From NCBI GenBank assembly GCA_002269645.1, contig NIVC01004242.1, forward strand, positions 1 to 53,517: a stretch of 53,517 nt of DNA, read 5' to 3'. Below the pieces are notes generated by a model. The model had not been told where the DNA came from. It saw only the letters and a list, made by a program, of their open reading frames with translations, and ran no database searches. Position 1 is the first letter of the stretch. Each line of letters begins with the position of its first letter. This document shows, piece by piece, positions 1 to 53,517 of this stretch. Source of the DNA: Macrostomum lignano. Taxonomy: Eukaryota. The position numbers and the translations under genes are program-made.

Positions 1-2614
1 TAGTCAAATAAAAAAAGTATTTTATTGCGATTGAAGATTCTGCGGCTTCCCAGACACCCATACTCTACAGCGAGGGTGATCGTATGTCTATGGCATGAAG
101 TAGGGATTCTTGGCGTAGTCTAAGTTTAAAGATAATAAATTCTTCAGAATACGCTGTCTGTGGCAGAAAGCGTACTGAGGAGTTTATCTTATACAGAAAC
201 TACGAGTGATCGTATCGAACTTCCGAGTGATTCCTTGGTGAAGTGTTTGCGAAAGTAGATAGTCTGTATAGTAAAATCCCCCTAATGTCTGTTCCAACTT
301 TAGGACACATGTAGTTGTACTAAGTCGAATTGAATGGATATTTGATGTTTCTCAGCTATTTTTCACAGCAATTATCAGACGAGTGACTTGTATGCTTTGT
401 CAGTCGAGCGACTTACGCTTCCTCTATATCGAGGTCTGTATCAGAAAGCTAGCTCACTCTCAGCTTTCGATTCAGTCTCAATTTTGAGCTTAACTTGAAA
501 CTTAAAGGTCAATTCCTAGGACGCAATTTGTGAAACACCCCTGGGATTACTTGCCCAAACCACGCCGTTTATATTAATAGTCCCGTAAATAGCATGGATT
601 GTGCGTAGCTCGTTAAAAGCACTTGAACTCCTTATGACAGGGAGCCTAAAACTCATTGGAGACATTGCCTTCCTTTTGCACTTCATCTCGATCTGAACTT
701 TGTCGAGGAAGACGGCTTTGACGATGGAGAGGAATACCTAATCTGGTTAATTGCCTTAATTGCCGCAGAAGCTGCAATCCTGTACCGAATTTTGTCTTCT
801 CCAGTAATCCATGGGTGAAGTGCTACAGGAATTGTAAGAGTCTATACTGCTCTTTGCACTGTCATAAGAAAAATTAACTCAAAGACACCTGTTTAACGTG
901 GAATGATTGTGCTATGAAAACCGCTTAATGGCATGACAATCTTGACCATGAAACGGTAAAACAGCACTCCTAAAGACTCCTACAGGACCCTGCTACAAGC
1001 AGTGCGTTACATAAACTGGCCGGCGGTTGTCGTGCGATTCACAGCCATGAAGGTCAACCCACATGGTACAGAGTGTACATGCCTGACGATTAGAAATTCA
1101 GGGCTGCTGTACACCCTGTGTGAGCCTGTGCATGAGTGCGTGCCTGCGTACGGTATCCACGCTCTTGTACGTGCTCAGCAGAGTCAGCGGAATGGGCAGA
1201 ACTGCCTCAGCACTAGCTGTGGGACGATATCGCTGAAGACGTAGCGCCAGGATGCCCAACAGACCTCTTATCCTGTGCATCTTCACACCATCGTATTTAT
1301 TTCAATCGATTGATCCAGACATCAATATCAATACTCAGTTTAATACATTCCCTAGGCAGTGAGTGTCTTTTGTACACTGTGGCTACACTAAGGATCCCCG
1401 TTCATATTTTCAAAATGCCCATAGGCTCCAATCAATCCCTTTGATCTCTCTCAGGCAAGCTATACTAAACAGCTAATTATCGTTTCCGATTGTAATTATG
1501 TGCATGCACACTTTTTGTAGGGCCTCGTCTCGTCCAAAATTGATAGGCATGTTTTATTAATGGCCGACTCCTTCCCAAATGGGTAAATCTCCTCTCTTTA
1601 AATGGATAACGCGTTTGGGCTCCGATTTTATCTTTGATGGAGACACTGTCAATTTTCGATCGGATTTAGATTAGAAATTCTATTTCAACACCACCATCGG
1701 GCCTATAGCTACTCTTACGTCAATCCCGCGCCTCACTCAGCTGCTCTTACTTCTTTCGGCCCTTTGACGGACAGGCCCAGTAAATTCTTAATGAGATGGA
1801 CAGGCAAAAATATCTGCTGGCTCTCTGTGGAATCGGAGATTAAAAAGTCGGAGAAGGGAAGATATGCTCGCCCGACTCGCATCCGGGATGCCAGCATAGG
1901 GCCCGACTGCCCCAAGGGAGAAGCCGTACGAAGCCAGTCTGCACTTTCAGTTATCTTGCTCGGAAACACATTTATTAGATAACATGTCAACATGAGCAGC
2001 GGCTCAGACCGACGGCTTCGGGAATCTGTCCTTTTTACCACTTGCTTTTTTCGGGTCAAAAATAAAATAGGGCATCGCTGCAACAGTCACAATAAGATAT
2101 GGGCGCAGCAGCATTGCCTGATGACTCGGACTAAACGCTCGTTAAAATTGTCACTAAATGAAAATAAAATTTCACACGACTGCTGTTATGCCATGACAAA
2201 GCTGCAAGATACTCGCCAAATACTTAGTATAGCATCTGTATTTGATAGAATATAGCTTGACGTGCATAAACTAGTGACAACGCCTACTGCCACGGGCAAG
2301 ATAGAGAGGTGCAATATTAATTAAATACGCGCTTGTTTATATTAAAAGTTTTATTAATATAAAGCGAGGACACATAGTACATGTGCATGTAAAGTCGATA
2401 AAACTGCAACGCTAAGTTCAGAAGTTGGTTCACTTAAAGCAGACTGTACGTAAACAGTGTGGAATGCGTTCGCACAAACCAAAGGCAGGCACAACACAGA
2501 GTGATAAATTCAGATAAAGTGCATCGTATTATTGTGATACTCTGTTGAACAGGATTATGAAATCAGTATTAAACTGAATGTCCAGAGTTTAACTCATGCT
2601 TTCGAACGATCAAC

Positions 2615-3680
2615 CGTCCAGGCCCCAAGTAGCCCCAAGCAGCCCCAACCATCCAGATCCCAAGCAGCCCCAAGCAGCCAACCATCAAGGCCCCGAGCAG
2701 CCCAACCATCAAGGCCCCAAGCAGCCCCAACCATCCAGGCCCCAAGCAGCCCAACCATCAAGGTCCCGAGCAGCCCCAACCATCAAGGCCCCAAGCAGCC
2801 CAACCATCCAGGCCCCAAGCAGCCCCAACCATCCAGGCCCCAAGCAAGGATCACTAGGAACACTTCGTTATCTAGTCTAGTAGTCCTTGGCCCCAAGCAG
2901 CCCCAACCATCCAGGCCCCAAGCAGCCCCAACCATCCAGGCCCCAAGCAGCCCCAACCATCCAGGCCCCAAGCAGCCCCAACAATCCAGGCCCCAAGCAG
3001 CCCCAACCATCCAGGCCCCAAGCAGCCCCAACCATCCAGGCCCCAAGCAGCCCCAGCCATCCAGGCCCCAAGCAGCCCCAACAATCCAGGCCCCAAGCAG
3101 CCCCAACCATCCAGGCCCCAAGCAAGGATCACTAGGAACACTTCGTTATCTAGTCTAGTAGTCCTTGGCCCCAAGCAGCCCCAACCATCCAGGCCCCAAG
3201 CAGCCCCAACCATCCAGGCCCCAAGCAGCCCCAACCATCCAGGCCCCAAGCAGCCCCAACCATCCAGGCCCCAAGCAGCCCCAACAATCCAGGCCCCAAG
3301 CAGCCCCAACCATCCAGGCCCCAAGCAGCCCCAACCATCCAGGCCCCAAGCAGTCCCAGCCATCCAGGCCCCAAGCAGCCCCAACAATCCAGGCCCCAAG
3401 CAGCCCCAACCATCCAGGCCCCAAGCAGCCCCAACCATCCAGGCCCCAAGCAGCCCCAACCATCCAGGCCCCAAGCAGCCCCAACCATCCAGGCCCCAAG
3501 CAGCCCCAACCATCCAGGCCCCAAGCAGCCCCAACAATCCAGGCCCCAAGCAGCCCCAACCATCCAGGCCCCAAGCAGCCCCAACCATCCAGGCCCCAAG
3601 CAGCCCCAGCCATCCAGGCCCCAAGCAGCCCCAACCATCCAGACCCCAACCATCTAAGACCCAACCTCCAGGCCCCAAGC
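2615..3680. repeat. 25-bp minisatellite (CCAGGCCCCAAGCAGCCCCAACCAT)n with two identical 43-bp inserts
   Basis: Direct reading; inserts at 2846-2888 and 3124-3166. Confidence 0.95.
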
Positions 3681-3716
3681 AGGCCAGATCCCAGCTTATT
3701 AACACTGCACAGGCCG

Positions 3717-4195
3717 CTAGAATGCCCAGTCGGCCGCAACGGCAGACGACGTAGAGCAGCCGCTGTGGTCCAAGCTGCAATGAAAATCGTTTCGCACCAG
3801 CCGCAGCACCCTGGACCCGCTCTCAGAAACTGGCGGCCTTCTGTCTCCCTCCGAGGCGAGGCCATCCGACCGATCCTCCTGTTGATCCTTGCGCGACGCC
3901 CCCATCGGCGTCTCGTCCGAGCCGCATCTGGCGGCACGGCGCTCGCGGCGTCGGCGACTCCGCTGCTGCCAGCCTGGCGGCACGTAGACTCCATGATGCG
4001 GGCAGAAACTCGCGCCGCTGCAGTCGTCGAAGTCCAATTCGTCCAAGTCTTTGTTGGCGGCAGCTTCTCGACGGGCGCGGCGAGCAGCAGCGATTGCAGC
4101 GGCCGTGTTCAGCTCGACGGCGACTCCTTCGAGGTCCGGCTCCGACTTTGGTACCATCTGCTTGAGGCAACTGCGGCACTGCCGGGTGAACATGC
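3717..4195 (-). CDS. GPCR terminal exon: helix 8 and cytoplasmic tail
   Basis: Acceptor CCGCAG|GC joins to give NPMIY-G-MFTRQCRSC; continues as ORF 3717-4193 to the stop. Confidence 0.8.
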
Positions 4196-7100
4196 CTGCG
4201 GTCGGAGGGTGTCAACATTTCGATCTCTCCTCACGGTTCCCATTCCGGAATTTACTGCCTCTCAAAAGATCTCCGAATATTATTTGAGATTCCCACAGAT
4301 CTTCAAGGTCCCAAGAGCCCAATGAGACTCAAAGGATCCCAAGAGATCCCAAGAAATCCCAAAAAAATCCTAAAGGATCCCAAGAGACCCCAAAGGATCC
4401 CAAGAGACCCCAAAGGATCCCAAGAGACCCCAAAGGACCCCAAGAGATCCCAAAGGATCATAAAAGATCCCAGAAAATTTCAAAAGATCTCAAAGGATCT
4501 CAAGAGATTCCAAAGGATCTCAAGAGATTCCAAAGGATCTCAAGAGATCCCAAAAGATTCCAAAAGATCATAAGAGATACCAAGAGATCTCAAAAGATCT
4601 CGAAAGATGATTATGATCCCAAAGGATCATAAGAGATCCAAAGATGCCCAAGAGATCCAAAGAGACCAAAGAGATCCTAAGAGACCAAAGAGATCCTAAG
4701 AGACCAAAGAGATCCCAAGAGATCCCAAGAGACCAAAGAGATCCCCAAGAGACCCAAGAGACCCCAAGATGCCCGTTGCGATCCCCGGAATCCCTCGAGA
4801 TCTTTTGCGAATCCCGCAGATCCCCCATTGTCTCTCGAGATCTCCGATATCCCCTAGAGATCTGGAAATCCCTCGAGACTCCGAGACCCCCAAGACACCT
4901 CATGACTCAGACATTAAGCCCTTGAGACATGACTCCAAGACAGCTTTAGATTTTGCAGTAAGGGAATAAAGATAACATAAACAATATCGTCTCCATTAGC
5001 CGGAGACCTACCGTAGATCATCGGGTTCACGCAGGAGTTGGTGAAGGCGAAGGTCAAACAGAGATAGACAACATCAGTTTCCGATGACTTACTGAAACGA
5101 GAATAGCCGGTCGGTGAAAGCGACAGACTTGCACTTTTATAAATTATTAATTGAAGGCTTCTCTTACTGTTTGCTGCCCTCTGGCAAGAACGTCATGGCC
5201 AAAGTGACAAACCAGTAGGGCGCCCAGCAGAGCAGGAAGGCGAGAACTGAAAAAAAACATTGAATTCATAGCTCGTATTCAGATATTCGATATCCTTGTA
5301 CTCTAGTTGAAAACCGCTCCAAATCCTCTGGCACATCTGCGCTTCCTCTTAAAGACTTTTACGTAATTTGTCTGTCATTTAACTCAAATTTAGCTAGCGG
5401 CTGCTTCCTCTGCTCTGCCTCTCCCTATTCCCCTTTTCTCAAATCCGTTTTTGATCGCAAGTTCTGATAAGTGATTGCCTGATATGCCGCACTCTGCATC
5501 TCTTCTACCTGCTTCCTCATTTCCTGTTAATCCTATTTGCGTCATTTTTCCCGATGTCATTGCTTTTTGTTTCTATTTTCTGTGCAGTATATTTTTATCT
5601 TTAACAAAACATCTATCGAATTGATTTCTGCTCTATCCTGTAAAATAATAAAACAGTCTCTCTTGCTCCGAAGTATAGAAGGCCGCTACAACTCGATTTT
5701 CCTAGAAATGAACTGGAAGCCGTTATTTGTCGAATTCATTTGTCAGAATGCACTCAGTATGCGATCTACTAGAGAATGCACAGCGCTGAATTGCCATAGA
5801 CAAATTCGTTCGAGAGAAAGAAACCGATTTCTCCACAAATATACGAGCGAGTGCCTTCCTCCCTGGCCTGTGGTTCATTTCTAAGAAAATCGACTGTTTA
5901 TCGTCCTGATCTACGTAGGTGTGCAACCGACAGCTCATCTGAAGGCTGCGTGCGGCTGTTCAGTCCAAGGACTGGGGGGGAGTCGCCACACACACCCTCA
6001 ATTACCCCAGCTAATGCTGGCACCCATTTTACAGCTGGGTGAACTGAAGCAATGCAGAGTTAAGTGTCTTGCTCAAGGACACAAATTGTTCCGACTCGGT
6101 TGAGAATCGAACCCCTGACCTTTCAGCCGTGAGTACGACGCTCCAACCACTAGGCTGCAAACCTAGCCCATGGTTGATGATATATATTGATACTAATCAC
6201 TGATGAGGACTGCGAGACCAGAGATCCCTTACGGGAATTGGACCTGCCAATGTATAATTTACTGCAGATGATAACGTATTTTACCTTACATTTAATAGCT
6301 CAAGAAGATAGAGACACAATGGAAATTCTAGTAAAATTCATCAAAGACATGACGCAAGCCAGAATCCAACTGGCCTGAGGCTTCATAAATCAGCTTCAAT
6401 ACTCGGTTTTTGCGCGAGATTTTAACTTGCGTTACGTCGAAAAAATAATAGCATTAAAAATAATAATAGTTAAAACTAATTTCATATTAATAAAATAACT
6501 CTGACCTGAATTGGCCAAACGGGCTGTTTACCTGAGCCAGTTTCCTCACTAGGAAAGCAATGAGGTCAGACGATGAAGATTAAAGAAAGATTTTCTCTTT
6601 GATCTCACGGCTACACCCCTGGCTATTCTCTCTGAGAGCGAGCAGGTCTGGCAAGAGCTGATGGTAGTTGGAGTCGAGAGGAAGGGACTCCCGGCGGAGG
6701 CACTAGTCCCGATTAGATAGACAGACAGTACGTACACGGGAATTTCGATAGCGTTCCATCTTTCATTGAAATTTAGAAAATTTAATTAGGTAATATATTG
6801 CAATTCAACGTCTAATGACTCGCGTACCAAATGGATTTGCACATTGGTAGCTTCGATCATGGGACTTAATGACCTAATTAGTGTTCATAAGAAGCAGGCA
6901 CTTCCTGGTACCGTTTTTGTCAATGAGACGATATTTTTTCGACAATTTACGTAGAAACAAGTTAATCCGAAAGAGGCCACTGGCCGCTGGTGCGTGTCTA
7001 CGTAAAGTGAAGTCTTTAGATGCTGATTGATGAGTCGTATAGTCTCTCTCTCCCCTCCCCCCTCTTGTTGGCGGCTCACCGATGGTGACGGTCATGCGCA

Positions 7101-10100
7101 GCGTGCTCCTCCTGGCCGAGTCGATGTTGCGCGGGTCGTCGCACCGTCTGGCCGCGATGGCTGTCGGGTTGAGAGCGCCAGCAGCCACCACAGTCTGGTT
7201 CAGCCTGGCGGAGTCCGCCGACTCAGCCTGAGAATGCCACTGCCGATGACAGATGCAGTGCTCTGCAATGCGTATCATATTAGGCCGAGCCTACTCTTTA
7301 CTTGGTTACTCCTGTTTTAGCACTGATGGTCACTTAAAATATTTGACCTGGATTGAGCTGCAATCTGCACTCTGAATTATCTTTGGCTGGGCCACCGGCC
7401 CTCCCAGATCCTCAGACTGATCCACCGGTACCTTCCCAGATCTTTCTGCTATCTACGACGTCGCCGAAGGGTGAGGTCCAGACCCCCAGCAGAAGCTCCT
7501 AACCGTGGATAACTACTGTAGCTGGTGTTAGACAGCTAATTAATTTAGTTCATTCACTCGTGTACAACTGAATTAGAGGGATGCTACACTCGATTTTCCT
7601 AGAAATGAGCTGGAGTTCAGTAAGGTGCGTGTGTTTGTCCTATCGCTCTGGCGAACGCATAGCGCTGAATGGGGCTTCGCCATCGATAAAGTCGGTGGAG
7701 AAAATCTTGTGTAGCGTCATGCATACCTGCAGTCAGCTGGGAGGCAAGCAGAGCTCTGCACTCATTCTTATTCCGTCAACCCCGAGCATGCAAATGGATC
7801 TGTGCGATGGTACATACTCACACAGGGTGTACAGCCCTGAGCTTCATCGCCAATAAGGCACTCACCGTGGTGCTCCTGGCTTTTGTTGCTGAGAACGCAG
7901 AAGATTCTGGAGTAGCACCAGGTGATGGTGGCCAGCGGGAGGCCGTACATCATGAAGAAGGCGAACAAGTTGTAACACCGTCGCTTGAAAACCGCGCTTC
8001 CCGTCTGCTGCTCGGCCACGAATTTCTCCAGACAGACCATGTTGTATTCGTGAAAGAAATTGCTCTCGTACACGTCGAATACCGCAGCCTGTGAAAGTGT
8101 TGTGCAGAGTCTGAGTGTGAGAGTATGTGTTTGAGGATACCGTCAGGTGATGAGAATGTGTGTTTGAGGATACTGTCAGGTGATGAGAATGTGTGTTTGA
8201 GGATACTGTCAGGTGAGAATGTGTGTTTGAGGATACCGTCAGGTGAGAATGTGTGCTTGAGGATACCGTCAGGTGATGAGAATGTGTGTTTGAGGATACC
8301 GTCAGGTGATGAGAATGTGTGTTTGAGGATACTATCAGGTGAGAATGTGTGTTTGAGGATACTGTCAGGTGATGAGAATGTGTGTTTGAGGATACCGTCA
8401 GGTGATGAGAATGTGTGTTTGAGGATACGGTCAGCGGAGAATGTGTGTTTGAGGATACCGTCAGGTGATGAGAATGTGTGTTTGAGGATACTGTCAGGTG
8501 GTGAGAATGTGTGTTTGAGGATACTGTCAGGTGGTGAGAATGTGTGTTTGAGGATACCGTCAGGTGATGAGAATGTGTGTTTGAGGATACGGTCAGCGGA
8601 GAATGTGTGTTTGAGGATACCGTCAGGTGATGAGAATGTGTGTTTGAGGATACTGTCAGCGGAGAATGTGTGTTTGAGGATACGGTCAGGTGAGAATGTG
8701 TGTTTGAGGATACCCTCAGGTGATGAGAATGTGTGTTTGAGGATACTGTCAGGTGAGAATGTGTGTTTGAGGATACCGTCAGGTGATGAGAATGTGTGTT
8801 TGAGGATACGGTCAGGTGAGAATGTGTGTTTGAGGATACTGTCAGGTGAGAATGTGTGTTTGAGGATACCGTCAGGTGATGAGAATGTGTGTTTGAGGAT
8901 ACGGTCAGCGGAGAATGTGTGTTTGAGGATACGGTCAGGTGAGAATGTGTGTTTGAGGATACCGTCAGGTGAGAATGTGTGTTTGAGGATACCGTCAGTT
9001 GAGAATGTGTGTTTGAGGATACCGTCAGGTGATGAGAATGTGTGTTTGAGGATACGGTCAGCGGAGAATGTGTGTTTGAGGATACGGTCAGGTGAGAATG
9101 TGTGTTTGAGGATACCGTCAGGTGAGAATGTGTGTTTGAGGATACCGTCAGGTGATGAGAATGTGTGTTTGAGGATACGGTCAGCGGAGAATGTGTGTTT
9201 GAGGATACGGTCAGGTGAGAATGTGTGTTTGAGGATACGGTCAGGTGAGAATGTGTGTTTGAGGATACCGTCAGGTGATGAGAATGTGTGTTTGAGGATA
9301 CCGTCAGGTGATGAGAATGTGTGTTTGAGGATACGGTCAGCGGAGAATGTGTGTTTGAGGATACTGTCAGGTGAGAATGTGTGTTTGAGGATACTGTCAG
9401 GTGAGAATGTGTGTTTGAGGATACGGTCAGGTGAGAATGTGTGTTTGAGGATACCGTCAGGTGATGAGAATGTGTGTTTGAGGATACCGTCAGGTGATGA
9501 GAATGTGTGTTTGAGGATACGGTCAGCGGAGAATGTGTGTTTGAGGATACTGTCAGGTGAGAATGTGTGTTTGAGGATACGGTCAGGTGAGAATGTGTGT
9601 TTGAGGATACCGTCAGGTGATGAGAATGTGTGTTTGAGGATACCGTCTTGCAGCCACGCCCCTCAGAAGCGCAGTGATAACTAGCTCCTGTAGTCAATAA
9701 TTTCGTGCATGCCATGGGATTCATCTGGATTGTTGCGTGATGCCAATTGTCAGTGCCAATCAGTGTGGGAAATAAGCTCAGAGGTGTGGCCGTAACTTAA
9801 GTCAGCCCCTGTCTGAGTAATACGAGAAGTCACGAGAAGGCAAAAAAATGTCTGGCGTAAATTTGATAAAACAGACGGAGAAAGATGAGGCTTAGCAAAA
9901 TCTTGCTAATCAAGTTTCCGTCACCAACTGGATTTTGAGATTTGGGCGCATTAGCAGTTTGGTTTGAAAAGTTTTTGCTAGTTTTGCGAGAAATTCGCTT
10001 TCAATAAACTCTTTTCTACAGTAGCTGTCAGCTTAAGCCCCAGCTTTTATCAGCTTTTCCTCTTCTCTTCTCCCGGAAGTCTCGGTCCATTAGGAAAATC

Positions 10101-12621
10101 CTTAATTCTTTGCTGAACCTCTTTCTAAGAAAGAGTAGGACGCATTGAAAAGTAAAAATTTCTTTGATTGAAAAGCTCGACTGGTGAGCAGAGCGAGGCC
10201 ACGCCCAGAGGTGACATTGTCAGAGAGTTTGATACTCGGGTGCATGGTGGTGTAATCCGCCTCCGCCTCTGTGGACCCGTTCGCCGCTAGCTTCGGTTAA
10301 GCTGCTCACGGCCTAAGCCGTCTAGGGAGATGGGATTACTGCCGGCGGGAGGGGGGTGGCAGCTGCTACTCAATGCCTCTTATCCCTCAAATTATTAGCA
10401 GCATACTTAAAGCGGATGCTCAAAGGCCAACATTCTCTGCTTGAGTTAAGGTATTCCGGTTTTCGAAAATTCCCCTTTGTGTTAAATTGAAGGCAGCTGC
10501 ACCGCAGGTGCGAGTTTTTGAACTTTTGGAAGGTGAATGGCGTCTGTGTTGAAAAGGGGAGTGAAGATATTAAAAATGGTAAAGGCTGTGGTGATCTGAA
10601 AGTTTTGATTGTGAATGCGTACAGTTGATGGCGTGAATGCTGACACAGTGATGTACATTCTGATGGCGAGAATGCTGAAGCTAATTAACACTAAGCTGAC
10701 GTGACTGACACGCAGCCATGAACGCCGCACCTGAGGCAGACTGCAGACCAGCGAGATGATCACGGATGCTGCCAGCATCAGGCGAGTCCTCCGCAGGCTG
10801 GTCCTGACGCTCTGCGGTCTAGCCGTCACAGCGGTGTACCTGTCCACCGCGATCGAGGTGACAATAAACGAGGACAGGTACAGACCGAAGGTGGACACCA
10901 CTCGGTACAGTTTGCACAGCTCCGAGCCGCCGTACCAGGTTCGCGTCGCCAAGGTGAACAGCTCGACCAGCGGCGTGATCAACACGGCCAGGTCTGACAG
11001 GCACAGGTACACCAGGAAATGGTTCACACGACCCCAGCGCCTGCGGTTTGTGTACAGCGTGCCAAACACCGTCAAGTTGCCGACGAGAGACAGCAGCAGG
11101 ACAGCCAGAAGGAAGGTGAACGCCACCGGATGAAACGGCAGGAACTCCACCAAGCAGCTGGTGCTGCGGTTGGGCCCGGCAGTCAGGGTGAGGACCCTGT
11201 CGGTGTGCTCGGGCCGGTATCTGTAGGGTAGCGACTGGTTGGGGGAGCCAAGCGAATCGGCCAGGTCGCTCCACACCGAATAGCAGCTGCGGTGCAGGCT
11301 AGAGGCTCTGGGCTCGGCCGGGGACTCGCCAGCCTCGGCAAGGTGCACGGACACTGCCGGTTGCTGCGGGGCCTGTGGGATCGATTGGTGAGGGTTCGGA
11401 CTGCCTGGTTTAGTTGGCTCATTGTAACACTGGTCTATTTTGTTGGGACTGTGGGGGATGTCTGTGGGGCAGCTGGGGTTGCGGGTGAGAGTGGGGATGG
11501 CTGTGGGGCAGCTGGAGTTGCGGGTGAGAGTGGGGATGGCTGTGGGGCAGCTGGGGTTGCGAGTGAGAGTGGGGATGGATGTGGGGCAGATGGGGTTGCG
11601 GGTGAGAGTGGGGATGGCTGTGGGGCAGATGGGGTTGCGGGTGAGAGTGGGGATGGCTGTGGGGCAGATGGGATTGTGGGTGAGAGTGGGGGATGTCTGT
11701 GGGGCAGCTGGGGTTGCGGGTGATAGTGGGGGGTGGCTGTGGGGCAGATGGGGTTGCGGGTGAGAGTGGGGGATGTCTGTGGGGCAGCTGGGGTTGCGGG
11801 TGAGAGTGGGGGGTGGCTGTGGGGCAGCTGGGGTTGCGGGTGAGAGTGGGGATGGCTGTGGGGCAGCTGGGGTTGCGGGTGAGAGTGGGGATGGCTGTGG
11901 GGCAGCTGGGGTTGCGGGTAAGAGTGGGGATGGATGTGGGGCAGATGGGGTTGCGGGTGAGAGTGGGGATGGCTGTGGGGCAGATGGGGTTGCGGGTGAG
12001 AGTGGGGATGGTTGTGGGGCAGATGGGGTTGCGGGTGAGAGTGGGGGATGTCTGTGGGGCAGATGGGGTTGCGGGTGAGAGTGGGGGATGTCTGTGGGGC
12101 AGATGGGGTTGCGGGTGAGAGTGGGGGGTGGCTGTGGGGCAGATGGGGTTGCGGGTGAGAGTGGGGGATGTCTGTGGGGCAGATGGGGTTGCGGGTGAGA
12201 GTGGGGGGTGGCTGTGGGGCAGATGGGGTTGCGGGTGAGAGTGGGGATGGCTGTGGGGCAGTTGGGGCTGCTGTCTGGATTTTTGATGAAGCTGAACAAT
12301 TAGAGTTGTTGCACTATGCGTCAACAGAAGTTCCTGACCACGCACATTCGTATCTCATTGCTCTGTCCTTTTTATTTGCGTTAGAATTCATACAATCAAT
12401 CATGTTGCATTTACCTGGCTAGGAAAAGGTACCCTGTCAATAGTGTTATTCTGAAAAACTTTGCGAGCATGGAGGAGCTTAAATCCCACAGGAGGAGCAG
12501 CTGTTGCAGAGACGTTTTTGCAACAGAGACACCGGATAGGCAAGGTGCCAGCCGAACACGAGAGGAGTAGCAGTGCTCGGCAGTGAGACGGAGTGGGCAG
12601 TGGGACCTTTTCAGGGCACAT
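3717..12621 (-). CDS. Class A (rhodopsin-like) neuropeptide GPCR, GnRH/AKH/corazonin receptor-like; spliced gene, ~630 aa if tentative exon 1 is right
   Basis: Hand-spliced exons (minus): 12621-12415 (tentative), 11372-10731, 8088-7866, 7262-7080, 5246-5168, 5091-5012, 4195-3717. All introns are GT-AG and phases agree (0,0,1,1,2,1). Motifs: TM1 GN (LVGNLTV), TM2 LCLSDLAV, TM3 FGLYLSSFIVTSIAVDRY, ICL3/TM6 IDSARRSTLRMTVTIVLAFLLCWAPYW, TM7 NSCVNPMIYGMF. The FGLYLSSF..DRY and AR..TL.MT signatures match invertebrate GnRH/AKH-type receptors. Subfamily assignment needs phylogeny. Confidence 0.9.
4295..4900. repeat. Degenerate ~10-bp repeat (CCAAGAGATC/CCAAAGGATC-like) in the last GPCR intron
   Basis: Direct reading. 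Confidence 0.8.
5012..5091 (-). CDS. GPCR exon: TM7 (LTFAFTNSCVNPMIY)
   Basis: NPxxY motif; acceptor TTTCAG|T, donor G|GTAGGT. Confidence 0.9.
5168..5246 (-). CDS. GPCR exon: TM6 (VLAFLLCWAPYWFVTL)
   Basis: CWxP motif; acceptor TTTTTTTTCAG|TT, donor CA|GTAAGA. Not in the ORF track because it is too short. Confidence 0.9.
5687..5898. mobile_element. MITE-like non-autonomous DNA transposon remnant
   Basis: Inverted repeats TCGATTTTCCTAGAAATGAAC (5693-5713) / GTTCATTTCTAAGAAAATCGA (5873-5893), one mismatch; related to 7585-7713. Confidence 0.6.
5917..6163 (-). mobile_element. tRNA-derived CORE-type SINE, copy 1 (internal deletion, 3'-truncated)
   Basis: A-box-like CAGCCTAGTGG, B-box GGTTCGATTC, CORE-like GTGTCCTTGAGCAAGACACTTAACTCTGCATTGCTTCAGTTCACCCAGCTGTAAAATGGG; homologous to three other copies. 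Lies in a GPCR intron. Confidence 0.85.
7080..7262 (-). CDS. GPCR exon: ICL3 to start of TM6
   Basis: Acceptor CATTGCAG|AG, donor ATCG|GTGAGC; encodes NIDSARRSTLRMTVTI. Confidence 0.85.
7585..7713. mobile_element. MITE-like remnant, same family as 5687-5898
   Basis: TA-CACTCGATTTTCCTAGAAATGA at the left end, degenerate GAAAATCTTGTG-TA at the right end; shares internal AGCGCTGAAT and GCCAT with the other copy. Confidence 0.5.
7866..8088 (-). CDS. GPCR exon: ECL2 (VCLEK) and TM5 (YNLFAFFMMYGLPLATITWCYSRIF)
   Basis: Acceptor TTTCACAG|GCT, donor G|GTGAGT; TM5 Y..P....CY..I pattern. Confidence 0.9.
8120..9646. repeat. 30/33-bp minisatellite (GAGAATGTGTGTTTGAGGATACCGTCAGGT[GAT])n in a GPCR intron
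   Basis: Direct reading; explains ORFs 7862-9724 and 8125-9684. Confidence 0.97.
10731..11372 (-). CDS. GPCR exon encoding N-terminus and TM1-TM4
   Basis: Part of ORF 10482-12299; contains GN, SDL and DRY motifs; donor CAG|GTGCGG at 10731/10730. The 5' boundary is less certain. Confidence 0.9.
11448..12262. repeat. 39/40-bp G-rich minisatellite (GTGGGGCAGATGGGGTTGCGGGTGAGAGTGGGGATGGCT)n
   Basis: Direct reading; each unit has four G-tracts. Confidence 0.95.
12415..12621 (-). CDS. GPCR tentative exon 1 (MCPEKVPLP...FPSQ)
   Basis: The TM1-4 frame has no in-frame ATG. An ATG at 12621 opens a 69-codon frame ending at CAG|GTAAAT (phase 0), which fits the acceptor CCCACAG|GCC at 11372. No homology support. 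Confidence 0.4.
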
Positions 12622-12963
12622 AATCCGTCGTTGCCGTGGCGACACCAGCCCATCCCCCCTCCCATAAATCCCAAACTCGAGATTATCCGCTTCCGCAGTC
12701 GCCGCAGTATAAAGGCAGAGAGGGAGAGAGAGAGAGAGAGAATTTCACACCTGGTCGATTCCGTCTTTATCCATCCGCCCCGATCCAAGCTGTGTGCATC
12801 TTGGCGAGAGCGTAATTAGAAAATATGAGGAGACTACAAAGGTTGCGGGAATTTAGCTCTGGGATCAGGGGGCAGCCAATAAGGACAGCCTAACTATTCT
12901 ACAAATTAACTTTTTTCTTCAAGTGGCATATAGACTAAATGATGTCAGACGAGGGCGTCTTAC

Positions 12964-13677
12964 GAGCTCGAAAGTTCACAAGCTCGAAAGTTCACAGGCT
13001 CGAAAGTTCACAGGTTCGAAAGTTCACAAGCTCGAAAGTTCACAGGCTCGAAAGTTCACAAGTTCGAAAGTTCACAAGCTCGAAGGTTCACAGGCTCGAA
13101 AGTTCACAAGCTCAAAAGTTCACAAGCTCGAAAGTTCACAGGTTCGAAAGTTCACAAGCTCGAAAGTTAACAGGCTCGAAAGTTCACAGGCTCGAAAGTT
13201 CACAAGCTCGAAAGTTCACAGGTTCGAAAGTTCACAGGCTCGAAAGTTCACAAGCTCGAAAGTTCACAAGCTCGAAAGTTCACAAGCTCGAAAGTTCACA
13301 AGCTCGAAAGTTCACAAGCTCAAAAGTTTACAGGCTCGAAAGTTCACAGGCTCGAAAGTTCACAAGCTCGAAAGTTCACAGGTTCGAAAGTTCACAGGAT
13401 CGAAAGTTCACAAGCTCGAAAGTTCACAGGCTCGAAAGTTCACAAGCTCGAAAGTTCACAAGCTTGAAAGTTCACAAGCTCGAAAGTTCACAAGCTCGAA
13501 AGTTCACAAGCTTGAAAGTTCACAAGCTCGAAAGTTCACAAGCTCGAAAGTTCATAAGCTTGAAAGTTCACAAGCTCGAAAGTTCACAGGCTCAAAAGTT
13601 TACAGGTTCGAAAGTTCACAAGCTCGAAAGTTCACAGGCTCAAAAGTTTACAGGTTCGAAAGTTCACAAGCTTGAAA
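12964..13677. repeat. 16-bp minisatellite (CTCGAAAGTTCACAAG/CTCGAAAGTTCACAGG)n
   Basis: Direct reading; ~45 units. Confidence 0.97.
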
Positions 13678-14139
13678 GCGAAATTTCGGGCTTATAAAAG
13701 TGACCCTAGCAAGCCAAACTCCCAGATAGCCTTTTATGGGCGAGCGCAGTTTTGCTTGGCCCTGCAAACATTCGCCAGAACTTACTCTATCCAACATGCT
13801 GCTATGCTCACTGAAGCAGAGATGTCCCACAGATTCGATTAGAGTTCCGCTGCCGCCGCTGCTGCTGCTGCCGAAGACTGCTCAATGCTCAACAAGGATT
13901 CTGAATTTTAGCGACCGGACTTGTCTAGAGAGTGACTTTGAGAGCTCCGGCGTTGATTGGACCTTTGTCTCGGCGAATCCGGGGCTGCTCAAAGGATAGA
14001 GAGAAGTGCGCTGAGCAGGACGACGGCTAAGCAACTAGGGAGTGGAAATGCCCGACAGTATGGGGTGGAGCTTGACTCTGCAAAATGGGGGTGCGAATTG
14101 GGAACAGGCAAGGTCAGACATGGGGAGGGAAGAGATAGG

Positions 14140-14603
14140 GTATGGGATGAAGGGGAGATTTGGGACCAGGGGTGATAGTGGGATATTTGGGATAAGGGAT
14201 AATGGGAGATTTGGGACCAGGGGTAGTGGGATATTTGGGATAAGGGATAATGGGAGATTTGGGACCAGGGGTAGTGGGATATTTGGGATCAGGGATAGGG
14301 GGAGATTTGGGATCAGGGATAGGGGGGAGATTTGGGATCAGGGATAATGGAAGATTTGGGATCAGGGATAATGGGAGATTTGGGATCAGGGATAGGGGGA
14401 GATTTGGGATCAGGGATAATGGGAGATTTGGGATCAGGGATAGGGGGGAGATTTGGGATCAGGGATAGGGGGGAGATTTGGGATCAGGGATAGGGGGGGG
14501 ATTTGGGATCAGGGATAGGGGGGAGATTTAGGATCAGGGATAGTGGGAGATTTGGGATCAGGGAAAAATGGATATTTAGGATCAGGGATAGTGAAGATTT
14601 GGG
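14140..14603. repeat. ~20-22-bp G-rich minisatellite (GGGAGATTTGGGATCAGGGATA)n, interrupted by the LINE; continues 18929-19060
   Basis: Direct reading on both sides of the element. Confidence 0.9.
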
Positions 14604-15118
14604 CCGAGGCGCAAGCCTCCGCTCAGACTGCCAAAGCAAACCGCCCTGCCCGGCAGCACGGCCGCGCGGGCAAAGCTGAGCGCGCTGCTGAGGGCGGAGG
14701 CGACCGACGCCCGGCGCGCAGCACCAAGCGGCGCGGCCTGTACCAGCGTGCAGCTGAGGCAGTCCGTACCGCCAAAATCGCCCAGCTGAGGCGAGAGGTC
14801 GCCGGGACGCCTAGGCGCACCAGTTCGTCCAGGGAGGGTGGGGACGTCCCAGCTGGGCCCAACCCCTCGGGGCAGGGCCGACTGGAGACGGACCCGCCTG
14901 CCCAGGCGGCTGGCTGCTCCAGGGCATTGGGCCAATCTGAGGCGGAGGACCCCATGGATGGTGGGCAAAGGGCGGCGAACGCTGCCTACTGCCTTCCAGC
15001 CAATCGGGGGCCTTTTGCTGAAGAAGAGCCCATGGATACCGGCGACCCCGACCCGAAGCCGGTGAGCGCCGAGGAGGAGGAGGAACTCCTGGCGGCTGCA
15101 ACATCCGATCTGCAATGA
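14604..15118 (+). pseudogene. Truncated ORF1 C-terminus of the LINE
   Basis: Open frame from the insertion junction to TGA 15116-15118; basic, then acidic low-complexity (EEPMDT..EEEEELL); overlaps the ORF2 start. Confidence 0.6.
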
Positions 15119-18100
15119 TGCCAGCGACTACCTGGTGTCTGCAGATCAACACCCAGCACTGCGTGGCGGCGTCGGTCAACCTGATGCGCACGGCAGAGCA
15201 ACAGCTTCCGGGCCTGGTCTTCGTACAGGAGCCCTGGATGACTAAAGGTAAGCCAAATAATGTGCCATCTGGCTACCACTGTTTTTGCATGGCGGGCTCT
15301 CAGCCTCGCCCAAGATCTCTGGTCTTTGCTGCGAAAGCTTTTGAGGCATGGATGAGACCTGATCTCTCGTCTGGGGACATCTGTGTTGTTCAAATCAATA
15401 ACCTCATTCCCAATAAACCTGTGCTGGTAGCATCTGCCTATTTCCCGGGCGATGCCCCAGTTGTCTGCGACGCGTTAGTCAACCTTACTGACTATGCTGC
15501 GTCCCATCGGTTCGAGCTGCTCATTGCAGGGGATGTGAACGCACACCACCTGCATTGGGGCAGCAAGAACATCAATAGCAGAGGCGAGGAGCTGCTGGCC
15601 TATGTCAGCAGCACTAACCTCAATTTCTGTAACGTGGGCAATGCACCAACGTTCAATAATGGGCGGTGGGCCGAAGTCATCGACACCACCATCGCCTCAC
15701 CCGGACTGCTTTCCGCAGTTACGGGCTGGCGAGTGTGGGACGAGGACTCGCTCTCGGACCACCGCTTTATCCGCTTTTGCATTGGGCCGACCAAGCAAAA
15801 GCCTAAGGTCACTTGGAGTCGGAACGTCAGGAACACCGATTGGGCCGCCTTTGGCTCGAAGCTGAGCCGCGGCCTTCGGGATCTTGACCCCCCCAGTGAC
15901 CTCTCTGACTGCCAGGTGGTGGATGATCTCGCCTCCTCCCTGAGTGGGGCGATCACCACTGCCTTTGAAGCAGCCTGCCCTCTAAAAGCCTATAAAGGCA
16001 AGAAATCTGCTCCCTGGTGGAACCCAGAGCTCGGGCCCTTCGGCGCCGAGCCAGGACCCTCCAAAGGCGAGCGCTCAAAACCAAAGACCCATCTGACAGA
16101 GAGGCCTATACCCGTGCGATCCACGAGTTTAAGGGCCAAGTCAGAAGGGCCAAGACGGCCAAGTGGCGCCAATACTGCGAAGGGCTTGAGGGCTCTCGCC
16201 CCGTAGCCCGCGTGGTTAAGGCACTCACAAATGACCGTTTTTCTAAACTCTCTGTTGTGAAGAGACCTGACGGCTCGGTCACAGGGAGCTCTGAAGAGAC
16301 TCTGGAGCTAATGCTCAACAGTTTCTTCCCTAAATCTCCGACTCAGCAGGGCCCGCCTGACCACACAGTGGGAGGGCAAGGCCTAGCAAAGTCTATAATC
16401 ACCAAAGACCGCATTATTAGAGCGGCAAGGTCCTTTAACCCGTTCAAGGCGCCTGGGCCCGACGGCATCTACCCAGCGTTCTTGCACGAGGCGGCGAAAA
16501 ACCACCGCTTCCTGGACCTCCTCTGTCGTCTCCTCCGAGCTTGTGTGGAACTGGGCTATGTACCAGTTGCGTGGAGAGAGGCCCGGGTGGTCTTTATCCC
16601 CAAGCCTGGAAAGAGCGATTACCAATCGGTGAAGGCCTTCAGGCCTATCAGCCTCACTTCTTTCTGCCTCAAGCTCCTCGAGAGACTGGTGCTCTGGCGC
16701 CTACTTTCAGTCGAGCTGAAGCGCTTCCCACTCTCGCAGAACCAGCACGCCTTCCGCGCGGGCAGGTCTACCGAGAGTGCCCTCCATGTCATTGTTGACT
16801 TCCTGGAGAGGGCCGTTCCTGGCAGCGGCTTTGCCCTCTCGCTTTTTCTGGACATCGAGGGGGCCTTCGACAACGTCATCTTCGAGGCCTTTTGCAGAGC
16901 CCTGGAATCCAGGGCCACGCACCCTCACCTTGTCCGGTGGATCATGTTCATGATCCGGAACCGCACTGTTGTGGCCCACCTGAACGGCAGCTCTCTTTCG
17001 GCGCCTGTCCAAAAAGGGGGCCCCAGGGCGGAGTTCTCACCCCGTTCTCTGGAACATGGTCATGGATGAGTTGCTTTGCAGTGATCTCCACGACCCCATT
17101 CTCAAGGTGGGCTATGCCGATGACGTGACCGCGATCTGCGCGGGCCCCTCGGTTGACACCATCAGAGATCTTCTGCAGGGCTTTCTGGGACGAGCGGAGC
17201 GTTGGGCAAACCAATGTGGTCTTAGACTCTCAGAGTCGAAAACCACAGCGGTCATGTTTACCAACAAACTGCTCTGGACCATTAAGCCCCTCACCCTCTA
17301 TGGAAAGAACATTTCCATGGAGAAGCAGGTCCGCTGCCTGGGCCTCACTCTGGACCACAGGCTCAACTGGACTCCGCACATTCAAACTAAAGCCAAAAAA
17401 GCCCTGGCTGTCCTGGCTCAGATCAGGCGCGCCGTGGGCACCACCTGGGGGCTCACCCCAGGAAGCTGTGGTGGATTTACACTGCAATCATCCGCCCTCG
17501 ATCAGTTACGCCAGCCTCGTGTGGGCTAGCGGTCTGGGCGTCAAGAGTAACCTCGACGCTCTCTACAAAATCCAGGGCAGAGCCTGCCGCATGACTATGG
17601 GCGCTCCACCCTCTACTCCTTTTGAAGGCATGAATGCCTTCCTCTGCACCCCTCCTCTGGATATTTATATCAAAGGAGAGGCGGCGAAGAGCACCCGGCG
17701 TCTTCTGGACGCTGGGGTGGCCTTCAAGAAAGTGCGGGCCTTTAAGAAGCGGTCGCTTATCCCGCACTCTGACCTCTGCCTCAAGGCTCTAGAAAAATGT
17801 GGCGGGCTCAACATCCTCTCGGACTCGATCCCAGCCACCCTTCTCCTGAGCCAAAGGTATAAGGTCACTATTCAGCCTCGACATGAGGCGAGTGACAGCT
17901 GGAGCGATTCTGAAGTCCACTGTTACACTGACGGCTCTATGAAGCATGGTCTTTCAGGCTTCGGAGCGTGCGTCTTCTTCAAGGGAGAAGTGGCGTGGAG
18001 CTACTCCCAGCACACTGGGCTCAACTCCAGTGTTTTTCAGAGCGAGGTGCTTGCCATCAGCTCCTGCGCGGCAGAACTGCGCCGAAGGCAGCTTAGCGGT

Positions 18101-18813
18101 CGGAAGCTTATTTTTCACTCTGACAGCCAAGCAGCCCTTCGGGCCCTCTGCCGCTGCACCACCAGCTCCAGGTCCGTCCTGGACTGCAACACCCAGCTCA
18201 ACGGGCTCGCGCTAGGCAACCAGGTAGAGCTCAGATGGATCCCGGGCCACGCCGGTTTCCTCGGCAACGAGCGCGCCGACCTGCTGGCCAAGGCTGGCTC
18301 CGCCGGCGCGCTGCTGGGGCCGGGCCCGGGGCCCCCATCCCCGCCTCGGTGATCAACTCCCGCGTTAAGCGCTGGGCTGACTCCGAGCATCTCTGCAGGT
18401 GGCACGACACCCGGAATTGTAGGCAATCCCGGGCGGCCGTCCCCTGCCCCTCCCCTCTCCTGCGTAGAGCCCTCCTCAGGCTCAACCGCAGAGACCTCAG
18501 AGCAGTTAGCATGGCCCTCTCCGGGCATGGCTGCTTCTCTCGCCACCGCTTCCTTCAGGGCCAGGTACCCGAGGAGCGGTGCCCCTTCTGCCGCTCAGGC
18601 AGTGAAAACGCCGAGCATTTTATCTGCCACTGCCCGGTTTTCACCAGGGCCAGGCTCACTCACCTCGGGCCAAACCCGGTTCTCTCCGACGTTTGCAGGC
18701 CCGAGAGCATCCCGCTGCTCGCCCGGTACCTCAGGGACACGGGACGAGCCGATTTCTTCCCCACTGTCGGTGAGGAGGATCGCGCTGCAGGCGAGACCGA
18801 CGGGTCCCCCTGA
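15115..18813 (+). pseudogene. LINE ORF2 (APE-RT-RNase H-zinc finger) split by frameshifts
   Basis: Domains are spread over ORFs 15115-16206, 16017-17069, 17056-17529, 17153-18352 and 18235-18813, with frame changes near 16030, 17010-17050, 17460-17500 and 18340. No in-frame stops within the segments. Confidence 0.88.
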
Positions 18814-19377
18814 GCGACTTCACTTCAACGGAAGTCATTGGTCGCCAGGGGCTAGCGGAATGGGCGGTCTCCTCCGCCTCCCCGCTGCATCCGCCGGACG
18901 CCCCCTGCAGCTAAGTCAAGTAAGTCAAGGGGGGAGATTTAGGATCAGGGATAGTGGGAGATTTGGGATCAGGGAAAAATGGATATTTAGGATCAGGGAT
19001 AGTGAAGATTTGGGATCTGAGATAGTGGGAGATTTGGGATCAAGGATAGTGGAAGGTTTGGTTCATGATTAATATGGAGATTTTTCGGTATTCTCGAGCT
19101 TGCCGACTGGGAAAAGTCACGCAAATGCCAGCTGCATTTCCAGCACGTTTCCAACTCTGCTGTCAGATCTGCACGCACGCGAAAGTGGCAAATCAATTAG
19201 GAGACATCAATTTATTTCAACTTGCTGCAGACTCTGGCAAGTGTTGGTTCCCCATCTCGGATCTCTGCAGCTTCCACCTGACTAATTTGCATATGCAAAT
19301 TTATTTCAATTTGCCCACAGCAACGGAAAATATCATTTTTTCAGCAGAATTGAGCGGCATAAAAGTCCTGAAAAAGG

Positions 19378-19661
19378 TATTGATAATGTACATTGCAGCA
19401 CGGGGCCAGCGGTTTAACAGTCCTATTGATAATGTGCATTGCAGCACGGGGCCAGCGGTTTAACAGTCCTATTGATAATGTACATTGCAGCACGGGGCCA
19501 GCGGTTTAACAGTCCTATTGATAATGTACATTGCAGCACGGGGCCAGCGGTTTAACAGTCCTATTGATAATGTACATTGCAGCACGGGGCCAGCGGTTTA
19601 ACAGTCCTATTGATAATGTACATTGCAGCACGGGGCCAGCGGTTTAACAGTCCTATTGATA
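19378..19661. repeat. 46-bp tandem repeat, 6 near-identical copies (TATTGATAATGTACATTGCAGCACGGGGCCAGCGGTTTAACAGTCC)
   Basis: Units start at 19378, 19424, 19470, 19516, 19562 and 19608; one substitution in copy 2; no spacers. Confidence 0.95.
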
Positions 19662-20212
19662 CTCGTAATTCATTGCCTGGAAGTTGCCACGTCAAACCAT
19701 TTAGAATGGAAATTACGCACGTTTTTTGTTATTTTGCACTCAATTTCAAATGCGTGTAAAAAGTTTGACATTAAACTCGACTGATTGGCATTCAAATCGG
19801 CGCCAGTTCACAGCAGAAAAATTTTATTATAACAAATTTGCCTATTATGTTTCAACAAATTGGTGTTTTTAAGTTTTTGTTACTTCTCAAACGCAAAAAA
19901 TGAAACGCCAGTGACTCATATTTTGAGAAGAAAAATCGATTAACCTCTGTAGGGTTAAAATCCGGTGATTATTCATGAAAATTGTGCTTTCTACCAGAAA
20001 AACTCAACAAAAATAGCCCGCACTACTGACAGTAGAAATGTTCGATAAACTTTCCCCTATGTATGAAATATTAAAAATTGACGTCAAGTGCATTTTTCAT
20101 GGAATTTAAGACTTCTTTAAGGAATGGAACAATATGATTATGAATATGACTCATCAATTCAAAAAGTCTCGGTTTGTGCAAGTTGTGCAACTGAACACTG
20201 GAAGCTTGCTGA

Positions 20213-23200
20213 CTAATTCTCCGCAGTGCTGACTGAGTCACCGGACACCAGGTAAAGGTCTTCCGTGCTCAGCTCACTGATTTGCCTCAGCGACTCCAGC
20301 TGCTTGTCGATGCGAAAGAAACGGTTCGTGTTTGTGGCTGCAGTTGGCCAGAGGGGGATGGGAGTGGTGGATGCTCTCGTGAATGAACGCGCACGGTTGG
20401 TTTTTGTGAATGGCGATGGTTGACGTTTGTGAATGGTGACGATTGATGTTTGTGAACGGTGACGATTGATGTTTGTGAATGGTGATGATTGATGTTTGTG
20501 AATGGTGATGATTGATGTTTGTGAATGGTGATGATTGATGTTTGTGAATGGTGATGATTGATGTTTGTGAATGGTGATGATTGATGTTCGTGAACGGTGA
20601 CGATTGATGTTTGTGTATGGTGATGATTGATGTTTGTGAATGGTGATGATTGATGTTTGTGAATGGTGATGATTGATGTTTGTGTATGGTGATGATTTAT
20701 GTTTGTGAATGGTGACGATTGATGTTTGTGAACGGTGACGATTGATGTTTGTGAATGGTGATGGTTGACGTTTGTGAATGGTGATGGTTGACGTTTGTGA
20801 ATGGTGACGATTGATGTTTGTGAACGGTGACGATTAATGTTTGTGAATGGTGATGGTTGACGTTTGTGAATGGTGACGATTGATGTTTGTGAATGATGAT
20901 GATTGATGTTTGTGAATGGTGATGATTGATGTTTGTGAATGGAGATGATTGATGTTCGTGAATGATGATGATTGATGTTTGTGAATGGTTGTAATTGGTT
21001 TTTGTGACTGTGGAGGTTGATGTTTGTCAACGCTCTCAACTGGTGTTTCTGAATGGTGATTGTTGATGCTTGTGAACGCGCACTGTGCCAAGCAAAGTAG
21101 AATTCAGAGAGCTCACAGTCCAGGAATAGCCAGTCGTTATCAAGTTTAAAACTTCTCCTCTGACATGTGTCGCTGAATTCCTGGGTAATGCGAATTTCGG
21201 CAGTTTAAGAGAGCTTCTGATAACAAATGTTAACTATGAGGAGCAGCAGACATGGGGCTTTGATAGCTAACAGCAGTTTAGGAGTAGCTAACAGGCAGTT
21301 TAGGAATAGCTAAAGGCAGTTAAGGAGTAGCTAACGGGCAGTTTAGGAGTAGCTAACAGGCAGTTTAGGAATAGCTAAAGGCAGTTTAGGAGTAGCTAAC
21401 AGGCAGTTTAGGAATAGCTAACAGGCAGTTTAGGAGTAGCTAACAGGCAGTTTAGGAATAGCTAAAGGCAGTTTAGGAGTAGCTAACGGGCAGTTTAGGA
21501 GTAGCTAACAGGCAGTTTAGGAATAGCTAAAGGCAGTTTAGGAGTAGCTAACGGGCAGTTTAGGAGTAGCTAACAGGCAGTTTAGGAATAGCTAAAGGCA
21601 GTTTAGGAGTAGCTAACAGGCAGTTTAGGAATAGCTAACAGGCAGTTTAGGAGTAGCTAACAGGCAGTTTAGGAATAGCTAACGGGCAGTTTAGGAGTAG
21701 CTAACAGGCAGTTTAGGAATAGCTAACAGCAGTTTAGGAGTAGCTAACAGGCAGTTTAGGAGTAGCTAACAGGCAGTTTAGGAATAGCTAAAGGCAGTTT
21801 AGGAGTAGCTAACAGGCAGTTTAGGAATAGCTAAAGGCAGTTTAGGAGTAGCTAACAGGCAGTTTAGGAATAGCTAAAGGCAGTTAAGGAGTAGCTAACG
21901 GGCAGTTAAGAAGTAGCTAACAGGCAGTTTAGGAGTAGCTAACAGGCAGTTTAGGAATAGCTAAAGGCAGTTTAGGAGTAGCTAACAGGCAGTTTAGGAA
22001 TAGCTAAAGGCAGTTTAGGAGTAGCTAACAGGCAGTTTAGGAATAGCTAAAGGCAGTTAAGGAGTAGCTAACGGGCAGTTAAGAAGTAGCTAACAGGCAG
22101 TTTAGTAGTAGCTAACTGGCAGTTTAGAGTAGCTAACGGGCAGTTTAGAGTAGCTAACGGGCAGTTTAGAGTAGCTAACGGGCAGTTTAGAGTAGCTAAC
22201 GGGCAGTTTAGAGTAGCTAACGGGCAGTTTAGGAGTAGCTACCGGGCAGTTTAGGAATAGCTAAAGGCAGTTAAGGAGTAGCTAACGGGCAGTTAAGAAG
22301 TAGCTAACAGGCAGTTTAGGAGTAGCTAACAGGCAGTTTAGGAATAGCTAAAGGCAGTTAAGGAGTAGCTACCGGGCAGTTTAGGAGTAGCTAAGGGGCA
22401 GTTTAGAGTAGCTAACTGGCAGTTTAGAATAGCTAACGGGCAGTTTAGAGTAGCTAACGGGCAGTTTAGAGTAGCTAACGGGCAGTTTAGAATAGCTAAC
22501 GGGCAGTTTAGAGTAGCTAACGGGCAGTTTAGGAGTAGCTAACGGGCAGTTTAGGAGTAGCTAACGGGCAGTTTAGGAGTAGCTAACGGGCAGTTTAGGA
22601 GTAGCTAACGGGCAGTTTAGAAGTAGCTAACAGGCAGTTTAGGAGTAGCTAACGGGCAGTTTAGGACTAGCTAACGGGCAGTTTAGGAGTAGCTAACAGG
22701 CAGTTTAGGAGTAGCTAACGGGCAGTTTAGGAGTAGCTAACGGGCAGTTTAGGAGTAGCTAACAGGCAGTTTAGGAGTAGCTAACGGGCAGTTTAGGAGT
22801 AGCTAACAGGCAGTTTAGGAGTAGCTAACGGGCAGTTTAGGAGTAGCTAACGGGCAGTTTAGGAGTAGCTAACGGGCAGTTTAGGAGTAGCTAACAGGCA
22901 GTTTAGGAGTAGCTAACGGGCAGTTTAGGAGTAGCTAACGGGCAGTTTAGGAGTAGCTAACGGGCAGTTTAGGAGTAGCTAACGGGCAGTTTAGGAGTAG
23001 CTAACAGGCAGTTTAGGAGTAGCTAATAGGCAGTTTAGGAGTAGCTAACGGGCAGTTTAGGAGTAGCTAACGGGCAGTTTAGGAGTAGCTAACGGGCAGT
23101 TTAGGAGTAGCTAACGGGCAGTTTAGGAGTAGCTAACGGGCAGTTTAGGAGTAGCTAACGGGCAGTTTAGGAGTAGCTAACGGGCAGTTTAGGAGTGCCT

Positions 23201-23548
23201 TACCTGCCGCAGCCTGTCAACATGCTGTCTAACTTGGCTAAGGCTGGCATCGGCTTCAACGAGTACAATGCCCAACGGATACGCTGCAAGTAGTGCATGT
23301 TGCGCGCTTGTAAATGGCAAAAACCATAATTAATCAAAATGATTGCTCAAATAATTTTGCTCACACGCAAGCATCAGGCTCGGCTTGTCAAACTGCAGTC
23401 GCTCAAAGTCATCAATGGACACCGTGGACACTTGGATCCTCAGTCGGCCACCGGGAGGCTGAGAAAGCAGCGGCTGGAGCGGACTGCGAAAAGTGATGGA
23501 GGGGAGGATGGATTGAGCCGTACATGTACATCCGGCCCGGTCAAAGGG
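20213..23548 (-). CDS. dgk: DGK C-terminal exons 23548-23524, 23458-23365, 23283-23204, 21180-21117, 20337-20242/20213
   Basis: [35 protein letters not shown] and RFFRIDK..DLYL resemble the post-catalytic region of DGKzeta (LRIQVSRVSM.., WCFLD, RFYRID); phases consistent. Confidence 0.8.
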
Positions 23549-26500
23549 CTAAAAATTTGAAGATAATTTTCAGTTCTGAGGTCAAAGAGAAGGGGAAAGA
23601 AAAAAAATTGTTAGAAAAAATTATCCCTTTGAGTCATTGCACTGCCTTTGCGCAGATCCCGCTGCGGCTCGGAGGCAATCGAGCGCTTTTTCATTCTATC
23701 TGAATGCCAACAGGGCCGACTGCGACCACTCAGGCTGTGCTTCCCTGTCTGCTGCTCTCTGCCTCTCTGCCTCTCTGCCTCTCTGCCTCTCTGCCTCTCT
23801 GCCTCTCTGCTTCTCTGCCTCTCTGCCTCTCTGTCTCTGCCTCTCTGCCTCTCTGCCTCTCTGCCTCTGCCTCTCTGCCTCTCTGCCTCTCTGCCTCTCT
23901 GCCTCTCTGCCTCTCTGCCTTTCTGCCTCTCTGCCTCTCTGCCTCTCTGTCTCTGCCTCTCTGCCTCTCTGCCTCTGCCTCTCTGCCTCTCTGTCTCTCT
24001 GCCTCTCTGCCTCTCTGCCTCTCTGCCTCTGCCTCTCTGCCTCTCTGCCTCTCTGCCTCTCTGCCTCTCTGCCTCTCTGCCTCTCTGTCTCTGCATCTCT
24101 GCCTCTCTGCCTCTCTGTCTCTCTGTCTCTGCATCTCTGCCTCTCTGTCTCTGCCTCTCTGCCTCTCTGTCTCTGCCTCTCTGCCTCTCTGCCTCTCTGC
24201 CTCTCTGCCTCTCTGTCTCTGCCTCTCTGCCTCTCTGCCTCTCTGCCTCTCTGCCTCTCTGCCTCTCTGCCTCTCTGCCTCTCTGCCTCTCTGCCTCTCT
24301 GCCTCTCTGCCTCTCTGCCTCTCTGCCTCTGCCTCTCTGCCTCTCTGTCTCTGCATCTCTGCCTCTCTGCCTCTCTGTCTCTCTGTCTCTGCATCTCTGC
24401 CTCTCTGTCTCTGCCTCTCTGCCTCTCTGTCTCTGCCTCTCTGCCTCTCTGCCTCTCTGCCTCTCTGCCTCTCTGTCTCTGCCTCTCTGCCTCTCTGTCT
24501 CTCTGTCTCTGCATCTCTGCCTCTCTGTCTCTGCCTCTCTGCCTCTCTGTCTCTGCCTCTCTGCCTCTCTGCCTCTCTGCCTCTCTGCCTCTCTGTCTCT
24601 GCCTCTCTGCCTCTCTGCCTCTCTGCCTCTCTGCCTCTCTGCCTCTCTGCCTCTCTGCCTCTCTGCCTCTCTGCCTCTCTGCCTCTCTGCCTCTCTGCTT
24701 CTCTGCCTCTCTGCCTCTCTGCCTCTCTGCCTCTCTGCTTCTCTGCCTCTCTGCCTCTGCCTCTCTGCCTCTCTGTCTCTGCCTCTCTGCCTCTCTGCCC
24801 CTTTGTCTCTGTCTCTCTGTCTCTTCTTTTGTCAGAACGGTATATAGCCAGCTGGTCTTTTTTTCGACACTCACTCGGCGATGACGGGCACGCTGCCTCG
24901 TCGCTTCGGCTTCATCACTACCCGGGTTTGGTTTCGCCAGGAGATGTCGATCACTGATGGCTGCAGTCGCCAGGGCTCGCCGTCGATCTAGGGTATGAAA
25001 AGCATTCGGGTACTCAGGTGTTTAAGGTATCTAGGGCCGGGGGGGCAGTACCCAGTGGGACAATTGTGCAGATTGCCTCGAGTTGGCCCAAAGCACCTGA
25101 ATGTTTAGCAGAAGTTAAGCACAGCTGGCTACGGTTAGCAAATGGTAGACTATGATGAACTTCCTTGTTCACCCTGCTGTGATAAGGGTAACACACGTTG
25201 AGAGGTTGTCTTAGAAGTGTACAAGCTGTGCGGGCACCGCACCAGGCCATCCTTGCAGTGGGTCAGGTGTGTTTTTATCAGTATGAGCCATTATTTATTT
25301 CTGAAAAGGTCTGTTCTGCTTCTAAAAGAATTCCATGATCCAGATCGGGTCAGATGTGTTCAAGGACGACCTAAGTAAACGGATTGGAAACTTGGTTTCT
25401 TTAGAAAAATTAGGGTTTTGCGCGAAAATGCACTACGGAGATAAAGGCTACGGAGATCATAAGTCCCAAAGTACATGTGTCTAAAATCACAAAAATAAGT
25501 AAAATAACAACAAAAATAATTTCTAGCTAATTGGTTCTTCCTTTCATTGCCTTTATATTTATTAAACTGCAGCACCAACAATAATGGAAAATAACTGATG
25601 CATTTTCATTAAACAACAAGTCCACTACGCTCGTATTGTCCTAAAGCAGTATTCTAAAGCAAAATTTTATACTTTTGTTTATAAATGCATAGATTCGGAC
25701 TATATATAAACAAAAATATTGAATACAGCTTATACTCAAATTCATGCTAGATTTTTTAATAAATTAGAAGGACTATTTGAATTACATAATAATAAGGCCA
25801 AGTAAAAAAAAATAATTTTTTCATTTCGGTACCCCTTCCGGCTTTTCGACATATCTACATATTTACCTAAAAATATTCAATATAAATAAACAAAAAAATA
25901 ATAAAGCAAAAGACAGAGACCTAAATATTAAAATAAAATAAAATAAAAGATCCTATAAAAAACTCTAGATCACTTTTTGTGCCGAAACAATGAAAAGTTC
26001 CCATGTCCGTAGTGCATTTTTCTCACAAAATCGGCCCCAATTTTTTTTTAAGAAACGAAAGTACTTTTGCTTGAGTTGTCTTTCAATGCACTAAAGAACC
26101 GCCACTCATTCCCCATCTTGAGCATTTCCCTGCCAACCAACCTGAATCGGAATGGGCTTCATCGTGCTGACTCTTGCAGTCTTGCACTGGCACAGCCTGT
26201 GCCCGTGACCGCCCATCTGCACGGTTGCCTGCGAGCAGAAAGTTGCGGTTGACTTGCCTTGAGAATTTGTTAATTACAATCACTATATCCCTTATTAAAA
26301 CCCTTTTTGAGAGTCTGACAGTACTATTTTTGCATCTGTGCCCAATTCAGAACAGTATTGATTGAGCTGATCTCTTGTTTTCTTCCTCTGTATCCTGACT
26401 CAAACCTTCACCCAAACCCTAACACTGGCTCTAACCCTAACCCTAACTCTGGCTCTAACCCTAACCCTAACCCTAACTCTGGCTCTAACCCTAACCCTAA

Positions 26501-29500
26501 CCCTAACTCTGGCTCTAACCCTAACCCTGACTCTGGCTCTAACCCTAACCCTAACCCTAACTCTGGCTCTAACCCTAACCCTAACCCTGACTCTGGCTCT
26601 AACCCTAACCCTAACCCTGACTCTGGCTCTAACCCTAACCCTAACCCTGACTCTGGCTCTAACCCTAACCCTAACTCTAACCTTGACTCTAACGAAGCCC
26701 TGGCATCTAACCCTGAAGATAATGGGCTGTGCAGCCGCTCCTAAATTACCAGGTGACTGGAGCTGAACCCGATTACTTCAACGCTGCCATCGTCGTGTCT
26801 CTGGGGCTCGAATCCCTGACTACAGGCTGGACTGCCCCACGGAGTAGCGCCAGCGCTGTACTTGGCAATGTTGAGAAACAGGATCGACGTGGCCCGGAGC
26901 TCCCGGATTCGATCTGTGTAGTCGGTGCCGTCGCACTGTCGGATGAAGTTTCAATTTGAAATGGACAGCTTACGTTCATTTTTTACACTGCATTGAAACA
27001 GCTATGCGATGAATGATCTTGCTATCTGTTCTATTCATCCAGAGCATTTTCCTTCTTCCTTTCTATATTTTTAGATAGGTGGTTGTAGCCTAGTGGTCTG
27101 AGCGTCGGACTCACGACTGAAGGATCGGGGGTTCGATTCCCGATCCCACTGTAACAATTTGTGTCATTGAGCAAGACATTTAACTCTGCATTGCTTCAGT
27201 TCACCCAGCTGTAAAATGGGTGCCAGCATTAGCTGGGGTAATTGAGGGTGTGTGGCGACCCCCCAGTTCTTGGAATGAACAACCGTACGCAGCTTTCAGA
27301 TGCGCCGCGCAATAGCTACGGCTGAGCTGTCGGTTGGGGACGGTTGCACATCTGGCCCAATGGGGGCAGATGTAATCAATTTTTTTTCAGCTTCATTCTC
27401 CTCTCGTTCTTCACCTTCCCCACCTTCCTCTTCTTCTCATTCTCTTCATATTCTTCCTTTAGTCTTTTCCCCGTTCTATGAGAAAATAAACTCTGGTTTT
27501 GACACTAAAATTTTCTTACCTCCAAGCCGACGAACTGACTCAGATCTCTCCACTGTCTGGTGATGACGGATCTCGACCCTTCCTAGAATTAATAATCAAA
27601 TAAAGTACAACTGTATGGAGGCACAGGGAAGTTAGGCTTATTATACGAGAGCAATTTTGAAAAAGTTTCGGAAATACGTGTAATGATACGAGTAACTAGG
27701 CACGCACCCCTGCGTAGAACATCATGTTCCTGAGGCGGCTGTTAAACCTTTCCGGATTGGCTTCTGAAAATCAGAGGCAGCGATGGGGCGAATACGCCAT
27801 GTCAGTAGCAGTAGTTCAACTGTAATTTACAATCAACATCGAGCCTCGAACCTCTAGACTCGTGAAACTCCAAAGCAACAGCCGCGTCGGCACCGAGGCT
27901 GAAGTAGTTGTTGAAGACATTCAGAGGCGGCTGGTCGTACGGAGGCGACTGCTCCTCGTCTTCAGATGCCTGAGATGCCGCACTGCTGGGGTGGGCCGCG
28001 AAGCTAATGTTCCACCTGCGAGAGGCGAGAAAATCTGAGACGATGAAACCAACCAACCAACCAACCAACCAACCAACCAACCAACCAACCAACCAACCAA
28101 CCAACCAACCAACCAACCAACCAACCAACCAACCAACCAACCAACCAACCAACCAACCAACCAACCAACCAACCAACCAACCAACCAACCAACCAACCAA
28201 CCAACCAACCAACCAACCAACCAACCAACCAACCAACCAACCAACCAACCAACCAACCAACCAATCAATCAATCAATCAATCAACCAACCAACTCACCGA
28301 TCGAGCTGAGCAATCCGGCCTTCCTCCACACAGCAGAGCACCTTCGTCAGTGACTCGTCAGCGTAGCCGCTGCCCCAGCCGAGCGTCCTTGCCAGGTCGT
28401 TTCCGGTACCCAGAGGCAGGATGGCCACTGGCGGCCCGGGTTCAATGCCCAAATTGTCTATGGTCGAGAGCACCCAGCCCACCGTGCCATCGCCGCCGCA
28501 TACCAGCAACCGGAGATTCGGCGCCCCGCGGTACAGCTCCAGAGCTAGGCGAGGCCCACCACAGGCGGTCAAGTCAAACACCTGTCGCGGGTTGAGCAGC
28601 CACTGGAACTTGCGCATTAGCCGGGGCCCCTGGTTGCCGCCGGATTTCGGGTTGATCAGTACAACGATGGGCGTTGTCGGTTGTCCCGGCGTCGTCTGCA
28701 GGCGGAAGCAGTCCAACGATTCATCGTCAACGGCGAGCTTGACAATCCAAGCCGGGGGCACCGTGATGGAGGCAAGGGGACCCAGACTGCAGCACTCGCT
28801 CAGCAGCGGCTGGGTGAAGCAGCCGATCTTGTTATGATAGGCGGCTTTGCACCAGCTGCAAGCGATGGCCACGACGTCCTTGTTGGCGTTGAAAGCGAAC
28901 TTCTGCTGGAATGTCTGGCGGTCGGGTTAAGGGGACTAGCCGTCCGATTTCCGATTTACCATTCATCTGTCTTGTCCGATTCGCAGTCACAATCACAGTG
29001 TCTTCCATTTGGGAATTCCTCTCGTTCTCACTCTCCTTCATTCACACCTACCACCAATTTCTTTTCACTCGCAACCTCCCAATTTATCTCTACCCAGTCC
29101 CAATCCATTTTCTCTCTCGAATGTCATCATCTCATCATTAATTTATCCCTAATATGCGCTGATCCAGTGGGGATATTCAGGATGCACCTGGGTCCCCCCC
29201 GGTGGATCTACGAGCCGGCAAAGTTCTCGGCGCGAGTGCGAAATCGCCGAAAAGTAGACGCCTCCTCGGGAGAGCGCTAAGTGCGACAGCCTGCCGCTCC
29301 AGGACCGGCGATGCCTCAGAAGTGACGCACTTTCATCTCCCTGGGCTCATCATTCTCAAGGGACCAAAAAATTAAGTTGGGAACGTTGGGTCGTCCACGT
29401 CTCACCTCTTGATCGGCATGTATGGGGGAGGGGAGGTTCTGATCCAGGGCTCCAGTGGGAGTGGGAGTGGGATCAGTTTTTTTTCTCGATCCCATTTCAT

Positions 29501-31217
29501 CCCATCCTTCTTCCCGCTGATCCCCTCTCCGAAAGAGACTTTGACCGCCGCATGGAGGAGAGATTTCTGCGGAGACTTCAACTTCAACTTTGTTCAAGCC
29601 TAATGCGAACTGAGATGCCCAAGGTGCGGCCAATAAAGCCAAGACAGTCGCCGGGGCGGGCCGTGGAGTGACGGGGAAGGCATGGAGACCGACCGAGCAA
29701 GGGAAAGAGATAGGGCAATTTTTTGTCTGAAGACGCATTATGCCTCCCCGTAGGCCTGCAACCTGCCTCCTTTGCTGCATGCCCCGGCCCGGCCCTCCCT
29801 GCCATCTTGCATCTTTTCCTGCGCTCGTAAAACCCGTAGCTACCCGTCTCCTGAGTCCCATGAAGCGTCGCGTGTGTGCGCGCGTATGCCGCACCTCTTC
29901 AACTCTCTCTTCATATTCTCGCCCGGCTGTGCCCGCCGCCGCTCCCCCACCCACCCCAGGGGAATTTGCAAGGCTGGAGAGGGGCAAGGTAGATCGGCTA
30001 ATCAAGTTTAGCTCGCAGACGAGGCCTTGTCCTGAGACAGCTACTCAGCTAGCGAGGGGGCGGCAGGCGGCACTGCTGCTGCATTCTTGCGAGCTCACTT
30101 TGCCGCAGGACTTGCACTTTCCCGTCGGCCTGCGCCTGTGCACCCAGTGGTGACGGGCGAGCACCTGGAAATCAAAAAAATTAGTAGCTTATCATGCAGG
30201 CATCTGATTACAGAGCATTTTGGTCTTCCTGTTATAAAGTCTCATTCAAAGAAGTCTCACCTCATCCTGAGTTGCAGCGCCAAAGTTGACAGGCTCGACT
30301 GATGCAGAGTCGCGGAATGTCAGCTTGCAACGGAATAGCATCTGAAAGTTGCGTTCGAATTTTATTGTTAGTGCATTTCGTAGTTTTCAGAGGCGCATGC
30401 ACGGATCAACACACTACGAGTGGATATTTAATCAATTTGTCGATCCGCACTCGCTTTGATCTGCCGGCGAAACAAGATCCATTTGACGAGCACGCGATGC
30501 GATGCCAGGTCGATAAATGGAAGAAGAGAAGCGATGGCGAGCCCAGGCAGTGAGGCACACTCTGGGCCATCTCAATGGCCGCTTCAGCAACAGAAGCAGT
30601 CGATCGCAGTGAAGATGAAATCTGATTCCCGAGAAGCAGGAGGTGAGAGGAAGAGAACTGTAGAGAGAGGGGGGGGGTCCGCACCCAGATCTGGGAAGGA
30701 GGGGAAGGCATGGAGGGCGCAAGTGCACAGGGACGTGGTTTAAAAAATTTCCCAGAAAGCACCATTTAATTTAACATTGAAATTAGTAAATAAAAACCAG
30801 ATTACAGAACTAAAGTGCGCAGAAAAACATCGACCTACTAAGTTTTGGAGCCGCTGACTGCGTTCCCACGGGGTCCTTGGGCTTTGACAGTGTGTTCCGC
30901 CCGCCCAGCCCCGTCTCTTTTGCTTGCTTTTGCCCGATGGGATTTTCCCAGCTGGTTGCGCAAACATGTACCCGATTCAAATTTCCCTTGAAGTGATCCC
31001 GGCCCTCAATCTGCCGCGTTCACTGCGCCCTCTGTGATTTCTTGTTGTTTTACATGTACAACATTTACAAGACAAACTTAGATGAAATTATAATTTGAAA
31101 AAGAATTTTTTTAACATTTTAGATTCGTATTTGACAAGGACAGAAACAGACAGACACACACACAGACAGACAGACAGACACACAGACAGACAGACAGACA
31201 CACAGACAGACAGACAC

Positions 31218-31248
<31 letters not shown>

Positions 31249-31249
31249 C

Positions 31250-31328
<79 letters not shown>

Positions 31329-34300
31329 CTAAGACACTAAGACACTAAGACACTAAGACACTAAGACACTAAGACACTAAGACAGACACTCACACAGGAC
31401 AGACAGTCTGACGGACACTAAGACAAATTCGACTATCAAACACTTGCACCCACCTTCTCCAGTACAGGTGCACAGCCTGTGTGAACAACAATTTTGCAGA
31501 TGGCGCATTTCTTTTTGCTTCCGATCTTCTGAAAGGGTTTTAATTTATTAATTTATTTAAGAGACATACGACACTATAAGCGAATATGCACAGAAGTGGG
31601 CCATATAAAGGCCTGACTGCAACCGCAGGACTTACGCAGCATTCCGAATCCCCAACATAGCACGGGTCGCCTCCGGAGCCCCTGTCCAGCCAAACGTGCT
31701 CGCCCTGAGAGGCCCCGGGCTGGAAGGCGGTGAAATGAAAAATTACGGCTCAAAGCACGCACTGATGCCGCAGATTGAGAAGGTGATAAAGTTCAAGGGC
31801 CAGTTGCATTTTTCTTCTAGCGAAAAGATAAGAGCTTCTCTGCACGGTGCTGCACACTTTCCCCTCAATTACTTAAAGAAACTCAATTCTTATCACGCAA
31901 GACTGCTTTGGCTTAAAAATTACTTTGACAGAGGCACTGCTTTAGAAGACAGGCCCGAGCACAAGAAACGCTTGAACCTTTTTAGCCAGCATTCAGCCAG
32001 TCATGTCGACCTTCGAAGGCAAGTGGCAGATGACGAGCTCGGAGAATTTCGATGCCTACATGAAAGCCCTGGGCACCAGCTTCCTGGTGCGCAAGGCGGC
32101 TGCGGCCGCAACTCCGGTGCAGGACATTCGTTGTCATGGCAACGGTCGTTACACCATAGTGACAATCACCAGCATCAAGACAATCGAGCTGAATTTCACT
32201 CTGGACGAAGAGTTCGACGAGACCACCGCGGACGGGCGTCAGGCAAAGTCTGTGGTCACCATGGCGACCCCCGGCAAGCTGGTGCACCAGCAGCGAGGTC
32301 AACCGGAGGTCATCATTACCCGACAGCTGGAGCCAGACGGTCAGGGCTTCGTCATGACGCTGGAGTGCAAAGGAGTGACCTGCGTCCGGCGGTACAAGAG
32401 GATGTAGACTCTAAATGCACTGTTCTGATTGGGATAACTATCGCAATAACAATGTCGAACTCACTGCGAAATAAACCAATTTTTGAGAGCTGACAAACTG
32501 TGCCTCAACTACCAACTTGACAAATGGATCTACCATTGCTAGAAAAGCCCTGTTTCGATATCTATTTAATATCTATTTTGATTTCACAGCTTATTTAAGA
32601 TGCAAGGCACCTGATTTGCTACATGGTATTTGAGAGACTCGAGCTACATATTTAAAGAGGCGCTCGACCACTCACGCTCCAGTCCATCGATGACTTCCAG
32701 TCCCTTCGGTCGGCGTCCCAAACTCCGTCACCGGCGCTGAGCTCGCCTGTCAGCGATTGCCGGCTCCGCCGCTGCCGCCGTCGCCTCTGCTGCTGCTGAT
32801 CCTGACGCCGACACCTCAAGGCTGAGGTGGCAGACTCAGAGGCGGCAGACGCCAGTGCAAAGGCCCGCCTAGCAGCATCGGCACCATGAGAGAAAGTTCA
32901 ATTTAGAAAGCTTGAATATCGTTCAGCAATATTGCAGCTCATGCTTTTCTCGTAGCTTATATAATTAATAATAATTGATTACATCTGCCCCAATTGGGCC
33001 AGGTGTGCAACCGACATCTCAGCCGCAGCTATTGCGCGGCGCATCTGAAGGCTGCATACGGCTGTTCAGTCCAAGGACTGGGGGGTCGCCACACACCCTC
33101 AATTACCCCAGCTAATGCTGGCACCCACTTTACACCTGGGTGAACTGAAGCAATGCAGAGTTAAGGGTTTGCTCAAGGACACAAATTGTTCCCGTGGGAT
33201 CGCGAATCGAACCCCCGACCTTTCAGTCGTGAGAGTCCGACGCTCTAACCACTAGGCTACAGCCCCTACTACTAACTAATAGTGCCTGAAATAGTGTATA
33301 GTATTCGCTGAAAAAGCAAATAAAAAAGCACAAACACAAAACACAAAAAGGAAACCAGTTGTTCTCGTAGCATTTTTGTCAGTGCTCAGATATGGAAAGT
33401 TTCTCTGAAGATGGACGGATTGAAAACGAAGCAACTCAAGCTGAAAACTCCAACTGTCCTGAGCCGGCATGCAGCTAAGACGCTGAAACACTTGGAAATG
33501 CTCAGGCTGAGGATGCGAGCCACTGATTGAAGGGGGCGGGTAGCGACCGGAGCATCCACTAAATGAATCGCAGTTGCTCAGCCAACAGACTCGCTAATCC
33601 GCGAGGCTAAATCTGCTTCAGCCTCCGAATGGCACCGTTGGGAGTTCGGAGTGGAGGGGGCGCTGAGGGTGAACGGAATGCGTTTTCGCAAGCTCCGCCC
33701 CCATCGACTCTGGGCGGGATTTGCATTGCCAGCACGGGATTAGACATTTGCATATAGACACTGGGAAGAATGCCGAGAGCCGGTTGATGCCTAGATGAAG
33801 ATGAAGAAGCTGGATGAGGATTACAAGTTGAGCTGGCTGCGAACGCCTGGTTGGCTCGTCAAAGGCGTGAGAATTCACTCAATTTCTATTGTGGGTAAGT
33901 CAAAACAGATAATAACAGCTGAATCACCGGCAGCTCACTAGCTAAGCATGCTCATAAATATGCACTGCAGTTAGAGATTAGCAAGTGGCTCATAGACGTT
34001 GTGCTCACTAAGTGCATACAATACGTGCAATCTAAGATCGAAGGCCAGTCAGGTAATTTAATGATAAATAAAACGTACACAGCGAGTAACAACGAGATAC
34101 ACGAAAACAGTAAAGTCTCCTGCAGTCTTACATAAACTGTACCAGCCTGAAATGCATGGGGTTCGGGTAACAAGCAGTGCTGAGATCAAGTCAAGCAGCA
34201 AATCCAAGCGCGGAACCAGCCCGCCCGCTCTACTCTTCTACTCTCCCTCTTAATTTTTGGCCTTTCCGTCATTTGTAAGAAGCTGCAAGCGATGTGGACG

Positions 34301-35684
34301 GAGGCCGAGCAGAGCTCATCAACGTCCGGCACTCGCTTTTAAAAGTCACGCGATGAAGAATTAGTGTAACCCTGCTGCTACCTCAGCTCCCTTCCACTCT
34401 CTCTTTCAGCCTCTCTAAATTGCTTTCTTCATCAAATGACGGACAGGCGAGTGCGTGCAGGATAAGCTCTCTGCAATTTCCCCCTTGTGTGCATTCTCCC
34501 AACTTCCCTCTTCATCTATGGCTTGGAGAAGCTGGCAGCTACCGGCTAAGGCAGGAGCAGAGGGTTGAAACAACTGGTTTATACAACAAACTCCTAAAAG
34601 CAAAGCTCATGCCCTGCCCATCCACAACTGCGGGCCTTGGAATTGCAACCTTTGGCTGCAAACCCTGTAATTCAAGGCCGGCATTAATTTCCAACTGAAC
34701 TGCTATGGACAACCAAAGGCATGGCAAGGGACAGCTGGAACAGAGTGCACTCGCTACTCACGCAGTGGCCTTGTTTATTCCCGGGTCCTGAGGCGGCGAC
34801 GTGGCCCAGGCGGAGTCCCTGCGGTGTCGAACTCGCGACCAGAACGACACGTCGAACGATGTCGCTCGAGGCTTGGGCGCCGGCACGGTCAATCGAATCG
34901 GCTGGGGCTCGAGCTCGAGACCGTTGGCGCTCTGTGTGCTGGCCTTCCTGCGGCACCAGGCGGCGTCCATGGAGCTAGAGCGGTTCTTCGCCGGGCCCAG
35001 AAACGGCTCGGTCGGCACCTGCAGCAGGTTGCTATTCGCCGAGCAGCTGGCGGCAGCAGCGGCAGGATGAACACCTGCTTGAGACGGTAGCTGGAGTAGA
35101 TTCCCGCCGCCGGAACTGCCTGCAGCGCCTGCGCTCGGCTGCTGATCGCCGTTTTCGGAGTCGTTCGAATCAGAGTCCGTTCCAGCCGCCTCTGCGCCTC
35201 GGCCCTCCAGCTCCTCAAGGTAGGCACAATGGACGCAGATTCTTGGAATCTCCAGCGAGCGGCCGCGCTTCCTGTGCAGGCTGGGAATGGCCAGCTTGCG
35301 GAAAAAGCGGCCAGACCCGCTGCCGCCACCGCTGGCACCCCCACCGCCGCTACCGCCGACATTGCCGCCGCTATCTCTCTCGTTGTCGTCAGGAGAACTG
35401 GGCGGTTGCAGCTCGTCCTGGCAGCAGCCGGTGACGTCATAGCTATTTGACCGGTGCTTGCTGCGGCAGTACGGATTGTCCAAGCTGAAGTCGGCCATGA
35501 CTTCCTCTTCGCCATCGGAGTCGGCAATGTGCTCAACTACAATCGGAATGGGGCCCATTGTGAGCCGGCTTGTGATGCGAGAGTCCCGCGCTGGCGGCGG
35601 AGAATCGGCCGGCATTGATGCGTTCTCAACTGACTCTCCGCCCGGACTGCCCGCCGGCTTTGGCTTTCCCTTTCCCACCGGCAT
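20213..35684 (-). CDS. dgk: Diacylglycerol kinase, type IV (DGKzeta/DGKiota/rdgA-like); 18 exons
   Basis: Hand-spliced exons (minus): 35684-34762, 32868-32676, 31719-31636, 31528-31454, 30341-30261, 30164-30099, 28914-28298, 28015-27852, 27763-27708, 27582-27520, 26935-26750, 26228-26142, 24987-24875, 23548-23524, 23458-23365, 23283-23204, 21180-21117, 20337-20242 (or read-through to TAG at 20213). All introns are GT-AG with consistent phases. C1a: [23 protein letters not shown]1b: [23 protein letters not shown]. Catalytic: [30 protein letters not shown]. Accessory: [32 protein letters not shown]. The 3' end is uncertain. Confidence 0.93.
20407..21075. repeat. 23-bp minisatellite (TGGTGATGATTGATGTTTGTGAA)n in a DGK intron
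   Basis: Direct reading. Confidence 0.93.
21262..23195. repeat. 21/22-bp minisatellite (GTAGCTAACGGGCAGTTTAGGA)n filling a DGK intron
   Basis: Direct reading; ends ~8 bp from the splice donor at 23203. Confidence 0.97.
23755..24825. repeat. (GCCTCTCT)n 8-bp/6-bp satellite in a DGK intron
   Basis: Direct reading; explains the REAERQRG and LPLCLSAS ORFs. Confidence 0.97.
24875..26935 (-). CDS. dgk: DGK accessory-domain exons 26935-26750, 26228-26142, 24987-24875
   Basis: [35 protein letters not shown] / [20 protein letters not shown] / [20 protein letters not shown]. Confidence 0.92.
26414..26715. repeat. Interstitial telomere-like array: CCCTAA hexamers interspersed with CTCTGG/CTCTAA/CCCTGA variants
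   Basis: Direct reading; TTAGGG lies on the minus strand. Confidence 0.9.
27081..27381 (+). mobile_element. tRNA-derived CORE-type SINE, copy 2 (full length, ~300 bp)
   Basis: A box TAGCCTAGTGG, B box GGTTCGATTCC, CORE-like domain, 3' hairpin ACATCTGGCCC-AAT-GGGGGCAGATGT, AT-rich tail. Lies in a DGK intron. Confidence 0.9.
27520..28015 (-). CDS. dgk: DGK accessory-domain exons 28015-27852, 27763-27708, 27582-27520
   Basis: [23 protein letters not shown] / [19 protein letters not shown] / [21 protein letters not shown]. Confidence 0.92.
28047..28292. repeat. (AACC)n/(AATC)n microsatellite occupying almost all of DGK intron 28016-28297
   Basis: Direct reading. Confidence 0.98.
28298..28914 (-). 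CDS. dgk: DGK exon: end of C1b and catalytic (DAGKc) domain
   Basis: ORF 28294-28872; NPKSGG, GGDGT and GTGNDL motifs. Confidence 0.97.
30099..30341 (-). CDS. dgk: DGK exons 30341-30261 ([10 protein letters not shown]) and 30164-30099 ([19 protein letters not shown])
   Basis: C1a/C1b linker and start of C1b; canonical splice sites. Confidence 0.9.
31137..31385. repeat. (ACAG)n microsatellite followed by (ACACTAAG)n
   Basis: Direct reading. Confidence 0.95.
31454..31719 (-). CDS. dgk: DGK C1a exons (31719-31636 and 31528-31454)
   Basis: Encode [23 protein letters not shown] and [25 protein letters not shown]; canonical GT-AG. Confidence 0.9.
32003..32407 (+). CDS. fabp: Intracellular fatty-acid-binding protein (FABP/iLBP family), 134 aa, intronless, nested in a DGK intron
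   Basis: Complete ORF: F.GKW....SENFD.YMKALG.....RK, F.L.EEFDE.TADGR..KS, and C-terminal C.R.Y.R. AATAAA at 32470-32475. Confidence 0.95.
   Translation: MSTFEGKWQMTSSENFDAYMKALGTSFLVRKAAAAATPVQDIRCHGNGRYTIVTITSIKTIELNFTLDEEFDETTADGRQAKSVVTMATPGKLVHQQRGQPEVIITRQLEPDGQGFVMTLECKGVTCVRRYKRM
32676..32868 (-). CDS. dgk: DGK exon ending ...MDWS
   Basis: Acceptor GCTAG|G, donor AGC|GTGAGT; the DWS..GEH.W junction matches type IV DGK upstream of C1a. Confidence 0.8.
32962..33266 (-). mobile_element. tRNA-derived CORE-type SINE, copy 3 (full length)
   Basis: Reverse complement of copy 2 with a (TAT)-like tail; lies in DGK intron 1. Confidence 0.9.
34762..35684 (-). CDS. dgk: DGK large N-terminal exon (low complexity, [14 protein letters not shown])
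   Basis: First ATG of ORF 34758-35810 is at 35684; it ends in GC|GTGAGT (phase 2), compatible with the acceptor at 32868. The link to DGK rests on phase, strand and position rather than strong homology. Confidence 0.65.
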
Positions 35685-37120
35685 GCTTCGGGGATAAAGG
35701 GGAAAATGAGACCGAATCTCGCAAATTCTTCCCTTTCTGCTGCTGAAGCAGAATTCTGGAGTTCTAGAAGACTTCGTTGACCCTTTTATACTGGATGATA
35801 TCGGAGGCAATTCATCGCGCTGATCTTCTCCTTACCCCTCGACGGCCCCTTCAATCTCTCCCTCTTCTTGCCTTCTCAGGAGCCACATCCTCATGGATCC
35901 CTGTGAGGAATGAATGGGCCGGGCCGGGGATGGGAATGAGGCATAGGGGGACGCTGGGTGACTGGCTGCGGGCCTTAGCCACCAATTGACGAAGCAGAGT
36001 GAGAGGGAGAATGCAAGACCGTGTGCGCACGGATGAAAATCGAGGTTGCAAGCGATGGGGGATTGGGAAGGAGAAGACGGGAAAGCTGCCCTACCTATTC
36101 AGTCCTCAGAGAAAGATAGACCCGGGGTGGGACCATCATTGAGGTTTAGAAAGGGGGGAATAACACTAACAAGGAGTCCCGAGGCCCTCTCCACCCTCTC
36201 TCTCTCTCTCTCTCTCTCTCATTCCTGCGCTGCACCTTCGATTTGCCCCACTTTGCCCGGCGGGATTTGGCCCCCAGTGCGCATTCCAATTGCGTGGGTG
36301 TGAGTCATTACAGTGGCTGCGCAGTCCACGCCCCACCACCCCAAGGCATCTATACCCAGTCACCCGGATCGGCTTCCCAAATCCAAATCTCTCACGCCTT
36401 TTCTCGCGCAGTGATGAGCCTCTTGGGAACGGGGAGTGGGATCGAGATTCAACTAAAGGAGTCGCTGAACTTGGCAATAGAAGGCTAATTTACCGCTAAA
36501 AAAATAAACCGCTGAGCTAGCTTGATTTGTCAGGACGATCAACTAATTAACCTGCGAGATACTTTCAATAAAACGCAAGTGCTGCTCAGAGTCTCAAAGG
36601 GATCAAGCTCTTGAGCTTGTGTAGCAATGAAGCTGGGTGCTAACTTGATTTTCAAAATCTTGCGTAGCCATATTACTCAGGGACTTAGGGTTGATTTCCA
36701 ACAATTCTTGATATTGGTCTGACCGACTGACTGCATGGCCGGTTAAAATCAATACTTACGGAGAGCTGAACGTTCAAATAAATTTGACTGATGATGTAGA
36801 ATTGACTGGAAACTAATTTAACTAATGGGGGCTAACTGAAATGATGTCGCATTCCAAAGCGGGATTTCACCAGACTAGATTTGCTTGCAGACTTTGCTGC
36901 CCGAGTAGGCAAAAATTTATTATTTCTACCTTAGATTGCTTCAGCTGGCGAATCTTCCCCATTTTTGACGTTTGCCAATGAAGACCTCTGGACGGCACGT
37001 GATCTCACCGACATCATCGGTTAGTTGGACGCATCGATCGTGCTCAGCGTTTTTAGAAGTGTTACGAGCTAACCAAGCTCAACATGGTTAGACACACTAA
37101 AATGTCTACGTAGATGCATC

Positions 37121-38800
37121 GATCGAGCTCAAGATGACCAGACGTACTGATCGAGCTTAAGGTGACCAGATAATCCGATCGAGCTCAAGATGACTAGACG
37201 CACTGATATCGAGCTCAAGATGACTAGACGCACTGATATCGAGCTCAATATGACTAGACATACTGATATCGAGCTCAATATGACTAGACGCACTGATATC
37301 GAGCTCAAGATGACTAGACGCACTGATATCGAGCTCAATATGACTAGACATACTGATATCGAGCTCAATATGACTAGACGCACTGATATCGAGCTCAAGA
37401 TGACTAGACGCACTGATATCGAGCTCAATATGACTAGACATACTGATATCGAGCTCAATATGACTAGACATACTGATATCGAGCTCAATATGACTAGACG
37501 CACTGATATCGAGCTCAAGATGACTAGACGCACTGATATCGAGCTCAATATGACTAGACATACTGATATCGAGCTCAATATGACTAGACATACTGATATC
37601 GAGCTCAATATGACTAGACGCACTGATATCGAGCTCAAGATGACTAGACATACTGATATCGAGCTCAAGATGACTAGACATACTGATATCGAGCTCAATA
37701 TGACTAGACGCACTGATATCGAGCTCAAGATGACTAGACATACTGATATCGAGCTCAAGATGACTAGACATACTGATATCGAGCTCAAGATGACTAGACA
37801 TACTGATATCGAGCTCAAGATGACTAGACATACTGATATCGAGCTCAATATGACTAGACATACTGATATCGAGCTCAATATGACTAGACGCACTGATATC
37901 GAACTCAAGATGACTAGACATACTGATATCGAGCTCAAGATGACTAGACATACTGATATCGAGCTCAAGATGACTAGACATACTGATATCGAGCTCAAGA
38001 TGACTAGACATACTGATATCGAGCTCAATATGACTAGACATACTGATATCGAGCTCAAGATGACTAGACATACTGATATCGAGCTCAAGATGACTAGACA
38101 TACTGATATCGAGCTCAATATGACTAGACATACTGATATCGAGCTCAAGATGACTAGACATACTGATATCGAGCTCAATATGACTAGACATACTGATATC
38201 GAGCTCAAGATGACCAGACGTACTGATCGAGCTTAAGGTGACTAGATAATCCGATCGAGCTCAAGATGACCAGACGTACTGATCGAGCTTAAGGTAACCA
38301 GATAATCCGATCGAGCTCAAGATGACTAGACGCACTGATATCGAGCTCAATATGACTAGACATACTGATATCGAGCTCAAGATGACTAGACATACTGATA
38401 TCGAGCTCAAGATGACTAGACGCACTGATATCGAGCTCAAGATGACTAGACATACTGATATCGAGCTCAAGATGACTAGACGCACTGATATCGAGCTCAA
38501 GATGACTAGACATACTGATATCGAGCTCAAGATGACTAGACATACTGATATCGAGCTCAAGATGACTAGACATACTGATATCGAGCTCAAGATGACTAGA
38601 CATACTGATATCGAGCTCAAGATGACTAGACATACTGATATCGAGCTCAAGATGACTAGACATACTGATATCGAGCTCAAGATGACTACACGCACTGATA
38701 TCGAACTCAAGATGACCAGACGTACTGATATCAAACTCAAGATGACTAGACGTACTGATATCGAGCTCAAGATGACCAGACGTACTGATATCGAGCTCAT
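37121..38800. repeat. 30-bp minisatellite (TACTGATATCGAGCTCAAGATGACTAGACA)n with recurring 56-bp variant block
   Basis: Direct reading; the variant block occurs at ~37125-37180 and twice at ~38201-38312. Confidence 0.97.
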
Positions 38801-39392
38801 GATAAGATGCACGGAAATCACTACACAACGTCGACCTTCCTAAAATAATCAAAACTCGATAGACTGATAACTAAACAATGATTCGACTGTCCAGGCACAC
38901 TTAGGTGTACTACTAAGGCCCGCATTTGTAAGGCAGGCCAATTCTAATGCAATCCCAAGCCTTTTAACAATATCCTGGTTGAGCAGGAAGCCGCGCTCAC
39001 TTTCTTTATGAGGGGCACTTAAAAATCTGCTTGAAAATTACAGACCAGCTCTTCTCTCTAGTCTCTTCCGCCTCGGTCTAATTGTCTTCTTCTGGCGCTT
39101 TGGTCCCGACCCTTTTCCTCCGTACACTTCAGCAGATTGGTGAAATCCACCGAACGAGAGCAGAGTAGGCCGGAGTAAGAGGATCCTCTCTGTTGTCCGG
39201 CCCCCTCAATCAATTGGGGCTGCAGCGATTGCCTTTCTATTTGAGAGCAATTTCTCATAGATGCAACTCGCAGAAGCCTTACTAGGCGGCACAAACGAAC
39301 CGCACATTGAAGTGGAAGAGAAGCAGAGACTCGCGATCTCATTTTCCCTGACCGGCTCTCTCATCAATCGCATCCGGGATGGCGAATTCGCA

Positions 39393-39535
<143 letters not shown>

Positions 39536-39949
39536 ACAGTCGGCCTCCTGGAAGCAGGTAAAACCTGAAGCCATGCACGACAACTCGGGATGGCCAGCTG
39601 CCTGAGTAAAGGCTGGGTTACCCCAGACTGGACTACTGAATCCCCCGCAGGTGGAGTGTCTGTTCAGATGGTTTGAGGTCTGTTGCATTGCACTAGTTCG
39701 ATAATACCAAGTCTTATACCCTTGTGATCAATAAATTATTGAGAAAAAAGACACTAGGAGGGTTTATTAATCTTGCAAGTTGGATTAATGAATCTCTTAA
39801 TTATTGATAATCAAATAGATTTATTGCAGAATCCAAGTTAATGAAAAATTCCTAAAAGAAAATAGAAGTATAAAAAAATAGCTGAAACGTAAGATGAGCA
39901 AGTGTTGCTTTTTAGAGACCTCTGGCACACCCTAACAATTTCCTAATTT

Positions 39950-39959
39950 CCAAATATGG
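39950..39959. promoter_or_regulatory. CArG box candidate (CCAAATATGG)
   Basis: Perfect CC(A/T)6GG. Motif match only. Confidence 0.4.
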
Positions 39960-40770
39960 CAAGTTTGAAGGTGTTGATGCAGGAAAGGTTTGGTGCACTC
40001 TACATTGAGACAGTTGCAGGACTGACTGAGCTCTTGCACATGGCAGCCGATCGCGGAGCCCTCCTCACCCATCAGGTGCGATTGGATGAACTGGAGTGGA
40101 TTGGGCAGAAGGCTCTAGATTAATCACCTGGCCCACTGAATAGCCGCTGATATGCCACTGTGCCGTTCTGCCTGCTCGCAACTGACGCAGGTCGAAGCTG
40201 GTCGATCAGGAAATCTGTATGCCAATTCAACAGGAATAAATTGCCCAACACTATATTTAGAGTGAAAAACTAGACTTTATACTACTGGCTAAGTAGCTGA
40301 GAAATGCTCCTTTCATGACTACAGGTGACTCGCCTTACTCATTTAAAGTGACATTGGTATTTAAATTAACCAAAATGCATTTCCAATATTTATCATATAA
40401 CGTCACAAAATTTAACTATTTTTCAATTCTCAAGGTCAGTTTACTGGAAATGTTTCAACGATGCTACTGGCGTTAAAACTTTCAGTAGTAAGATATGTTC
40501 ATAAGTTCATTATTAGTTCAAAAATTCAATAACAAAAAAGACAAAAAATTAACAAAAGTTTACTAAGTATTAAGGCATGGCAGCCAGACGAACAACTTTA
40601 AGTTGCGTGGGCAGGATGTCAAATCCTGCTTTGCGCTTAGCCAAAATTATCATATCTGCAACAATTAGATTCCGGCGATAAAGCCATTGGCAGATCCACT
40701 CCGCACAGCTGAGGGCTTATCAATCTTTTCTCTATCAATTCTGTGCGCTCGCTTTTGGCATAAAGCTGTG

Positions 40771-40780
40771 CCTAATATGG
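40771..40780. promoter_or_regulatory. CArG box candidate (CCTAATATGG)
   Basis: Perfect CC(A/T)6GG, identical to the proximal one. Motif match only. Confidence 0.4.
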
Positions 40781-41027
40781 CTTTGACTGCGACAATTAAC
40801 TAAACTTTCTGTTGGCGTGTTGGGTGTATAACTTGGCTGAATGAAGTTGGTGGACTTGTAAGTTGTAATAAAAGTTGGTCAATGTAATTTGTATTTTGCT
40901 AAGTCTCAAGGTATTGGCACTGCCTATTATTTTGGATTCTTTGCAGCTACGGTACTACGGTACAAATTATTTCAATTAGGCACCAACTGATTTCATACTG
41001 CCAATACCCAGCAGTATGGCGCCTTTG

Positions 41028-41835
41028 ACATGACACCCATTTGATGTCCCTGACAATCTGACATCCCATTTGGTGACATGACATCCTATATGGTGTCCCT
41101 GACATACCCATCTGGTGTCCCTGACATCCTATTTAGTGTCCCTGACATCCCATCTGGTATCCCTAACATCCCATTTGATGTCCCTAACATCCCATTTGAT
41201 GTCCCTGACATCCCATTTGTGTCCTGACATCCCATTTGGTGTCCCTGACATCCCATTGGGTGTCCTGGCATCCCACTTGGGGGTCCCTGACATCTCATTT
41301 GGTGTCCCTGACATCCCATTTTGGTGTTACTGACATCCCATTTTGGTGTCCCTGACATCCCATTTTGGTGTCCCTCACATCCTATTTTGGTGTTCCTCAC
41401 ATCCCATTTTGGCGCCCTCATATCCCATTTTGGTGTTCCTCACATCCCATTTGGTGTCCCTAAGATCCCATTTGGTGCCATGACATCTTATCTAGTGTCC
41501 CTGACATTCCGTCTGGTGTCCCTGACATCCTATTTGGTGCCATGACATCTTATCTAGTGTCCGTGACATTCCATCTGGTGTCCCTGACATCCCATCTGGT
41601 GTCCCTGACATCCCATTAGGTGCCCTGACATCCCATCTGGTGTCCCTGACATCCCACTTGGTGCCCTGGCATCTATTTGGTGCCCCTGACATCCCATTTG
41701 GTGTCCTGAGATCCCATCTAGAGTCCTGAAATCCCATTTGGTGCCATGACATGACTGGGTGTCCTAAGATCCCTTTTGGTGTCCTGTGATCCAATATGAT
41801 GTCCCTGACATCCCATTTCGGTGTCCCTGACACCC
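41028..41835. repeat. Degenerate ~21-bp minisatellite (CCATTTGGTGTCCCTGACATC)n
   Basis: Direct reading. Confidence 0.85.
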
Positions 41836-41995
41836 GGCTTAGCGCCAGCCAGCCAGTGCAAGAAGACAGCAAGACAGCATTATTGACATTAATTCGATGA
41901 ATAGATAAATTACAAAACCAGCATTTTCACCACCAATCCACTTTATTAACTAGCTTGCCCAGTTGCATGAAAACCATCGCTGGGAACGCATGCAG

Positions 41996-42112
<117 letters not shown>

Positions 42113-42627
42113 GGTTGAAAGGAATAGCGGGAAAATTGAGAGCAGGGAGCAGGAGAAGCAGAGTTGCAGAGGACAGGACAGCTTACACAGGCTGGTACAG
42201 GCCAGATCAATCTCATTCTGCACTCGTATCAAGCCTGTACTAGCTTTCCAGCCGGCATATCAGAAGACACCCAAGCGCCAGCACAGTGCAAGCAAAATGA
42301 CAGAGAGAAAGAGAGAAAGAGGGGGGTGAAGAGCAAGATAGAATACCAGAAGACAGAAAGTACACTCCGGGGAGAGAGCCAATACTTAGTGCACTCGCTC
42401 GGCTGACTGTACAAACGTACAGCTCTTTGAAACCCTCAATAATTTCGTCCCCCGGCTTCGTAACCCGCAGAGCTGCTTCAGTTGTTTGACGTAAGCCTCT
42501 GGCTATTTTTGGTCAGCCACTCCTCTCTCCTCCCTGTCTTCACACTGTTTCCCTGCCTTGCCTTTCTGTCACTCGGCCAGTTCTATCCAACATTGGTGGC
42601 GCTCTTACTGGCTGGCAAGCAAAACCT

Positions 42628-42637
42628 CCTAATATGG
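42628..42637. promoter_or_regulatory. CArG box / serum response element candidate (CCTAATATGG) upstream of egr
   Basis: Perfect CC(A/T)6GG ~320 bp upstream of the ATG, followed by a TATA-like CATAAAA at ~42654. A CRE-like TGACGTAA lies at 42487-42494. Motif match only. Confidence 0.55.
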
Positions 42638-42958
42638 AATTCAGATATTCATTCATAAAACCTTAAAGACACGCTCAAGCCGTGGCCTTTCTGCCTGTTA
42701 TAACTAAACCCGCGGTTTCAACTGAGACGTTGAAAATAAGCGCGAGAAAAAAGGCTACCTGGCTGCATCCTTCTTCGCCACTGTCAATATTAAAGGTTAC
42801 CGGCACAATTGTCCTCATATTCCACGGCTATTCAAGTCTGCCGTCTCTCCTCCCCTTCCGCTGTCAGGATCTGAGAGCTACAGCCGATACAAAAGCACAG
42901 TTTAACCACAACAGGAACCAAGCTGGCAACCTGGTTAGCAGCACTCACGCCTTTGGCG

Positions 42959-45050
<2,092 letters not shown>

Positions 45051-45995
45051 TTTTCAACTCAGTTCAAAACTCAAGCTGATATCCGTTGTTGACCATGTCT
45101 GTGTTTTAACCGTATCGTGCTGTATTCCTCCAAGTATGCGAGCGCCACTTTTTTACATGCTACCTTCTGCTCCTCATCTATGCGTTGGGTTCTGGACGTT
45201 TATCTGAGCGTATCATCCCGGCTATTGTTGGCCTGATATGAGCTATATTCTCATACTTTTTGCGGTATTACGGTATGTTTTTTAGCTTTAGAACTGCTTA
45301 TTATTGATTAAATAGTAAACAGAGATAAGCATAAATCTTTGAGTAACTGACATAATCGTAATTCATATGCACTGATTTATACATCATTATGCCTGGTAGA
45401 ATTGCACTCTGCTTGTGCAAACCAAATGCATGTATTATTTTATGTAAAACATTTTTTCTGAATTTTCATGGAAAAAATATAGTAAAAATTAAATCGATAT
45501 GAACATGAATTTCGACTTTGTTCAATGCGAGCAACTTTGGCTATTCAATCGTAGAATTATTAAAAGCACGACGGTCTTGCAAACTGCAGTGATTCATTCA
45601 ATAAAAAGGGACGAAGGTTGTAAGTGACGTCAGCAGCAATTAGAATATACCTTTGCTGCCCTTTGCACTATCCGGGAGCTGTGGGGTAGAAGTAAATCTG
45701 AAAGCTGGACACGGTTGTAGCTGGTATTATTGAAGGTGAATGAATGCATAAATTATGGACAGATATTCGCTAAGGTAGATATTAGCGGACACAGAATGCT
45801 ACTGGAAACACAGAAAGTATCCATAATATAGCTAATATTCCATTCTTTTACTTAACCAACTACTAGAAGTAGGGTTTACTCTAAACTATAACGATTTTAA
45901 AGACCATTTTGTCTCCATCCGACAGAACGGGACAATTGCGGAAGTCAATCAGTTCAGGCGGCTGCATCCGCTTCAGCCTACACGAGCGTCGGGCG

Positions 45996-48396
45996 CTCCA
46001 GTGATTAGAGCTCCAGTGACTGGAGCTCCAGTGATTAGAGCTCCAGTGATTAGAGCTCCAGGGATTAGAGCTCCATTGATTAGAGCTCCATTGATTAGAG
46101 CTCCAGTGATTAGAGCTCCAGTGATTAGAGCTCCAGTGATTAGAGCTCCAGTGATTAGAGCTTTAGTGATTAGAGCTCCAGTGATTAGAGCTTTAGTGAT
46201 TAGAGCTCCAGTGATTAGAGCTCCAGTGATTAGAGCTTTAGTGATTAGAGCTCCAGTGATTAGAGTTCCAGTGATTAGAGCTCCAGTGATTAGAGCTCCA
46301 GTGATTAGAGCTCCAGTGATTAGAGCTTTAGTGATTAGAGCTCCAGTGATTAGAGCTTTAGTGATTAGAGCTCCAGTGATTAGAGTTCCAGTGATTAGAG
46401 CTCCAGTGATTAGAGTTCCAGTGATTAGAGCTCCAGTGATTAGAGCTCCAGTGATTAGAGCTCCAGTGATTAGAGCTTTAGTGATTAGAGCTCCAGTGAT
46501 TAGAGTTCCAGTGATTAGAGCTCCAGTGATTAGAGTTCCATTGATTAGAGCTCCATTGATTAGAGCTCCAGTGATTAGAGCTCCATTGATTAGAGCTCCA
46601 GTGATTAGAGCTCCAGTGATTAGAGCTTTAGTGATTAGAGCTCCAGTGATTAGAGCTTTAGTGATTAGAGCTCCAGTGACTGGAGCTCCAGTGATTAGAG
46701 CTCCAGTGATTAGAGTTCCAGTGATTAGAGCTCCAGTGATTAGAGTTCCAGTGATTAGAGCTCCAGTGATTAGAGCTCCAGTGATTAGAGCTTTAGTGAT
46801 TAGAGCTCCAGTGATTAGAGCTTTAGTGATTAGAGCTCCAGTGATTAGAGCTCCAGTGATTAGAGTTCCAGTGATTAGAGCTCCAGTGATTAGAGCTCCA
46901 GTGATTAGAGCTTTAGTGATTAGAGCTCCAGTGATTAGAGCTCCAGTGATTAGAGCTTTAGTGATTAGAGCTCCAGTGATTAGAGCTCCAGTGATTAGAG
47001 CTCCAGTGATTAGAGCTCCAGTGATTAGAGCTCCAGTGATTAGAGCTTTAGTGATTAGAGCTCCAGTGATTAGAGCTCCAGTGATTAGAGCTCCAGTGAT
47101 TAGAGCTCCAGTGATTAGAGCTCCAGTGATTTGAGCTCCAGTAATTAGAATTCCAGTGATTAGAGCTCCAGTGATTAGAGTTCCAGTGATTAGAGCTCCA
47201 GTGATTAGAGCTCCAGTGATTAGAGCTCCAGTGATTAGAGCTCCAGTGATTAGAGCTCCAGTGATTAGAGCTTTAGTGATTAGAGCTCCAGTGATTAGAG
47301 CTTTAGTGATTAGAGCTCCAGTGATTAGAGTTCCATTGATTAGAGCTCCATTGATTAGAGCTCCAGTGATTAGAGCTCCAGTGATTAGAGCTCCAGTGAT
47401 TAGAGCTCCAGTGATTAGAGCTTTAGTGATTAGAGCTCCAGTGATTAGAGCTTTAGTGATTAGAGCTCCAGTGATTAGAGTTCCAGTGATTAGAGCTCCA
47501 GTGATTAGAGTTCCAGTGATTAGAGCTCCAGTGATTAGAGTTCCAGTGATTAGAGCTCCAGTGATTAGAGCTCCAGTGATTAGAGTTCCAGTGATTAGAG
47601 CTCCAGTGATTAGAGCTCCAGTGATTAGAGCTCCATTGATTAGAGCTCCAGTGATTAGAGCTCCAGTGATTAGAGCTTTAGTGATTAGAGCTCCAGTGAT
47701 TAGAGCTTTAGTGATTAGAGCTCCAGTGATTAGAGTTCCATTGATTAGAGCTCCATTGATTAGAGCTCCAGTGATTAGAGCTCCAGTGATTAGAGCTCCA
47801 GTGATTAGAGCTCCAGTGATTAGAGCTTTAGTGATTAGAGCTCCAGTGATTAGAGCTTTAGTGATTAGAGCTCCAGTGATTAGAGTTCCAGTGATTAGAG
47901 CTCCAGTGATTAGAGTTCCAGTGATTAGAGCTCCAGTGATTAGAGTTCCAGTGATTAGAGCTCCAGTGATTAGAGCTCCAGTGATTAGAGCTTTAGTGAT
48001 TAGAGCTCCAGTGATTAGAGCTTTAGTGATTAGAGCTCCAGTGATTAGAGCTCCAGTGATTAGAGTTCCAGTGATTAGAGCTCCAGTGATTAGAGCTCCA
48101 GTGATTAGAGCTTTAGTGATTAGAGCTCCAGTGATTAGAGCTCCAGTGATTAGAGCTTTAGTGATTAGAGCTCCAGTGATTAGAGCTCCAGTGATTAGAG
48201 CTCCAGTGATTAGAGCTTCAGTGATTAGAGCTCCAGTGATTAGAGCTCCAGTGATTAGAGCTCCAGTGATTAGAGCTCCAGTGATTAGAGCTCCAGTGAT
48301 TTGAGCTCCAGTAATTAGAATTCCAGTGATTAGAGCTCCAGTGATTTGAGCTCCAGTAATTAGAATTCCAGTGATTAGAGCTCCAGTGATTAGAGC
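45996..48396. repeat. 15-bp satellite (CCAGTGATTAGAGCT)n, ~160 units
   Basis: Direct reading; variant units (GTTCCA, GCTTTA, CCATTG) and an internal ~1.17 kb duplication marked by GATTTGAGCTCCAGTAATTAGAATTCCA. Confidence 0.98.
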
Positions 48397-48686
48397 GTCG
48401 GACTCTCACGACTGAAAGGTCGGGGGTTCGATTCGTGATCCCACGGGAACAATTTGTGTCCTTGAGCAAGACACTTAACTCTGCATTGCTTCAGTTCAAC
48501 CAGGTATAAAATGGGTTCCAGCATTAGCTGGGGCAATTGAGGGTGTGTGGCGACCCCCCCCCCCCTAGTCCTTGGACTGAACAGCCGTACGCAGCCTTCA
48601 GATGCGCCGCGCAATGGCTGCGGCTGAGCTGTCGGTTGCACACCTGGCCCTATTGGACTTGGCAGGTGCAATGTAGTCAATTAATT
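48383..48686 (+). mobile_element. tRNA-derived CORE-type SINE, copy 4, 5' head fused to the 15-bp satellite
   Basis: GAGCGTCGGACTCTCACGACTGAAAGGTCGGGGGTTCGATTC onward matches copies 2 and 3. Confidence 0.9.
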
Positions 48687-50529
48687 AGTTATTGCCTTGC
48701 AACAAGATTATTGATTTGCTCTAACTGGGGGAGTTATGTTCCCACATAAATGTACATCTTGGGTTGCAAGCGGTCAATAATTCATGTACATCGTCGTAGC
48801 ATTCACTTTTACAACCTCAAATATATAAATCGCACCACGTTTTTTCGCTCAGCTAAAACCACCATCTTCAGACTTTACAGTTGGCGTCGCAAGCACACTT
48901 AGGCCTGTGCGTCTGTGCGTTCAGTGAACCGGAGAGCCAGTGGACTTCCTGGTACTCCCGACTCAAATCAGCGGCCGAATGCTCAAGTTCTCAACACTCA
49001 AGGACTTCTTAATCAGAGATCAAATAGTGGAGGCACGCTGCTCCCATAAAACTTGGTGAAGATTGCCGCAGGAGTCTAAAATCTCTCAGTGAACCGCATG
49101 ATTTAATTTTCACGCAATCAAAAGCTTCAGAGACCAACGCGCTCTGAACCCAGCTGTTTTTAAGTTCTCTTTAAAAAAGCATGCATCTGCAATCCAGAGC
49201 CAACGAAAAATGTCAACCATCTGCGAAGTCAAGAACTTTCACCAAGTGTTCGAAGCTTCAAAAAATTCTAACAAGGGAAAAGTTATTGGCTTCCAGATGA
49301 ACAGCTTCAGGCTTCAGCTGACAGCTGCTACCACAGGGACATCCTGGTCAAAACCTTTAGTTCGGCGTTTTACTTCCAGGCCAGCCAGCCCGAAGCAATA
49401 TTCTACGACTCGTACACAGAATAGTGTAATGCTTTCAGCATAGGACTTTCGGCTTTTCTCGGGAAGCTCGACAAATGCCGGGTATCCGTGTCTGTCTGGG
49501 ATGAACTATCCCTGTCGCTCTTCTTCCGTTATTATGCCTGGTCGTAATTTCTTTACCTAAGCAATTAGAGTGAAAGACAGGGTTCCCTACCGCGGGATGG
49601 AAAGAGAGACGGAGGCGTGAATCCGAAGCCTTCGTCAGGCCGGAGTCAGAAGGACGGTTTCTCTTCATCAGCCCCCCCCCCCCCGATGCAGTGCAAGTTC
49701 CTCAACTCTGGCCACGATCAGTCAGTTCCCCTTCATAATTCTCTCTGCCTACTTTTTTCTCCCGGCTCCCTTTGAACAAAAAGCATCCAGTCTCTGCGCC
49801 ACTCCCCTAGGACTTCGCTTTCGTGTCTCGCCATCCTCCCAGCCCTTCACAGCGCTCTTTTGCGACTGACTGATTGAATATAATAGGGCCCGGGCCGCGG
49901 CACTCCGCACAGTGCTTATGGCGCCAACTGGGATTGCCCCGAAAAAAGTTTGCGATGCAGATGCGGAGCTCTCTGGACAAAGTAGAGGCCCGCTAATCTC
50001 TCTCTCTCTCATGTGGGGAGTTGTGTTGACCCAGTGAGCCGCGCTCTCAGCACTCTGTGTCCATCTATCTTTCTCTCTCTCTCCACTTAACCTAGGACTC
50101 CCACCGGCGGTCCATGTCGGCGAAGGCAAGACTTGGAGCGGTTAGGACGCGCTTCCCATTCCCCCCCCATTTTTTCATAGAAATCGGCCGCTCGTCCTAT
50201 TCACCGAAGCAAAGCGCTCCACCCCACTGGTCGGTCGTTGCTTTGATTCCGAAGTCAGTCCCGCATTGCGGACTTGCAGGTCTAGTCGCGATCTGGAGCC
50301 ACTTGGTCGGATTCGACGCAGTTTAATTAAGAGAAATTATCTAAAAATAAATTTGGAGGGCCAAGTTAATGCCTAACTTCCCTACACTAAGCCTGTAAAT
50401 TGTAGACTAAAGCTGCCTGACTGAAGATCCATTGTTCAGAAAGTACATGTGCACTAATTGTAAATCGTATGGTTGTCATAGCATTGTCAAAAGGACTATC
50501 ATAATTTTAACTTATACGAACTTTACGAC

Positions 50530-51986
50530 TGATTGAGATAAAAGCGGATGAACCAGAACTGACTGACTGAGATAAAAGCGGATGGACCAGAACTGACTGA
50601 GATAAAAGCGGATGAACCAGAACTGACTGAGATAAAAGCGGATGGACCAGAACTGACTGAGATAAAAGCTGATGGACCAGAACTGACTGAGATAAAAGCG
50701 GGTGGACCAGAACTGACTGAGATAAAAGCGGGTGGACCAGAACTGACTGAGATAAAAGCGGATGGACCAGAACTGACTGAGATAAAAGCGGATGGACCAG
50801 AACTGACTGAGATAAAAGCGGGTGGACCAGAACTGACTGAGATAAAAGCGGATGGACCAGAACTGACTGAGATAAAAGCGGATGGACCAGAACTGACTGA
50901 GATAAAAGCGGATGGACCAGAACTGACTGAGATAAAAGCTGATGGACCAGAACTGACTGAGATAAAAGCGGGTGGACCAGAACTGACTGAGATAAAAGCG
51001 GATGGACCAGAACTGACTGAGATAAAAGCGGATGGACCAGAACTGACTGAGATAAAAGCGGGTGGACCAGAACTGACTGAGATAAAAGCGGATGAACCAG
51101 AACTGACTGAGATAAAAGCGGATGGACCAGAACTGACTGAGATAAAAGCGGATGAACCAGAACTGACTGACTGAGATAAAAGCGGATGAACCAGAATTGA
51201 CTGAGATAAAAGCGGATGGACCAGAATTGACTGAGATAAAAGCGGATGAACCAGAACTGACTGAGATAAAAGCGGATGAACCAGAACTGACTGAGATAAA
51301 AGCGGATGAACCAGAATTGACTGAGATAAAAGCGGATGAACCAGAACTGACTGAGATAAAAGCGGATGGACCAGAACTGACTGAGATAAAAGCGGATGAA
51401 CCAGAACTGACTGACTGAGATAAAAGCGGATGAACCAGAACTGACTGAGATAAAAGCGGATGAACCAGAACTGACTGAGATAAAAGCGGATGAACCAGAA
51501 TTGACTGAGATAAAAGCGGATGAACCAGAACTGACTGAGATAAAAGCGGATGGACCAGAACTGACTGAGATAAAAGCGGATGAACCAGAACTGACTGACT
51601 GAGATAAAAGCGGATGAACCAGAATTGACTGAGATAAAAGCGGATGGACCAGAATTGACTGAGATAAAAGCGGATGAACCAGAACTGACTGAGATAAAAG
51701 CGGATGAACCAGAACTGACTGAGATAAAAGCGGATGAACCAGAATTGACTGAGATAAAAGCGGATGAACCAGAACTGACTGAGATAAAAGCGGATGGACC
51801 AGAACTGACTGAGATAAAAGCGGATGAACCAGAACTGACTGACTGAGATAAAAGCGGATGGACCAGAATTGACTGAGATAAAAGCGGATGGACCAGAATT
51901 GACTGAGATAAAAGCGGATGAACCAGAATTGACTGAGATAAAAGCGGATGGACCAGAATTGACTGAGATAAAAGCGGATGAACCAG
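50530..51986. repeat. 30/34-bp minisatellite (GACTGAGATAAAAGCGGATGAACCAGAACT)n
   Basis: Direct reading. Confidence 0.97.
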
Positions 51987-52896
51987 GCTTGTACGAGCGT
52001 AGAACTCCAATAGGACTGGTAGAATATGTAACATTCGTTATTGGAAAAATATGCTTCGAAACTTAGATCAGAAAGCCCATCTGCATCGGGGGTGACTGTT
52101 CAGTAACAGCACACTTTCTCCTCTCTCTCTCTACGCAGTGCTCTGGGAGATCATTTTTGATAACTCTGCCACCCGGTTCACCCTGCCAAAACCATCGACA
52201 GCCAAACTAGTTGGGTGCTCACTAGTGAGGGGGTAATAGGTGACAGTTGCTGCAGAAGTGTTGTGGGAAAATTCCAACCCGAATCTAGTTCCTCTTCCTG
52301 CTAGTCTGCGTTTTTCTATCCCTTCTTCCCGTTCCTCTTCCATCCTGGCAATTCCCCTCCCAGTGCGCTCGCGGTTCAGACCAGCGACAGTTTCCCAATT
52401 TGCATGAAGCTGGGAGTGGAGGGAGCTGAGGTGGTGGCCGGATTGGCGGCAGCCCCCTTTTGGCTGGCTCTCTCTGCCCTCCCCCGTTACAGCGATCCTG
52501 TATTTTTCCCACGTGGCCCCCTCCCGATGCCTTCCTCTCCTCGATCTTCCGCGGACCCGGCATGGCTACGGCAGTGGCAGCGGCAGGCAGCAGCGGTTTG
52601 GCCAGCTGAAGCCAATTCTTGATTCCTGGGCCCGTATCCCCAGGTTTCTCTGGCCTTTTCGTGTGAGATAGCAGTCCAGTACTAAAGGAATTTACAACTG
52701 GCCAGCGAAAGCGCCAAATACCTCAGCTAACTGGTTCCAGTCTGAATCTTTTGCGTTGCCGTAGGTTGATTCACAGCAGAAGTTCAACAACAGCCATCAG
52801 TATACTGGAAAACAGGGCGAGTAGCTGCGGGATTGGCAGCATCCACGCAGCGAGATGCCCTAGCCTGCTATGGGTGAGTGCGACTGCATTATTCGG

Positions 52897-53445
52897 CTTA
52901 CTGAATGACTTACTGGCTGACTGAATGACTTACTGGCTTGCTGAATGACTTACTGGCTGACTGAATGACCTACTGGCTTGCTGAATGACTTACTGGCTGA
53001 CTGAATGACTTACTGGCTGACTGAATGACTTACTGGCTGACTGAATGACTTACTGGCTGACTGAATGACTTACTGGCTTGCTGAATAACTTACTGGCTGA
53101 CTGAATGACCTACTGGCTGACTGAATGATTTACTGGCTGACTGAATGACTTACTGGCTTGCTGAATAACTTACTGGCTGACTGAATGACTTACTGGCTGA
53201 CTGAATGACTTACTGGCTGACTGAATGACTTACTGGCTTGCTGAATAACTTACTGGCTGACTGAATGACCTACTGGCTGACTGAATGATTTACTGGCTGA
53301 CTGAATGACTTACTGGCTTGCTGATAACTTACTGGCTGACTGAATGACCTACAGGCTTACTATATGACTTACAAGTTTACTATATGACTTACTGGCTTAC
53401 TGAATGACTCATCGGCTTACTAAATGACTTACAGGCTTGCTGAAT
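52897..53445. repeat. 20-bp minisatellite (CTGAATGACTTACTGGCTGA)n
   Basis: Direct reading; degenerates toward the window end. Confidence 0.95.
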
Positions 53446-53517
53446 GGCATGATAGACTACTGGAGAAACACAGTGGTTTGTTTGATGACTTGAGTTTCTG
53501 GCCTACTGGATGACTTG

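What the first reader, a model, noticed from the sequence alone, without database searches (positions are those of the whole stretch)
45974..48686. A 2.4-kb satellite born inside the Pol III A-box head of a SINE
Seen: the last 15-bp unit runs directly into SINE copy 4 (CCAGTGATTAGAGC-GTCGGACTC) and aligns 12/14 with the intact SINE head in copy 3 (CTAGTGGTTAGAGC-GTCGGACTC). At the other end, the flank reads CAGCCTA-cac-GAGCGTCGG (45974-45992), which looks like a collapsed copy of the same head (cf. CAGCCTAGTGGTTGGAGCGTCG in copy 1). A small fold-back (GAGCG..CGCTC, CTCCAGTGACTGGAG) sits at the junction. About 160 units therefore lie between two pieces of one SINE 5' end. Inference: a captured snapshot of satellite genesis from the tRNA D-arm/A-box of a retroposon, seeded by fold-back or template switching. 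It yields a long array of degenerate A-box half-sites ahead of one intact B box, ~1 kb downstream of egr. It could recruit TFIIIC, produce Pol III or small RNAs, or act as a boundary. This is the strongest candidate for undescribed biology in the window.
Basis: partly seen in the sequence, partly recalled or inferred. Interest (0 to 1): 0.7.

Follow-up and report, generated by a model that had tools for sequence, protein, structure and literature searches.

The report
Minisatellite grown from a SINE head
A 2.4-kb run of 160 copies of a 15-base unit has grown out of the tRNA-like front end of one copy of a MIR-like SINE just downstream of an egr gene; it is a clean but ordinary example of a known way in which mobile elements seed tandem repeats.

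Summary
Positions 45995-48396 are 160 head-to-tail copies of a 15-bp unit with no indels. The last unit runs in register into the body of a SINE (copy 4, to about 48692). Three other copies of this SINE lie in the window. The SINE has a weak tRNA-like head and a MIR/CORE-like body. Next to the junction the unit matches the intact SINE head at 12 of 14 positions. That fixed register is what makes the match significant; a free search finds 12/15 matches often. The 45 bases left of the array resemble the first 30 bases of the SINE only moderately (p 0.0004-0.02, depending on scoring), and they are far more decayed than the SINE body. Unit-type maps show that the array grew by block duplications of 315-345 bp. 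I read it as a SINE-derived minisatellite that arose in place and is probably neutral. This kind is known from Alu-derived minisatellites and from SINE-derived satellites in squamates. Seeding by a fold-back, TFIIIC or Pol III recruitment and boundary function have no support here. The units carry only a broken A box and no B box. The host genome could not be found in any collection, so whether this 15-mer occurs at other loci is untested.

The parts
45957..45994 (+). Possible decayed 5' end of SINE copy 4: GGCGGCTGC-(9-nt insert)-CAGCCTA-cac-GAGCGTCGG-GC. It corresponds to SINE positions 1-30.
   Evidence: Semi-global alignment to the SINE heads gives p 0.0004-0.02 against genomic 45-mers. 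The exact 9-mer GAGCGTCGG also closes the array on the right at 48393-48401. It is much more decayed than the SINE body, so the assignment is tentative.
45995..48396 (+). Minisatellite: 160 units of 15 bp (consensus GCTCCAGTGATTAGA) plus a terminal GC that is shared with the SINE.
   Evidence: TRF; unit typing, 11 variants and no indels; block duplications at offsets of 27 and 80 units; the unit occurs nowhere else in the window.
48385..48692 (+). SINE copy 4: rest of the tRNA-like head from AGTGATTAGAGC|GTCGG, the CORE/MIR-like body, and the tail ...GTAGTCAATT.
   Evidence: 89% identical to copy 3 over 310 bp and 88% to copies 1 and 2. MIR-core match 25/29.
48425..48435 (+). B-box-like motif GGTTCGATTCG of SINE copy 4.
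   Evidence: Present in all four copies. Comparison with the consensus GGTTCGANNCC rests on established knowledge.
46010..46024 (+). Palindromic unit variant I (GCTCCAGTGACTGGA). A second copy lies at 46670-46684.
32960..33266 (-). SINE copy 3: intact reference copy with a full head (A box TAGCCTAGTGG at 33259-33249).
   Evidence: Rfam tRNA model 19 bits, E 0.08, over 33266-33195.
27076..27387 (+). SINE copy 2 (intact head).
5930..6165 (-). SINE copy 1 (intact head, internally deleted, truncated 3' part).
44436..45050 (+). Last coding exon of an egr-type gene (three C2H2 fingers). An AATAAA lies at 45600-45605.
   Evidence: That AATAAA is the poly(A) signal is inference.

Best explanation
A CORE-type (MIR-like), tRNA-headed SINE inserted about 0.9 kb downstream of the egr stop codon. 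Later a short piece of its head, the D-arm/A-box segment (G)CCTAGTGGTTAGAGC, was duplicated in tandem. The duplication probably arose by replication slippage or unequal exchange, possibly after a first duplication of about 21 bp that also left GAGCGTCGG on the left side. The 15-bp unit then expanded to 160 copies, mostly by unequal sister-chromatid or allelic exchange and gene conversion that copied blocks of 20 or more units at a time. The array pushed the first 30 bases of the SINE about 2.4 kb away from the rest and destroyed its A box, so this SINE copy is dead as a Pol III gene. The array is most likely a neutral, probably length-variable minisatellite in a genome unusually prone to making them.

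Shown: the array, the in-register junction, the SINE family and the block duplications.
Inferred: the order of events, the slippage or exchange mechanism, and neutrality.
For: (1) The array and SINE body are contiguous and in register. The unit matches the intact head at 12/14 positions next to the junction. By my own binomial arithmetic with p = 0.25, the chance of 12 or more matches out of 14 is about 3e-6, with no freedom of register.
(2) The array stops at the SINE, and no units follow the SINE tail.
(3) The left flank resembles SINE positions 1-30 (p 0.0004-0.02), and the 9-mer GAGCGTCGG brackets the array.
(4) Unit strings 84-106 and 111-133 are identical (offset 405 bp), as are 48-68 and 128-148 (offset 1200 bp). 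Rare variants cluster at both ends. This is the usual signature of unequal exchange with poorly homogenised edges.
(5) About 11 mutational events explain all variation in 2.4 kb, whereas copy 4 has 12 private substitutions in 251 shared columns. The array in its present form is therefore much younger than the insertion.
(6) About 32% of the window is tandem arrays with periods of 8-46 bp (my sum of the intervals), so minisatellite formation is rampant here.
[quoted passage not shown] At least 23% of human minisatellites and satellites derive from transposable elements (PMC3389668).
Against: - No unit retains the SINE bases at two of the three diagnostic positions. Unit position 3 is T and position 10 is A in all 160 units. 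The founder state is therefore inferred, not seen.
- In a free search over any rotation, any SINE position and both strands, 12/15 is common: 42 of 300 random genomic 15-mers reach it. The case rests on the junction register.
- The left remnant has about 23 of 30 matches plus a 9-nt insertion and a 4-nt loss. That is much more decay than in the SINE body, and under strict scoring it is not significant (p 0.04-0.12).
- No clear target-site duplication brackets the whole unit.
- Intact heads offer only a 3-nt direct repeat (AGC...AGC, 14 nt apart) as a slippage substrate, and the unit is 15 nt, not 14.
- No other individual, allele, orthologue or genome copy could be examined.
Confidence: 0.8

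Rival explanations
1. A 5'-truncated SINE copy inserted by chance, or helped by microhomology, at the right edge of an older, unrelated 15-bp minisatellite. The resemblance of the unit to the SINE head is then coincidental.
For: 5' truncation is common for LINE-mobilised elements (established knowledge). The window is one-third minisatellite, so landing next to one is not rare. Free-search similarity of 12/15 is unremarkable. All units differ from the SINE at two fixed positions.
Against: The match is in the exact register of the junction (12/14, about 3e-6 by my arithmetic). The first 7 bases of SINE homology also complete the array unit in phase. The array does not continue beyond the SINE. 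The left flank carries further SINE-head similarity.
Confidence: 0.07
2. The 15-mer is a multi-locus family of SINE-head-derived satellites. It arose once, elsewhere or in a source element, and spread by transposition, conversion or segmental duplication. This locus is then one member rather than the birthplace.
For: Squamate SINE-derived satellites occur at tens to thousands of loci (PMC10702118). Within this window another minisatellite, the 24-bp unit GGGAGATTTGGGATCAGGGATAGT, occurs at two separate loci, 14153-14603 and 18932-19061, so multi-locus minisatellites exist in this genome.
Against: There is no second copy of the unit in 53.5 kb, and the other three SINE copies have plain heads. 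There were no hits for the dimer in metagenome contigs or for the array's ORF in the protein database, but this is weak evidence because the organism seems absent from those collections. A Pol III transcript carrying an array and lacking an A box is an unlikely source element.
Confidence: 0.1
3. The array is a functional element. In this reading its repeated A-box-like sites, together with the downstream B box, recruit TFIIIC or Pol III, yield small RNAs, or insulate egr.
For: One B-box-like motif (GGTTCGATTCG) lies 29 bp after the array. The + strand of the array has no T4 run. Single strands can form GAGCTC-based hairpins (z = -3.7).
Against: In register, the units read AGCTCCAGTGA against the consensus TRGCNNAGTGG, which is 5 of 9 specified positions. 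158 of the 160 units are too far from any B box. TFIIIC affinity resides mainly in the B box (established knowledge). There are no Rfam or tRNA hits in the array. Block-wise turnover and the absence of any conserved comparator give no sign of constraint.
Confidence: 0.03

Closest known systems
SINE-derived satellites (sSats) of squamate reptiles (Vassetzky, Kosushkin, Ryskov 2023, PMC10702118)
   Same: Tandem units are copied from a portion of a tRNA-related SINE. The terminal unit continues into the SINE up to its terminus. Minor variants have SINE ends on both sides. Longer arrays are more homogeneous, and subvariants alternate.
   Different: Their units are 67-215 nt and usually include the B box, body or LINE-derived part. 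They occur at many loci and are often subtelomeric. Here the unit is 15 nt, comes from the A-box/D-arm only, is known at one locus, and the host is an unidentified non-squamate animal.
Alu-derived and other TE-derived minisatellites in human (Jurka & Gentles 2006, as cited in PMC3389668; Ahmed & Liang 2012, PMC3389668)
   Same: An internal segment of a SINE is amplified in place after insertion. Arrays are flanked by short direct repeats in a subset of cases. Expansion is by local duplication of units.
   Different: Most human cases have 2 to a few units, whereas here there are 160. The 9-bp direct repeat brackets the whole array and is not part of each unit, so the direct-repeat slippage model fits only loosely.
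Tandem-like SINE structures in bivalves (PMC11481361)
   Same: They involve SINEs with a conserved central domain, including CORE, and a tRNA head, in invertebrate genomes and near or within genes. Unequal recombination is proposed as the cause.
   Different: Those are multimers of whole or nearly whole SINEs (150 bp or more per unit), not a 15-bp sub-element array.
tRNA-related tandem families of amphibians (PolIII/TAN, OAX, Rana/polIII), as reviewed in PMC10702118
   Same: Tandem repeats contain tRNA-like sequence.
   Different: Their units are 200-360 nt or longer and contain whole tRNA-like genes. No parent SINE has been demonstrated. Here the parent SINE is adjacent and the unit is only a fragment of the D-arm.

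Membership tests
SINE-derived / TE-derived tandem repeat | Head-to-tail tandem array | tested here: met
   160 units, period 15, no indels.
SINE-derived / TE-derived tandem repeat | The unit is homologous to a segment of the element | tested here: met
   12/14 match in the junction register to the head of intact copies. The free-search control is unremarkable, so the register is essential to this result.
SINE-derived / TE-derived tandem repeat | The array is contiguous with the rest of the element (a terminal unit extends to the SINE terminus) | tested here: met
   The last unit runs into 296 bp of SINE body and tail, 89% identical to copy 3.
SINE-derived satellite in the strict sense (sSat, PMC10702118) | Many loci in the genome, with satellite-like abundance and often subtelomeric location | not testable with these tools
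   The genome is not available. There is no second locus in the window and there are no hits in the public collections.
Minisatellite (VNTR) | Unit of about 10-100 bp and array of about 0.5-30 kb | tested here: met
   15 bp x 160 = 2.4 kb.
Minisatellite (VNTR) | Length polymorphism between alleles or individuals | not testable with these tools
   Only one haplotype is in hand. The block duplications show past length changes.
CORE-SINE (MIR-like) family | tRNA-derived head with A and B boxes | tested here: inconclusive
   Copy 3 gives 19 bits on the Rfam tRNA model (gathering score 29, E 0.08) over the full model. ARAGORN finds none. By direct reading, the A box TAGCCTAGTGG and the B box GGTTCGATTC are present.
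CORE-SINE (MIR-like) family | Conserved CORE central domain | tested here: met
   25/29 identity to the MIR core oligonucleotide printed in PMC6344866, far above the window background.
CORE-SINE (MIR-like) family | Target-site duplications and a LINE-related tail | tested here: inconclusive
   Only weak candidate duplications were found: 9-mers with one mismatch for copies 2, 3 and 4, and none for copy 1. The partner LINE is not in the window.
Direct-repeat slippage origin of minisatellites (Haber & Louis; Jurka & Gentles) | The founder unit is bounded by short direct repeats that recur in every unit | tested here: inconclusive
   Intact heads have only AGC...AGC, 14 nt apart. The 9-bp GAGCGTCGG repeat flanks the whole array, but only its first four bases (GAGC) recur in each unit.
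Pol III type 2 promoter / TFIIIC site array | A box TRGCNNAGTGG with a B box 30-60 bp downstream | tested here: not met
   The units match 5 of 9 specified A-box positions. Only the last one or two units lie within reach of the single B box (the consensus comes from established knowledge).

The most novel reading that the evidence does not exclude
In this minisatellite-rich genome the A-box/D-arm of this CORE-SINE may be a recurrent seed. Many SINE copies would then carry 15-bp head arrays, forming a multi-locus SINE-head satellite family with an unusually short unit. This would be the first such case outside squamates. Some of these arrays next to genes such as egr might bind Pol III factors or affect chromatin.
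Probability: 0.1. Interest if true: 0.5.

Novelty: new member of a known kind. Interest (0 to 1): 0.25.

Why it matters
The parent sequence, the junction and perhaps both ends of the parent are still readable at this minisatellite locus. It could therefore serve as a teaching case, or as a starting point for asking why some genomes turn short unique segments into arrays so readily. About a third of this window is tandem arrays. The locus does not open a new mechanism. Tandem repeats derived from SINEs and other transposable elements are already documented in humans and reptiles, and nothing here points to a function.

Tried and rejected
- Exact scans for the satellite dimer (metagenome contigs) and for a 24-mer conserved in all four SINE copies (metagenome, viral and prokaryotic genome contigs) found nothing.
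- Protein-database searches with the array's open frame, (APVIR)n, and with an ORF spanning the SINE found nothing. The aim was to find other copies in public assemblies.
- The egr exon search found only distant EGR relatives, so the organism is unidentified and apparently absent from the collections.
- A full-text search for the SINE and unit sequences found no paper.
- Rfam at gathering threshold and ARAGORN found nothing in the window.
- The target-site duplication search was inconclusive for all four copies.
- I rejected the idea that the long ORFs in the array (377 and 382 aa) are coding. A 15-bp unit without stops in three of six frames gives them automatically, and they have no homologues.
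- I rejected the fold-back as a junction-specific feature, because the same palindromic unit variant recurs at 46670.
- I considered whether edge units are closer to the SINE head than core units. They are not.
Full report
**What is there.** TRF finds one uninterrupted array at 45995-48396: period 15, 160.1 copies, 92% matches, no indels, consensus GCTCCAGTGATTAGA. Cut in phase, it is 160 full units plus a final GC. There are 11 unit types. The main type occurs 96 times, GCTTTAGTGATTAGA 25 times, GTTCCAGTGATTAGA 16 times, and the rest 1-7 times each. The unit occurs nowhere else in the 53.5-kb window, even with 3 mismatches allowed.

**The neighbouring element.** Directly after the array the sequence GTCGGACTCTCACGACTGAAAGGTCGGGGGTTCGATTC is identical to a stretch at 33241-33204 on the minus strand. 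BLAST of that element against the window shows four copies, 87-89% identical to one another over 226-314 aligned bp:
- copy 1: 5930-6165 (-)
- copy 2: 27076-27387 (+)
- copy 3: 32960-33266 (-)
- copy 4: 48385-48692 (+)

This is the only dispersed repeat in the window. Its first 72 bases give a weak, full-length match to the Rfam tRNA model (19 bits, below the gathering score of 29, E 0.08). ARAGORN calls no tRNA. By direct reading, intact copies have an A box (TAGCCTAGTGG) and a B box (GGTTCGATTC). The body matches the mammalian MIR core oligonucleotide printed in PMC6344866 at 25 of 29 positions, far above the window background. It is therefore a tRNA-headed CORE-type SINE. The gene upstream is egr-like: the ORF 44436-45050 has three EGR-type zinc fingers. 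The array begins 945 bp after its stop codon.

**Right junction.** Intact copies read ...GCCTAGTGGTTAGAGC|GTCGGACTC. Copy 4 reads ...CTCCAGTGATTAGAGC|GTCGGACTC. The last array unit therefore occupies exactly the place of the SINE's D-arm/A-box segment and matches it at 12 of 14 positions. With the register fixed by the junction, 12 or more matches out of 14 has a binomial probability of about 3e-6 (my arithmetic, p = 0.25 per base).

The register matters. I let the unit slide freely over the whole SINE in any rotation and on both strands. In that search 42 of 300 random genomic 15-mers also reached 12/15. The unit's best match nevertheless fell at the junction-adjacent position. The array does not resume after the SINE tail. 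That argues against a SINE having landed inside an older array.

**Left junction.** Further left, GGCGGCTGC (45957-45965) resembles the SINE start GGGGCTG. I aligned the SINE heads to the 45 bases left of the array and scored the same alignment against about 9000 genomic 45-mers from this window. Five scoring schemes and two alignment modes gave p = 0.0004-0.02 for copy 3, the closest relative of copy 4, and up to 0.055 for copy 1. An earlier, stricter test with 62-bp windows gave p = 0.04-0.12.

GAGCGTCGG occurs at both edges of the array (45984-45992 and 48393-48401). Only GTCGG is non-trivial there, because GAGC is part of every unit. I take the left flank as probably (about 0.6) the decayed 5' end of the same SINE. 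It shows about 23 of 30 matches, a 9-nt insertion and a 4-nt loss. That is much more damage than in the body of copy 4, which has 12 private substitutions in 251 shared columns.

If the assignment is real, the left piece reaches SINE position 30 while the units start near position 9. A simple in-place amplification of a 15-bp segment does not explain that. A first duplication of about 21 bp (GCCTAGTGGTTAGAGCGTCGG), followed by expansion of a 15-bp unit in the second copy, would explain it. This is inference. Target-site duplications are unclear for all four copies. For copy 4 the only candidate (AGTCAATCAGTT upstream against AGTCAATTAATTAGTT downstream) overlaps the SINE's own tail.

**How the array grew.** Written as a string of unit types, the array contains two long exact repeats. 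Units 84-106 equal units 111-133 (23 units, offset 405 bp). Units 48-68 equal units 128-148 (21 units, offset 1200 bp), and similarity continues to the FGH motif near each block's end. Rare variants cluster at both ends (A I A A J D D ... F G H F G H A).

This is the usual picture of growth by unequal exchange or conversion of multi-unit blocks, with less homogenised edges. About 11 mutational events account for all variation in 2.4 kb. The array in its present form is therefore much younger than the SINE insertion, or strongly homogenised. No unit keeps the SINE base at unit positions 3 and 10. The founder unit is thus not preserved, and 'snapshot of genesis' overstates the case.

**Fold-backs.** The left junction can form three small hairpins (GGCTG/CAGCC, GAGCG/CGCTC and the palindromic variant unit) and folds better than shuffles (z = -3.0). 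Ordinary units can pair through their GAGCTC palindromes (z = -3.7). This may favour slippage. The palindromic variant recurs in mid-array, however, and nothing links hairpins to the origin.

**Function.** In register, a unit reads AGCTCCAGTGA against the A-box consensus TRGCNNAGTGG, which is 5 of 9 specified positions. There is one B-box-like motif, at 48425-48435. TFIIIC binds chiefly through the B box, and the A box must lie a short distance upstream of it (established knowledge). At most the last one or two units could therefore take part in a Pol III promoter, and that promoter has a damaged A box. I found no evidence for any function. The most likely effect is that this SINE copy was inactivated and a neutral, probably length-variable minisatellite was added to the 3' flank of egr.

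**Context.** Summing the TRF intervals, about 17.4 kb of the 53.5 kb (32%) is tandem arrays. Fourteen arrays are longer than 500 bp, with periods of 8-46 bp. This array is the longest, but others of 1.5-1.9 kb are comparable. One other unit (24 bp) occurs at two separate loci. The genome clearly makes minisatellites easily, and a SINE head is just one of many substrates.

**Comparison with what is known.** Ahmed and Liang found that at least 23% of human minisatellites and satellites derive from transposable elements. They cite Jurka and Gentles (2006) for minisatellites derived from Alu (PMC3389668). Vassetzky et al. describe SINE-derived satellites in 56 squamate genomes. Their common architecture is the one seen here: tandem units with a longer terminal unit that continues to the SINE terminus, rarely with SINE ends on both sides (PMC10702118). 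Bivalve CORE, V, Meta and Deu SINEs form tandem multimers (PMC11481361).

What is unusual here is the very short unit (15 nt against 67-215 nt), its origin in the A-box segment alone, and the size reached (160 units). These are differences of degree. I class it as a new member of a known kind.

**Limits.** The organism could not be identified, and no other copy of the SINE or the array was found in any collection. The searches were: metagenome, viral and prokaryotic genome contigs; protein searches with the array ORF and a SINE ORF; the egr exon, which gave only distant relatives; and full-text search for the sequences.

Noticed in passing
window 1-53517 (arrays listed): About 32% of the window is tandem arrays. 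Fourteen arrays are longer than 500 bp, with periods of 8-46 bp (for example 21264-23196, 37122-38803, 8114-9647, 50528-51986). This is an unusually high minisatellite load for a gene-bearing region.
   Followed up: partly
window 14153-14603 and 18932-19061: The same 24-bp unit (GGGAGATTTGGGATCAGGGATAGT) forms two separate arrays 4.3 kb apart, with no flanking homology detected by self-BLAST. This is a multi-locus minisatellite or the remains of a larger duplication.
   Followed up: partly
window 26395-26693: An interstitial telomere-like array, (CCCTAA)-type units mixed with CTCTGG/CTCTAA variants, lies about 380 bp upstream of SINE copy 2.
   Followed up: no
window 48718-48728 (-): CCAGTTAGAGC is an inverted copy of the array unit lacking GAT. 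It sits about 30 bp beyond the SINE tail. It is the only occurrence in the window (expected 0.02), but the pattern was chosen post hoc and is unexplained.
   Followed up: partly
window 19378-19661: There are 6.2 copies of a 46-bp unit at 99% identity, which indicates a very recent tandem expansion.
   Followed up: no
window 48553-48566, and the homologous sites in copies 1-3: A poly-C tract inside the SINE body varies from about 6 to 13 C between copies. This is a second, microsatellite-like unstable site in the element.
   Followed up: no
window 42953-43477 and 44436-45050 (+): These are the egr-type gene's coding ORFs, and the upstream one contains a long poly-Q (CAG/CAA) tract at 43295-43358. 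No near-identical protein exists in the 5.8-billion-protein collection, so the host species seems unrepresented there.
   Followed up: partly
window 5930-6165 (-): SINE copy 1 lacks a 26-bp internal segment (TGCGCCGCGCAATAGCTGCGGC...) that is present in copies 2-4, and it loses homology before the tail.
   Followed up: no
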